This document shows, in pieces, positions 1 through 64,000 of a stretch of 64,000 nt of DNA. Position 1 is the stretch's first letter. Each line of letters opens with the position of its first letter. The DNA comes from Limnochordia bacterium (GTDB lineage: Bacteria; Bacillota; Limnochordia; Darwinibacteriales; Darwinibacteriaceae), in assembly GCA_050952265.1 (NCBI GenBank), contig JBMNKP010000005.1, forward strand, positions 130,974 to 194,973. Direction: 5' to 3'. The position numbers and the translations under genes are program-made. Under the pieces are notes generated by a model. It did no database searches, was not told the origin of the DNA, and saw nothing but the letters and a program-made list of their open reading frames with translations.

Positions 1-192
1 GATTTGGATAACCGGCAGCCATACGCTGCCAGTAACTGCTGGCAGCTTGGGCGGCACCCAAAGAGGAAAAGACCATCACCAATACCAGCACAGCCCTGCT
101 CAGCTTTCTCATGTTCCACACTCCCTTTGTTGGACTACCCAGTTAATTCCACTTCAACCGGCAATCCCCTGCGCCGGTTCTGAATGGAACTC

Positions 193-645
193 TTACTCAA
201 ATTTCAGCTCGGCCGTGTCTGAAGTGGGGTTCTTGCCGGTTAGGGTGATCTTCAGCTGGAACGTTTTGCCTTTCAGTTCGCTGTTGTAAGCCGTCTCAGA
301 CAGTTCGATTCCCATCTCGTCGCAGAGGTCGCTCAGGTCTACTGTGGGCAGATCAACGGAGTCGCTCACACCAGGGACGACAAAAATGGTCTCGTTCATA
401 TCTTCTTGGTGGGAGAAGACCAGTTCGCCTTGATCATCCATGCCCTCAACTAGGACGCTCTTCAGAGTGTAGCTGCCGATCCCGGACAACCTGAAATGAA
501 GCGTGACGTTCCTCAAAGCGAAGTCATCGAAGGTGACGACTATGGGATTGGGCTCGATCCTGAAGTTGATCTTTGGGGAAAGACAGCCTGTGAGAAGCAG
601 CGCAGCAGCGATCACGGTGAAAAGGACAAGGCTTTTCTTCATCAT
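193..645 (-). CDS. putative lipoprotein (signal peptide with LTGC lipobox), function unknown
   Basis: ORF of 150 aa. N-terminus MMKKSLVLFTVIAAALLLTGC is a lipoprotein signal. SD gggagg lies 6 nt upstream of the ATG. Confidence 0.6.
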   Translation of the reverse strand: MMKKSLVLFTVIAAALLLTGCLSPKINFRIEPNPIVVTFDDFALRNVTLHFRLSGIGSYTLKSVLVEGMDDQGELVFSHQEDMNETIFVVPGVSDSVDLPTVDLSDLCDEMGIELSETAYNSELKGKTFQLKITLTGKNPTSDTAELKFE

Positions 646-742
646 CCAACGCCTCCCATTTCGTTGTTGGTTAGGGTTTCTTTATCGGAGGCCGTTTCCC
701 TGTTCTCCCAAGGCAAGTTTGAGTCAGGAAGGAAGATGTATT

Positions 743-1015
743 GTGGCGCTTATGATCGGCGCTTTAATTTTGGGTTTTGCCGCCGGCCGCTGCCGCCTGC
801 TGCCGGACTTCTTGCGCAGTAAGGTCTCTGCCATGGGCAGCCTGGCCCTTATTGTCCTCCTTTTCACGCTGGGTCTGTCAATGGGCAGCGATGAGCAGAT
901 TATCGCCGCTCTGCCCGTTTTGGGGCTGAAGGCTGTCCTGCTGGCAGTCGGCACGGTGATGGGAAGCGTCCTGCTGGTGTGGGGCGCGACCCGCTTGGGA
1001 GGAAGGCGCAGATGA
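743..1015 (+). CDS. LysO-family (DUF340) membrane protein, small subunit
   Basis: C-terminal part of frame 503-1015 is hydrophobic (LALIVLLFTLGLSMGSDEQIIAALPVLGLKAVLL). Likely GTG/ATG start near 743-752 after SD aggaaggaag. Overlaps the next gene by ATGA, suggesting translational coupling. Confidence 0.5.
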   Translation: MALMIGALILGFAAGRCRLLPDFLRSKVSAMGSLALIVLLFTLGLSMGSDEQIIAALPVLGLKAVLLAVGTVMGSVLLVWGATRLGGRRR

Positions 1016-1611
1016 CCTGGAAGATCCTCAGCAGCCTGGCCGCGGGCTTGCTCTGCGGCTTTTTTTTGCGGGTGCCAGAGGGCGAAATTGTCGGGCTAGC
1101 CCCCGATCTTGCCCTGGCCGCACTGGTCTTTGCCGTGGGTTTCAGTTTGGGGGAAGACGAGCAGCTCTGGGCAAAGGTAAAGGCCCTGCCCAAAGCTCTG
1201 CTTGCCGTGCCCTTCCTCATCGCCGCCGGATCAATTCTTGGGGCTGTCGCGGTCGGGCCGCTCTGCAGCGTGCCGCCCGCAGAAGCTGCCCTGGTCGGCG
1301 CGGGGTTCGGCTGGTATTCCCTTTCTGGGGTGCTGGTCAGCCAGAGCTGCGGTGCCGCATTGGGAACACTGACCCTCCTGGCAAACATCTTCCGGGAAAC
1401 CCTGGCCATCCTGTTCACCGCTGTGGTGGCCAAAAGGTTCGGAAACGCAGTAGCGGTGGCCCCGGGGGGAGCCACCGCCATGGATGTTACGCTGCCGATC
1501 GTTGCCGCGAGCACAGACCCGCAGACGGCCCTGCTTGCCTTTTACTCGGGCACGGTTCTGAGTATACTCGTGCCGATCGTCATTCCCTTCCTCGCCAAAC
1601 TGGTCCACTAA
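1012..1611 (+). CDS. LysO-family (DUF340) membrane protein, large subunit
   Basis: 199 aa, multi-TM, resembling the DUF340/lysine-exporter family. ATG at 1012 follows SD ggaggaagg. Confidence 0.6.
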   Translation: MTWKILSSLAAGLLCGFFLRVPEGEIVGLAPDLALAALVFAVGFSLGEDEQLWAKVKALPKALLAVPFLIAAGSILGAVAVGPLCSVPPAEAALVGAGFGWYSLSGVLVSQSCGAALGTLTLLANIFRETLAILFTAVVAKRFGNAVAVAPGGATAMDVTLPIVAASTDPQTALLAFYSGTVLSILVPIVIPFLAKLVH

Positions 1612-1637
1612 GCGCTGGCAGGCAAGGCGGCCAGCGC

Positions 1638-2327
1638 TTACTCCTGGAGACTGAAGTTGGTGTTCCTCTGAGCGAGAAGCCAGGGGATCAGTTCCGGTTC
1701 GCTGTAAGCAAGGGTCCAAGAATCATGCCCCACCCCAGAATATTTGGTGTAGCGCACAGGAGCGCCGGCCTTGAGCAGGACTTCTACGAGCTCTTCCGTC
1801 ATCCTAGGGAGGACCACCTCGTCATCGGCTCCGTGGAAAGCCCAGATGGGCACCTCTTTGAGCACTTCTATCCTCTCTGGAAAGCCCAAGAGCGGCCAGG
1901 TCCCTCCGCAGATCGGCACGAGGGCCGCAAACGCGCGGGGTTGATGTACAGCCCAGTGCCAGGTCCCGAATCCACCCATACTCAGGCCGGTGAGGTAGAT
2001 CTTCTCAACGTCCACCGCGTAGCCATCGATCAGTTCACGCAGAAGCTGATCCAGTTCCTCCAAGCTGCGGTCCCAAGTCCAGTTTTCCCGGCACTGCGGT
2101 GCCGCGATGATGAACGGCAAGTCCCGCCCTTCCTTCACCTGTTTGAGAGGCCCGTGTACGGCAACCAGATCGAGGTTGTCGCCTCTCTCGCCGGCCCCGT
2201 GGAGGAAGATGAGCAGAGGCCAGCGTTTTGCTTCTTTTTCATACCCCCGCGGCAGGTACAATGCATAGGGGAGTCCAAACGACCTGACTGCGGTTCCCTT
2301 GAGCCTGTGGTGAGTTATGGATGACAA
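1638..2327 (-). CDS. alpha/beta-hydrolase esterase (phospholipase/carboxylesterase-type)
   Basis: 229 aa with motifs LIFLHGAGE and GLSMGG (nucleophile elbow) plus an HGADDEVV/GHD triad. TTG start at 2327 with SD gagggtgg. Overlaps the upstream gene by about 89 nt. Confidence 0.75.
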   Translation of the reverse strand: MSSITHHRLKGTAVRSFGLPYALYLPRGYEKEAKRWPLLIFLHGAGERGDNLDLVAVHGPLKQVKEGRDLPFIIAAPQCRENWTWDRSLEELDQLLRELIDGYAVDVEKIYLTGLSMGGFGTWHWAVHQPRAFAALVPICGGTWPLLGFPERIEVLKEVPIWAFHGADDEVVLPRMTEELVEVLLKAGAPVRYTKYSGVGHDSWTLAYSEPELIPWLLAQRNTNFSLQE

Positions 2328-3156
2328 AGTCTAACCACCCTCTCTTCATCACTTCACACGCCGAATCATAGAACGTGGTAAGTACTTCTCGCCTAAGCTC
2401 CCTTTTCCTTGTGAAGAGGGAAGAAAGGTACGCTCCTTTGGCAGGGGCCAGAGGGGCGTCGATCACCTCGGCTTGAGGATAGAGAGCGCTCAACATGTTT
2501 TCCACCATCTGCCTGATGGTCTGCGATCCCAGAAGAACACTGCCCGACAGCCCGATAACCGGATCCGGCCGGCTGAAGCAGCGTCCCAGCCTTCCCGCCA
2601 AACGGACGAGATGGCAGGAAACATTGCAGGCGGCCCACAGAGCTTCGAAGTCGCCCTGTTCCCCCAACCTGTCAAGGGCCTTGACCCACTCCAGGAGACA
2701 CCCTTCCCTGAACAGCGAGTTTTCCAGCAGTTCTTCATGGCGGACCGCACAACGCTGGCCTCCTTCAGATTGCAGGATAGCCAGCCCCAGATGGTCCCCC
2801 ATCAAAAACAACCGCTCCTTGGGACTGTGGATGCCCAGAGCTCCTGTAGTCGTAAAGTCCTCCACATGAAGCAGCGCTGCTTCATGCACCAGGCCATCAG
2901 CAACCGGAAGCACCTCGTGCCGCCCGACTTCATTTTCTCTCATATAAGTGAAACATACCCCAGCGATTTTGACCCGAATGGCGGTACCGAGTTCTGCCAA
3001 TATGTTCTTCAGGTTGAACCTGGCCTGCTCAAGGCCCCAACACCTGTGGTTTACCGATCCCCCCACCCCCGTGCAGATGATCTCCCCAAACGAATTCCCC
3101 ACAACGATCAGAGCATAGTGGTTTGTGTCAGCGATCCCCAAAAACAGTCGATCCAT
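2239..3156 (-). CDS. BadF/BadG/BcrA/BcrD-type ATPase (N-acetylglucosamine kinase-like)
   Basis: About 305 aa. N-terminus LGIDGGGTxT-like (MDRLFLGIADTNHYALIVV) and length typical of the family. Start ambiguous between TTG at 3195 and ATG at 3156. Confidence 0.65.
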   Translation of the reverse strand: MDRLFLGIADTNHYALIVVGNSFGEIICTGVGGSVNHRCWGLEQARFNLKNILAELGTAIRVKIAGVCFTYMRENEVGRHEVLPVADGLVHEAALLHVEDFTTTGALGIHSPKERLFLMGDHLGLAILQSEGGQRCAVRHEELLENSLFREGCLLEWVKALDRLGEQGDFEALWAACNVSCHLVRLAGRLGRCFSRPDPVIGLSGSVLLGSQTIRQMVENMLSALYPQAEVIDAPLAPAKGAYLSSLFTRKRELRREVLTTFYDSACEVMKRGWLDFVIHNSPQAQGNRSQVVWTPLCIVPAAGV

Positions 3157-3290
3157 GCGCAGTCGCCTAAGTAGCCTTGGTTGACTCTCATACAACTGTG
3201 GTTAAGATTCTGTCTATTCTAGGGATAACAGACTACCCGGCACTCTCCCCTCCTTGGTTTCAATCATAATGAAAAAGGCAATTTTGTGAA

Positions 3291-3319
3291 ATTATAACAT
3301 GGATCCGCAGAGAATCCAA
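3291..3319 (-). promoter_or_regulatory. sigmaA-type promoter (TTGGAT-17-TATAAT) inside the 3' end of the moxR ORF, driving the BadF-like/esterase genes
   Basis: Minus strand reads TTGGATtctctgcggatccatgtTATAAT. A TTCACAA half-site follows the -10. Confidence 0.45.
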
Positions 3320-3344
3320 GCCCATTTCCGCCTTCACCAGGCAT

Positions 3345-4314
3345 TTAGCTGCCCATGTCTTCGACCCTCTCCGCGCCAACCGCCACCTGGCTCAGGAGCG
3401 CGCTCACCACCGCGGCGCCCTTTACGCCTCGCAAAACGCTGTCTGCTTTGAGCATCAGGCGGTGCGCCAGGACGGGGACGGCCACCTCCTTAACATCATC
3501 GGGCAGCACATAATCCCTGCCCTCGAGAGCAGCCAGCGCCTGGGCTGCCCGGAAGAGGGCGAGACTGCCGCGGGGAGATGCTCCCAGCTGAACCTGGGGA
3601 TGGCTTCTTGTGGCCTGCACTAAGCGTACCACGTACTCACCCACTGACTCCTCCACATGTACGCGGCTTACCGCCTGCTGTAGCGAACGGACACGCTGGG
3701 GATCGGTGACAGCCTTCAGGTCGTGGATGGGGTGGCGCTCTTGCAGGAGGTAAAGCATCTCCCTTTCTTCAGCTGCAGTGGGATAACCAAGGCTCACGCA
3801 GATAAAAAAGCGATCCAGCTGCGCTTCAGGCAGAGGGAAGGTGCCCTCAAACTCCACGGGGTTCTGGGTTGCGAGTACCATGAAGGGCTGCTCCAGGACA
3901 TAGGTCTTGCCGTCAACGGTCACCTGACCCTCGCCCATGGCCTCTAGCAGGCTTGACTGGGTGCGCGGGGTTGCCCGGTTGATCTCATCGGCAAGCACGA
4001 TCTGTGACATGATGGGGCCTGGGCGGAAGACGAAATCCCCTGCTTTTCTGATCATAGATAGACAGGCCGGTAATATCCGCAGGGAGCAGGTCTGGCGTGC
4101 ACTGGATGCGGCTGAAGGTTCCGCCGATGGAAGCGGCGATGGCCCTGGCAAGCATAGTCTTGCCCACCCCGGGAACATCCTCCAAAAGGACGTGGCCGCC
4201 GCTGAGCAGAGCCACAAGGAGCAGCCGGGCAGGCTTCTCCTTCCCGATCAAGACCGAACCGATGTTATACAGCATCTTCTGTCCGAACTCCGCCACCGCT
4301 GCTGCATTATCCAT
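3345..4314 (-). pseudogene. MoxR-family AAA+ ATPase, interrupted by a +1 frameshift near 4035-4045
   Basis: N-terminal 109 aa (frame of 3985-4314, Walker A GGHVLLEDVPGVGKT) and C-terminal 240 aa (frame of 3345-4217, RPGPIMSQIVLADEINRA...) are contiguous MoxR sequence in two frames. Removing one base from the run aaaagcaggggattt restores ...IYDQKSGDFVFRPGPI... Confidence 0.75.
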
Positions 4315-5767
4315 CTTTTTCGTCTCCCTTCCACTCTCTGACCCTGTTGAGAATCTGCGTGCCTGCTGCCAGCACCCTTTCCTCCTCAGCGCCGCTCAGC
4401 CCACTCCGGCTGTAGCGTGCCCGCTGATAACCCTGGAAGAACTCGCCAACGACCTCCTCATTGGGGAAGAACTGCCCCCGCAGAGCTTGCCCATACTCCC
4501 ACGGGGTCTGGCTTCTGCGAAAAACAAGCCCTTTCTTCCCGGCCTGCCGGGCAATCTGGAGCAGCAGCGCCCGGACTCCCCTCTCCGGTGGACTATCGCG
4601 GTCTGCAGAAGGCTCTGAAGGGCGCTCCTCTCCCTGCCCAGGAAAGATGGCTTGGCCTTTGATCGGCTTGATGCTTTTCAGCCGGCCCAGCGCCGCCAGC
4701 ACCTGCAGAACGGCCCGCCGCACCGCCGCATACACCTGAACAGCGAGACGCGGCAGCCCCCGCAGCCGTTCTATCTCTCCTTTGGTGAGCTCAAACAGAA
4801 TGAACCCGAGGGCGGCAAGGAGGACTGCGCTGACCAAGGCGACAAGCAGAAGGTACATGGCAGTCAAGATGATGCCGCCAAGTCCCACCGAGTCCACCTC
4901 CGGCAGGGGATCCCCCGATTGGCTGAAACTGGGCCGCTCTTCAGGCGCGGCCTTGGGCAGCTCAGGAAGCTCCACTCCCCGGGACAGAACTGCAGCCAGC
5001 AATCGGCCCACAGTATCCGCTGTTACCGGTGAGTAATCGATGGGGGCCAGATAGACCAGGGCCAGGGAGAGCGCCACAATGATTGCCAGGTTTCGCAGCC
5101 ACTCACGGGGCAGTGCGGGATCCACGGCAGCCTTAGCGCAGGCCCAGAGAGTCTGCAGCCGGAAGAGGTAAGCCCCGCCCAGCAGAGCCAGGCCGCTTGC
5201 CGCGGCGGTTCCGCCCGCCAGTCTGAGCTCAAGTAGGAGCGCACCCGCTGCTTTAACCTCCCGACGGTGTGCGGCCACAGCCAGAACGACTACCGCGGCA
5301 GCGCAGGCGATCACACGGCGCCAGAAGAACCCCAGGGCCAGTTCATCCTGCCCCATGCTGGTCAAAGATTCGTACTCCCAGCTGACGGTGGAGGCTCCCT
5401 GATCGCCGATGAGATCAGCCACCTTCTCGAGACGTGACAGCTCCAAACCGCAACCTCTGGCCAGGAGCCAGCATACAGCAGTCAAACATGCTGGCCAGAG
5501 AAAGGCGGACGGGCTGCGACCAACCAGCAGGTAAATCGGGCCGAGCCACAGCGCGAGTTCCACCAGGCGCACCGTGAAAGGCGTGCGCGGGGTGAGGAAG
5601 TAGGCGGCGAAGTAGGCGCTTTCCAGGGCACTGCCGAGAAGAAAAGCCCAGAGCCAGTTCGGCACAAAGAGAACAGTAGAAAACAGGCTTGCGTACCGGG
5701 CGGCCAAAAAGACGATGGCGGCGGTGAAAACCCCGGCTAAAGCAGGCAGGATGCTCTTCACATTCAC
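4307..5767 (-). CDS. multi-pass membrane protein with C-terminal DUF4129-like domain
   Basis: 486 aa with many TM helices. C-terminus TPWEYGQALRGQFFPNEEVVGEFFQGYQRARYS matches DUF4129. Overlaps the moxR start by 8 nt. Confidence 0.7.
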   Translation of the reverse strand: MNVKSILPALAGVFTAAIVFLAARYASLFSTVLFVPNWLWAFLLGSALESAYFAAYFLTPRTPFTVRLVELALWLGPIYLLVGRSPSAFLWPACLTAVCWLLARGCGLELSRLEKVADLIGDQGASTVSWEYESLTSMGQDELALGFFWRRVIACAAAVVVLAVAAHRREVKAAGALLLELRLAGGTAAASGLALLGGAYLFRLQTLWACAKAAVDPALPREWLRNLAIIVALSLALVYLAPIDYSPVTADTVGRLLAAVLSRGVELPELPKAAPEERPSFSQSGDPLPEVDSVGLGGIILTAMYLLLVALVSAVLLAALGFILFELTKGEIERLRGLPRLAVQVYAAVRRAVLQVLAALGRLKSIKPIKGQAIFPGQGEERPSEPSADRDSPPERGVRALLLQIARQAGKKGLVFRRSQTPWEYGQALRGQFFPNEEVVGEFFQGYQRARYSRSGLSGAEEERVLAAGTQILNRVREWKGDEKDG

Positions 5768-6966
5768 AGCGGCAGATCACCCCCTGGGGAAACCGCAAAA
5801 AGCTGCAGAGCCGAACCATGGGGGGCAGCCAGGAGTTCTCCGTGCAGCACCCTTTCTACGGCGAAGATCAGCACCCTCTGCCCCTCGCGCAGAAAACCAG
5901 CAGCAGCATCCAACAGCTGGGGAGTGTCTTCCGGTACAACCCAAAGCAGGATTGACGCGCCCCGCAGCTGTTTTCTGCTCTCTGCCAGCAGGCTGTAAAA
6001 GTCCACATGGTTTTGGGGCTGAACACCGGCCAGAGCTAGCAGGATCGCACTGAGCTGCTGCGTACCCTGCCGAGGCTGAAACTGAACATAACCGGTTTCG
6101 TGAACAATATCGGTCCTTTCCGGCCAGTATTCGCTCAAGACCGCATTGGCGGCGAGGCCGCAGGCTTCACCCCGCTGGATGATGTGGGCTGCGAGAGAAG
6201 CGGCGGTACTCACCGCTCGCTCAACAGATGGGAAGAAGTGGTCTGGTGGGTAGTCTCCTTCGTAAAGATCCAGCAGGAGGAGGCAGTTTGCCGTCACAGT
6301 ATGGTCAAACTGCTTCACCTGCAGTTCTTGGGTGCGGGCGGTGGCCGGCCAGTGGATCGTGCGCAGTGGATCGCCCGCCTGGTATCCACGCACTCCGGCA
6401 AGGCGCGCTGGGTCAGGGTTGATCCTTTCCAAGGCCTTAAGGCTGCCGAAACTTAACCTGGAAGGAAGGCCGAGTTCAGGCAGGGGGCGTACGTGAGGAT
6501 AGACGACCACCGTTTCCTCCGCAGGAACCTGGAGATGGCAGGTACTGATACCGAAAAAGTCTCCGGCTGCCACCCGCAGCGGCCCCAGGCGGTACACTCC
6601 CCTTTCCCTGGCCACAAGGGGAAAGGCCACTTCCTTGACTTGACGGGAACCCAAGGCGACCACAGGCCGGGCCCGGCGGGTGCCCTTCACTAAGCCGGTG
6701 GGTACGCTGTCCTGCACCGATACCCACGCAAATGGCAGAAGGGTAGGGTTGCGCAGTGCCACCGAAACCGACGCCTCATCCCCTGGGAAGAGAAACCGCT
6801 CTCGGCTTCCCCGGCTGACCATCAGCCTGTTTCCACTCCTGGCCAGCAGCAGCGGGGCCGCGCCAAACAGGACGACCATTAGATAGGCCAGAGAATAGGC
6901 CGCCCTTCCCTGCCAGAGCAGGGCCAGGAAAACGCAGCAGAGAGTTAAGATCTTCCAGGTAAGCAA
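5764..6966 (-). CDS. DUF58 domain protein (vWA-like, MoxR-associated)
   Basis: 400 aa with N-terminal TM helices and a DUF58 core (RGYQAGDPLRTIHWPATARTQELQVKQFD). Overlaps the downstream gene by ATGA. Confidence 0.75.
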   Translation of the reverse strand: MLTWKILTLCCVFLALLWQGRAAYSLAYLMVVLFGAAPLLLARSGNRLMVSRGSRERFLFPGDEASVSVALRNPTLLPFAWVSVQDSVPTGLVKGTRRARPVVALGSRQVKEVAFPLVARERGVYRLGPLRVAAGDFFGISTCHLQVPAEETVVVYPHVRPLPELGLPSRLSFGSLKALERINPDPARLAGVRGYQAGDPLRTIHWPATARTQELQVKQFDHTVTANCLLLLDLYEGDYPPDHFFPSVERAVSTAASLAAHIIQRGEACGLAANAVLSEYWPERTDIVHETGYVQFQPRQGTQQLSAILLALAGVQPQNHVDFYSLLAESRKQLRGASILLWVVPEDTPQLLDAAAGFLREGQRVLIFAVERVLHGELLAAPHGSALQLFAVSPGGDLPL

Positions 6967-7082
6967 GTTCCTCCCCCCATCTACTTGTTCTTCGTGCCGG
7001 CAGGCTGAATTCCTGTTGCTTTTCGCCCTCAGTGAGGTATACTGAGGACAGCTTGTTTTGGTGTTCAGTAAGGGGAGTCTGC

Positions 7083-7676
7083 ATGTCCTGGGATCTGATC
7101 TCTCTGCCAGTGGTGGCAGCCCTGATCGGTTGGGGAACGAACGTCATAGCTATCCGGATGCTTTTCTGGCCGAGAAAGCCCATAAACATTCTTGGCTGGC
7201 AGTTTCTTGGCGTCCTGCCCAAGCGGAAAATGGAGCTGGCCCGCAGCATCGCGGAAGTGCTCAACGATGAGATCCTGCCCTTGGAGGAACTCTTTGGCGC
7301 GGCCAATACTCCTGAGGTGCGGAAGAAGGTGGCCCACGTTGTGGCCGAAGGCCTTGCAGAAAGGTTGAGCCGCTTTCTGCCCAGGTTCATCTGGGAGCAC
7401 ACGGAAGGAAGGATCCGCCTCGGCCTTGAGGACCTTGTCGCAGGCGAGCTGGAAACTATGTTCGGCCAGCTGACCAAGGGCCTCAGTCGCGAGCTCCAGC
7501 AGAGCAACCTGCTTGGTCGGGTGGTGGAAGATAGGATCAACTCTCTGGATCTCTTGCAGCTGGAGAAGCTGGTTATGAGGGTGACGAAACACGAACTGCG
7601 TTATATCGAACTGTTCGGTGCAGTCTTAGGTTTGATCATCGGCCTGATCCAGATTCTGATCCTAAAGCTTTTTTGA
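7083..7676 (+). CDS. DUF445 family membrane protein (YheB-like)
   Basis: About 197 aa. SD aaggggag lies 5 nt before the ATG at 7083. N-terminal TM helix and a C-terminal amphipathic/TM segment. Confidence 0.65.
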   Translation: MSWDLISLPVVAALIGWGTNVIAIRMLFWPRKPINILGWQFLGVLPKRKMELARSIAEVLNDEILPLEELFGAANTPEVRKKVAHVVAEGLAERLSRFLPRFIWEHTEGRIRLGLEDLVAGELETMFGQLTKGLSRELQQSNLLGRVVEDRINSLDLLQLEKLVMRVTKHELRYIELFGAVLGLIIGLIQILILKLF

Positions 7677-7677
7677 T

Positions 7678-7706
7678 AGAGAAACCCCGCAGCTCGCGGG
7701 GTTTCT
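7678..7706. terminator. bidirectional rho-independent terminator
   Basis: agAGAAACCCCGCagctcGCGGGGTTTCTg forms a GC-rich 9-10 bp stem flanked by an A-run and a T-run, between convergent genes. Confidence 0.8.
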
Positions 7707-7709
7707 GTC

Positions 7710-8357
7710 TCAGCGCTTGATGAAGATTTGGGTGACGTAATAGCTTGTCCCACGTTTGGCAATGCCAACGCCAATGTGGGTGTAACCAGAATGGAGGATG
7801 TTCGCCCGGTGGCCCTCGGAGTTCATGAACAGCGTGTGGGCCCGGCTCACGCTCCCGGTCTGGGCGATGTTCTCGCCTGCTCGGGAGTAGCTCACCCCAG
7901 CCTGATCCAGCATGTTGTACACGGTACCATAGGTGGGAGAGACGTGGCTGAAATAGCTGTTTACGGCCATATCGTAGCTCTTCTTCTTAGCCAGTGCAAC
8001 AAGTGTATAGTCGATCTGCAGCGGCGCCTTGCCGCTTTTGATCCGCTCGGCGTTAACCTGGTCGATGATCTGCTGCTCTTCACTGGTCAGACTGGCGCTG
8101 GGCGCGGGCACCTGCGAGCCAGGATTGCTGGGCTGTACCGGTTGGATGGGCGTACTCGGGTTGGGCTGTGGGTTCGGCTGGGGATTGGGCTGGGGATTCG
8201 GCGTCGGGTTGACGGGCAGACTGGGCTGCCAATAGGGCGGATTGCTGCTCGGCGGAGTGCTGGGCAGAGTCGGTGCCCACCATTCCCAGGCACTAGCCTG
8301 CACTCCGGAGGCGGCCAGCAGGACAATAAGTAGAACAACTGCACTGAGACGTCTCAA
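7710..8357 (-). CDS. secreted CAP-domain (SCP/PR-1, YkwD-like) protein with Pro-rich PNPQ repeat linker
   Basis: 215 aa with a signal peptide, a (PNPQ)n linker, and a C-terminal CAP domain (GHRANILHSGYTHIGVGIA). TTG start. Confidence 0.75.
   Translation of the reverse strand: MRRLSAVVLLIVLLAASGVQASAWEWWAPTLPSTPPSSNPPYWQPSLPVNPTPNPQPNPQPNPQPNPSTPIQPVQPSNPGSQVPAPSASLTSEEQQIIDQVNAERIKSGKAPLQIDYTLVALAKKKSYDMAVNSYFSHVSPTYGTVYNMLDQAGVSYSRAGENIAQTGSVSRAHTLFMNSEGHRANILHSGYTHIGVGIAKRGTSYYVTQIFIKR
8159..8218. repeat. 12-bp tandem repeat (about 5 units) encoding the (PNPQ)n linker
   Basis: gttcggctgggg / attgggctgggg / attcggcgtcgg units lie inside the CAP-protein ORF. Such tracts are prone to slipped-strand length variation. 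Confidence 0.6.
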
Positions 8358-8450
8358 GCTCGTTTCCTCCTATATCAAGTGTAGTATTGTACACCCATTA
8401 TATCAGGAAAAAGCCCAGCGTCCCGAAGCCAAATTATGGGATTGTCCAGC

Positions 8451-8747
8451 TCAGGGCTGTTCTTTCAGCTCCTTGAGTTTCCGAACGATCTCCTTCAGAG
8501 AAAGCCTCCCCCGGCAGAAAACCAGTCCGTCGATGACCACAACGGGCAGGAGGCCATCTTGCACCCACCCACCCTGTTTCGCCTCGCTGCTTTCGGGGCT
8601 GACCAAGCGCACAGTAACTTCGGAGCCAAAGCGCCTGCGCACAGCTCGCTTCAGGTAGACTACTGCCTCTCCCAAAGGCAGGTTTTTCCTTCAACCGCCG
8701 CAGGACCGCAGAAGCCCTCGGGAATGACCGCAGACAATCACTTCCAT
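8451..8747 (-). CDS. candidate selenoprotein: small thioredoxin-fold (Rdx/SelW- or glutaredoxin-like) protein with an in-frame UGA at 8691-8693 in a C-G-G-U motif
   Basis: ATG at 8745-8747 follows a perfect SD GGAGGTG with a 6-nt spacer. Translation MEVIVCGHSRGLLRSCGG-UGA-RKNLPLGEAVVYLKRAVRRRF...PVVVIDGLVFCRGRLSLKEIVRKLKELKEQP continues in frame into the tool ORF 8451-8675, which the tool starts at a TTG. A 6-bp hairpin CUGCCU-UUGGGAG-AGGCAG begins 11 nt after the UGA. The C-terminus shows the Rdx/DUF836 pattern P-V-x-x-I-D-G-x-x-F. Confidence 0.5.
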
Positions 8748-8787
8748 CCACCGCACCTCCGCCGCTTATCTGGGTCCAGTATATGCC

Positions 8788-10161
8788 TCACGCCCGTCCC
8801 AAGACCCTCCACCAGAAGCCGCGTCTCTGTGCTTTCTCCTTGCTCTCCAGCTCCTCCACTCTGCTCCGCAGCCGAGCCAGTTCCCGTTCAAGCTGGGTGC
8901 GGCTGGCTTCCGCCTGGGCCCTGCCTTCCTCCTGCGCCTGCCGCAGGGTCAGACAGCGGCGTTCCAAGCGCTCGAGCCGCTCCGTGAGAGGAGCCAGATC
9001 AACTGGTTTCGGAGGCTTCCATTCCTGCCGCCACCGCTTGACCTCGTTCCTCAGCTCTACCCATTCCTGCCCCCACTTTCTGGCCTCGGAGCGGAGCTCT
9101 TCCCACTCCTGGAGGGTGCGGAAGGCCTGTTCCATGAAGGCCGCTTGAGCTTGCGCCTCGCGCTTTCTTTCTTCCGCCGACATCTGAGGCTGAACCTGGT
9201 CCCCATCGGGCGTCTTTTCGTCCTGTTCCAGCTCCTCAGGTGTGGTGCTCTCTACCGCCCGAGGTTCGGCCGGTTGCGCTGGCTCCGCCTCCTGTGCGGT
9301 TTGGTCTTTGTCTTTGTAGACCGGCAGCAGGAGCCCGCCCACAACCTTCCAGGTGTATGTAAGACTGTCCCGCTCTGCCTGCCGGCGCCGATCCCACTGG
9401 CCCAAGGGAACCTCGTAGAACTCGCCCCCCTCGCTCCAGAGGACTCTCCACTGCCCTTCGGTGCAGGCAAAGCCCACGAGCCCGGCATGGTGCTGGCCTG
9501 TGGAGAGGCTGATCGGGGCGGTCCACTGTTCCGCCTTGCTCTTCGCTTTCAAAACGGTCTTCTCCGACTCTTCCAGCCAGAACAGGTGAAGCTGTTCCGC
9601 CGCCAAGAACTGTGGATGGGAACAGCAGGCATCGGAGAAGGCGATGGCCCCGCTCCACAGCCTCGTCTCAAGGTCATACACCCTGTAGAGCAGGTTGCGA
9701 TCCTTGTGGTCCAGGTAGGCCAGGTGCAGATGATTGCCCCCTTGCCAGGCTGCGCTGTACGCCCACGCTTCACCGAAAACGTTTGCTGTGACAGTCTGAG
9801 GTTTGCCCCATCCCCCGGCAGACTGCTGGTGGCGCAGGAGCCTGCCGCGCCCCGCGGTCTGGGGCACAAAGTAGAAGAGATGGGCTCTGCCCAAACCGTC
9901 GCTGATCAGACGCCCTCCGCCGGCATAGGGCTCGCCCAAGTCAAGACGCTCACTCTGCAGCTCGTCCTCGCCCCTGAACAGCCAGGCGTGATCTGCGCTG
10001 AGAAAGGCGGCGATGTAGATCAGGGAGCCGGAAATAGTCACCGCAGCATCCTGAACGTTTTCTCGTAACACCCGCGGCCCGCCCAGCATAGAGTGGATCA
10101 TCAAAGACCCACCCCGCAGCTCGACACCGCTGAACTTGGGATGGTCCAGTTCGATGCGCAA
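8788..10161 (-). CDS. hypothetical cytoplasmic protein: N-terminal repeat (beta-propeller-like, HLFW/HLAY/RVLW blades) domain plus C-terminal Trp-containing coiled coil
   Basis: 457 aa with no signal peptide. The C-terminal 150 aa are strongly heptad-like and E/R/Q/W-rich. The stop lies 40 nt upstream of the candidate selenoprotein start. Confidence 0.55.
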   Translation of the reverse strand: MRIELDHPKFSGVELRGGSLMIHSMLGGPRVLRENVQDAAVTISGSLIYIAAFLSADHAWLFRGEDELQSERLDLGEPYAGGGRLISDGLGRAHLFYFVPQTAGRGRLLRHQQSAGGWGKPQTVTANVFGEAWAYSAAWQGGNHLHLAYLDHKDRNLLYRVYDLETRLWSGAIAFSDACCSHPQFLAAEQLHLFWLEESEKTVLKAKSKAEQWTAPISLSTGQHHAGLVGFACTEGQWRVLWSEGGEFYEVPLGQWDRRRQAERDSLTYTWKVVGGLLLPVYKDKDQTAQEAEPAQPAEPRAVESTTPEELEQDEKTPDGDQVQPQMSAEERKREAQAQAAFMEQAFRTLQEWEELRSEARKWGQEWVELRNEVKRWRQEWKPPKPVDLAPLTERLERLERRCLTLRQAQEEGRAQAEASRTQLERELARLRSRVEELESKEKAQRRGFWWRVLGRA

Positions 10162-10279
10162 AAAAACACCCCCTCATCACTAAAGTATGCAGGGGCCTGG
10201 ACCGGCAGACATTTTCTTCGGCACCACTCACCCCCCTTCCCCTCCTGCATACTATGGCTTAGAGAAAGGAGGATTACGG

Positions 10280-10858
10280 ATGAAGTGTGATTACGAGCCC
10301 GATTTCCAGCGGGAGGTTATCTACGTAAACAAGGTCTACAACGAATGCGCCATCGTGGACTGCCCGACCTACCGCATCCCCATTCCCCCTTCCTTCCCCT
10401 TAGCAGTTAACATCGTGTCCTGCACCGTCACGGACATCGTCGCCGAAGCAGTTATAGTGGCAGCCGGTGAGATGGATGTGACCGTCACTTTCGTCCTGAA
10501 CGTTGAGTACGACAGCAACGGCATGACCCAGTTTATCCAGCAGACTGCTCAGTACCGCCGCAGAGGAGTGCGCCTCGAAGGAGCACTGCCCGGTATGAGC
10601 GCCGTCGTCCTGCCTCTAATCCGCTGCCTGAACTGCCGGGCTGTGGATGGCGGCACGGTCATCGAATGCGATGTGGGTGTCTACCTAGTCCTCAAAGCCG
10701 TGGCCTTGGTGCAGCTAGAGGTTCTGGCCCGCTTTGCTCCTGAACCGCCAGAATGCGAACAGGTGTCGCCCATCGGCTGCGCAGAATGGTTCGAGCTGGC
10801 CGAATCCGGTGCCTTCTGGCCGCCATTCCCGCCACAGCCCACCATTGAACGGAGTTAA
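10280..10858 (+). CDS. Cys-rich hypothetical protein (10 Cys; possible spore-associated)
   Basis: 192 aa. SD aaggagg lies 7 nt before the ATG at 10280. A CATACTAT -10-like element (sigmaK/sigmaE-like) is upstream. Confidence 0.55.
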   Translation: MKCDYEPDFQREVIYVNKVYNECAIVDCPTYRIPIPPSFPLAVNIVSCTVTDIVAEAVIVAAGEMDVTVTFVLNVEYDSNGMTQFIQQTAQYRRRGVRLEGALPGMSAVVLPLIRCLNCRAVDGGTVIECDVGVYLVLKAVALVQLEVLARFAPEPPECEQVSPIGCAEWFELAESGAFWPPFPPQPTIERS

Positions 10859-10861
10859 AAA

Positions 10862-10899
10862 AAGCCCAAGTCCAGCGACCCGCTGGATTTGGCTTTTTT
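10862..10899 (+). terminator. rho-independent terminator
   Basis: AGCCCAAGTCCAGCG-accc-GCTGGATTTGGCT followed by TTTTTT. Confidence 0.8.
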
Positions 10900-10934
10900 A
10901 GGGTCCGGGACGACTTGGAGAGGAGGGTTCCGCC

Positions 10935-11912
10935 GTGCGCATCCTGTTGATGACGCGCTTTTACCGCAGCGGACAGACCACCCACGTGCTGGATCTCTGC
11001 CTTGAACTGCTCCAGCTGGGGCACCGCGTGCTGCTGGCCATCGCCGACCTCAACGACGTCATTTTCCTGCAGAAACTGAAGCAGGCAGCGGTCCCCCATC
11101 TGCTCACAGCAAAGCAGGACAAGCTGCACAGACAGCTGACCAGATGGAAGCCGGAGATCATCCACAACCATTCTGCCCATACCCTTCCGGTAGCTGTCCA
11201 GCTCGGTCGGCTGCTGAACATACCTACAGTGAGTACCGTGCACTACCTGGATTTCGAACCCCGGGAACTGCTTGAGGAGCAGACAGCAGTAATCCTGATC
11301 AGCCAAGAGATGCGTTGGCATTTCGCCGATCTTCGTGTGCCGGCCTTTGTGGTCGAAAACGGAGTGCGCCTGGCTCCCCTGCGGACCCGCGCTAAGCGCT
11401 GGCGGCAGCTGGCCCTGCTCCTCGGCCAGGAGACTCCGGAAAAGAGGGAGAACTTCTACCAGCTGTCCCAGCACCTGATCCTTTGGGGTTGGGAAGTCCT
11501 GGCTGCTGGGAACTGGCAGCTTCCAGGCGTCAAGACATTGGGCTGGGTTTACGATGCAGCGCCTTTCCTCAGGAAGGCCAATTTGGTGGTCGGTACGGGC
11601 AGAGCGATCCGCGAAGGCATGGCTGCTGGCTGTGCAGCCTACGTGCTCGGCTCCTATTGTGACGGACTGGTCACTCCAGAAAATGTCGAGGGGCTTCAGA
11701 CCACGAACTTCAGCGGCCGGACTCAAAGACAGTCCTTCTGCCCGAAATCGGCGGCGAACGATCTCGCCCGACCCGATCCAGAACGCTTTCTTGAGCTGGG
11801 CAGATTCGGCCGCCGCTATGCTCTTCAGCACTTCTCCAGCGGGCAGATGGCTCTGGCAGTGGAAGGAGTCTACCGCCAAGCCCTGGCCAGGCAGGCAAAT
11901 CTGCCTGGGTAA
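10935..11912 (+). CDS. glycosyltransferase family 4 (GT4, group 1)
   Basis: 325 aa with a GT-B Rossmann N-terminus and a C-terminal sugar-nucleotide-binding region. GTG start after SD ggagaggaggg. Confidence 0.65.
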   Translation: MRILLMTRFYRSGQTTHVLDLCLELLQLGHRVLLAIADLNDVIFLQKLKQAAVPHLLTAKQDKLHRQLTRWKPEIIHNHSAHTLPVAVQLGRLLNIPTVSTVHYLDFEPRELLEEQTAVILISQEMRWHFADLRVPAFVVENGVRLAPLRTRAKRWRQLALLLGQETPEKRENFYQLSQHLILWGWEVLAAGNWQLPGVKTLGWVYDAAPFLRKANLVVGTGRAIREGMAAGCAAYVLGSYCDGLVTPENVEGLQTTNFSGRTQRQSFCPKSAANDLARPDPERFLELGRFGRRYALQHFSSGQMALAVEGVYRQALARQANLPG

Positions 11913-11969
11913 ACAGGAATTTCGCGAAAAATGTCTAATTCAGATGGGACAAAAGGAGGAGGCAGGGCC

Positions 11970-12290
11970 ATGAAGCTTGTGATTACCGTGGTTGAAGATA
12001 GCGATGTGGCTTTCCTGATGGAGTCACTGGTCAAAAACGGTTTCAGGGCAACAAAGCTGGCCAGCACCGGAGGCTTCCTGCTCCAAGGAAACACCACCCT
12101 GCTGATCGGGGTGCAGGACCGTGAGGTTGAACCGGTTCTGCAGATCATCCGTTCGACCTGCGCACCCCGGAAGAAGATCATCCCCCAGATAGCGCCGGAA
12201 CTGCCCACAGCCATCGGCGTGCCGGTGGAAATCGAGGCCGGCGGCGCCATCGTCTTCGTGCTGAACATCGACCAGTTCTGGAGAGTATAG
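11970..12290 (+). CDS. darA: PII-like c-di-AMP receptor DarA (DUF970)
   Basis: 106 aa: MKLVITVVEDSDVAFLMESLVKNGFRATKLASTGGFLLQGNTTLLIGV.... SD aaaggaggagg. Confidence 0.7.
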   Translation: MKLVITVVEDSDVAFLMESLVKNGFRATKLASTGGFLLQGNTTLLIGVQDREVEPVLQIIRSTCAPRKKIIPQIAPELPTAIGVPVEIEAGGAIVFVLNIDQFWRV

Positions 12291-12298
12291 AGAGGAAG

Positions 12299-12958
12299 TC
12301 AGAGTGAGCTGAGCAGTGCTCCGAGCGCCAGGGCGTTCACTGCGAAGTGAGCTGCCATGGGCACAAATATGCTCCCAGAGCGGATCAGGAGCAGCCCAAG
12401 GGCAGCTCCCGACAGGAACACTGGCAGGAACTGCAGAGTGTAGAAATGAAGCGCGGCAAAGAGCAGCGCTGCGAGCAGGACCGCTTTCCCATCTCCCAGC
12501 CGCTCTTTGAGCAGGTTAACAAGGAGACCCCTGAAGAAAAGCTCTTCCCCCAGCGGTGCCCCTACCAAGAGCAGGAGCACCGTTCCTGCGGCCAGGAGGG
12601 GCTTTCTGCTTGTCATCAGCATTTCCACGCCTGTTCTGTCCCGAGCTAGGAGCTCGCGAGCGGTATCTGCGCCCAGGAAATGCGCGGCAGCAGCAAAGAC
12701 CAGAGCACCCACCAAAAGGCTCAAGAAGTACAGACCAACACCCCAGGCCAGGCCGCGTGCGGCTGCCTTGAGAGGGACGGGCTTGAGATGATCTCTCCCG
12801 CCGCCAAAGATCCCGCCCAAGATGAACAGCAGCTGCTGCCAAGCCAGAAGGCCAAGCCGCACGCCCGGCGAAGGCGGCAGAAACCAGGCCAGGACTGCTG
12901 TGCAATACATCAAGCCCATGACCCCGAAGAACCACAGTGCTCCTTTCACGTTCCGCAT
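12299..12958 (-). CDS. CPBP-family intramembrane metalloprotease (CAAX protease / Abi)
   Basis: Motifs EELFFRG, FAALH and HFAVN with 6-7 TM helices. Start at MRNVK (12958) with SD ggaaggaga. The tool's longer ORF would include an upstream terminator hairpin. Confidence 0.75.
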   Translation of the reverse strand: MRNVKGALWFFGVMGLMYCTAVLAWFLPPSPGVRLGLLAWQQLLFILGGIFGGGRDHLKPVPLKAAARGLAWGVGLYFLSLLVGALVFAAAAHFLGADTARELLARDRTGVEMLMTSRKPLLAAGTVLLLLVGAPLGEELFFRGLLVNLLKERLGDGKAVLLAALLFAALHFYTLQFLPVFLSGAALGLLLIRSGSIFVPMAAHFAVNALALGALLSSL

Positions 12959-12969
12959 AGGGCTCTCCT

Positions 12970-12999
12970 TCCCAGAATAAAGGAGCGCGACCGCGCTCC
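12970..12999 (-). terminator. hairpin plus T-run (attenuator/terminator) between the small ORF and the CPBP gene
   Basis: Minus strand reads GGAGCGCGgtCGCGCTCC followed by TTTATTCTGGG. Confidence 0.55.
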
Positions 13000-13009
13000 C
13001 CATTTATCC

Positions 13010-13156
13010 TCAGCCTCTTAAGTTCTGCATCCCATGGTACCAAGCCAGATTCGATGGCCACACCCCGGGTCCATTGCGGGTGAGACCTTCCCACCAATAG
13101 CGGTAAGCGTATCCGTGCAGCACATCAAGGTAGAACTTGCCGTCAGAATAGCCCAT
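13010..13156 (-). CDS. unannotated 48-aa Trp/Tyr-rich small protein (MGYSDGKFYLDVLHGYAYRYWWEGLTRNGPGVWPSNLAWYHGMQNLRG)
   Basis: ATG at 13156 follows SD gaaggagggg with a 6-nt spacer. It is too short for the tool's 60-aa cutoff. It lies between guaB and the CPBP gene on the same strand. Confidence 0.4.
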   Translation of the reverse strand: MGYSDGKFYLDVLHGYAYRYWWEGLTRNGPGVWPSNLAWYHGMQNLRG

Positions 13157-13219
13157 GACCATCCCCTCCTTCTACCACATTTACGCACTTGGAGAGGATT
13201 CGGTCATGGTTCATCTTTC

Positions 13220-15718
<2,499 letters not shown>

Positions 15719-15722
<4 letters not shown>

Positions 15723-16912
15723 CCATGATCATCTTTGTGCTGAACTGCGGTTCTTCTTCAGTAAAGTATAAACTCTACAACATGAAAGACGAGACTGTCC
15801 TGGCTGAAGGGCGGGTTGAGCGCATCGGCCAGGATAATGCTGTGATAATGCATCAACCAGCTGGACGGGACAAGGTGTCCATGACCATGCCCATCCTGGA
15901 ACATACTGCGGCGATTAGGGAGTGCCTGAACCTGCTCACTCACCCCGAACATGGAGTGATCGCCAGCGCAGCGGAAATCGATGCTGTGGGGCACCGGGTG
16001 GTCCATGGCGGAGAGTCCTTCTCCGACTCGGTTCTGATCAACGAACGCACCAAGGAGATCCTTGACTCCCTGGCCAGCCTGGCACCGCTCCACAATCCCG
16101 CCAACGTTACGGGCATCAGAGCGGCCGAGAAGATCATGCCGAACGTACCGCAAGTAGCGGTCTTCGACACGGCGTTCCACTCCACTATCCCGCCCTACGC
16201 CTACCTGTATGCCATACCGTACAGCGTCTACCAGCGCCATAAGGTACGGCGCTACGGCTTCCATGGAACCAGCCACAAGTACGTTTCCCAACGTGCCGCT
16301 GAACTCATGGGCCGCAAGATCGAAGAGCTCAAGATCGTCTCATGCCACCTTGGCAACGGAGCGAGCATCGCGGCGATTCAATATGGCAAGTCTATTGATA
16401 CCTCCATGGGCTTCACACCCCTGGAAGGCCTGATGATGGGCACCCGCAGCGGCGATATCGATCCCGGTGCCGTGTTCTATATTATGAAACAGGAGAAGCT
16501 GAACCTGCACGAGATCGATTCCATGCTCAACAAACATTCAGGACTGCACGGCATGGCCGGGGTCAGCGACATGCGCGACATTGAAAAAGCCATCGCTGAA
16601 GGCGACAAACTGGCCCGTCTGGCCTACGACATGTACGAATACCGGATCAGGAAGTACATCGGAGCGTATGTGGCTGCCATGGACGGCGTGGACGTCATAG
16701 TCTTCACAGCAGGCATCGGCGAGAACACGCCCTCGCTGCGCACCGCCCTCTGCGCAAACCTCTCCTATCTCGGCATCGCCATCGATGAGGAAATGAACAA
16801 AATCCGCGGCAGAGATGTGGAGATCTCCACCCCGGATTCTCGAGTTAAGGTATTCGTGATCCCTACCGACGAGGAGTTGGTAATCGCGAGGGATACAGCC
16901 AGGCTCGTCTAA
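15719..16912 (+). CDS. ackA: acetate kinase
   Basis: 397 aa: IFVLNCGSSSVKYKLY..., HRVVHGG, GFHGTSH. 4-nt overlap with the upstream gene. Confidence 0.9.
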
Positions 16913-16928
16913 ACAGGACACAGAAACG

Positions 16929-16958
16929 GAGGTACCGTCCATGCGGTGCCTCTTTGCT
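16929..16958. terminator. hairpin terminator between convergent ackA and sleB-like genes
   Basis: GGAGGTACCGtccatgCGGTGCCTC followed by TTTGCTT. Confidence 0.6.
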
Positions 16959-17743
16959 TACATAGTAAAACGATGATTGCCGATGGTGACTTTCACAGGA
17001 CGGCTGTGCATGAACCGGTCAGATGTTTTGCGGGGATTGAAGAAGAAGAGTGCACCGTTTGTGGGATCATGCCCGTTCAGCGCCTCGAGGGCGGCCCTGC
17101 GGGCTGTTTCGTTGGGGGCTGTGTAGAAGCTGCCATTTTGAATGGGTTGGAAGGCATTGGCTTGGAAGAGCACGCCGCGCAGAGTATTGGGGAATTGATG
17201 GCTGAGAAGTCTGTTGATGATCACGGCACCAACAGCGACTTGGCCCAAGTACGGCTCGCCGCGGGCCTCCGCGTGGATCATCTGGGCCAGCCATTCTACT
17301 TCCTGATTGGTCAGGCGTACTCCAGCGGGGTAGTATTTCATGTGATCTACCGGAACCAAGAGGCGCTGTCCCACGCGGATCAGGTCTGACTTCATCCGGT
17401 TGAGTTCTTTCAGTTCCTCTACGCTGATCCCATAAGTAGCGGCGACCCAGTAGAGACTGTCTCCCTCCTGAACCGTGTAGAGAGTCACCCCTTTGTACTT
17501 GGTGACGGCAGAGGGAACCTGCGGCTTGTGGACCTCCCTGAGCACCTGGTTGAACTCTGTCAGATCGCCTAGATCGGTTAAGGGGGTGTCAACCAAAGCG
17601 ATCGCGCCCATAGGCTCGGCAGGCTCTGCGCCCCGTTCCAAGGGCTCTCCATGGGCAAGCAGGGCGCACACGAGAACTACCGCCGCAGCCGCCCAGCTAA
17701 AGCGCACAGAGTTTCGCTTCGGATCAGGCGCTTGACCGATCAC
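16958..17743 (-). CDS. LysM-domain cell-wall hydrolase, SleB/Hydrolase_2 family (spore cortex-lytic-like)
   Basis: 261 aa. Signal/TM, LysM (YTVQEGDSLYWVAATYGISVEELKELN), then a SleB-like catalytic domain (AQMIHAEARGEPYLGQVAVGAVIINR). GTG start with SD gaaagaggggg. Confidence 0.8.
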   Translation of the reverse strand: MIGQAPDPKRNSVRFSWAAAAVVLVCALLAHGEPLERGAEPAEPMGAIALVDTPLTDLGDLTEFNQVLREVHKPQVPSAVTKYKGVTLYTVQEGDSLYWVAATYGISVEELKELNRMKSDLIRVGQRLLVPVDHMKYYPAGVRLTNQEVEWLAQMIHAEARGEPYLGQVAVGAVIINRLLSHQFPNTLRGVLFQANAFQPIQNGSFYTAPNETARRAALEALNGHDPTNGALFFFNPRKTSDRFMHSRPVKVTIGNHRFTM

Positions 17744-17882
17744 CTTAGGCCCCCTCTTTCCAAGAATTAGTTGTAATCAAAATTATAACTGAACGGGGAC
17801 GAGCTGTCAATTTCGAGGTAGGCGGCCCGCTTGCCAGGCCCCAAAGGACATAATATACTAGATATGCTGAGGAGGTGGCTGG

Positions 17883-18953
17883 ATGAGCCTTTTACGCGAG
17901 CTCCTGACGCCAAAGCGCATCATAGTCTTCGTCATTCTTGCCGTTCTTCTGATCTTCTTCTCACGGCAGCTGGGTACGGTCGTACTCCCCTTCCTCATCG
18001 CCGCCAGCTGTGCTGTGATCCTCGAACCATTGGTGAATTTCCTCGTACGCCGACTGCGTTTTCCACGCTCTATCGCCGCGTTAGCCACCTTGATAGCCGT
18101 TGGCGGTTTGGCCCTGTACGGCATCATCCTGATCATCGGCCAGCTGGTAGGCCAGCTCATAGACCTGGCTTCGCTCCTGCCGGTCTACCGCGAGACCATC
18201 ACGGACATGACGGAAGACCTGCTGTCCCACGTGCAGGCACTCAACGAAAGCCTCCCTGCCATCGTCAGCGTGAACATCCAGAACAGTGTTCAGGACTTCC
18301 TTGTTACCCTGGAAAACAGCACCAAAGACTTGATCAACCGTGTCCTGGAAATGTTCTCAGGAATGCCTTCATTCGTCCTGGTCACCATCATCACCCTGGT
18401 GGCCACCTACTTCATCTCGCGGGATAAGGACTTGATCATCGATACCTTCATGCAGTTTGTTCCTCCCTCTTCCCGCGAAAAAGCCCTGGAGTTCCGGGAG
18501 AAGCTCAGTGTCGACCTGTTCGGCTATGTCAAAGGCCGCTTCCTGATGCTCCTCATCTCCATGGCCATCACCGCGATAGGCCTGGTCCTCATCGGCACGC
18601 GTTATTGGGTCCTGCTGGCCATCGTCATCGGGATCATCGATCAGATCCCCGTGATCGGCCCCGGGATCGTCTTCACTCCGTGGGTAGCCATGTGCGTGAT
18701 TGCGGGCGACATCGATCGAGCTGTCTACCTCACCCTGCTCTACTTCGTGCTCTTTGCTGTAAGGAACTTTGCTGAGCCGAAGATTATCGGCGACTCCGTC
18801 GGCCTGCACCCGCTGATCATGCTTCTGGCCATGTACGGCGGTGTCGTGTTCTTCGGCGTGGTTGGGCTCATCCTCGGACCGGTGCTGGCCATCATCATCC
18901 GGGCTACGACAGCAGCGGGGTTGATCAAGTTTCCGCCCTACTCGGACAAGTAA
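17883..18953 (+). CDS. ytvI: sporulation integral membrane protein YtvI (AI-2E transporter family)
   Basis: 356 aa with 8 TM helices and typical YtvI/AI-2E family architecture. SD gaggaggtg. Confidence 0.8.
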   Translation: MSLLRELLTPKRIIVFVILAVLLIFFSRQLGTVVLPFLIAASCAVILEPLVNFLVRRLRFPRSIAALATLIAVGGLALYGIILIIGQLVGQLIDLASLLPVYRETITDMTEDLLSHVQALNESLPAIVSVNIQNSVQDFLVTLENSTKDLINRVLEMFSGMPSFVLVTIITLVATYFISRDKDLIIDTFMQFVPPSSREKALEFREKLSVDLFGYVKGRFLMLLISMAITAIGLVLIGTRYWVLLAIVIGIIDQIPVIGPGIVFTPWVAMCVIAGDIDRAVYLTLLYFVLFAVRNFAEPKIIGDSVGLHPLIMLLAMYGGVVFFGVVGLILGPVLAIIIRATTAAGLIKFPPYSDK

Positions 18954-18957
18954 CTCT

Positions 18958-18989
18958 AAACCCCTTACATAAAAGGGGTTTTCTTTTTG
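18958..18989 (+). terminator. rho-independent terminator
   Basis: AACCCCTTacataAAAGGGGTT followed by TTCTTTTTG. Confidence 0.85.
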
Positions 18990-19027
18990 AACACTAAGGG
19001 TAGCCACTGCGGACAAGGAGTGCATCC

Positions 19028-19642
19028 ATGTTCAGCTTGCCCTTAAGTGTTGCCCTGCTCACTCTCCTCACGGTCCTGCTCTTATTGGGTTTGGGACAGA
19101 GAGTTCTGGACCGCATGCGCCTTACCGACGCGGAAGCGGTGATCATCCTCCTGCTCATGATCGGCGGCCACTTCCTGCCCACGATTTCCCTGACTCCCCG
19201 CATCGCCTTAAACTTGGGCGGTCTTATCCCCTTTGGAGTAGGCATCTACCTGCTTGTTACTACTTCCACCCAGGAAAGACTCAGAGCGGTGGGAGTCACT
19301 CTCGTTACGGCAGCCCTCATCTGGCTCAGCGATAAGTTCCTGCCGCTTCAGCCCGGCCTTCTCGATCCCGTTTTCAGCGGAGGGATTTTCGCCGGACTGA
19401 CCGCCACCATCTGGGGCCGGTCCAGGCGCAGCGCCTTCACAGCGGGACTTCTAGGAGTGCTTCTAGTCGATGCCACCAGTATGCTCCAGCTCTGGCTGCA
19501 GGGTTTGGAGGAACGGATCACCTTGGGCAGCGGCGGTCTCTTTTCCAGCGTTGTGCTGAGCTCCTTTTTAGCGGTCGCCCTGACTGAAGTCATCGGCGAA
19601 GTACGGGAGGCAATCCACCTGGGAGGAAACCGCGATGGCTAA
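19028..19642 (+). CDS. DUF1614 membrane protein
   Basis: 204 aa, polytopic. SD aaggag. Overlaps the spoIIP start. Confidence 0.6.
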   Translation: MFSLPLSVALLTLLTVLLLLGLGQRVLDRMRLTDAEAVIILLLMIGGHFLPTISLTPRIALNLGGLIPFGVGIYLLVTTSTQERLRAVGVTLVTAALIWLSDKFLPLQPGLLDPVFSGGIFAGLTATIWGRSRRSAFTAGLLGVLLVDATSMLQLWLQGLEERITLGSGGLFSSVVLSSFLAVALTEVIGEVREAIHLGGNRDG

Positions 19643-20717
19643 ACGGCTTCTGCTGATTGCTGCGGCTTTCTGCATTCTGGCCTTCGCACACCAACCGGCT
19701 GGTGCCGATGATCTGTGGGATGAACTTCTGCCCTCCGGTCAGTATTACACCCTCCTTGACCCAGAAGGCGAGGTCCTTGTGGAAACCGGGCGGCGGATCT
19801 ACCTCGAGGATCAATACCTGACCAGCGATAACCGGCTCTATGAAGTCGTAGAAGTGGATGAGGAAAAGAACACGGCCCGCACTGAGCTTGTGGGCGAGAT
19901 CGAACTCAGGGTTACTCCCTGGTCCGAGCTCCGGCGGGAGTTGGGGCTGGCAGTCATCGAGGCGGCCGATCCCGAAACCAAGGGATCCATCGCGATCTAC
20001 CACACCCACAATGCTGAAAGCTACGTTCCCACCGATGGAACCGACTCCATCTACGGCAAAGGCGGGATCCACCATGTCGGGGGCGCGTTCGCTGAAGCCC
20101 TCCGCGAGCAAGGCATCACCGTACACTACTCCGAAACGCTGCATCTGCCCCACGACCGAGGAGCTTACAGGCGCTCCAGAGAAACGGTCCTAGAACTGAT
20201 AGCCAAAGAACCCGACGCCATTTTCGATGTGCACCGCGATGCCGCTCCGAGCAGCGCCTATGCCATCCAGCTTGAGGACCAGTGGATGACCAGCATCCAG
20301 TTTGTGGTAGGACGCCAGAATCAGAACCTGGGCGTGAACAGAAAGTATGCCGAGTCCTTGAAGAAACTGGCCGATGACCTCTATCCCGGCCTGGTCAAAG
20401 GTATCTTCTTCGGAAGGGGCAACTACAACCAGGACCTGAGCCCCCTCAGCCTGCTGCTCGAAGTTGGGGCCCATACCAACAGCAGGGGAGCGGCCGAGCG
20501 CGGAGCCTCCCTCTTCGCCGAAGTCGTGGACTACTACTTCTACGGGCCTGAGGCCGAAGCTGGAAGGCGCAGCCAAGGATCTGCCGCCTGGCGAAGCGTC
20601 TTCGGCCTGATCATCTTCGCAGCGGCCGGCACGGCTGCTTTCTACGTGGTCAACGCGGGAGGGTTTGCTGCGGCATTGGAGCGTCTCAAGGCAGCCTTTC
20701 GCCTGCGCAACCGCTAG
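19635..20717 (+). CDS. spoIIP: stage II sporulation protein P
   Basis: 360 aa with an N-terminal anchor and a SpoIIP amidase-like domain (AIYHTHNAESYVP..., FDVHRDA). Confidence 0.85.
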   Translation: MAKRLLLIAAAFCILAFAHQPAGADDLWDELLPSGQYYTLLDPEGEVLVETGRRIYLEDQYLTSDNRLYEVVEVDEEKNTARTELVGEIELRVTPWSELRRELGLAVIEAADPETKGSIAIYHTHNAESYVPTDGTDSIYGKGGIHHVGGAFAEALREQGITVHYSETLHLPHDRGAYRRSRETVLELIAKEPDAIFDVHRDAAPSSAYAIQLEDQWMTSIQFVVGRQNQNLGVNRKYAESLKKLADDLYPGLVKGIFFGRGNYNQDLSPLSLLLEVGAHTNSRGAAERGASLFAEVVDYYFYGPEAEAGRRSQGSAAWRSVFGLIIFAAAGTAAFYVVNAGGFAAALERLKAAFRLRNR

Positions 20718-20806
20718 GCCCGCACCGCACCGATCTTCACCTCCACGCAGGAAATCGCCTTCAAAAAGGCGAAGTCAGCAGGCAAATGCTGAACGGAGTG
20801 ATGGCA

Positions 20807-21895
20807 GTGAAGATCTTGCTGAGAGCCGTGATCGCGGTCGTGTTACTTGCTGTAGTGCTCGGTGGAGGCCTAGTCCTTTATCTCACCGTTACAGAGTACA
20901 AGCCGGACGCGGTCACACCTGTCCAGGTCCACCAGCATCAGGGTGAAACCGTGAACGTACAGGATGAGCTGACCATCACCAGCTTCAACATCGGTTATGC
21001 AGCCTTAGATAGCGATGTGGACTTCTTTATGGACGGCGGCAGCATGTCCAGGGGCTTGAGCAGAGAACGCGTCGAGCAGAATCTGGCCAAGATCATCAAC
21101 TTCCTTAACTCCACCGGCTCTGATCTCTACGTGCTCCAGGAGGTCGATGAAGAGAGCACGAGGAGTTACGGCGTCAACCAGAAGGAGCGCATCGCTCAAG
21201 CGCTGCCTGATTATGTCTACAGCTATGCTTTGAACTATCGAGTTGGGTGGGTTCCTGTCCCCCTGCTGCAGCCCATGGGCAGGGTTGCCAGCGGCCTCCA
21301 GACCCTTTCCCGTTTTACGGTACATGAGTCCACCCGCTACTCATTGGCCAGTGAGGAATCGTGGCCAACGAGCATCGCCCACCTCAAGCGCTGTCTGCTG
21401 GAAAGCAGGATCCCGGTGAGCAACGGTCGAGAGCTGGTCATTGCCAACATCCATCTCTCAGCCTACGATGCGGGAGGAAAGCTGCGCGATGCGCAGCTGG
21501 CCTTTTTGGAAGAATACGTACGCTCAGAAGCCGCCAACGGCAACTACGTGATCATCGGCGGAGACTGGAATCACCTCTTGGCCAGCAATCCCCAGGAGTT
21601 TAGGGCGCGCTTTTCAGCTAACTGGCCTTCTTGGCTTCAGCTCCTGCCTGAGGGCGTCTTATCCGAGTTCGTCTGGGCATATGACGAGAACATTCCTTCT
21701 GTGAGGAATCTCGACGCCTCCTACGACCCGCAGCGCACGTTTACCTGTACGATCGACGGCTTCCTGGTCTCTCCCAATGTGGAGGTCGTCAACGTGACCG
21801 GACACGATCTGGGGTTTGAGTTCAGCGATCACCATCCTGTTACCATGACTTTCAGACTCATAGACGACACGGAAACGGACGAGGAAGCAGAATAA
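20807..21895 (+). CDS. endonuclease/exonuclease/phosphatase (EEP) family membrane-anchored protein
   Basis: N-terminal TM helix. EEP motifs TSFNIGYA, LQEVD, GGDWNH and SDHHPV. Probable GTG start at 20807 (SD ggagtg); the tool ORF begins at 20786. Confidence 0.75.
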   Translation: MKILLRAVIAVVLLAVVLGGGLVLYLTVTEYKPDAVTPVQVHQHQGETVNVQDELTITSFNIGYAALDSDVDFFMDGGSMSRGLSRERVEQNLAKIINFLNSTGSDLYVLQEVDEESTRSYGVNQKERIAQALPDYVYSYALNYRVGWVPVPLLQPMGRVASGLQTLSRFTVHESTRYSLASEESWPTSIAHLKRCLLESRIPVSNGRELVIANIHLSAYDAGGKLRDAQLAFLEEYVRSEAANGNYVIIGGDWNHLLASNPQEFRARFSANWPSWLQLLPEGVLSEFVWAYDENIPSVRNLDASYDPQRTFTCTIDGFLVSPNVEVVNVTGHDLGFEFSDHHPVTMTFRLIDDTETDEEAE

Positions 21896-21909
21896 CACGG
21901 ATCAGCCTG

Positions 21910-21949
21910 AAAACGCCTCAGGGAGACGAAGACTTCTTGAGGCGTTTTT
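21910..21949. terminator. bidirectional terminator shared by the EEP gene (+) and the rRNA/tRNA-Asn operon (-)
   Basis: AAAACGCCTCAagggagacgaagacttcTTGAGGCGTTTTT. Confidence 0.85.
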
Positions 21950-21991
21950 CTTCTGGGCATGAAAAAAGACACCTTACGGTGTCGAGAAAAA

Positions 21992-22066
<75 letters not shown>

Positions 22067-22122
22067 GCGACCTCCAATGCGACACCGGGCAAACCAGCAG
22101 CACCGCATAGGAGTAAATTAGT

Positions 22123-22238
22123 TCTTGGCAGCTAGCTACTCTCCCACCACGAGATGTGGCAGTACCATCGCCGCTGAAGGGCTTAACTGCTGTGTTCGGA
22201 ATGGGAACAGGTGTCTCCCCTTCGCTATCGCCACCAAG
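22123..22238 (-). rRNA. rrf: 5S ribosomal RNA
   Basis: Reverse complement reads TCTTGGTGGCGATAGCGAAGGGG...CCGATGGTACTG...GCTGCCAAGA. Confidence 0.9.
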
Positions 22239-22279
22239 AAAATACCTTCAAAACTGCACAGCGTTGTCTCTTTTGGCTA

Positions 22280-25259
<2,980 letters not shown>

Positions 25260-25504
25260 TTCTTTTGGTCTTCCATTTTTTGAGACATCCTAAGAGTCAT
25301 CACGAACGCTCAGCTGCGCTTCACGTTCGTGTCGCAATCCCCCTCACACCTTGCGGTGCAGGCGAAATTGTGTTTTAACCCTTAAATCACGCTGTGCAGT
25401 TTTCAAGGTACGATCGCCTTGAACTACCAAACTTCCATCTTGAGTTTTCCATCCTGCGCTTGAGGAGAATAAGCCGGTCTGTGCTCTCCTTCTTTTTGGG
25501 TATT

Positions 25505-27046
<1,542 letters not shown>

Positions 27047-27240
27047 AGGTTTATCCTAGATTGCTCTAGGTTCATCTTCTTGAAAGCTTGAAACTAGCTG
27101 AAATTGTCCGGAGCTCACAAACTTATGGCTTATTCTCTTCAAACACAGAATGTGTGCTCAAGATTTCTGTTCGGTTGTCAAGGTGCTTGTAAAGCCCGCA
27201 CTGACCGCCTGTCCGGCGTTTTCGTGCGGAGCCAATGCCT

Positions 27241-27270
27241 AATATACCACCGATCATGCCCCGAATCAAG
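27241..27270 (-). promoter_or_regulatory. rRNA operon promoter candidate (TTGATT-18-TATATT)
   Basis: Minus strand reads TTGATTcggggcatgatcggtggTATATT about 200 nt upstream of mature 16S. Confidence 0.45.
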
Positions 27271-27361
27271 AACGTCGATTGGCATCTACGGTTGATTAGG
27301 TTCGCCTATCTTATCCTTGCTCTTTCTTTCGACGTTTTCCTACAAAAATCGCTTCAGCTGA

Positions 27362-27405
27362 TGAAAAAAGCCTGCTCAGGCAGGTAGGCCCGAACAGGCT
27401 TGGCA
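27362..27405 (-). terminator. lysS terminator
   Basis: Minus strand: GC-rich hairpin GCCAAGCCTGTTCGGGCCTACCTGCCTGAGCAGGC followed by TTTTTT. Confidence 0.65.
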
Positions 27406-27419
27406 AGTCAGATTCTCTC

Positions 27420-28910
27420 TCAGGAACGGGGCCGCATGTGCGGGAAAAGCAGTACATCACGGATGGATGGCGAATCGGTGAAGAGCATAACCATCCGGTC
27501 AATGCCCAGCCCCAGACCGCCTGCAGGCGGCATGCCGTACTCCAGGGCCCGGATGAAGTCTTCATCCATCATATGGGCTTCTTCATCACCAGCTTCGCGC
27601 TGGGCCATCTGCTGTCTGAACCGGTACTCTTGATCGATGGGATCGTTCAGCTCTGTGAAGCCGTTGGCCATCTCCCAGGTAACGATGAAAGGCTCAAAAC
27701 GATCGGTCAGTTTGGGGTTATCCTTCTTCCGCTTAGCCAGCGGGCTGACCTCAACCGGGTGGTCGGTGATGAACACGGGCTGGATCAGCTTCGGCTCTAC
27801 GAAGGCATCAAAGAACTCCTCAACAACGTTGGCGTACGAAGCATTCGCTTCCAGCGTGAGGCCCTTCTCCTTCGCCGCCTGTCTGGCCTGCCCATCGTTC
27901 ATACCTGTCAGGTCCACGCCGCAGTACTGTTTGATCGCCTCAAGCATGGGCAGCCTTGGCCATGGTGGCGTCAGATCGATTTCCTGACCCTGGAAGACGA
28001 TCTTATACGAACCGACCACTTTCTGTGCGATATAGGCAAAGATCTCCTCTGTCAGCTTCATCATATCCTGGGCGTCCCCATAGGCCTGGTACACTTCGCA
28101 GGACGTGAACTCTGGGTTGTGCTTCGTCGAGATACCTTCATTGCGGAAGTTCTTCCCGATCTCGAAGACCTTGTCAAAACCGCCGACCAGAAGGCGCTTC
28201 AGATACAGTTCTGGGGCTATCCTCAGATAGAGATCCATGTCCAACACATTGTGATGCGTAATAAAAGGCCGGGCACTCGCCCCGCCGGCGATGGGATGGA
28301 GGGTGGGGGTCTCAACCTCGATGAAGCCCCGCTCAACCAGAAATTCCCTGATACACTGGATGATCCTGCTGCGGGTTTCAAAGACTCGGCGAACCTCGGG
28401 GTTGACGATGAGGTCCACATATCGCTGACGGTAGCGGAGGTCCACATCCTTCAGGCCGTACCATTGCGAGGGCAGCGGCCGCAGCGACTTGGAGAGAAAC
28501 TTCATGTTGTGGACTTCGACGCTGATCTCCCCCCGGCGAGTGCGGAAGATCTTACCCCTGATCCCGAGGATGTCCCCAAGATCCACCTTCTCGAGCAGGC
28601 CGTACTGCTCCTCGCCCAGAACGTCGATGCGGAAATAGAGCTGGATCCGTCCGCTGCTGTCCATGAGATCGGCAAACGTGGCCTTCCCATGTGTGCGCAG
28701 AGACATGATCCGTCCGGCGATTGCGGTCTCCTGACCTTCCAGATCGGCGAAGTTTTCTAGGATCTGCTTGGCGGAGTGGGTGCACTCGAACTTCTCACCA
28801 AAGGGATCGATACCCAAGTCGATAAGGTCGCGCAGCTTCTCGCGCCTTACTGCCATCAGTTCATTGAGTTCTGTTCGGTCTTCCAGATGATCCATGTGCT
28901 CCTCGTTCAC
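27420..28910 (-). CDS. lysS: lysyl-tRNA synthetase
   Basis: 496 aa, full-length class II LysRS. GTG start with SD aggaggt. Confidence 0.95.
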   Translation of the reverse strand: MNEEHMDHLEDRTELNELMAVRREKLRDLIDLGIDPFGEKFECTHSAKQILENFADLEGQETAIAGRIMSLRTHGKATFADLMDSSGRIQLYFRIDVLGEEQYGLLEKVDLGDILGIRGKIFRTRRGEISVEVHNMKFLSKSLRPLPSQWYGLKDVDLRYRQRYVDLIVNPEVRRVFETRSRIIQCIREFLVERGFIEVETPTLHPIAGGASARPFITHHNVLDMDLYLRIAPELYLKRLLVGGFDKVFEIGKNFRNEGISTKHNPEFTSCEVYQAYGDAQDMMKLTEEIFAYIAQKVVGSYKIVFQGQEIDLTPPWPRLPMLEAIKQYCGVDLTGMNDGQARQAAKEKGLTLEANASYANVVEEFFDAFVEPKLIQPVFITDHPVEVSPLAKRKKDNPKLTDRFEPFIVTWEMANGFTELNDPIDQEYRFRQQMAQREAGDEEAHMMDEDFIRALEYGMPPAGGLGLGIDRMVMLFTDSPSIRDVLLFPHMRPRS

Positions 28911-28925
28911 GGACGTACCTCCTGT

Positions 28926-29405
28926 TTATCTCGCCACCTTCAGGATCTCATACTGCAGTACTCCGTCGAGGACCTCTACCTCCACGATCGTCCCGCAGGT
29001 CTTACCGATGATGGCTTGGCCGACGGGCGATTCGTTGCTGATCTTCATGGCTGCCGGGTCAGCTTCTGCCGAACCCACCAGCTGGTACTCCAGTATGTCC
29101 TGTGTCTGCAGATCTTTGAGCGTGACTTTCTTGCCTATTGACACCACGGTCTCGTCATCATCATCTTCTGTATCGATAACCTTAGCGTTGCGGAGCAGCT
29201 TCTCCAAGGTGAGGATTCTTCCTTCTATGAAGGCCTGTTCGTTTTTTGCATCTTCGTACTCTGAGTTCTCCGAAATATCGCCGAATTCCAGAGCTGCGCT
29301 GATCCGCTGAGCTATCTCACGCCGTTTCACGGTCTTCAGCTCTTCCAACTCGGCTTCAAGCTTTTTCAAGCCTTCTGGTGTCAGCAGAACTTCTTTATTA
29401 GCCAT
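28926..29405 (-). CDS. greA: transcription elongation factor GreA
   Basis: 159 aa with an N-terminal coiled coil and a C-terminal FKBP-like domain. Confidence 0.9.
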   Translation of the reverse strand: MANKEVLLTPEGLKKLEAELEELKTVKRREIAQRISAALEFGDISENSEYEDAKNEQAFIEGRILTLEKLLRNAKVIDTEDDDDETVVSIGKKVTLKDLQTQDILEYQLVGSAEADPAAMKISNESPVGQAIIGKTCGTIVEVEVLDGVLQYEILKVAR

Positions 29406-29483
29406 ACGCTCAATCTCCTTTATCGCGGCCTTGAACAGCAGGATATGCTACTTGCTGACGGACTCCCTCTCAATGCTCCATCT

Positions 29484-29533
29484 ATTATAGTTAACAGGGA
29501 TAGGGATGTCAAGAATCAGACAATCCCTATCCC
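29484..29533 (-). promoter_or_regulatory. greA consensus promoter (TTGACA-17-TATAAT) embedded in a perfect 10-bp inverted repeat
   Basis: Minus strand: GGGATAGGGAttgtctgattcTTGACATCCCTATCCCtgttaacTATAAT. The IR arms (29497-29506 and 29524-29533) flank and overlap the -35. Confidence 0.6.
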
Positions 29534-29561
29534 AGCCGCTTTCAGAGTATATTTCCAGTTA

Positions 29562-30476
29562 TTAGGCTCCCAGGATCTCCCGCCGCGGTTTAAAGCCAAT
29601 TTCATCCAACAGCTTGAGGTAGTCCTGAGACGTTATTTCGGGAACCGGCTTGTTGAGTATGGCCACGAGCAGTGCTTCCATCACGTTTGTCCCGAAGGAG
29701 CGCCCCGCAATATCGGGAGTGGTGGTGATCAGCTCCTTCGCTCTCCGCTCCCGCAGGAACTCCACGTCCTTTGGTGTGATCGTATTCGTGATGATGATCT
29801 TGCCCGTCAAATCGTCGGGCATATACTTGCGGATTTGATGGTAGTCACCGGTGATAATATCCGCCCAGGCGTAATACTTCTCGTACTTCTCGCGATTTGG
29901 CGCATCTTCCTGCTTGGAACCTGTGGGGTACAGCCACTTGAAGGGGAACTGGACCACAATCGGCGCAAAGACGGCAGCCACTTTCTCAAGAGTACTGAGC
30001 TTGTAGATGGGGATGGGCAGTCCCAAGGAAAACATGAGATCTCCGAAAAGGACCTTTTCTGCATCGGTTTTCGCCAGCGCCGCTGCCATTCCGAAGCGGT
30101 CCACCCCGCAGGTAAGCAGCACCTTCTTCCCCCTGAACATGGAAGGATCCTCTTTGGCCAGGGTCTCGATGGCTTTTCGCTCCAGCGTGTTCTTAAGACC
30201 AGAACCATCGACCATGGGGGTGATCTTTGGCGCCCGGGCGATCCTCTTGGCTTCCCTCAGGATGTAGCGGCGGTTGCCTCCCCACAGGTAAAGGTCGATG
30301 CCGCCCATCCCAAAGCAGGCAACCTTTCCGTCCAGCTCCTTGATGATCTCGATTGCCTTCTCCATGTCCCCATCGGTTCCGATGCGCTCGATGGAGAACT
30401 CCTCGCCGAGGATACGCACTACCGCCTTGCTGTCTCGTTTGGACGAGCCAATGCTGACACTCACTATCCGTCTCAT
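29562..30476 (-). CDS. conserved uncharacterized protein
   Basis: 304 aa, conserved in Firmicutes between greA and dusB. No confident family call from sequence alone. Confidence 0.5.
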   Translation of the reverse strand: MRRIVSVSIGSSKRDSKAVVRILGEEFSIERIGTDGDMEKAIEIIKELDGKVACFGMGGIDLYLWGGNRRYILREAKRIARAPKITPMVDGSGLKNTLERKAIETLAKEDPSMFRGKKVLLTCGVDRFGMAAALAKTDAEKVLFGDLMFSLGLPIPIYKLSTLEKVAAVFAPIVVQFPFKWLYPTGSKQEDAPNREKYEKYYAWADIITGDYHQIRKYMPDDLTGKIIITNTITPKDVEFLRERRAKELITTTPDIAGRSFGTNVMEALLVAILNKPVPEITSQDYLKLLDEIGFKPRREILGA

Positions 30477-30479
30477 CAG

Positions 30480-31031
30480 CTACTCCCCTTTGATCGATGT
30501 TATCAGCTTTCTAAGGCGTTCAGAACTGAAGTGGTGATCTTCTTGGATCGGCGATGGACCCAGGCATACTCCGACCACCTTCTCGCCCAGGATAGCTTCG
30601 GCCAAGCGGATACGCATATCGGAGCCGATCATGATCACATGGTCAAAGGCGCTCATCTCCACCATCAGGTCCATTAACCAGTTGAGCAGGCTCTTGCCGT
30701 CAAAGGACTCGATCAGTTCCCAGCGTTCCCTGTCAGTGAGCAGCAGGGTGTACTCCACACCCAGCTCGCCGCAGAGCGTCTTCAGTTCCGCAGTATTGCC
30801 CAGGGGAAAGCCGATAACTGCCAAACTGCCCCCCTTGCGGATCTCCGCCAGACTCTCCAAGCGCGATATGAACGTGCGGTCACACCCTACCCGCTGGGCC
30901 ACCTCCTGTTGAGAGAGCCCCGAGGTCCTCAGTTCGAAAATGCGGTCGATGGTCCGATCGAGTTTCGCCCGGTTGAGCAGTTTTTCTCCAACGCGAAAGA
31001 AGCCACTCATGACATCACCCGCTTTGTGCAC
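30480..31031 (-). CDS. HTH-domain putative transcriptional regulator
   Basis: 183 aa. N-terminal HTH (LSQQEVAQRVGCDRTFISRLE) plus a C-terminal uncharacterized domain. Confidence 0.5.
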   Translation of the reverse strand: MHKAGDVMSGFFRVGEKLLNRAKLDRTIDRIFELRTSGLSQQEVAQRVGCDRTFISRLESLAEIRKGGSLAVIGFPLGNTAELKTLCGELGVEYTLLLTDRERWELIESFDGKSLLNWLMDLMVEMSAFDHVIMIGSDMRIRLAEAILGEKVVGVCLGPSPIQEDHHFSSERLRKLITSIKGE

Positions 31032-31069
31032 ACATTGTTCACAGGTATTATAGCACGCCTTACAAAGGC

Positions 31070-31999
31070 CTACAATAGTTCTTTGAGCAGCCTTTCCATT
31101 TCCTGGCGGTTTTCTGCGGTGTTCAGCTCTCTGCGTATCGCGGACGAAAAGGGTACGCCCTTGAGATACCAGGCCAGATGGGGGCGCATCTCCCGCACGG
31201 CCCGTTCCTCGCCGTCAGCTTCGATCTTCATCTCCAGATGGCGCAGGGCCACGCCGATCCGCTCCTCCAAGCTTGGTGGAGGCAGAAGCTCGCCCGCGGC
31301 CAGGTACGCCTTAACCTGCTGGAAAATCCAGGGATTACCCTGTGCTCCCCTCCCGATCGCGATGTGATCGCAACTGGTTTGAGTAATCATCTCCCGGGCG
31401 TCCGCTGGTGTGTAGATGTCGCCGTTACCCACAATCGGCAGACGGCTGTTAGCCTTGATCGCCGCGATATACTCCCAGCGCGCCTTACCTGAGTAGAACT
31501 GCTCTCGAGTCCTGGCGTGAACAGTGATCCAGTGCACGCCGGCGTCTTCCAGGCGCCTCGCCACTTCTAAGCAGTTGATGCTGCGCTCATCCCATCCGAG
31601 CCGGATCTTGGCTGTGACTGGAATTGGCACGGCCCGCACCACTGCCGCAGCTATCCTGGAGAGCCGGTCCGGGTCTCTCAACAGTGCCGCGCCATCGCCG
31701 TTCTTCACCACCTTCGGTGTGGGACAGCCGAAGTTTAGGTCGATCATATCGGGCTGCACCTGCTCGAAAACCAACGCAGCTGCGGCAGCCATGACCTCTG
31801 GATCATGCCCGAAGAGCTGGATGGCGCAGGGGCGCTCCTCCTCGTGGATGGCCAGCATGTTCAAGGTACGTTGGTTCCGGTAGACAATGGCTTGAGCAGA
31901 GATCATCTCGCTCACCACCAGATCAGCTCCGTACTTCCGCGCCAAGAGCCTGTAAGGCAGATCGGTCACCCCCGCCATGGGTGCGAGAAAAACTCCCAC
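31070..31999 (-). CDS. dusB: tRNA-dihydrouridine synthase
   Basis: TIM-barrel Dus motifs LAPMAGVTD and NFGCP. GTG start at 31999 after SD aagggaggtg. The tool ORF extends to 32116. Confidence 0.85.
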   Translation of the reverse strand: MGVFLAPMAGVTDLPYRLLARKYGADLVVSEMISAQAIVYRNQRTLNMLAIHEEERPCAIQLFGHDPEVMAAAAALVFEQVQPDMIDLNFGCPTPKVVKNGDGAALLRDPDRLSRIAAAVVRAVPIPVTAKIRLGWDERSINCLEVARRLEDAGVHWITVHARTREQFYSGKARWEYIAAIKANSRLPIVGNGDIYTPADAREMITQTSCDHIAIGRGAQGNPWIFQQVKAYLAAGELLPPPSLEERIGVALRHLEMKIEADGEERAVREMRPHLAWYLKGVPFSSAIRRELNTAENRQEMERLLKELL

Positions 32000-32032
32000 T
32001 GAGCACACCTCCCTTGCTTCGTCTGTTTTCCC

Positions 32033-32058
32033 CAACAAAAAAGCAGGGATACCCCTGC
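32033..32058 (-). terminator. rpmE terminator
   Basis: Minus strand: GCAGGGGTATCCCTGC followed by TTTTTTGTTGG. Confidence 0.8.
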
Positions 32059-32094
32059 TCTTTGCTGGTCTCTTTTGAAATTGCTGCTGGTCCC

Positions 32095-32304
32095 TTACTC
32101 CTGATCCAGATTCCACCTGCTGCGGAAACGTTCAATCCTGCCGCCAGTGGTAGTTACGACCTGGCGCTGGCCCGTGTAGAAGGGGTGGCACTTAGAGCAC
32201 ACCTCAACCCTGATGTGCGGTTTGGTGGACCTGGTTTCAAACGTCTCTCCACATGCACAGGTTACGATGGCCTTTTCATACTTCGGATGTATTCCGGCTT
32301 TCAT
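32095..32304 (-). CDS. rpmE: 50S ribosomal protein L31
   Basis: 69 aa: [45 protein letters not shown]. Confidence 0.9.
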
Positions 32305-32385
32305 CTGCTTCTTCACCTCACTAACCAAACTGGCAGAGCCACAGCCTATTGTAGCACAGGTCAGCCAGCCTGACAAGGTATCTGC

Positions 32386-33534
32386 CTATTTCAAGTAATT
32401 CTGCGGGTTGACAGGATTGCCGCGGTAACGGATCTCAAAGTGGACGTGCGGCCCCGTCGAGTTGCCCGTACTGCCAGAGTAGGCCACGACCTGTCCCCTG
32501 GTCACCTGCTGACCAACTTTCACGTTCAGGCGGGAGTTGTGGGCGTAACGGGTCTCCACGTTATTGCCGTGGTCGATGACGACCAAGATTCCGTAATCCC
32601 CGTTCCAGCCGGCATAGGTAACCTTGCCGTCAGCCGCAGCGCGTACCGCCGTTCCTGTGTTGACGGCAATGTCCAGACCGTTGTGCATGCGGCCCCAGCG
32701 CGGACCAAAGGTAGAGGAAATGCGCCCTGATACTGGCCAGTCGAAAGCCTTCTGCAGCTGCCCGTTCACGAGCAGGACGTCTTTCGGCCTGAGCTGGGTG
32801 GCTCCCGGTATGATCAGCTTCATGTTGGGCATGATGCGGCTGGGGTCAGTGATATTGTTAACCCTGGTAATTTCGTCGACAGGAACCTGGTAGCGTTGGG
32901 AGATCTCCCAGAGACTCTCGCCTGTAGCGACTTTGTGCAATACCCCCTGTACCGAAAGGATATTCAGTTCCTGACCCACGGAAAGCAAATTGGGATTCCT
33001 CAGATCGTTGGCCGAAATGATTGAATCCACCGATACTCCATAGGCATTGGCGATATCCCACAAAGTCTCCCCAGGATTGACCTTGTGCACGAAGACTGGT
33101 GGTTTGGCTTCCTCTTTCTTTTCTTCCTTCTTTTCTTCTTTCTTCTCTTCCACTTGAGGAGGTGCGGACACTGGAGGAGTGGCCACCTGCAGAGGTGAAT
33201 CCGCTCTGGAGGTTGCATCCTTGGCTGGCTGCTCCGTCAGTTCAGGAAGCGAAGCTACCGTGCCTGCATCCTTTGTGGTCTTGTTTTCAACCTCTTGAGC
33301 AGCTCCATCGAGGGCGGCTAGAGTCTGCACTGAGGATGAAGGTTGTCCAAAATCGTCTTGGGAGACAAGGCTGCTGTAGACGTACTCGTCCACATTAATG
33401 TAAACTACATCCACATCCCAATCGCTTCCACCGATGTGCATCCTGGTATCAACCTGGCCCAGGACGCCAAAGCTGAAGATCACTGCAAAAAGCAAGATGA
33501 CAAACCCTTTTCCGCGGATTAACCGCCTCCTCAT
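32386..33534 (-). CDS. LysM-domain M23 family peptidase
   Basis: Signal/TM, a KE-rich linker, two LysM domains, and an M23 domain (HNGLDIA, HVHFEIR). SD gagggagga before the ATG at 33534. Confidence 0.85.
   Translation of the reverse strand: MRRRLIRGKGFVILLFAVIFSFGVLGQVDTRMHIGGSDWDVDVVYINVDEYVYSSLVSQDDFGQPSSSVQTLAALDGAAQEVENKTTKDAGTVASLPELTEQPAKDATSRADSPLQVATPPVSAPPQVEEKKEEKKEEKKEEAKPPVFVHKVNPGETLWDIANAYGVSVDSIISANDLRNPNLLSVGQELNILSVQGVLHKVATGESLWEISQRYQVPVDEITRVNNITDPSRIMPNMKLIIPGATQLRPKDVLLVNGQLQKAFDWPVSGRISSTFGPRWGRMHNGLDIAVNTGTAVRAAADGKVTYAGWNGDYGILVVIDHGNNVETRYAHNSRLNVKVGQQVTRGQVVAYSGSTGNSTGPHVHFEIRYRGNPVNPQNYLK
33106..33150. repeat. short tandem KEE-encoding repeat (low-complexity linker of the M23 peptidase)
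   Basis: ttcttccttcttttcttctttcttctcttc encodes EEKKEEKKEEKKEE. Confidence 0.5.
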
Positions 33535-33600
33535 GACAAATCCTCCCTCGACTGGCAATAACCTACTTCGAACATTTCGACGCGTGTGCGGGATATCCTT

Positions 33601-34872
33601 TCATCGATTCCTAACATTTTCAGCGAATGGTGACGAGATGATCAGCTCAATCAGTTCTTGATTCGACTTGGTGTTGACGACCCGGTCCAAGACCAAGTCT
33701 AGGGTTTCAGCGGGGCCGAGAGAACTCATCACCCGGCGCAGCATCCATGCTGCTTCCAATTCTTGGGGCGTCAAGAGCAGGTCCTCGCGCCTGGTGCCTG
33801 AGCGGTAGATGTCAATAGCGGGGAACAGTCTGCGTTCGGCCAGCTTGCGGTCAAGATGCAGCTCCATGTTCCCGGTACCTTTAAACTCTTCGTAGATGAC
33901 ATCGTCCATACGACTGCCTGTTTCAACTAAAGCTGTAGCAATTATGGTCAGACTGCCCTGTTCTTCAAAATTGCGCGCCGCTCCAAAAAACCGCTTTGGC
34001 CGGTGCAGGGCTGCCGGATCCACCCCACCAGAGAGGGTACGCCCGCTGGGCGGGACCACGAGGTTATGCGCTCGAGCCAAACGGGTAATGCTGTCCAGAA
34101 GGATAACAACGTCCTTCCCTGATTCAACCAGGCGCTTGGCTCTGGCCAGCACAATATCGGCCACCCGGACATGATTCTCCGGAGGTAGATCGAATGTTGA
34201 GCTGATCACCTCGCCACTGACAGAACGCTCCATGTCCGTGACTTCCTCGGGACGCTCATCAATCAGCAGAACGATGATTTCTGTGTCGGGGTGATTCTCG
34301 GCGATGGCATTGGCCAGCATCTTAAGAACGGTGGTCTTTCCCGCTTTCGGCGGAGAGACAATCAATCCCCTCTGGCCAAATCCCAATGGGGATAAGATGT
34401 CCATCAGGCGCATGGTGTAATTCGCGGGTTCTGTTTCCAGGTGGAGACGCCGTTTGGGGTAGATGGGAGTTAGGTCGTCAAAACAGGGGCGTCTAGCGGC
34501 CAGCTCGGGGTCGGAGAGGTTGATGGCCAACACTTTCAGCAGGGCAAAATACCGTTCGCCTTCTTTGGGCGGGCGCACCTGCCCCAAGATTTCATCCCCC
34601 GTGCGCATGGCAAAGCGCCTGATCTGAGAAGGAGAGACGTAGACATCATCGGCCCCCGGTGTGTAGTTATCCACCCTCAGGAAACCGTATCCTTCGTTAG
34701 TTATCTCCAGGATCCCGCTGATGAACAGCAGGCCTTCCTTTGTCGTCTCGTGCTTTAGGATCGCGATGATCAGATCTTTCTTGCGCAGCCGCTTAAACCC
34801 GGTGAGGCCTAGTTCCTTTGCCAGTTCCTGAAGCTCGGCAAAGGTTTTTGATTCCAGCTCTGCTATGTTCAA
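33601..34872 (-). CDS. rho: transcription termination factor Rho
   Basis: 423 aa with an N-terminal RNA-binding domain and a RecA-like ATPase ([12 protein letters not shown]). TTG start with SD aaaaggtgg. Confidence 0.95.
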
Positions 34873-34892
34873 ACGTTCACCACCTTTTGTGC

Positions 34893-34922
34893 AGGGGAAA
34901 AGGGCTCCCCGGCCGGGCCCTT
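34893..34922 (-). terminator. fba terminator (GC hairpin plus T-run) immediately upstream of rho
   Basis: Minus strand: GGGCCCGGCCGGGGAGCCC followed by TTTTCCCC. Confidence 0.6.
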
Positions 34923-35772
34923 AGGCACGGCCGGCACACCCGAAGAGTCTCATCTTGGCCTTGACAACCTGCTTCATCTCTTCGCGGGCTGGGCCAAGAA
35001 GCTTGCGCGGATCATACTCCTTGGGGTTGTTGAGCACCACTTGCTGCACACCTTTGGTGAAGGCCTGACGCAGTTCTGTGTCGATGTTGATCTTGCAGAT
35101 GCCCAGGGGAACGGCCTTGCGGATTGCATCCTCAGGCACCCCGGAAGCGCCGTGCAGAACCAGGGGAATATCAACGGCGTTCCTGATCTTCTCCAGGCGG
35201 GCAAAGTCCAATTTCGGCTCGCCTTTGTACACGCCATGTGCGGTGCCGATGGCGATGGCCAGGGCATCAACCTTGGTCCGTTCCACAAACTCAGCGGCCT
35301 CCTGCGGGTCAGTGAACGCGGCTTCAGCGTCGCTCACGGTAATATCGTCTTCCGTACCGCCGATCTTACCCAGCTCGGCCTCTACAGACACCCCGCAGGG
35401 ATGGGCAATCTCGATAACCTTCTGTGTGATCGCGATGTTCTCTTCGAAGGGATACTTGGAACCATCGATCATCACTGCCGTAAAGCCGTGGCGGATGCAC
35501 TGCACCACCTGCGTGAAACTGGTGCCGTGATCAAGGTTCAAAGCCACGGGAACTTTCGCTTTTTCGGCTGCAGTCCTAGCCAGTGCCACTATGTACTCAA
35601 TACCAGCGTATTTGATGGCGCCTTGGCTGGCCTGCAGAAAGACCGGAGACTTCTCTTCTTCTGCCGCTTCGAGGATGGCCTGAACGATCTCCATATTGTT
35701 GACGTTGAACGCACCAACCGCATAACCGCCCTGCTTCGCCGCTTGAAACAGTTCCTTGCCCGATACTAACAC
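34921..35772 (-). CDS. fba: class II fructose-bisphosphate aldolase
   Basis: 283 aa. GTG start at 35772 after SD aaggagg, giving MLVSGKELFQAAKQGGYAVGAFNVNN. Confidence 0.9.
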   Translation of the reverse strand: MLVSGKELFQAAKQGGYAVGAFNVNNMEIVQAILEAAEEEKSPVFLQASQGAIKYAGIEYIVALARTAAEKAKVPVALNLDHGTSFTQVVQCIRHGFTAVMIDGSKYPFEENIAITQKVIEIAHPCGVSVEAELGKIGGTEDDITVSDAEAAFTDPQEAAEFVERTKVDALAIAIGTAHGVYKGEPKLDFARLEKIRNAVDIPLVLHGASGVPEDAIRKAVPLGICKINIDTELRQAFTKGVQQVVLNNPKEYDPRKLLGPAREEMKQVVKAKMRLFGCAGRA

Positions 35773-36045
35773 TTGAACAGCCTCCTTGTATGTCAGATCT
35801 CCAACGACAGCTGCCGCAAGCCGGCAGCTGGGTGATACCAACGAAGAAACTGATGGTGAACCTCCGAGGGGAATAGCCTGTGCAGTCCGAAACCTGATGT
35901 CCAGCTTGAGGTGGGTAAAGAGTCAGGAGAAAGCGCAGGAAAGCAAAAGCCCGTTGGGGAACGCTCATCTTCCCCTGGGATAGACCCAACTATCGCGGAT
36001 TATACTTCGGCACTCCGTGGAGTTTTCCTCTGATTTCCTTGAGAT

Positions 36046-36432
36046 TCATTTAGGATTGCCAAAGATATCATAGGCTACTAACAAACCGTCTTCTTCCTGG
36101 ACATAGTAGTTGACCAAGATCATGCTGACCAGGCCTTGAGGGTTCACCCAGCAGAGAACGTCTTGATAAGCTTCAGGACCGACAGGGCGCATCGATCCGA
36201 GCGCGACAGGCTGTCCTTCCCGGAACACCTGGCAGTCCTCGGCAATGGGCAGCTCGATTTTCTGCCCATCGCAGCTCAAGAGCAGCGTATGCGCTTCCGA
36301 GTCAACTTGCAGCACGTCCCCGTGGACGATTTTCCAGGGCGGTCCCTGAGCCCAAGCGGTACACGGCAGGAACAGTACACACAGCAAAACCGTCAGTTTT
36401 CGGCATAGTCTTGGCAAGAACATGGCGCACAC
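36046..36432 (-). CDS. hypothetical secreted protein
   Basis: 128 aa with a signal peptide (LLCVLFLPCTAWAQG). Confidence 0.45.
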   Translation of the reverse strand: MCAMFLPRLCRKLTVLLCVLFLPCTAWAQGPPWKIVHGDVLQVDSEAHTLLLSCDGQKIELPIAEDCQVFREGQPVALGSMRPVGPEAYQDVLCWVNPQGLVSMILVNYYVQEEDGLLVAYDIFGNPK

Positions 36433-36488
36433 CCTTTCTAGCCAAGAGTATGCGCCTCTGCGTTCTGCCTATGCAAACTTGCTCCGGA

Positions 36489-36956
36489 TCAGTTCTCCCC
36501 CCTGAAGTCATCTGGCGACAGGTTCTCCAAAAACGAACGGAACTCCTCCAGTTCAGGGTCGTCTTCCTTGGGCACTGTGATGGCGTGCGGGATGATCTTT
36601 TCATCCACAAAGATGGACGCACCTGCCCGCAGGGCCAGGGCGATGGCATCGGACGGCCTCGCATCTACCCGCACCGTCCTCCCCCCCTGCAGGAAGTGGA
36701 CCTCAGCGTAATATACATCATCACTCAGGTCAGTGATAACTACCTTGTCAACCTTGGCTCCCAAAGCCAGAGCTGAGCTGAGCAGCAGATCGTGGGTCAG
36801 GGGCCTCGGTACCTCAACGTTTTCCAGGACGACAGCGATGGCATTTGCTTCAGCAGGACCGATCAGCAGCGGCACGTAGGACTCCTCTCCCTCATCGGTC
36901 AAAATGACCACGGGGAAGAGACTCTCGCGATCTATACCCACTGCCTTCACTTTCAT
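36489..36956 (-). CDS. bifunctional nuclease (BFN/DUF151) family protein
   Basis: About 155 aa: MKVKAVGIDRESLFPVVILTDEGE... Confidence 0.65.
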   Translation of the reverse strand: MKVKAVGIDRESLFPVVILTDEGEESYVPLLIGPAEANAIAVVLENVEVPRPLTHDLLLSSALALGAKVDKVVITDLSDDVYYAEVHFLQGGRTVRVDARPSDAIALALRAGASIFVDEKIIPHAITVPKEDDPELEEFRSFLENLSPDDFRGEN

Positions 36957-36979
36957 TCGAAGCATAAGCACACCTCCAG

Positions 36980-39306
<2,327 letters not shown>

Positions 39307-39318
39307 AAGTCACCATCC

Positions 39319-40995
39319 TCACATCTGCTCGGGGGCAGAGACGCCCAGCAGGCCAAGTACTTTCCTGAGCACAGTCCGGATGTTGGACACCAGGACCAAG
39401 CGGGCATCCCTCAGCGGGGCCTCTTCACCCAGGATGTGGCAGTAACCGTAGAAGGAATGGAACAGGCCGGCCAGGTCCAGCGCGTAGCGGGTGAGCCTGT
39501 GCGGTTCCCGCAGGAGTGCCGCGCTCAGCAGCTCCTCTGGCAGTGCCGCGAGCTGCTTGAGCAGATCCAGTTCGGATTCGTGCTGAAGCAGGCTCAAGTC
39601 TACCTCACTGCAGGTTGGTATTGCAATGCCCATTTCCCCAGCCTGCCGCAGAACGCTCGAGATGCGGGCATGGGCGTACTGCACGTAGAAAACCGGATTC
39701 TCACTGGACTGTTCCACCGCAAGGGTCATATCGAAATCCAGATGGCTCTCGGGGCTGCGGTGCAGGAAGAAGAAGCGGGCTGCGTCCTTGCCGACCTCCT
39801 CCACAAGGTCCTGCATGGTGATGAACTCCCCAGCGCGCTTGGACATCTTCACGGGCTGGCCGTCCCGCAGCAGGGCAACGTACTGCAGAATGAGCACTTC
39901 CAGGGTGTCTTCGCTGTACCCCAGCGCCTGGATGGCTGCCTTCATGCGGGCGATGTATCCGTGATGGTCGGGTCCCCAGATGTTGATCAGCTTTTCGAAG
40001 CCCCGTTCAAGCTTATTATAATGGTAGGCGATATCCGCGGTGACGTAGGTGTAGGTGCCATCGCTCTTGACGATGACCCGATCCTTGTCGTCGCCGAAGG
40101 CGGTAGACCTAAACCAGAGGGCTCCTTCCTGCTCGTAGACGAGGCCTTTTTGGCGGAGAAGGTCGATGGCTGCCTCAAGGGCACCCGCAGCATGCAGGTC
40201 GCGCTCGCGGAACCAGAGGTCAAACTCTACACCGTAAGCCTTGAGATCCGCCTTCTGCAGCTCCACCATGCTGTCGGTTCCCCACCGCTTGCAGAAGGCG
40301 ATGCGCTCGTCATAGGGAAGGTCCAGGAGATCCGGACGTTCCTCACGCAGGACCCGAGCCAATTCGGTAACGTAGGCACCTGGGTAGCCATCTTCAGGGA
40401 AGGGATGGTCCGGGTTGATCAGCTGCTGATAGCGGGCTTCCAGTGAACGGGCAAAGACATCAGCCTGGTTGCCAGCGTCGTTGACGTAGAACTCTGTATC
40501 CACCTGATAGCCAACAGCCCTGAGCAGGCGGGCCAGGGTGTCACCCACGGCAGCTGCCCGGGCGTTGACCACGTTCATCGGGCCCACCGGATTGGCACTG
40601 ACAAACTCCAAAAGCACCTTCTCTCCTGCGCCATGCAGGCAGTTGCCGTAGGCCTCTCCCTGCATCTCAACGGTACGCAGGGTATCATAGAGCCATTCGT
40701 TACTCAGGAAGAAATTGATGAAGCCCGGGCCAGCTACCTCCACTTCCCGGATAATTCCTCCCTGAGGCAGGTGCTCTAATATGATCTGAGCAACTTCGCG
40801 GGGCGGTTTGCGCGCGGAACGGGCCATGACTAAAGCTATGTTGGAGGCGAAATCTCCGTGCCCTTTATCCCTGGGGATTTCCAGGCCGATTTCCGGCACG
40901 GACTCCACCTGGAGCTTACCGCTTGAGATGGCCGCACTAACAGCCGTCTCGAGAGCGGAGATCAGCTCCTGCTTCTGTCTCTGCAAAACACTCAT
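39319..40995 (-). CDS. argS: arginyl-tRNA synthetase
   Basis: 558 aa, class I (HIGH-like and KMSK region). Confidence 0.95.
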   Translation of the reverse strand: MSVLQRQKQELISALETAVSAAISSGKLQVESVPEIGLEIPRDKGHGDFASNIALVMARSARKPPREVAQIILEHLPQGGIIREVEVAGPGFINFFLSNEWLYDTLRTVEMQGEAYGNCLHGAGEKVLLEFVSANPVGPMNVVNARAAAVGDTLARLLRAVGYQVDTEFYVNDAGNQADVFARSLEARYQQLINPDHPFPEDGYPGAYVTELARVLREERPDLLDLPYDERIAFCKRWGTDSMVELQKADLKAYGVEFDLWFRERDLHAAGALEAAIDLLRQKGLVYEQEGALWFRSTAFGDDKDRVIVKSDGTYTYVTADIAYHYNKLERGFEKLINIWGPDHHGYIARMKAAIQALGYSEDTLEVLILQYVALLRDGQPVKMSKRAGEFITMQDLVEEVGKDAARFFFLHRSPESHLDFDMTLAVEQSSENPVFYVQYAHARISSVLRQAGEMGIAIPTCSEVDLSLLQHESELDLLKQLAALPEELLSAALLREPHRLTRYALDLAGLFHSFYGYCHILGEEAPLRDARLVLVSNIRTVLRKVLGLLGVSAPEQM

Positions 40996-41153
40996 CTCGG
41001 CGTCCTCCCTAACTAAAGAAACTCCCCCATAGGAATTCCTATAGGGGAAAAAACCGGCTGTGCAGAAGCCGCACTGCCATTCTCCGTTAGTATATCACTT
41101 GTCCTCCCGAGAAACAACCTCTTTTTCGCCTGGGCTGCTCCCCGTCGGATCAC

Positions 41154-42824
41154 CTAGAACAGCCCTGTGATCCTGCCTTCCGCGTCAATGTCCACATTCT
41201 CAGCCGCGGGCTTGGCAGGCAGGCCGGGCATGGTCATGATCTCCCCAGCCAAGCAGACTAGGAAACCAGCCCCCAGGGAGGGACGCACATCGGTGATGGT
41301 CAGCTTCCAGCCGGTGGGCCTGCCCTTGAGCTTGGGATTGTCCGACAGGGAATGCTGTGTCTTGGCAACGCAGACGGGCAGATCCCCATAGCCCAGCCTG
41401 GTGAGGTCCCGGATCGAGCTGTCCGCCTTCGGGGCGTAGACCACGCTGTCGGCCCCGTAGATCTCTCTAGCCAGGATCTCCAGCTTCGCTTTGATGGGCA
41501 GCTTCCAGTCGTAAAGCGGCTTGAACTGCGTTGGTTCGCTCTCCAGCACCTCCAGCACTGCCTTGGCCAGCTCCTCGCCGCCGGCACCGCCCTTGGCCAC
41601 CACCTGCGAGATAGCGCTCCGCACACCCAGTTCAGCGCAGTGCTGGCGCACCAGTTCCAGCTCCTCGGGATCGTCGGTGGGGAAGTTGTTGATCGCCACC
41701 ACGATGGGCAGCCCGAACTTGCGCAGGTTCTCCACATGTTTGTCCAGGTTGGCCAGGCCCCTTCGCAGAGCCTCCAGGTTGGTCACGGCCACCTCTTCTT
41801 TGGGCACTCCGCCGTGCATGTTAAGGGCCCGCACCGAAACCACGAGCACTGCCACATCTGGCGTCAGACCGGAGTAGCCGTGGACGATATCGAAGAACTT
41901 CTCGGCACCAAGGTCCGAAGCGAAGCCGCCTTCCGTCACCACATAATCCGCAAGCTTGAGGGCGAGGCGGGTCGCGATGATGCTGTTATTCCCGTGCGCG
42001 ATATTGGCGAAGGGCCCACCGTGGATGAAGGCAGGTTGGCCTTCGAGAGTCTGTACCAGGTTCGGTTTTATGGCATCCTTCATGATCACGGCGATGGCTC
42101 CCTGCGCCTTGAGATCCCGGGCATAGACGGGCTTGCGGTCGTAGGTGTACGCCACCAGCATGCGCCCGACCCGCTCTTTGAGATCCTGCAGATCCTCGGC
42201 GAGGCAGAGTATGGCCATGAGCTCGGAGGCCACGGAAATATCAAAGCCGGCTTCCCGCACATATCCATCACCGATCCCGCCCAGGCCGATAACTATGTTC
42301 CTCAGCTGGCGGTCGTTCATGTCCATGACCCGGCGCAGAACGATGCGCTTTGGGTCGATGTTCAGGGCATTCCCCTGGGCAATGTGGTTGTCCAGCATGG
42401 CAGCGAGCAGGTTATGGGCAGTCGTCACTGCGTGGATATCGCCAGTGAAGTGGAGGTTGATATCCTCCATGGGCACCACCTGCGAATAGCCACCACCGGC
42501 CGCGCCGCCTTTTATCCCGAAAGTCGGGCCGAGGGACGGCTCCCGCAGGCAGGCGGCAACGTTTTTCCCCAGCCTGCCCAAGGCCTGGGTCAGGCCAATG
42601 GTGGTCACGGTCTTGCCTTCTCCAGCAGGAGTAGCAGTGATGGCGGTAGTGTAGATGAGTTTGCCGTTAGGGCGATCCTGCACTCTCCCGTAGACCTTAG
42701 TGTCCACCTTGGCCTTGTACTTCCCGTAGTGCTCCAGATCATCTTCTGTTAAACCCAGTTTGGCAGCTATTTCCGAAATCGGGCGCAGCTTGGCCTGCTG
42801 GGCAATCTGAATATCACTAAGCAT
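41154..42824 (-). CDS. fhs: formate--tetrahydrofolate ligase
   Basis: 556 aa, full-length FTHFS. Confidence 0.95.
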   Translation of the reverse strand: MLSDIQIAQQAKLRPISEIAAKLGLTEDDLEHYGKYKAKVDTKVYGRVQDRPNGKLIYTTAITATPAGEGKTVTTIGLTQALGRLGKNVAACLREPSLGPTFGIKGGAAGGGYSQVVPMEDINLHFTGDIHAVTTAHNLLAAMLDNHIAQGNALNIDPKRIVLRRVMDMNDRQLRNIVIGLGGIGDGYVREAGFDISVASELMAILCLAEDLQDLKERVGRMLVAYTYDRKPVYARDLKAQGAIAVIMKDAIKPNLVQTLEGQPAFIHGGPFANIAHGNNSIIATRLALKLADYVVTEGGFASDLGAEKFFDIVHGYSGLTPDVAVLVVSVRALNMHGGVPKEEVAVTNLEALRRGLANLDKHVENLRKFGLPIVVAINNFPTDDPEELELVRQHCAELGVRSAISQVVAKGGAGGEELAKAVLEVLESEPTQFKPLYDWKLPIKAKLEILAREIYGADSVVYAPKADSSIRDLTRLGYGDLPVCVAKTQHSLSDNPKLKGRPTGWKLTITDVRPSLGAGFLVCLAGEIMTMPGLPAKPAAENVDIDAEGRITGLF

Positions 42825-42849
42825 TTGTCTCCCTCCTCGACTTTGGTAA

Positions 42850-44211
42850 CTAAACCGAGTGCAAGCCGCATCCCAGTGCGCTGAGAACGGCTTCCTTAAT
42901 CGACTCGGATACCGTGGGATGGGGATAGACCACCTCGGCCCACTTCTCCAGGGTCAGCCCCTGCTCGAGGGCGAGCGCTGCCCCGGAGATGAGCTCTGTG
43001 GCCTGCGGTCCAATGATATGTACACCGAGCACCCTGCCGTCAGGCGCGGCCACGACCTTGACAAAGCCGGAGTTCTCCCTGGCGATCATGGCCCGGCCGT
43101 TACCCTTGAGCGAAAACTTAGCGGAAATCACCTGGCCATGCCGTTCCCTTGCTTCTGCTTCCGTCAGGCCCACCGAAGCGATTTCCGGCTTGGTGTATAC
43201 ACACGCGGGGACAAACCACTCGCGGCGCGCCGGCAGGCCGAACATGTTGTTCACAGCCGCCCAGCCTTCCTCAAAGGCAAGGTGGGCCAGCTGCACTCCA
43301 CCGATGATATCACCCGCTGCATACACGTTCGGCACGGAGGTCTGGAAAGCCTCGTTAACCCTAACGCAGCCCTTGGCGTCCAGCTCACCAGTGAAACCAG
43401 CGGGCAGCACCGGCCTGCGGCCTACAGCGACCAGGACCAAGTCCGCCTCAAGCTGAGACATGTTCCCGTTCTGCTCCAGGGATACCTGGGCACGATCACC
43501 GCGTTCGATGCCGACTACCTTCGCCCCGGTGAACACCTTGACTTTTCTCTTCTTAAACTCGCGGGCCAAGGCCTGGCTGATCTCCCCATCTTCCATGGGG
43601 AGCAGGCGGGGCATGAGCTCGACGATGGTCACCTGAACTCCGTACTCGGAAAAGATGGTGGCAAATTCGCAGCCGATCACCCCACCGCCGATGATCACCA
43701 GGGACTCGGGGAGCGCGGTACGCGCGAGCAGCTGGTCACTGTTCACAACCAGCTCGCCATCGACCTCCAGACCCCTAAGCTGCAGGGGCTCGGTTCCAGT
43801 AGCTACGAGCACATTGGCCGGTTGGAACATTTCAGCGCCCACCTGCACTTCGCCTGATGACAGAAAGCGGGCTTCGGCCTCCAGCACCGTGATCTGCCGC
43901 TTCCTCAAAAGAAACTGCAGGCCGCCCACGAGGTTCTCAACGATCTGGTCCTTGCTGCGCACCACCTGGCCATAGTCCAGACTCTTGACGTCAACCTCGA
44001 CGCCGTGCACAGCGGCCGAGCTAAGGCCGGCATAGAAATGGGCGCTTTCCAACAGGGCTTTGGTGGGGATACAGCCGCGGTTCAGGCAGGTCCCTCCCAG
44101 CCTCTCCCGCTCGGCCACGACCACGGTCTTGCCCAGCTGGCTGGCGCGGATGGCTGCGGAGTAGCCCGCCGGTCCCCCGCCGATGACTAGTAAATCGATC
44201 TGCTGGGTCAA
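42850..44211 (-). CDS. lpd: dihydrolipoyl dehydrogenase
   Basis: 453 aa: FAD (GGGPAGY), redox disulfide GGTCLNRGCIPTK, and NAD and dimerization domains. Confidence 0.9.
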   Translation of the reverse strand: MTQQIDLLVIGGGPAGYSAAIRASQLGKTVVVAERERLGGTCLNRGCIPTKALLESAHFYAGLSSAAVHGVEVDVKSLDYGQVVRSKDQIVENLVGGLQFLLRKRQITVLEAEARFLSSGEVQVGAEMFQPANVLVATGTEPLQLRGLEVDGELVVNSDQLLARTALPESLVIIGGGVIGCEFATIFSEYGVQVTIVELMPRLLPMEDGEISQALAREFKKRKVKVFTGAKVVGIERGDRAQVSLEQNGNMSQLEADLVLVAVGRRPVLPAGFTGELDAKGCVRVNEAFQTSVPNVYAAGDIIGGVQLAHLAFEEGWAAVNNMFGLPARREWFVPACVYTKPEIASVGLTEAEARERHGQVISAKFSLKGNGRAMIARENSGFVKVVAAPDGRVLGVHIIGPQATELISGAALALEQGLTLEKWAEVVYPHPTVSESIKEAVLSALGCGLHSV

Positions 44212-44227
44212 TCTACCGCCTCCTCAC

Positions 44228-44878
44228 CTAGTTCGCGTTTTTCGGAACGTAATAGGCCAAACGCTGGAGCTCAAGCGATAGATCAACCGTCGCTACCTGG
44301 ACTGTTTCGGGAGTGATCAGCTTGACCGGCGCGTAGTTGAGGATACAGCGCACTCCAGCGCGAACAAAGCGGTTGGCCACGTCCTGAGCTGCGTCGGCAG
44401 GCACGGCTAGGATAACGACCTTGATCTGCTGTTCGGCCACTTTCTGCGGGACCTCTTCCAGCGATGAGATGGTGATCCCTTCCACTTCCCTGCCGACCTT
44501 AGCGGGATCGCTGTCAAACAGGGCAACCAGGCGGAGGTTGAAGCTGTCGGTATCGGCATAGCGCTTGAGGTGGTAGCGTGCCAAGGCTTCACCCAAACTG
44601 CCCACACCAACTAACGCCACCGCCATCTCTTGTTCCAGGTTGAGAATTTTGCGAAGCTCATTGCGGAGAAAACCCACCTCGTAGCCAACGCCCTGCTTCC
44701 CAAACTCACCAAACCATGCCAAGTCTTTGCGCACCAGAGCCGGGCCAACACCGGCCTTAATGCCCAATTCCTGAGAAGAGATTAGGGCGCCTTCGTCTTC
44801 GTTGGCCAGCTCGTCCAGGACGCGGAGATAAAGCGGCAGGCGCCTGATCACTGCATCCGAGATTTTGTTCCAGCGCAT
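44228..44878 (-). CDS. rex: redox-sensing transcriptional repressor Rex
   Basis: Winged-helix N-terminus plus a Rossmann NADH-sensing domain. ATG at 44878 after SD gggagg. Confidence 0.9.
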   Translation of the reverse strand: MRWNKISDAVIRRLPLYLRVLDELANEDEGALISSQELGIKAGVGPALVRKDLAWFGEFGKQGVGYEVGFLRNELRKILNLEQEMAVALVGVGSLGEALARYHLKRYADTDSFNLRLVALFDSDPAKVGREVEGITISSLEEVPQKVAEQQIKVVILAVPADAAQDVANRFVRAGVRCILNYAPVKLITPETVQVATVDLSLELQRLAYYVPKNAN

Positions 44879-44896
44879 GGACACACCTCCCTGATT

Positions 44897-45376
44897 TCAT
44901 TTATGGTATCGTTCATTGTTGAGGATGGTAAACGCCCGGTAGATCTGCTCCAGCAGTATCAGGCGCATGAGCTGGTGGGGAAAAGTGAACTTGGAGAACG
45001 AGAGCACCAAGTCCGCTCGCTTTAGAACCCGCTCATCCAGCCCCAAAGAACCTCCGATCACAAACACCAGCTGGCTGGACCCGGCAAGGGCTGCGCGCTG
45101 GATCTCTTCTGCCAGCTCCTCCGAAGACAGGGCTCGTCCACCCCTGTCCAGCGCCACCAAGAAGCTTCGCGGCTTGATTTCCTTCAGAATGCGCTCACCT
45201 TCGCGCCGCAGAATCTCCTCCACCTCTTTGGCACTCAAGGGCTCGCTGAAGCTCTCTGCCCTCAGCTCCACGATCTCAAGGCGCTCGTAACGCCCCAGGC
45301 GCTTGCTGTATTCTTCGATGCCTTCCACCAGGTACTGCTCTTTCAGCTTTCCCACAGCCAAAACCCTGATCTGCAC
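44897..45376 (-). CDS. rlmH: 23S rRNA (pseudouridine1915-N3)-methyltransferase RlmH
   Basis: 159 aa SPOUT fold. Confidence 0.9.
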   Translation of the reverse strand: MQIRVLAVGKLKEQYLVEGIEEYSKRLGRYERLEIVELRAESFSEPLSAKEVEEILRREGERILKEIKPRSFLVALDRGGRALSSEELAEEIQRAALAGSSQLVFVIGGSLGLDERVLKRADLVLSFSKFTFPHQLMRLILLEQIYRAFTILNNERYHK

Positions 45377-45388
45377 CCATCAACCCCC

Positions 45389-45556
45389 CTAGACAACCAA
45401 GTACTTGGGGGGACGATCACAAAAAGTGCAGCGCGTGGGCGCGGTCCAATCGGTGAGCGATACCTCCTCGATTTCGTAGAGATCGGGAGGCATCTCGTAC
45501 ACCTCAACAAACTCATCGATGGCCTGTTCCAGGTGTTCTGTGCACACTACATACAT
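45389..45556 (-). CDS. CxxH/CxxC mini-protein (BA_5709/DUF1450-like)
   Basis: 55 aa: MYVVCTEHLEQAIDEFVEVYEMPPDLYEIEEVSLTDWTAPTRCTFCDRPPKYLVV. SD aagggag. Below the tool's size cutoff. Confidence 0.55.
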   Translation of the reverse strand: MYVVCTEHLEQAIDEFVEVYEMPPDLYEIEEVSLTDWTAPTRCTFCDRPPKYLVV

Positions 45557-45614
45557 GTTCTGACTCCCTTACCAGAAAGTGCCTAAGCCGTAATAGTATG
45601 ATAACACACAACTA

Positions 45615-45672
45615 GAAAAAAAAGAAGCAGACTGTGCCCAAGTCCGCTTGATCTGAGCGGCACAAGCGCAGC
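45615..45672 (-). terminator. htrA terminator (compound hairpin plus T8)
   Basis: Minus strand: GC-rich nested hairpin followed by TTTTTTTT. Confidence 0.6.
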
Positions 45673-45685
45673 TGCTTTCATGTAG

Positions 45686-46750
45686 TTACAGGGTTACCTC
45701 CACCTGCTGCTGGGATGGTCCACGGTAGTATGAGAGCTGCAGTTTGCCGCCAAAGCCTGCCTGCTGGACAGCATCGCGCAGCTCGCGCATCCCGGCGATC
45801 TCCTGGCCGTTGACGGCAGTGATCACATCTCCCTCGGCCAGGCCTGCGGCCGCTGCGGGAGTATCGGGCAGCACCCTCGTGATAAACGCCCCCCGGTTCA
45901 CCGCCAGGTCCAAACCCACCTGTTCCTCAATGCTCTTGGCCAGCGCAGGAGTAAGCGAACCACCCAAGACGCCGAGGCGCAGCGGCCTGCCGTGGGAGAT
46001 GATCTGATCGCCCACAGCTTTTGCCGTGGAGGAAGGGATGGCGAAGCCGATCCCCTGCGCCTGTTCGATGATAGCCGTAGTCACCCCGATCACCTGGCCC
46101 TGGTAGTCGATGAGGGGACCGCCGGAGTTGCCAGGATTGATGGCAGCATCAGTCTGGATCATCCCCTCGAGATAGCGGTTCTCCCTGGGATCGACAAGCA
46201 GATCGCGGTTCACTGCGCTGACCACGCCTGTGGTCACGGTGTTATCCTGCCCGAGGGGGTTGCCAATCGCAATTACGCCCTGCCCCACCCGAAGCTCGTC
46301 GGAATCGGCAAAGGAGGCCACGGGCAGCCCCTCGGCTTCCACTTTCACCACAGCCAGGTCAGTCAGGGCATCCCCACCCACTACCTTGCCGGTAAAGGTG
46401 CGTCCGTCGGCCAGCTGCACAAGTATCTCATCAGCCCCAGCTACCACGTGGTTGTTCGTGAGGATGTAGCCGTCCTCCCTGTAGATCACGCCAGAGCCGA
46501 TTCCCTGCCTTTTTTCCAGCTGCTGAAAAAAGAACTGGTCTACCAAGACTTCCCTGGTTGTCTCGATCTTGACAACTGCGGGGCCGACCTTCTGCACCAC
46601 CTGCACTACGGGCTCCTCCCAGTTACCCCGCGGTTCTTGAGACTCAGCGGGGGTGTCGCCGAGGGGAGCCTCAACAGGGGAAAAGACCGACCAGAGCAGA
46701 AACCCCGCCAACACCAGCAGAGCAAGGCCCATGAGTGAGCGCCATTTCAT
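45686..46750 (-). CDS. HtrA/DegP-family serine protease with PDZ domain
   Basis: 354 aa with an N-terminal TM helix, the trypsin-like catalytic triad (TNNHV, D, GNSGGPL), and a PDZ domain. Confidence 0.85.
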   Translation of the reverse strand: MKWRSLMGLALLVLAGFLLWSVFSPVEAPLGDTPAESQEPRGNWEEPVVQVVQKVGPAVVKIETTREVLVDQFFFQQLEKRQGIGSGVIYREDGYILTNNHVVAGADEILVQLADGRTFTGKVVGGDALTDLAVVKVEAEGLPVASFADSDELRVGQGVIAIGNPLGQDNTVTTGVVSAVNRDLLVDPRENRYLEGMIQTDAAINPGNSGGPLIDYQGQVIGVTTAIIEQAQGIGFAIPSSTAKAVGDQIISHGRPLRLGVLGGSLTPALAKSIEEQVGLDLAVNRGAFITRVLPDTPAAAAGLAEGDVITAVNGQEIAGMRELRDAVQQAGFGGKLQLSYYRGPSQQQVEVTL

Positions 46751-46807
46751 CGTCCCTCATCCTCCTTTTGAGCTGCCTGCCGGTAGTATAACCCCGTGGA
46801 TCTGCTT

Positions 46808-47572
46808 TTATGGTGCGATGATCGGGCGGCCCGTTAGGGGATGGTGCAGCGGTGGAACGGTGACACGGAAGACCTCGGCGATCAGTTCTGGTTTGAACAC
46901 TTCCTCAGGAGGACCTTCTTCTCTGAGCCTGCCTTCAGCTAAGACAAAGACATGGTCGCAGAAGCTGGCGGCCAGGTTGAGATCGTGGAGCACTGCTGCC
47001 ACAGTCACTCCTTCCCGGCTCTTGCGCTGGAGCAGGCGGCAGGTGTTGATCTGGTGCTCCAGATCCAGGTGCGTTGTGGGCTCATCGAGGAGCAGCACCT
47101 TGGTCTCCTGGGCAAAGGCCCGGGCGATGGTCACCCGCTGCCTTTCGCCGCCGCTCAAGCTGCTTGCCAACCGCCCTGCCAAGTGGGCGATGCCGGTGAT
47201 CTCCATACTGGCACGGACGATCTCCCGATCCCGCGCGCTCGGCGTCCCCAAGCGGGAGTAAAACGGGGCGCGTCCCAGCATCACCATTTCTTCCACCGTG
47301 AAGGGGAAGTAATAAGAGCTTTGGGGTATGAGAGCTATTTCCCGGGCTAACCTGGCTAGGCTGAAGGTGCGCAGATCCTTCCCGTCCAGATAGACGGTGC
47401 CCTCCCGCGGCCTGATGAACCCGTCCAGCAGCTTAAGCAGAGTAGATTTTCCTGCCCCGTTTGGGCCTACCACTCCGTAGAAATGCCCCGGCTTCATACT
47501 GAGGCTCACTCCGTGCACTACCGGCTCCGCCCCATAGGCAAAAGTTACATTTTCCAGTCGCATCTTATCCAT
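46808..47572 (-). CDS. iron/cobalamin-type ABC transporter ATP-binding protein
   Basis: 254 aa with Walker A GPNGAGKST, signature LSGGERQ, and Walker B. Confidence 0.85.
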   Translation of the reverse strand: MDKMRLENVTFAYGAEPVVHGVSLSMKPGHFYGVVGPNGAGKSTLLKLLDGFIRPREGTVYLDGKDLRTFSLARLAREIALIPQSSYYFPFTVEEMVMLGRAPFYSRLGTPSARDREIVRASMEITGIAHLAGRLASSLSGGERQRVTIARAFAQETKVLLLDEPTTHLDLEHQINTCRLLQRKSREGVTVAAVLHDLNLAASFCDHVFVLAEGRLREEGPPEEVFKPELIAEVFRVTVPPLHHPLTGRPIIAP

Positions 47573-48596
47573 AGAAGCTCGAGCCTCGTTTCAGCAGGTA
47601 GATGAAAAAGGGTCCCCCCACAAAAGCAGTGACAATCCCAACGGGGACTTCCAGCGGGGCAAAAGCACTGCGGGCGAGGGTGTCCGCCGCCAGCAGGAAA
47701 ACGGCCCCAACCCAGAAGGAATGAAGGATCAGCCTGCGGTTTTCTGCCCCGAGCAAAAGGCGCAGGGCGTGAGGCACCATCAGGCCCACAAAGCCGATCA
47801 CGCCTGTAACAGACACGCAGGCCGCGGCCATGAGCGATCCGATGATCAGCACGAGGCGCTGGACGCGCTGTACATCCACCCCCAAGCTGTGGGCAGCCTC
47901 TTCGCCCAGGAGATAGATGTTCAGATCTTTGGCGAGCCACAGAGCCAGAAGCAGGCCGGAGAAGACATACGGGGCGGCCATGGAGAGATGAACCCAGGTC
48001 CGGCCGGAAAGGCTGCCCATCAACCAGAGGTAGACATCCTGCAGGTTCTCGATGCGCAGTACCATAAGTGCGGAAACGACTGCGGTGAGGAAGGCTCCCA
48101 CGGCAACGCCCGCCAAAAGCAGGCTGGTCGGCTCCAGCCTTCCCCGGCGCTGCCCCAACCTGGCTACGGTCAGAGTGGCCAGGACAGCACCGGCAAAGGC
48201 GAAGAGGGGCAGGGAGGCGTATCCGGCCCAGCCCTTGGGGATTACAAGAAGCAGTGCCACCGCAGCACCCAAGGATGCTCCCGAGGAGACACCGATGATG
48301 TACGGGTCAGCCAGCGGATTGCGCAGGCTCCCTTGAAACAGCACTCCAGAAGCGCTCAAACCGCCGCCCACAACCAGGGCAAGAAGCACCCTGGGCAGCC
48401 TGATCTGCAGCACGATCGCCTGATGCGCGGCCGACCAAGTGCGCGGGATCAGGCTGCCGACCCAGGGCAGGCGGGAGGCCAAAATGGCGAGCACGTCTCT
48501 CACGTTAACTCGCACCGAACCCAGCGCAGTGGCAGCCACTGCAGCCGCGAAGACTATGAGAAGCGCTCCTGCCCAGCGGCGCAGAGGCCTGCTCAT
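47565..48596 (-). CDS. FecCD-family ABC permease
   Basis: 343 aa with about 9 TM helices, BtuC/FecCD-like. Confidence 0.85.
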   Translation of the reverse strand: MSRPLRRWAGALLIVFAAAVAATALGSVRVNVRDVLAILASRLPWVGSLIPRTWSAAHQAIVLQIRLPRVLLALVVGGGLSASGVLFQGSLRNPLADPYIIGVSSGASLGAAVALLLVIPKGWAGYASLPLFAFAGAVLATLTVARLGQRRGRLEPTSLLLAGVAVGAFLTAVVSALMVLRIENLQDVYLWLMGSLSGRTWVHLSMAAPYVFSGLLLALWLAKDLNIYLLGEEAAHSLGVDVQRVQRLVLIIGSLMAAACVSVTGVIGFVGLMVPHALRLLLGAENRRLILHSFWVGAVFLLAADTLARSAFAPLEVPVGIVTAFVGGPFFIYLLKRGSSFYG

Positions 48597-49459
48597 GGTT
48601 GAACTCCGTCGAAAATATCGATCAGCTCTTCCAGAGCGTCCAAGATCCTGGGAGTTGTCCGGGCATAGGGGTCCGGGTTCACTTCATAGACATATCCGTT
48701 CCGCATTGCGCTGGTTGTCTGCCAACTGGGGCGGCTCAGGGCCTCTTCCAGGTTGAAGCAAGTGAGGATGATCACCTGGGGATCACGCTCAATCACCAGT
48801 TCCTCGCTGAAAATCGGCCAGGGCGTGTCAGCATCGCGGGCAATGTTCTCTCCGCCAGCCAGTTCAATCAACTCATGCAGGAAGCTGCCTGGCCCGACTG
48901 TCATCAGCGGGTCATTCCAGGTTTCGAGCCAGACACGCGGTCTGAAGCTGCGCTGCGCCCGTTCGGTCAGTTCCTCCAGGCGCGCTGCCATGGCTGCCGC
49001 CAGCTCTCTCCCCCGCTCCTCTGCCCCGACCGCCTTCCCAAGCTCGATAAGGGACTCCTGGATGTCAGCGATGGTGGAAGGAGCGATGACGAAGGTGGGT
49101 ATACCGAACGCCTTCAACGTCTCCATATGTCCCTGCACCAAAGTGGCATCAGCCACAACCAGGTCCGGTTCCAGGCTGAGCAGCACCTCCAGGTTGAGGT
49201 TCAATGCATCGCCGATCACGGTCCTTTCCTTGGTTTCCGCAGGATAGTCGCACCAACTCGTTACGCCGACAACCCGGTCGCCCACGCCCAAGGCAAACAG
49301 GTTTTCCGTGATGCTGGGCGCGAGGGATACGATACGCTGCGGAGCCGCGCCAAAAGCGTTGGCTGACATAAACGCCGTCATTGTCACTACAAGAACAAGC
49401 ACGATACGGTACCGTCTGCTCAAAGCAATTCCCCCTAGAAAAAAATCACCCCAGGACAT
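48593..49459 (-). CDS. periplasmic-binding protein (BtuF/siderophore-type, PBP cluster A)
   Basis: 288 aa with a signal peptide, then IVSLAPSITENLFALGVGDRVVGV. Located downstream of a cobalamin riboswitch. Confidence 0.8.
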   Translation of the reverse strand: MSWGDFFLGGIALSRRYRIVLVLVVTMTAFMSANAFGAAPQRIVSLAPSITENLFALGVGDRVVGVTSWCDYPAETKERTVIGDALNLNLEVLLSLEPDLVVADATLVQGHMETLKAFGIPTFVIAPSTIADIQESLIELGKAVGAEERGRELAAAMAARLEELTERAQRSFRPRVWLETWNDPLMTVGPGSFLHELIELAGGENIARDADTPWPIFSEELVIERDPQVIILTCFNLEEALSRPSWQTTSAMRNGYVYEVNPDPYARTTPRILDALEELIDIFDGVQP

Positions 49460-49499
49460 AGTCGCTAGGGAGCACGAAAAACAGCACCCTCCTTTCCGC

Positions 49500-49700
49500 G
49501 AAGGTTGGTCCTGACGACTTCCGAACTGGCAGGTCTCCTGGCTCCCAAGTCATCGCGTATCCATTCCTTCCCCACAAACGTGAGTGGATCCCATGGAACG
49601 CTCCTTGAATACAGTGGCGGGACCGCGTGGTTTCTCGTTGCCGAGCCCAACTTCCCTATTCTCCGCCCTGCCCTGCTTGGACAGGCCGGCACCAGTTCAC
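49500..49700 (-). ncRNA. cobalamin (B12) riboswitch
   Basis: Minus strand has GGGAAGTTGG...CCCGCCACTGT...GCCAGGAGACCTGCC (B12 box) directly upstream of the ABC importer operon. Confidence 0.65.
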
Positions 49701-49796
49701 GAATTCAGTTGTCATCCTATGTATACTACACACTCAACCAATATCCTTCCCCACCTTTGGACATACTACGAAACGTCAAAGGAAAGGGGTCGGGCC

Positions 49797-50435
49797 TTGA
49801 GCTACCGTGACTACATAGAAGCCCAAAAAAAGTACATCCAAACAAAGAAAGAAGCGCTGGCCGCTAAGCGGGAGAGAGAACGCAGTCCCCGACCGCCTTC
49901 GTATGATCCCCCGCCGGCGCGCACTCACCCACTGCTCATCGCTGGGCTGCTCTTACTGGCTGTTCTGCCCCTGTTCATCCTGCCCTTTTTGCTTGTCCCG
50001 GCCGCGGTTTCCCAGCCCCCTGCTGAGCTGACCCTTTGGGTGTGCAGCAGCGCGGCCGAATTCGCCGCGCTGCAGAACTGGCTCGAACCAGAACTCCTGG
50101 CCAACGAGCTCACCTGGACGCTGCGCCACACAGATTCCAAGGAAGAACTGCTCTTTGCCTGGCGGCAGCGCCTGGTGGACCTGGCCATCGTCGGAGAAGA
50201 CCTGGCAGAGGAGCTCTACGCCTCCGCAGCCTTGGCTCCTCTGTGTGATCGGCTCGAAGGGGCCACATGGGAGAACTGCTTCGCCCCCCTTTGGGAAAGG
50301 GAACCCTTCAGGAAGACCTATGGCTGGGCCATCCCCTCTGCGGGAAGAGTTTCACAGGCGCGCCACCTGGTTACGGTTATGCGGCAGTTCGCTCCGGCTT
50401 TCAGGCCTCAGCTGCCGCTTCCACCGTCGCCTTAA
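49797..50435 (+). CDS. hypothetical membrane-anchored protein with an N-terminal fragment of an ABC solute-binding-protein-like domain; possible gene remnant
   Basis: TTG start after SD aaaggaaagggg. Charged N-terminus, one TM helix, then [12 protein letters not shown]...GWAIPSAG. The ORF runs into the folD 3' end on the opposite strand. Confidence 0.35.
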
Positions 50436-51243
50436 GCAGCATGGCGATAGTCATGGGTCCCACGCCTCCCGGAACCGGCGTGATCGCTCCCGCCACCTCC
50501 TTCACTTCCTCGAAGTCCACATCGCCCACTATCCCGCCGTCGACCCGGTTGATGCCCACATCAATGACCACTGCTCCAGGTTTTACCCAATCCTTTTTCA
50601 CCAGCTGGGGACGTCCAACCGCGGCGATGAGGATATCTGCCCTGCGAGCCTCCGCAGCCACGTCTTTGGTACGGGAATGGCAGATAGTCACCGTGGCATT
50701 TTCCCGCAGGAACAGCGCCGCCGCTGGTTTTCCCACGATGTTACTGCGCCCGATGATCACCACATTCTGCCCGGCGATCGGCACTCCTGTGCGCTTAACA
50801 AGTTCCAGAACACCCGCTGGCGTGCAGGGGATTAAGCCCTTGGTACCTATGTAGAGCTTGCCCACATTGCTGGGGTGAAAACCGTCCACATCCTTCTCTG
50901 GGGAGATGGCGTTGATCACCTCTTCTTCATCGAGATGCGCTGGTAGAGGAAGCTGCACCAGGATGCCGTGCACCTTGCTATCGGCGTTCAGCTGCTCGAT
51001 CAGACCAAGCAGCTGCTCGCGGGTTGTGTCCTCCGCAAGGCGGTGCACCGTGGAGTTGATACCCACTTCCTCACACGCCCTCTGCTTGTTGCGTACATAC
51101 ACCTTCGAGGCAGGGTTGTCGCCCACGAGCACCACATGCAGGCCGGGCGTCTTGCCCTGAGCCGTCAGTTCGGCAACCCGCTTGGCGAGATCGGCCCGGA
51201 TCTCCTGGGCAATGGCTTTTCCATCGATGATCTTGGCGGTCAT
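50401..51243 (-). CDS. folD: bifunctional methylene-THF dehydrogenase/methenyl-THF cyclohydrolase
   Basis: 280 aa from [12 protein letters not shown]. The tool ORF extends further upstream. Confidence 0.9.
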
Positions 51244-51324
51244 CTCTGTCCTCCTCTCATTCGGCAGAGCCGTTAGTTGATCAGTTGGACAGCCTTTCGG
51301 CAAATCCTCCCCAACGCAGTAGAC

Positions 51325-51352
51325 GTGAAAAGAGCCCCCTGAAAGGGAGCTC
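51325..51352 (-). terminator. terminator after tRNA-Arg
   Basis: Minus strand: GAGCTCCCtttcaGGGGGCTC followed by TTTTCACG. Confidence 0.65.
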
Positions 51353-51381
51353 GCAAAAGTCTTTGGCATTGGTTAAAGAGA

Positions 51382-51456
51382 TGGCGCGCCTAGCAGGACT
51401 CGAACCTGCGCACCCGGCTCCGGAGGCCGGTGCTCTATCCTCTGAGCTATAGGCGC
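51382..51456 (-). tRNA. tRNA-Arg (CCG)
   Basis: Acceptor GCGCCTA/TAGGCGC, anticodon loop CTCCGGA, T-loop GGTTCGAGTCC. Confidence 0.85.
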
Positions 51457-51894
51457 ACCCTGTGACGAAACAATTATATCAGCTCAAACCGCAAAGATCA
51501 AGCACGACTGCGGCGAGGTTCCGCAGAAGATCGTCCTAAGGTGCGTCGGTTCTACCACACATACGGGCAATCGGGAATCACCTTTTTGCATTTGTCCCAG
51601 TACCCACCGCCGGGCACCAGCTCAATGCTGTCTCTTCAGCGAGTTTGGTCAACTGCTCCAGCGTTTCGCATCGGACCGCCTTTTCAATCAAGTCCGTATG
51701 GTTCTCTCCCAAGCGTGCAGCCGACCTTTGATGTCCATGGTTCGCTCATCCTTGATACAGATTGGCCATGTGTCATATATCAGGAGATTTCACATCCCGA
51801 AAGTACGCGGAAACCCTGATTGGATCCTGCTTTCCACGGTTTGTTTACACTCTCAACGCGCACCAAATTCGCGGCAGAAAAGGGTAGAGACCGC

Positions 51895-51938
51895 TTGACA
51901 GAGGTCTGCCTAACAGTATAATTATTACTAACAGTAAT
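51895..51938 (+). promoter_or_regulatory. ahpC promoter (TTGACA-16-TATAAT) with overlapping PerR-like box and ATTACT-n3-AGTAAT inverted repeat
   Basis: TTGACAgaggtctgcctaacagTATAATTATTACTAACAGTAATCATTACT. The stretch TATAATTATTACTAA resembles the Bacillus PerR box TTATAATnATTATAA. Confidence 0.55.
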
Positions 51939-51965
51939 CATTACTCTTTTATAGGGAGGATCCGC

Positions 51966-52529
51966 ATGTCTCATATCGGCAGAGAAATCAGCGATTTCAA
52001 GGTAAAGGCGTTTCACAATGGTGAGTTCAAGGATGTAACCAAAGCTGACATCCTAGGCAAATGGTCCGTCTTTGTATTCTACCCCGCCGATTTCACCTTT
52101 GTCTGCCCCACTGAGCTCGGTGATCTGGCAGATCTCTATCCGGAATTTCAGAAGATCGGCGCTGAAGTCTACTCCGTATCCACAGACAGCCACTTCGTGC
52201 ATAAAGCCTGGTATGATGCTTCGGACACGATCAAAAAGATCCAATACCCGATGCTGGCCGATCCCACGGGCAGGCTGTCCAGAGAGTTTGGAGTCTACAT
52301 TGAAGACGAAGGCATGGCTCTGCGCGGTAGTTTCATCATCAACCCCCAGGGAAAGGTCGTTTCCTACGAGATCAACGACAACAGCATCGGCCGCGATGCC
52401 TCTGAACTTCTGCGCAAGGTACAGGCAGCTCAGTATGTGGCAAAACACGGTGACCAGGTCTGCCCCGCCAAATGGCGTCCAGGCGCACAGACCCTCAAAC
52501 CCGGCATCGAACTGGTGGGCAGGCTCTAA
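51966..52529 (+). CDS. ahpC: 2-Cys peroxiredoxin (AhpC/Prx1 family)
   Basis: 187 aa with peroxidatic FTFVCPTE and resolving VCPAKW. No ahpF adjacent. Confidence 0.85.
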   Translation: MSHIGREISDFKVKAFHNGEFKDVTKADILGKWSVFVFYPADFTFVCPTELGDLADLYPEFQKIGAEVYSVSTDSHFVHKAWYDASDTIKKIQYPMLADPTGRLSREFGVYIEDEGMALRGSFIINPQGKVVSYEINDNSIGRDASELLRKVQAAQYVAKHGDQVCPAKWRPGAQTLKPGIELVGRL

Positions 52530-52544
52530 GTCCTGCCTGCCGGC

Positions 52545-52573
52545 AAGGAGCAGTGCGAACTGCTCCTTTTTTC
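52545..52573 (+). terminator. rho-independent terminator
   Basis: GGAGCAGTgcgaACTGCTCC followed by TTTTTTC. Confidence 0.85.
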
Positions 52574-52659
52574 TTGCATTTCCTTTGGCCTAAGCTGGGC
52601 CGCGCCAGCGTGAACTCACTTGACAGGGCACAACCTAATGGTGTACAGTTGATTTACGG

Positions 52660-52676
52660 ACACCCCCCGGGGGTGT
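52660..52676 (+). promoter_or_regulatory. CsoR-type operator (perfect palindrome ACACCCCCCGGGGGTGT) upstream of copA
   Basis: A 17-bp GC-tract palindrome 9 nt upstream of the copA start, of the type bound by CsoR (ATACCC...GGGTAT-like). csoR is encoded at the 3' end of the same operon. Confidence 0.6.
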
Positions 52677-52684
52677 AGTGGGGA

Positions 52685-54964
52685 GTGAGGCACGTGAAAA
52701 AAGAGAAATACACAGTCAGCGGAATGACCTGCGCTGCCTGCTCTGCGGCGGTAGAACGAGCCGTCAGCCAGGTACCTGGCGTCAGTTCAGTAAACGTTAA
52801 CCTGCTGGCGAACGTCATGGTTGTTGAGTACGATGAGAGTGCCCTTGACGCGAGCAGGATCATTGCGGCGGTGAGCGATGCCGGTTATGCAGCGGCTCCT
52901 GCTTCTGCCGAACAGCAGCGAACCCAAGCCGCGCCCGTGGGCGCCATCACCGACGAAATCGCCCAGATGAAAAAGCGCGTCGTCGTCTCTCTGGTGTTCA
53001 TGGTCCTGCTCATGTACGTATCCATGGGGCACATGCTGCACCTGCCCGTTCCCGCTTTCCTCCTGGGCTTGGAGAACGCTGGAACCATGGCGCTTCTGCA
53101 GTTCCTTTTGACTCTGCCGGTGTTGCTTGTTAACCGCCAGTACTTCCAGGTCGGTTTTAAGACTCTCTGGCGCAGAAGCCCGAATATGGATTCCCTGATC
53201 GCCATCGGCTCGGGAGCCGCAGTAGTCTACGGAGTCTTCGCACTCTTCCGGATCAGCTACGGACTCGGTCACGGCGAGCTCGATCTGGTGGCAAGGTACA
53301 GCCACGACCTCTACTTCGAGTCTGCCGGCATGATCCTGGCCCTCATCACCCTGGGTAAGTTCCTGGAAGCCCGCTCCAAGGGGCGCACAAGCGATGCCAT
53401 CGCCAAGTTGATGGACCTTGCCCCCAAAACGGCCACAGTCATCCGCGATGGGCAGGAGATGGAGATACCGGCAGCGGATCTGGTGGTCGGCGACATCATT
53501 GTTATCCGGCCCGGACAGAGCATTCCCGTTGACGGAGTCATCATTGAGGGCAGTTCAGCTGTGGACGAGTCGGCCATCACGGGAGAGAGCATTCCAGTGG
53601 CCAAGACCGTAGGCGATCCGGTAGTCTCCGCTACCCTCAACAAAGCTGGGGCCTTTAAGTTCAGGGCAACCCGCATCGGCGAGGACACCACCTTGGCCCA
53701 GATCATCCGCCTGGTGGAAGAGGCCGGTGCTTCCAAAGCGCCCATTGCGAAACTGGCGGACCGGATCAGTGCTGTGTTCGTGCCGGTGGTCATGGCCATA
53801 GCCTTGGCAGCCTTTATCATCTGGCTTTTGCTGGGCTATCCCTTAGAGTTCGCCCTTACCACTGCCGTAGCCGTCCTGGTCATCTCCTGCCCCTGTGCCC
53901 TCGGCCTCGCTACGCCCGTGGCGATCATGGTCGGAACCGGTCAAGGCGCTCTCCACGGGATCCTCATCAAGTCTGCGGAGGCACTGGAGACGGCTCACAG
54001 CGTAGATACAATTGTGCTCGATAAGACCGGGACGATTACCGAAGGGCGCCCCGAAGTAACCGATGTGATCCCAGGTCCAGACCTGAAGCCCGAAGAGCTC
54101 CTGCAGCTTGCGGCTTCCCTGGAGAAACCTTCCGAACATCCCCTGGCCGAAGCAGTAACGGCCAAAGCAGCTCAAGAAGGTTTGGAGCCGGCCCCGGTTG
54201 ATGAGTTTATGGCGGTGCCCGGAAAAGGGATCCGGGCCGAACTGGGCGGTAAAACCTACCTTGCCGGCAATCTGGCCTTCATGCAGGAGAACAAAATCGA
54301 GCTGGGCATCTTCGCCGCTGAAGCGGACAGACTGGCAGAAGAGGGCAAGACGCCCATGTACTTTGCTGACACAAGGCGCGCCCTGGGCCTGATCGCCGCT
54401 GCGGATGTGGTGAAACCCACCAGCAGGCAGGCGATCGCCGCCCTTGAGAGCATGGGACTTGATGTGGTTATGCTCACCGGCGACAACAAGCGAACGGCGG
54501 AAGCGATCCGCAGGGAGTTAAACCTGGGGTCTGCGCTAGCGGAAGTGCTGCCTGAGGACAAGGAGCGTGAGATTCGGCGCCTGCAGGAACAGGGCAGGAA
54601 GGTGGCCATGGTGGGAGACGGCATCAACGATGCCCCGGCCCTCGCCCGCGCCGATGTGGGGATCGCTATCGGAGCCGGCACGGATGTGGCCCTGGAATCT
54701 GCCGACATCGTCTTAGTCAAAAACGATCTGCGGGATGTGGTAACCGCAGTGAAGTTGAGCAGAGCCACCCTGCGCAACATCAAGCAGAATCTGTTCTGGG
54801 CGTTCTTCTACAACAGCTTGGGCATCCCCCTCGCTGCAGGACTGTTCTATCCCCTCTTTGGGTGGAAGCTCAGCCCGATGTATGCGGCAGCGGCCATGAG
54901 CCTAAGCTCCATCTTCGTTGTGACCAACGCCCTGCGGCTGAGAAAGTTTACACCAAAGAACTGA
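52685..54964 (+). CDS. copA: copper-translocating P1B-type ATPase
   Basis: N-terminal HMA (GMTCAACSAAVE), CPC, DKTGT, HP, and GDGINDAP. Start is either the GTG at 52685 or the GTG at 52694. Confidence 0.9.
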   Translation: MRHVKKEKYTVSGMTCAACSAAVERAVSQVPGVSSVNVNLLANVMVVEYDESALDASRIIAAVSDAGYAAAPASAEQQRTQAAPVGAITDEIAQMKKRVVVSLVFMVLLMYVSMGHMLHLPVPAFLLGLENAGTMALLQFLLTLPVLLVNRQYFQVGFKTLWRRSPNMDSLIAIGSGAAVVYGVFALFRISYGLGHGELDLVARYSHDLYFESAGMILALITLGKFLEARSKGRTSDAIAKLMDLAPKTATVIRDGQEMEIPAADLVVGDIIVIRPGQSIPVDGVIIEGSSAVDESAITGESIPVAKTVGDPVVSATLNKAGAFKFRATRIGEDTTLAQIIRLVEEAGASKAPIAKLADRISAVFVPVVMAIALAAFIIWLLLGYPLEFALTTAVAVLVISCPCALGLATPVAIMVGTGQGALHGILIKSAEALETAHSVDTIVLDKTGTITEGRPEVTDVIPGPDLKPEELLQLAASLEKPSEHPLAEAVTAKAAQEGLEPAPVDEFMAVPGKGIRAELGGKTYLAGNLAFMQENKIELGIFAAEADRLAEEGKTPMYFADTRRALGLIAAADVVKPTSRQAIAALESMGLDVVMLTGDNKRTAEAIRRELNLGSALAEVLPEDKEREIRRLQEQGRKVAMVGDGINDAPALARADVGIAIGAGTDVALESADIVLVKNDLRDVVTAVKLSRATLRNIKQNLFWAFFYNSLGIPLAAGLFYPLFGWKLSPMYAAAAMSLSSIFVVTNALRLRKFTPKN

Positions 54965-54970
54965 AGGAGT

Positions 54971-55213
54971 GTGCCAATGATGAAGAAGGTCGTAGAGATC
55001 AAAGGTATGAGCTGCGAACACTGCCAAAACCGCGTGGAAAAGGCCTTAAACGCCCTGCCTGGGATCAGAGCTGAAGTAAACCACAAAAAGGGTCAAGCAG
55101 TACTCTCGGTGGACGGAGAGTGGAACGAGGAAGCGGTGATCCAGGCGGTGAGCAACGCAGGTTACGAGGTGGTTTCCATCACTGACAAAAAGGGGCTCTT
55201 TGGCAGAAGATGA
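54971..55213 (+). CDS. copZ: copper chaperone CopZ (HMA domain)
   Basis: MKKVVEIKGMSCEHCQNRVEKAL. Confidence 0.8.
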   Translation: MPMMKKVVEIKGMSCEHCQNRVEKALNALPGIRAEVNHKKGQAVLSVDGEWNEEAVIQAVSNAGYEVVSITDKKGLFGRR

Positions 55214-55473
55214 GAAGCGACAAGGCAAGGATCACGCGCCTCTTGAAGACAGCCCGCGGGCAGCTGGACGGGCTGCTGCGGATGGTGGAAGAAGACCGTT
55301 ACTGCGTGGATATTTCCAACCAGATCCTGGCAACCCAGGCCATCCTGCGCACCATCAACCACGAGATCCTGCACGACCACATCAACACCTGTGTGCGGGA
55401 AGCTGTAGGCACGGAAAATGCCGATGCCAAGATCGCAGAAGTTATGGCCATCATCGACAAGTTAACGAAATAA
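55210..55473 (+). CDS. csoR: CsoR/RcnR-family metal-sensing repressor
   Basis: 87 aa, DUF156, with the conserved C..H..C pattern (RYCVDISNQILATQAILRTINHEILHDHINTC). Confidence 0.8.
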   Translation: MRSDKARITRLLKTARGQLDGLLRMVEEDRYCVDISNQILATQAILRTINHEILHDHINTCVREAVGTENADAKIAEVMAIIDKLTK

Positions 55474-55659
55474 CGGGATCCCAAGGAGCAGCGCAAGGAG
55501 GGCCACTTCCGCCCACACCAACTGCGCCGGGACTTGACTGCGGAAAGGAAATCCCCCGAGGGCAAAGCTGGCGAGGACCACTGCCAAGCTCGCAAAAAGC
55601 ACCAGGACGGCACTGCCAGTCACTTTCCAACCGGGTTTCCCGCCGAGTTTAGTTCGCAT
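55462..55659 (-). CDS. small two-TM membrane protein
   Basis: 65 aa. SD agaggagg lies 7 nt before the ATG, immediately downstream of the 525-aa gene. Confidence 0.4.
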   Translation of the reverse strand: MRTKLGGKPGWKVTGSAVLVLFASLAVVLASFALGGFPFRSQVPAQLVWAEVALLALLLGIPLFR

Positions 55660-55672
55660 GGCAAAGCCTCCT

Positions 55673-57250
55673 CTAGACCAAGATGTTCTGGGGGATGAGT
55701 GCCGTGAACTGGAACAGGAGCATCCAGATAACTAGCGCGGCCATGGTGAAAAGCAGACCACGCTGCTGGACTCTCCGCAGCAGGAGCCAGGTACCCAATG
55801 TGGCAGCAGCCGCGCAGAGGGCGTGATGCCCCACCCCAAAAGACTGCGGATGCACGGCGGGTACGGGCAGCCTCCGGATAACCAACACCAGAGCGGCCAG
55901 AAGGGCAACCTGGTAAAAAAGGGGCTGGCGGCGGTAACGCTCGATCTTCTGGATCAGGCTGTACACAGCCGCTGCCAGCACGAGTACCCCCAAGTTTGCC
56001 GCTGTATACACCGCAGCCAGCATCAGGGTGCTGACGAGCAGAAAACCCAGGTGATACAAGGGGGCTTCCTCGTCGATCCCCATCCTGCGCCACAGCGAGA
56101 TCGCTTTGGGAAACTCGTTGTTGATCCCGAAAACCTGATAACCCCCGTCCGCATCGGCGTGCAGCCAGAAAATGTAGCGGTGGTCTCCGTCGGCATAGGC
56201 CTCAGGGCGAAAGGCTCCCCGGCGTCCCACAGTGAGGTTGACCGCTTCTCCGTCTCTGGGCAGAAAATGGATTTCGGCGCCGAAGGCCCCAACACTCTGC
56301 CAGACCAGTTCTGGAACGGCCACCCCCTGGACGAAGCGGGGTCTGCTGCCCGGGGCAACGACCTCGGGCGCTGTTGGGATGCCATCGGCGGGGATCACGG
56401 CACGGAAAACGCTCAGCCTGCTCCCGCCCCGGGGCAGGGCGGCCCAAGCTAGGTGCACCTCACCGGCAAAAGCAGCCATGGCGATCAAGCCCCCCTGCTG
56501 GATATCCTGTACGGCCCCATCACCCACTTTGACGGGGGCAGCCCAACCGTCTTCGGCGCGCCGGCTGTACCTTATTTCCACTCCCGCTGGCCCCGTTTCC
56601 ATCCAAGCCAGGTGTACCGTCCCCTGCTCATCCACGGCGAGGCTGGGGCGGACTGACATCCCATCGGTCTCGGTGATCTGCTCAACTGCGGAAACCTTTC
56701 CGCCCGAAACTTGGACGTAGTGAATCTGGTAAGCCCCAGCCCTCTGAGACCAGGCGAGATGGGTTGTGTCTCCATCCTGGAAACCCGCAAGGTCTTGGAC
56801 AATGTCCTGGGCAGTCAATACCGTCATCTGCTCGTGTCCCGAGTAAGGGACGCCAAAGGTGGTATAGTAGATGCTGTACCCAGCCGGCGACTCCTCCAGC
56901 CAGGCAGCGTGACGCCCGCCTTCCCCATCCAGGCCGAGGAAGATGCTGTCCAGCTGAGCACGGGAGCGCAGCACCACTTCTTCCACAAAGACACCGTCCC
57001 GAAGCAGGCGGTACGTGAGGTCAAGTTCTTTGAAATAGCGGCCGTCGGCGCTCAGGAAGCTTGTCCCTTCCCGATCATGCACAGCAAAAAACCGATCAGT
57101 GAATATACTGGTTGGGAAGAGGCGGGTTACCTCCGACCATCCTTCAGGCCAGATCTCGATGTAATCCCTGGCTTCGGCCCCGGCAGGGAGCAAAAGGGGA
57201 AAAAGCAAAAAGAAGAGCAAAAGAAAACAGGCAGCTCGCTTTGTCGCCAA
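55673..57250 (-). CDS. hypothetical exported repeat protein (HLAW-type beta-propeller-like blades) with a C-terminal multi-TM anchor
   Basis: TTG start at 57250 after SD agaaaggtg, giving the signal peptide MATKRAACFLLLFFLLFPLLLPAGAEA. There are at least five W-containing blade-like repeats, then 4-5 TM helices. Confidence 0.55.
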   Translation of the reverse strand: MATKRAACFLLLFFLLFPLLLPAGAEARDYIEIWPEGWSEVTRLFPTSIFTDRFFAVHDREGTSFLSADGRYFKELDLTYRLLRDGVFVEEVVLRSRAQLDSIFLGLDGEGGRHAAWLEESPAGYSIYYTTFGVPYSGHEQMTVLTAQDIVQDLAGFQDGDTTHLAWSQRAGAYQIHYVQVSGGKVSAVEQITETDGMSVRPSLAVDEQGTVHLAWMETGPAGVEIRYSRRAEDGWAAPVKVGDGAVQDIQQGGLIAMAAFAGEVHLAWAALPRGGSRLSVFRAVIPADGIPTAPEVVAPGSRPRFVQGVAVPELVWQSVGAFGAEIHFLPRDGEAVNLTVGRRGAFRPEAYADGDHRYIFWLHADADGGYQVFGINNEFPKAISLWRRMGIDEEAPLYHLGFLLVSTLMLAAVYTAANLGVLVLAAAVYSLIQKIERYRRQPLFYQVALLAALVLVIRRLPVPAVHPQSFGVGHHALCAAAATLGTWLLLRRVQQRGLLFTMAALVIWMLLFQFTALIPQNILV

Positions 57251-57358
57251 CCTGATCACACCTTTCTGCGGTGGCAATACTTCGCCTGCAGCCGAGCATT
57301 TTCCTTCATTACCCCCCTTGATCTCCGGGCGCCTTTTGCCTATAATTGAAAGCGAAAA

Positions 57359-57433
57359 GCGGATGTAGCTCAATGGTAGAGCATCGGCTTCCCAAGCCGA
57401 GGGCTGCGAGTTCGATCCTCGTCATCCGCTCCA
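57359..57433 (+). tRNA. tRNA-Gly (CCC)
   Basis: GCGGATGTAGCTCAATGGTAGAGCA... with anticodon loop TTCCCAA. Confidence 0.85.
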
Positions 57434-57440
57434 TTTTTTT

Positions 57441-57516
57441 GCTGGCGTAGCTCAGCCGGTAGAGCAATTGATTCGTAATCAATAGGTCGGGGGTTCGAGT
57501 CCCCCCGCCAGCTCCA
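57441..57516 (+). tRNA. tRNA-Thr (CGT)
   Basis: GCTGGCGTAGCTCAGCCGGTAGAGCA... with anticodon loop TTCGTAA. Confidence 0.85.
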
Positions 57517-57569
57517 TTTTCACACAGCCGAACTGCTATACTCGCGTGAGTGGGTGTAGCCTTTTTTGT

Positions 57570-57614
57570 GCAGAAAAAAAGGTGCAGGCTGAAAGTCCAG
57601 ACTGCACCTTTTTC
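57570..57614. terminator. bidirectional terminator
   Basis: AAAAAAAGGTGCAGgctgaaagtccagaCTGCACCTTTTT. Confidence 0.8.
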
Positions 57615-57637
57615 ATTGTCTCATAACCCCCGCACTT

Positions 57638-58438
57638 CTACCCTGTCTGCATCTGCCCCTGATTGTTCATATCTTCACCGCTGGCCTGCCCCAGGGCTTC
57701 CTTGGCCACTTCCTTGAAACGCTCCCAAGTCTGGGTGGCACCGGTGATGACCTCAACCTTCTCAGGGTCTTGAGTCTCTAGGAGCTGCTCTTCGTAGCGA
57801 TCCTCCGATTCAGGCCCCTGGGGATAGGGATAGTTGTCCCCCTTGGGGTTCCCTTCCCGGTCCTTCTCGTCATAACGAACTTCCGTGATCCGCCCGTCGG
57901 AGATCACCAGTTCAATCTCACCATAGTACCCGTAATCATCGAACTCGGTGCGGGCAGTGTAAGTGCCGTCACGCCAGCCGGCACCCATCTGACCCGGTTC
58001 CTGTACTGGTGGCGGCGGCTCGATGGCTGGGGGCCTGCTTTGATCTCCTTCTTCCGCCTTCTGAAGTGCCTTCTTAGCGGCATCTACAAAACGGTCCCGG
58101 GTCTGTGTCGCTCCGCTTATGGCCTCCACTTCCTCAGGATCTTGTGAAGAGATCAACCTCTGCTCGTAATCATCGTGGGATCCGGGCCCCGCCGGATACG
58201 GGTAGTCGGGTCCTTTACGGTTTCCCTGTTGGTTCAGTTCCTCGTAGTTGACGCTCGTTATTTTACCGTCTTTGATCTGAATCTCGATTTCGCCAAACCA
58301 GCCCCGTTCATCTGGTTCCGAACGGGCCACATAGGTACCATCTTTCCAATCAGCACCGGCTTGACGCTGGGCGTTTATGTAGATGGCTACACCGAGAATG
58401 ACCAAGAGCACAATGACTAAGCCAAGTGTCCGATTCAC
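57638..58438 (-). CDS. membrane-anchored protein with two tandem FMN-binding (FMN_bind) domains
   Basis: 266 aa with an N-terminal TM helix, then two repeats each carrying DGTY...GEIE...DG.IT.V and flavinylation motifs ISGATQT and ITGATQT. GTG start with SD gaaggaggg. Confidence 0.75.
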   Translation of the reverse strand: MNRTLGLVIVLLVILGVAIYINAQRQAGADWKDGTYVARSEPDERGWFGEIEIQIKDGKITSVNYEELNQQGNRKGPDYPYPAGPGSHDDYEQRLISSQDPEEVEAISGATQTRDRFVDAAKKALQKAEEGDQSRPPAIEPPPPVQEPGQMGAGWRDGTYTARTEFDDYGYYGEIELVISDGRITEVRYDEKDREGNPKGDNYPYPQGPESEDRYEEQLLETQDPEKVEVITGATQTWERFKEVAKEALGQASGEDMNNQGQMQTG

Positions 58439-58490
58439 GCTTGGTCCCTCCTTCGTCCATAATATGAGTGAAAAGGAGGGTTCTTATACC

Positions 58491-58517
58491 AAAAGAGTTC
58501 AGCCGAGGCTGAACTCT
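58491..58517 (-). terminator. terminator after tRNA-Glu
   Basis: Minus strand: GAGTTCAGCCtcgGCTGAACTC followed by TTTT. Confidence 0.75.
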
Positions 58518-58531
58518 AATTGTTAGCGATT

Positions 58532-58607
58532 TGGTACCCCCAACCGGATTTGAACCGGTGTCTTCGCCGTGAGAGGGCGATGTCCTGGGCCGCTAGACGA
58601 TGGGGGC
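58532..58607 (-). tRNA. tRNA-Glu (CTC)
   Basis: GCCCCCATCGTCTAGCGG... with anticodon loop CTCTCAC. Confidence 0.85.
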
Positions 58608-58614
58608 AAATTGC

Positions 58615-58692
58615 TGGTGAGCCATCCGCGATTCGAACGCGGGACACCCGGATTAAAAGTCCGGTGCTCTACCTGCTGAGCTAATGGCTCAC
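58615..58692 (-). tRNA. tRNA-Lys (TTT)
   Basis: GTGAGCCATTAGCTCAGCAGGTAGAGCA... with anticodon loop CTTTTAA. Confidence 0.85.
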
Positions 58693-58753
58693 AGGTCACA
58701 GTGCATATATTAGCGCAACCTGGCTTGTTTGTCAAGCGTTCGCCGCGAACTTC

Positions 58754-60819
<2,066 letters not shown>

Positions 60820-60820
60820 C

Positions 60821-62767
60821 CTACTTCACCTTGCTCCCAGCGGGTATGGCTGCGGATACGCTCACGATCTCCAGATGCCCATCGGGTGCCGTGGCCGCCA
60901 GGAGCATACCCTGAGACAGCTCACCCCGGAGTTTGGCGGGCTTGAGGTTCTTCACCACAATGATCCGCCTGCCTACCAGTTCTTCGGGTTTGTAGTGCAG
61001 GGCGATCCCGGCAACGATCTGCCGCTTTTCGCTGCCCACATCTACCTGCAGCTTCAGGAGCTTGTCAGCACCCTGGATCCGCTCCGCTGCCAGTACCTCG
61101 GCCACTACCAGTTCACACTTCATGAAGTCTTCAATCCCGATCAGCACGCCTTCCGGGGCTGCGGGCGCAGCCTTTTCGATCTTGGGCTGCTCTGGCTTTT
61201 CCTGTTTCTCCTGCACCGGTTCTGGCGCCTCCTTTTCCACCTCAATGCGGGGGAAGATGGGATCTCCCTTGCGCGTCTGCGTGCCGGGCTGCAGCAGCCC
61301 CCAGGCTGCATCGGCTAAAGTGCAGCTTTCCAAGCCTTCCAGCCCAAGCTGAGCCCAGATCTTGGCCCCTGTCTCAGGTATGAAGGACTTGACCAGGAGC
61401 GCCACGACGCGCAGGGTCTCCACGAGGTTGTACATGACGGTGCCCAGCTCACCCTTGTCCTCCAGTTTGGCCAGGTTCCAGGGAGCACGCTCATCCACGT
61501 ACTTGTTTGCTCTGCCCACCAACCTCCAGATGCTGGCCAGGGCTTCGTTGATCTTGAGTTCTTTGATCAGGCCGTCGACCTTCTCCGCCAATCCGCTCGC
61601 ATAGGAGATCAAATCTTGGTCGATCTCCTTGAGCTCACCGGCCGGCTGGGGCACTACTCCAGCGCAGTAGCGGTTGAGCATGGACAGGGTGCGGTTGAGC
61701 AGGTTGCCCAGGTCGTTGGCCAGATCGGCATTGGTCCTTTCGATCAGGGCCCGACGGGAGAAGTTGCCGTCTTGACCGAAGGAGATCTCCCTCAGGAGGA
61801 AGTAGCGGATCGGATCCACGCCAAACTCGGCCATGAGCGCGATGGGGTCTACCACGTTGCCCTTGGACTTGGACATCTTATCGCTGTCAAAAAGCAGCCA
61901 GCCGTGGCCGAACACGGTCTTCGGCAGAGGCAGATCAAGTGCCATCAGCATGATGGGCCAGACAATGGTATGGAAGCGCATGATCTCTTTGCCCACCAGG
62001 TGCAGGTCCGCCGGCCAGAACCTATCGAGCAGTTCGGTCTGTTCAGGGTAACCCAAGGCGGTGAGGTAGTTCGTCAGAGCGTCGAACCAAACATAGACCA
62101 CATGGCGCTCATCAGAGGGAACCGGTATCCCCCAGTCAAAGGTGGTGCGGGAGATGCAGAGATCCTCCAGGCCGCTCTTGATGAAGTTCACCATCTCGTT
62201 CCGCCTGGTCTCGGGCTGGATGAACTCGGGATGCTCCTCAATGTGCTTGAGCAGGCGGTCGGCATACTTGGACAGGCGGAAGAAGTAGCTTTCCTCCTTA
62301 ACCCATTCCACCGGGCGGTGACAGTCCGGGCACTTCCCATCTTCCAGGCGGCTCTCCAGCCAGAAGGTTTCGCAGGGCGTGCAGTACCAGCCTTCATAGG
62401 CGCTCTTGTAGATATCGCCTTTTTCATAGATCTTCTGGAAGACGGCTTGAACGGCCTTGGTGTGCCGATCGTCGGTGGTGCGTACAAAATCATCGTAGGT
62501 GATGTTCAGCTTCTCCCACAGATCCTTGAAGGAGGCCACGATCACGTCCACATACTCCTTGGGCGTGACCCCCTTGGCCGCAGCGGCCCTCTGAATCTTC
62601 TGCCCGTGCTCATCAGAACCGGTGACGAAGTACACTTCCCTTCCGGCAAAACGATGCCACCGGGCCAATGAGTCGGCCACTGTAGTCGTGTAAGCATGGC
62701 CGATGTGCAGGTTATCGCTGGGATAGTAAATTGGAGTTGTTACGTAAAAACGTTCTTTGGCGCTCAC
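60821..62767 (-). CDS. metG: methionyl-tRNA synthetase (with C-terminal tRNA-binding domain)
   Basis: GTG start at 62767 after SD gaggaggatgg (MSAKERFYVTTPIYYPSDNLHIGHAYTT), KMSKS, and a C-terminal EMAP/Trbp111-like domain. The tool ORF is longer. Confidence 0.95.
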   Translation of the reverse strand: MSAKERFYVTTPIYYPSDNLHIGHAYTTTVADSLARWHRFAGREVYFVTGSDEHGQKIQRAAAAKGVTPKEYVDVIVASFKDLWEKLNITYDDFVRTTDDRHTKAVQAVFQKIYEKGDIYKSAYEGWYCTPCETFWLESRLEDGKCPDCHRPVEWVKEESYFFRLSKYADRLLKHIEEHPEFIQPETRRNEMVNFIKSGLEDLCISRTTFDWGIPVPSDERHVVYVWFDALTNYLTALGYPEQTELLDRFWPADLHLVGKEIMRFHTIVWPIMLMALDLPLPKTVFGHGWLLFDSDKMSKSKGNVVDPIALMAEFGVDPIRYFLLREISFGQDGNFSRRALIERTNADLANDLGNLLNRTLSMLNRYCAGVVPQPAGELKEIDQDLISYASGLAEKVDGLIKELKINEALASIWRLVGRANKYVDERAPWNLAKLEDKGELGTVMYNLVETLRVVALLVKSFIPETGAKIWAQLGLEGLESCTLADAAWGLLQPGTQTRKGDPIFPRIEVEKEAPEPVQEKQEKPEQPKIEKAAPAAPEGVLIGIEDFMKCELVVAEVLAAERIQGADKLLKLQVDVGSEKRQIVAGIALHYKPEELVGRRIIVVKNLKPAKLRGELSQGMLLAATAPDGHLEIVSVSAAIPAGSKVK

Positions 62768-62789
62768 GGTTCCATCCTCCTCGTCTGGC

Positions 62790-63054
62790 AATGAAAAAAG
62801 CCCTCGATCCCCTCGGGACGAGAGCTCCTGCTCACGTGGTACCACCCAAATTCACCATCTGGCGCGCTCAAACGGCGCCAACGGCCTCGTAGCGGTGCGA
62901 TATCGGGCCCCTCCGGTGAACCTACTGCTAGTTCAGCCCACTGCTCCTGGATCATCTTCAGCCTAGGTCTTCTCATCAGGTTCGCAGCACCCCTGACTCT
63001 CTGGGGAGACTTCCTAGACCTACTCTTCCATTCATCGCCTTGACCTATACAGCT
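62790..63054 (-). ncRNA. T-box riboswitch leader (Met specifier) of metG
   Basis: Minus strand carries the T-box motif AATTTGGGTGGTACCACG, a terminator hairpin GCTCTCGTCCC-GA-GGGGATCGAGGGC plus TTTTTT, AGAGA in stem I, and the specifier context CCUGAUGAG (AUG). Confidence 0.65.
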
Positions 63055-63060
63055 ATTGAA

Positions 63061-63089
63061 ATCTTAGCCTTTATCCCATGCTTTGTCAA
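63061..63089 (-). promoter_or_regulatory. promoter of the metG T-box leader (TTGACA-17-TAAGAT)
   Basis: Minus strand: TTGACAaagcatgggataaaggcTAAGAT. Confidence 0.5.
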
Positions 63090-63150
63090 GAGTAGAAGGC
63101 TTTGACGTCAAGCATACTATGGGCAAAGCAAGGCAGAAAGGCGGTAAGCC

Positions 63151-64000
63151 TTGAAGAAGAAGACCGCGCTCCAGTTCGCTGTACTGTGTGGAGTTCCCTT
63201 TGTCATGGTGTTGGGGAACTCCATGTTGATCCCGGTGTTTCCCCAGATGAAAAAGGCCATGGAACTCACCCAGTTCCAGGTGGGCCTAATCGTTACCTTC
63301 TTCTCCATCCCGGCGGGCCTGCTCATCCCCTTGGCGGGATTTCTCTCGGACCGCTTCGGGCGCAAGCCGATCATGGTCCCGGCTCTGTTTGTGTACGGCT
63401 TGGGAGGGTTGATCTGCGGCTTTGCTGCCTTGACACTGCGCAAGCCTTACTACCTGCTCCTCTTCGGACGGGCCGTACAGGGTGCCGGCGCCGGCGGCAC
63501 CTACCAGCTGGCCATGGCCCTCACCGGTGACACCTTTCAGAGCAGCGAGCGGACCAAGGCCCTTGGGCTCTTGGAGGCAGCCAACGGCTTGGGAAAGGTG
63601 CTGAGCCCGATTCTGGGCTCCCTCATCGCCCTGCTCTCCTGGTATGCTCCCTTCTTTGCCTACGGCCTCCTGGCCTTCCCCATCGCCATCGGCGTGTGGC
63701 TGCTCGTTCCAGAAAAGAAGCAGAACCTTTCCAAAGACAGCCTCGCCCAGTACTGGTGCAAGGTTAAGGAGGTGTTTCGCGAACAGGCAACCCATCTCAT
63801 CGCCTGCTACTTGGTGGGCATGGTCGCGCTCTTCCTGCTCTTTGGAGTCTTGAGCTACGTTTCCGATGTACTCGAGTCCACCTACCACCTGTTCGGTCTG
63901 GTCAAGGGGTTTGTCCTTGCTGTGCCCGTTTTTTCCATGGCACTTACTTCATATCTCAGCGGCTTGTACCTCGCACAGAAACGCTCCCTCTGGAAGCCGA
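63151..64000 (+). CDS. MFS transporter (drug:H+ antiporter-like), 3'-truncated by window end
   Basis: TTG start after SD gaaagg. MKKKTALQFAVLCGVPFVMVLGN...GFLSDRFGRKP (MFS motif A). The ORF is open to the window end and is not in the tool list. Confidence 0.7.
   Translation, partial: MKKKTALQFAVLCGVPFVMVLGNSMLIPVFPQMKKAMELTQFQVGLIVTFFSIPAGLLIPLAGFLSDRFGRKPIMVPALFVYGLGGLICGFAALTLRKPYYLLLFGRAVQGAGAGGTYQLAMALTGDTFQSSERTKALGLLEAANGLGKVLSPILGSLIALLSWYAPFFAYGLLAFPIAIGVWLLVPEKKQNLSKDSLAQYWCKVKEVFREQATHLIACYLVGMVALFLLFGVLSYVSDVLESTYHLFGLVKGFVLAVPVFSMALTSYLSGLYLAQKRSLWKP

What the first reader, a model, noticed from the sequence alone, without database searches (positions are those of the whole stretch)
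8451..8790. Unannotated candidate selenoprotein: SD+ATG, in-frame UGA in a C-G-G-U motif, SECIS-like hairpin, thioredoxin-fold C-terminus
The six-frame track only reports a 74-aa ORF that starts at a TTG (8675). In the same frame, 72 nt upstream, an ATG (8745-8747) sits 6 nt after a perfect GGAGGTG Shine-Dalgarno. It lies 40 nt after the stop of the upstream gene. Translation from this ATG gives MEVIVCGHSRGLLRSCGG, then a single UGA (8691-8693), then RKNLPLGEAVVYLKRAVRRRF...PVVVIDGLVFCRGRLSLKEIVRKLKELKEQP. Reading UGA as selenocysteine creates a C-G-G-U redox motif, the classic CxxU of Sec oxidoreductases. A 6-bp hairpin with a G-rich 7-nt loop (CUGCCU UUGGGAG AGGCAG) starts 11 nt after the UGA, which fits bacterial SECIS geometry. 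The C-terminal half matches the end of small thioredoxin-fold proteins (Rdx/SelW and DUF836 glutaredoxin-like: P-V-V-x-I-D-G-x-x-F...L..L). The alternative readings, an 18-aa leader peptide plus a TTG-initiated protein with a weak, distant SD, or a pseudogene, are less parsimonious.
Basis: partly seen in the sequence, partly recalled or inferred. Interest (0 to 1): 0.85.

Follow-up and report, generated by a model that had tools for sequence, protein, structure and literature searches.

The report
Uncatalogued thioredoxin-fold selenoprotein gene (CGGU)
A 98-codon gene that annotation pipelines cut short at an internal UGA is very probably a real selenocysteine-containing thioredoxin-fold protein. 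It is conserved in an abundant uncultured biogas-reactor lineage and is absent from current selenoprotein catalogues.

Summary
On the minus strand there is GGAGGTG (8760-8754), ATG (8747-8745), an in-frame TGA (8693-8691), a hairpin (8681-8663) and a stop (8453-8451).

I read the DNA of 15 distinct relatives from independent assemblies, 37-77% identical at the protein level. All keep the SD and start codon, x-V-x-V-[CYF]-G-x8-C-G-G, TGA, [RK]K[NSR][LM][PS]L[GE]EA and the rest of the ORF. The TGA never changes, while the neighbouring gene's stop varies between TGA, TAG and TAA.

Codons on both sides of the TGA vary synonymously, so both sides are translated. The exceptions are CCT-YTG-GGA-GAG, which form the hairpin core GCCUYU-GGR-AGAGGC. 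That core lies 11 nt after the UGA in every sequence and fits the published bacterial SECIS model.

TGA is an ordinary stop elsewhere in the window. The sequence after the UGA models as a thioredoxin fold lacking strand 1. Pfam and NCBIfam give only sub-threshold hits to DUF1462/YuzD, Thioredoxin_3 and ArsD.

No Cys-containing homologue was found. No known selenoprotein family model matches.

The lineage is Limnochordia DTU010, also called MBA03 or 'Ca. Darwinibacteriales'. One member species expresses glycine reductase, which implies Sec machinery. I could not inspect that machinery directly.

This is a new family of a known kind.

The parts
8451..8747 (-). Full coding sequence of the candidate selenoprotein (98 codons including Sec19; stop TGA 8453-8451)
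   Evidence: Translation. The same ORF architecture appears in 15 distinct relatives. Synonymous variation occurs on both sides of the TGA.
8754..8760 (-). Shine-Dalgarno GGAGGTG, 6 nt before the start codon
   Evidence: A GGAGG or GGGAGGG motif sits at the same place in relatives, whose start codons are ATG, TTG (L025) or GTG (L026, L029, L039).
8745..8747 (-). Start codon ATG
8691..8702 (-). C16-G17-G18-U19 motif (TGC GGC GGT TGA). The Sec codon TGA is 8693-8691.
   Evidence: C16, G17, G18 and the TGA are invariant in 14/14 aligned lineages. TGA is present in 15/15 inspected DNAs. The Cys and Gly codons vary synonymously.
8663..8681 (-). SECIS-like hairpin CUGCCUUU-GGG-AGAGGCAG. The conserved core GCCUUUGGGAGAGGC is 8679-8665 and the loop GGG is 8673-8671, 17 nt after the UGA.
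   Evidence: Fold (-9.0 kcal/mol). The six inner pairs are paired in 84/84 cells. Codons CCT, GGA and GAG are invariant, while the other 45 of 48 conserved degenerate codon columns vary. The hairpin meets the bSECIS model criteria quoted.
8544..8546 (-). Pro68 codon, invariant. Candidate cis-proline preceding strand beta3 of the thioredoxin fold.
   Evidence: Invariant in alignment A5. It aligns with the conserved Pro of MJ0307 thioredoxin and of the AhpF N-terminal domain in sub-threshold HMM alignments. Its geometry was not tested.
8778..8785 (-). Conserved -10-like element CATATACT in the 40-nt intergenic spacer, 30 nt before the ATG
   Evidence: CATAT[AGT][CA]T is present 20-33 nt upstream of the start in 11 lineages. 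The sigma-70 consensus scan finds no full promoter. The promoter role is inferred, not shown.

Best explanation
The region 8747-8451 (minus strand) is one gene for a small (about 98 aa) cytoplasmic thioredoxin-fold protein. Its active-site motif is Cys16-Gly-Gly-Sec19. Translation starts at the ATG behind the strong SD. At UGA19, the hairpin whose conserved core begins 11 nt downstream (GG-containing triloop 17 nt from the UGA) acts as a bacterial SECIS. It recruits SelB-GTP-Sec-tRNA(Sec), so selenocysteine is inserted and termination is avoided. The finished protein most likely works as a thiol/selenol oxidoreductase that cycles through a Cys16-Sec19 selenenylsulfide, as CxxU thioredoxin-fold selenoproteins are thought to do. 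Its closest sequence and fold neighbours are the YuzD/DUF1462, MTH895-type thioredoxin and ArsD branches. Shown here: the gene architecture, its conservation, protein-level selection on both sides of the UGA, nucleotide-level constraint on the hairpin, and a thioredoxin-like fold for the part after the UGA. Inferred: that the inserted residue is Sec, that SelB reads the hairpin, and the redox function and its unknown substrate.
Against: No selA, selB, selD or tRNA-Sec was seen directly. None lies in the window or in the fetched flanks, and whole genomes could not be scanned. No Cys-containing homologue was found, although most bacterial selenoprotein families have them. The hairpin shows no double-sided covariation, so the case for structure rests on conservation and wobble-compatible changes. 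In several lineages the strict 6-bp core alone scores -7.4 or -6.3 kcal/mol, just short of the model's -7.5 cut-off. No Rfam family matches. The full-length fold could not be predicted because the tool refuses U-to-C sequences. The partial model has only moderate confidence (pLDDT 68), and Foldseek found nothing significant.
Confidence: 0.85

Rival explanations
1. There are two separate products. An 18-aa leader peptide ends at the UGA, and an independent protein of about 70-79 aa starts downstream (TTG 8675 in the window), possibly coupled by termination and reinitiation.
For: This is how every annotation pipeline called the gene. An AGGA lies just after the TGA in most lineages.
Against: No downstream start is conserved. 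L25 is TTG in 3 of the 11 codon-aligned lineages and CTG in the other 8. Gene callers picked L23, L25, V29 or L32 in different lineages. Residues 20-24 lie upstream of all those starts yet are conserved through synonymous changes. The AGGA is replaced by CGAA, CGTA or AGAA in four lineages. A leader's stop codon would be expected to drift among TGA, TAA and TAG as the neighbour's does, but it is TGA in 15 of 15. The post-UGA fragment lacks strand 1 and the redox motif of its fold.
Confidence: 0.05
2. The UGA is read through without selenocysteine. A near-cognate tRNA inserts Trp, Cys or Arg, perhaps stimulated by the hairpin.
For: The Sec machinery was not inspected directly. The base after the UGA is A or C, contexts that I recall as comparatively leaky for termination.
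Against: If any standard residue served, a sense codon (TGC, TGT or TGG) would be a single step away and far more efficient, yet none of the 15 lineages has one. The position is the second redox residue of a CxxC-type motif, where Sec is a known natural replacement. The hairpin's position and GG loop match the SelB-dependent model. A carrier species expresses glycine reductase, so Sec decoding should be available.
Confidence: 0.05
3. The gene is a pseudogene, or the TGA is a sequencing or assembly error.
For: One relative (L027, GCA_001509945.1) reads SCGGAEEKNVPL with no stop at that position.
Against: That assembly is full of G7/G8 and A7 homopolymer runs. Its neighbouring genes are fragmented and the same ORF is frameshifted at its C-terminus. 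Removing 2 G and 1 A restores CGG-TGA-RKN. All the other assemblies (JGI, ENA, NCBI and Logan, from different samples) agree on the TGA, and both halves show purifying selection.
Confidence: 0.01
4. This rival concerns function only. The protein is a selenoprotein, but it acts as a metal or metalloid binding or transfer protein in the manner of ArsD, not as a disulfide/selenenylsulfide oxidoreductase.
For: ArsD gives weak hits (Pfam E=0.087; NCBIfam 0.13-0.14). A more distant relative (L028) has its own in-frame TGA in a C-G-U-G-G-G-C-G-P motif, lies beside an ArsD gene and hits ArsD at E=6.6e-4. Thiolate/selenolate pairs bind soft metals well (general chemistry).
Against: No arsenic or metal-resistance gene is a conserved neighbour of the core family. 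Its neighbours are a beta-propeller/coiled-coil protein, a CAP-domain protein and a DUF445 protein. The ArsD Cys12/13/18 triad is absent. DUF1462 and Thioredoxin_3 hits are at least as good as the ArsD hits.
Confidence: 0.2

Closest known systems
YuzD / DUF1462 (PF07315; structure 1XG8, S. aureus SA0798, which I place in DUF1462 from memory)
   Different: All scores are below the Pfam gathering threshold (best 18.6 vs 25 bits). This family has Sec in place of the second Cys. YuzD proteins are not listed as selenoproteins, and no paper in the library links them to selenocysteine.
Thioredoxin-fold CxxU selenoproteins, e.g. SelW-like/Rdx (PF10262)
   Different: There is no HMM match to PF10262 at E<=10. 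The lineage and the conserved residues are different.
[quoted passage not shown]
   Same: Both are small bacterial thioredoxin-like selenoproteins that NCBI annotation missed or truncated. Both were found through TGA-containing ORFs with a SECIS candidate (PMC5330540).
   Different: In those proteins Sec lies in a short N-terminal extension ahead of the thioredoxin domain, in CxU or UxC motifs, and Cys paralogues exist. Here Sec is the second residue of the CxxC-type motif, PF13192 hits are sub-threshold (best 16.4 vs 24.8 bits) and no Cys form was found.
Bacterial SECIS element (consensus model of Zhang and Gladyshev, as summarised in PMC13188914)
   Same: The hairpin lies in the coding region directly after the UGA. 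It has a small apical loop starting GG, a 6-8 bp upper stem and 17 nt between the UGA and the loop.
   Different: The sequence resembles no curated RNA family. The loop is only 3 nt (GGG or GGA). The core-only energy is marginal in some lineages.
ArsD metallochaperone (PF06953 / NF033727)
   Same: ArsD has a thioredoxin-like fold (my knowledge of the family, not tested here). Sequence hits are weak. A distant Sec-containing relative is adjacent to an ArsD gene.
   Different: All scores are far below the cut-offs. The Cys12/13/18 triad is absent. The core family has no ars gene context.

Membership tests
Bacterial selenoprotein gene (Sec-UGA plus bSECIS) | In-frame UGA conserved among orthologues, with protein-level conservation on both sides | tested here: met
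   TGA is present in 15/15 distinct lineages. Synonymous variation occurs in codons 2-18 and 20-23 and further downstream.
Bacterial selenoprotein gene (Sec-UGA plus bSECIS) | bSECIS model: apical loop of 3-9 nt and upper stem of 4-16 bp | tested here: met
   The loop is 3 nt and the stem 6-8 bp in all 14 sequences. Criteria are from PMC13188914.
Bacterial selenoprotein gene (Sec-UGA plus bSECIS) | G in one of the first two loop positions (usually GG or GU) | tested here: met
   The loop is GGG in 13 sequences and GGA in 1.
Bacterial selenoprotein gene (Sec-UGA plus bSECIS) | 16-37 nt between the UGA and the apical loop | tested here: met
   The spacing is 17 nt in 14/14 sequences.
Bacterial selenoprotein gene (Sec-UGA plus bSECIS) | Hairpin free energy <= -7.5 kcal/mol | tested here: inconclusive
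   The window scores -9.0 and the range is -6.3 to -10.9. Six lineages score -7.4 and one scores -6.3 when only perfect stems are counted.
Bacterial selenoprotein gene (Sec-UGA plus bSECIS) | Cys-containing homologues aligning with the Sec position (the usual supporting criterion) | tested here: not met
   An exhaustive profile search of 1.84 billion representatives and a word-indexed search of 5.8 billion proteins found only members truncated at the TGA. The single apparent exception is a frameshifted assembly.
Bacterial selenoprotein gene (Sec-UGA plus bSECIS) | selA, selB, selD and tRNA-Sec in the same genome | not testable with these tools
The only support is indirect: a carrier species (UBA3914 = DTU010 sp002391385) expressed the complete glycine reductase pathway.
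Bacterial selenoprotein gene (Sec-UGA plus bSECIS) | Selenium physically present in the protein | not testable with these tools
   This needs 75Se labelling or mass spectrometry.
DUF1462 / YuzD (PF07315) | Score at or above the Pfam gathering threshold (25 bits) | tested here: not met
   The best score is 18.6 bits (E=0.0023) and the window protein scores 14.5 bits.
Thioredoxin-like fold | beta-alpha-beta-alpha-beta-beta-alpha topology with the redox motif before helix 1 and a conserved Pro before strand 3 | tested here: inconclusive
   There is no hit at E<=10 for any of the 10 read-through sequences scanned.
Curated NCBIfam selenoprotein families (e.g. NF041239 CC/Se motif, NF040730 SaoT, NF047660 HUIPC) | HMM match at or above the family cut-off | tested here: not met
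   No selenoprotein model was hit by the 8 core-family sequences scanned. The only hits were weak ones to TIGR00412 and ArsD.
ArsD (PF06953 / NF033727) | HMM match above the cut-off, and the Cys12/Cys13/Cys18 metalloid-binding triad | tested here: not met
   The best hit is E=0.087 at 13.6 bits against a cut-off of 27. Only C16 and U19 are invariant.

The most novel reading that the evidence does not exclude
This is a previously uncatalogued, apparently Sec-obligate selenoprotein family with no Cys counterpart in about 15 billion public proteins. It would be the first selenocysteine form of the YuzD/DUF1462-like branch of the thioredoxin fold. It appears confined to Limnochordia DTU010/MBA03 ('Ca. 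Darwinibacteriales') and close relatives, a dominant lineage of anaerobic digesters. A second, more distant ArsD-like relative (L028) has its own in-frame UGA.
Probability: 0.7. Interest if true: 0.55.

Novelty: new member of a known kind. Interest (0 to 1): 0.55.

Why it matters
Every public annotation of this gene is truncated. The active-site half of the protein is therefore missing from protein databases, and the family is invisible to homology-based selenoprotein resources. The carriers (MBA03 / DTU010) are reported to be among the most abundant and active bacteria in biogas plants. Trace-element dosing, selenium included, is used as a process lever in such plants (my general knowledge). 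Knowing the full selenoproteome of this lineage therefore bears on that practice. A family in which Sec is never replaced by Cys is also a useful case for asking what selenium does that sulfur cannot. For the selenoprotein field the finding is incremental, since roughly 119 families are already listed. It is not a new principle.

Tried and rejected
The tool rejects U-to-C sequences and translations that contain a stop, so only the 79 residues after the UGA could be modelled.
(3) Rfam gave no SECIS-type or other match in the region, at gathering or at E-value thresholds.
(4) I looked for Sec machinery and other selenoproteins in the window. There is no tRNA-Sec. Pfam annotation of 50 ORFs shows no SelA, SelB, SelD, Grd or Fdh. 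A scan of TGA-interrupted frames with bSECIS-like hairpins in unannotated gaps returned only this gene as credible. tRNA scans of 14 related loci were empty.
(5) The terminator-like call on the plus strand at 8663-8681 is the reverse complement of the hairpin plus the AAAAA of the Arg-Lys-Asn codons. No plus-strand gene ends nearby, so I rejected it.
(6) P0022 looked like a non-Sec homologue. I rejected it as a homopolymer-error artefact.
(7) Covariation analysis of the hairpin found no double-sided changes, so it neither proves nor disproves pairing.
(8) Modelling the upstream neighbour gave a generic beta-propeller plus coiled coil, with no functional clue for the selenoprotein.
(9) Literature searches for DUF1462 or YuzD together with selenoprotein terms, and for MBA03 or Limnochordia together with selenium terms, found nothing that describes this gene.
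(10) The sigma-70 promoter scan found no full promoter upstream.
Full report
THE OBSERVATION. The upstream gene ends with TGA at 8790-8788. Forty nucleotides later, an ATG (8747-8745) follows GGAGGTG (8760-8754) at a 6-nt spacing. Eighteen sense codons (MEVIVCGHSRGLLRSCGG) lead to a single in-frame TGA (8693-8691). The same frame then continues for 79 codons (RKNLPLGEAVVYLKR...KEQP) to the stop at 8453-8451. The mechanical ORF list shows only the 74-aa piece starting at TTG 8675. The hairpin folds as CUGCCUUU-GGG-AGAGGCAG (8681-8663) at -9.0 kcal/mol. The part that turns out to be conserved starts after 11 nt.

RELATIVES. A protein search with the read-through sequence (U written as C) found 8 clusters. 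Every one was annotated as a fragment of 67-77 aa covering only the C-terminal 61-78% of the query. I fetched the DNA around them. I also scanned one genome per GTDB species (nine MAGs), JGI metagenomes and three more divergent members. This gave 15 distinct sequences, 37-77% identical to the window protein. All of them have an SD-like GGAGG or GGGAGGG, a start codon (ATG, TTG or GTG), x-V-x-V-[CYF]-G, eight variable residues, C-G-G, TGA, [RK]-K-[NSR]-[LM]-[PS]-L-[GE]-E-A and the rest of the ORF in the same frame. Gene order is conserved as well. An unknown protein of 425-457 aa lies upstream, a CAP-domain protein lies downstream, and a DUF445 protein sits on the other strand.

BOTH SIDES OF THE UGA ARE TRANSLATED. 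In a codon alignment of the 11 closer lineages, 48 codon columns are conserved at the amino-acid level (at least 9 of 11 sequences share the residue) and are degenerate. Forty-five of them show synonymous variation. These include E2, V3, I4, V5, C6, G7, S15, C16, G17 and G18 before the TGA, and R20, K21, N22 and L23 directly after it. R20 is AGG, CGA, CGT or AGA across the family. That pattern fits selection for arginine, not for a nucleotide motif. No downstream start codon is conserved. L25 is TTG in three lineages and CTG in eight. Gene callers chose L23, L25, V29 or L32 in different lineages. A leader peptide followed by a separately initiated protein therefore does not explain the data. 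The internal stop is TGA in 15 of 15 sequences, while the stop of the upstream gene changes among TGA, TAG and TAA in the same set. TGA is also an ordinary stop in this organism. It ends the ORFs for Rho, ArgRS, LysRS, FolD, CopA and many others. Genome-wide recoding is thus excluded.

THE HAIRPIN. The three conserved codons that never vary are P24 CCT, G26 GGA and E27 GAG, and L25 is limited to YTG. Together they spell GCCUYU-GGG-AGAGGC. The chance that all three invariant codons fall in that 4-codon block is 4/17296 = 2.3e-4 (computed). Across 14 sequences the six inner pairs are paired in 84 of 84 cells. The only stem changes are C-G to U-G. One comes from the Leu25 first position. The other comes from a Pro24-to-Ser replacement (CCU to UCU) seen in two sequences, L029 and L039. 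The only loop change is GGG to GGA (L030). There is no double-sided covariation, and the two outer pairs are not conserved. The argument for structure therefore rests on suppressed synonymous change and wobble-compatible substitutions, not on compensatory change. The bSECIS model is quoted in a 2026 review: loop of 3-9 nt, stem of 4-16 bp, G in the first two loop positions, 16-37 nt from UGA to loop, and energy <= -7.5 kcal/mol (PMC13188914). Measured against it, the element has a 3-nt loop starting GG, a 6-8 bp stem and exactly 17 nt of spacing in every sequence. Energies run from -6.3 to -10.9 kcal/mol, and the strict 6-bp core is marginal at -7.4 in six lineages. In the window, 99 of 2044 TGA triplets pass a simple version of the model, and 2 of 2044 do so at this spacing and energy. 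Rfam holds no matching family.

NO CYS FORM. An exhaustive HMMER search of 1.84 billion representative proteins used the post-UGA profile. A profile search of 5.8 billion proteins used the full-length alignment. Both returned only members truncated at the UGA. The one sequence that reads through (P0022, SCGGAEEKNVPL) comes from an assembly full of G7/G8 and A7 homopolymer runs. Its neighbouring genes are fragmented and the same ORF is frameshifted near its end. Removing two G and one A restores CGG-TGA-RKN.

WHO CARRIES IT, AND THE SEC MACHINERY. The genome hits are all uncultured 'Bacillota bacterium' MAGs from anaerobic digesters. One of them, UBA3914, is GTDB DTU010 sp002391385 in class Limnochordia (PMC10608942). 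A homologue of the upstream neighbour is named Candidatus Darwinibacter acetoxidans. The lineage is MBA03 / 'Ca. Darwinibacteriales' (PMC12663870). The window carries Fhs, FolD, a dihydrolipoyl-dehydrogenase-like gene and sporulation genes (SpoIIP, a SleB-like hydrolase). It has no tRNA-Sec, SelA, SelB, SelD or known selenoprotein. I could not scan whole genomes. The indirect evidence is as follows. Most Darwinibacteriaceae MAGs are reported to carry glycine reductase and formate dehydrogenase genes. The UBA3914 species expressed the complete glycine reductase pathway in a metaproteome. Glycine reductase proteins A and B are experimentally verified selenoproteins. A species that carries this gene (L020) should therefore have working Sec insertion. 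This step is inferred, not shown.

COMPARISON WITH WHAT IS KNOWN. The 2026 inventory of 119 prokaryotic selenoprotein families lists each family with a Pfam, NCBIfam, CDD, TIGRFAM or PANTHER identifier. In the rows I read, none is DUF1462 or ArsD. The NCBIfam models for the curated selenoprotein families do not match this protein. The nearest published case is the pair of Brachyspira Thioredoxin_3 selenoproteins, which have Sec in an N-terminal extension and do have Cys paralogues (PMC5330540). BSepDB is built by homology to known families, so it would not contain this one. No paper in the library links YuzD or DUF1462 with selenocysteine. I therefore treat this as a new family of a known kind, namely a thioredoxin-fold CxxU selenoprotein decoded through an in-frame bacterial SECIS. 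It is not a new mechanism.

MECHANISM AND CONFIDENCE. The most likely sequence of events is as follows. Translation starts at ATG 8747. SelB bound to the hairpin delivers Sec-tRNA(Sec) to UGA19. The product is a cytoplasmic redox protein of about 11 kDa that uses a Cys16-Sec19 selenenylsulfide. I put 0.85 on 'a real Sec-decoded gene'. Conditional on that, I put about 0.6-0.7 on 'oxidoreductase' against about 0.2 on an ArsD-like metal or metalloid handling role. The substrate is unknown. The conserved neighbours are a beta-propeller plus coiled-coil protein and a secreted CAP-domain protein, and they give no clear lead.

Noticed in passing
L028:540-905 (Logan SRR24035588 contig): A more distant relative (P0021, E=1.8e-4 to the family profile) also has an in-frame TGA. 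It reads MSSGSVVVIGYPVVQLQTGSGCG-TGA-GGGCGPVGSKEQ..., a C-G-U-G-G-G-C-G-P motif. A small GCCC-GGU-GGGC hairpin lies at the same 17-nt spacing. The gene sits directly upstream of an ArsD (PF06953) gene and itself hits ArsD at E=6.6e-4. It may be a second uncatalogued, ArsD-like selenoprotein.
   Followed up: partly
L027:3001-3237 (GCA_001509945.1, JMBV01000007.1): This is the only database entry that reads through the Sec position (SCGGAEEKNVPL). The assembly is full of G7/G8 and A7 homopolymer runs. Neighbouring genes (CdAMP_rec, DUF445) are split and the ORF is frameshifted at its C-terminus. The entry is an assembly artefact, not a non-Sec homologue.
   Followed up: yes
window 8778-8785 (minus strand): A conserved CATAT[AGT][CA]T element lies 20-33 nt upstream of the start codon in 11 lineages, directly after the upstream gene's stop. 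It looks like a -10 box without a recognisable -35 (none found by the sigma-70 scan). From memory it resembles the mother-cell sporulation sigma (E/K) -10 consensus CATA...T. The organism has SpoIIP and a SleB-like gene. I did not test this.
   Followed up: partly
window 8788-10161 (minus strand): The conserved upstream neighbour (457 aa) has no Pfam hit. Only 17 clusters match it at E<=1e-5, and the few that carry names are Ca. Darwinibacter acetoxidans or Firmicutes/Bacillota MAGs. It models confidently (pLDDT 86) as an N-terminal beta-propeller (Kelch, lectin and sialidase-like matches) followed by a disordered linker and a long coiled coil. Function unknown.
   Followed up: partly
L008:5940-6000 (ENA ERZ925067 contig): One contig of the L007/L009 species has S-C-G-S-TGA in place of S-C-G-G-TGA (GGC to AGC). 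This is a polymorphism, or an error, in an otherwise invariant motif residue.
   Followed up: no
L029:787-1059 and L039:1501-1773: Pro24 is replaced by Ser through CCU to UCU in two sequences. The change turns a C-G stem pair into U-G and so keeps the hairpin.
   Followed up: partly
window 8663-8681 (plus strand): The terminator scan calls a plus-strand hairpin followed by GTTTTTCCTT. This is the reverse complement of the SECIS-like hairpin and the AAAAA of the Arg-Lys-Asn codons. No plus-strand gene ends nearby, so it is a false positive.
   Followed up: yes
window 41157-51369 (minus strand): The window holds genes of the proposed reverse Wood-Ljungdahl / glycine-cleavage route of this lineage. 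They are formate-THF ligase (41157-42824), a dihydrolipoyl-dehydrogenase-like flavoprotein (42853-44211), Rex (44231-44884) and FolD (50404-51369). A cobalamin riboswitch (49511-49711) lies ahead of a BtuF/FecCD/ABC transporter (46811-49459).
   Followed up: no
window 16961-27046: Sporulation-related genes are present: a SleB-like cell-wall hydrolase with LysM (16961-17743, minus strand) and SpoIIP (19635-20714, plus strand). They lie next to a complete rRNA operon (5S 22123-22238, 23S 22283-25259, 16S 25511-27046, minus strand) and tRNA-Asn.
   Followed up: no
P0042, P0045, P0050: JGI annotates some of the truncated ORFs as 'disulfide oxidoreductase YuzD'. An automated pipeline has therefore already seen the YuzD likeness while missing the N-terminal 19 codons.
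   Followed up: no
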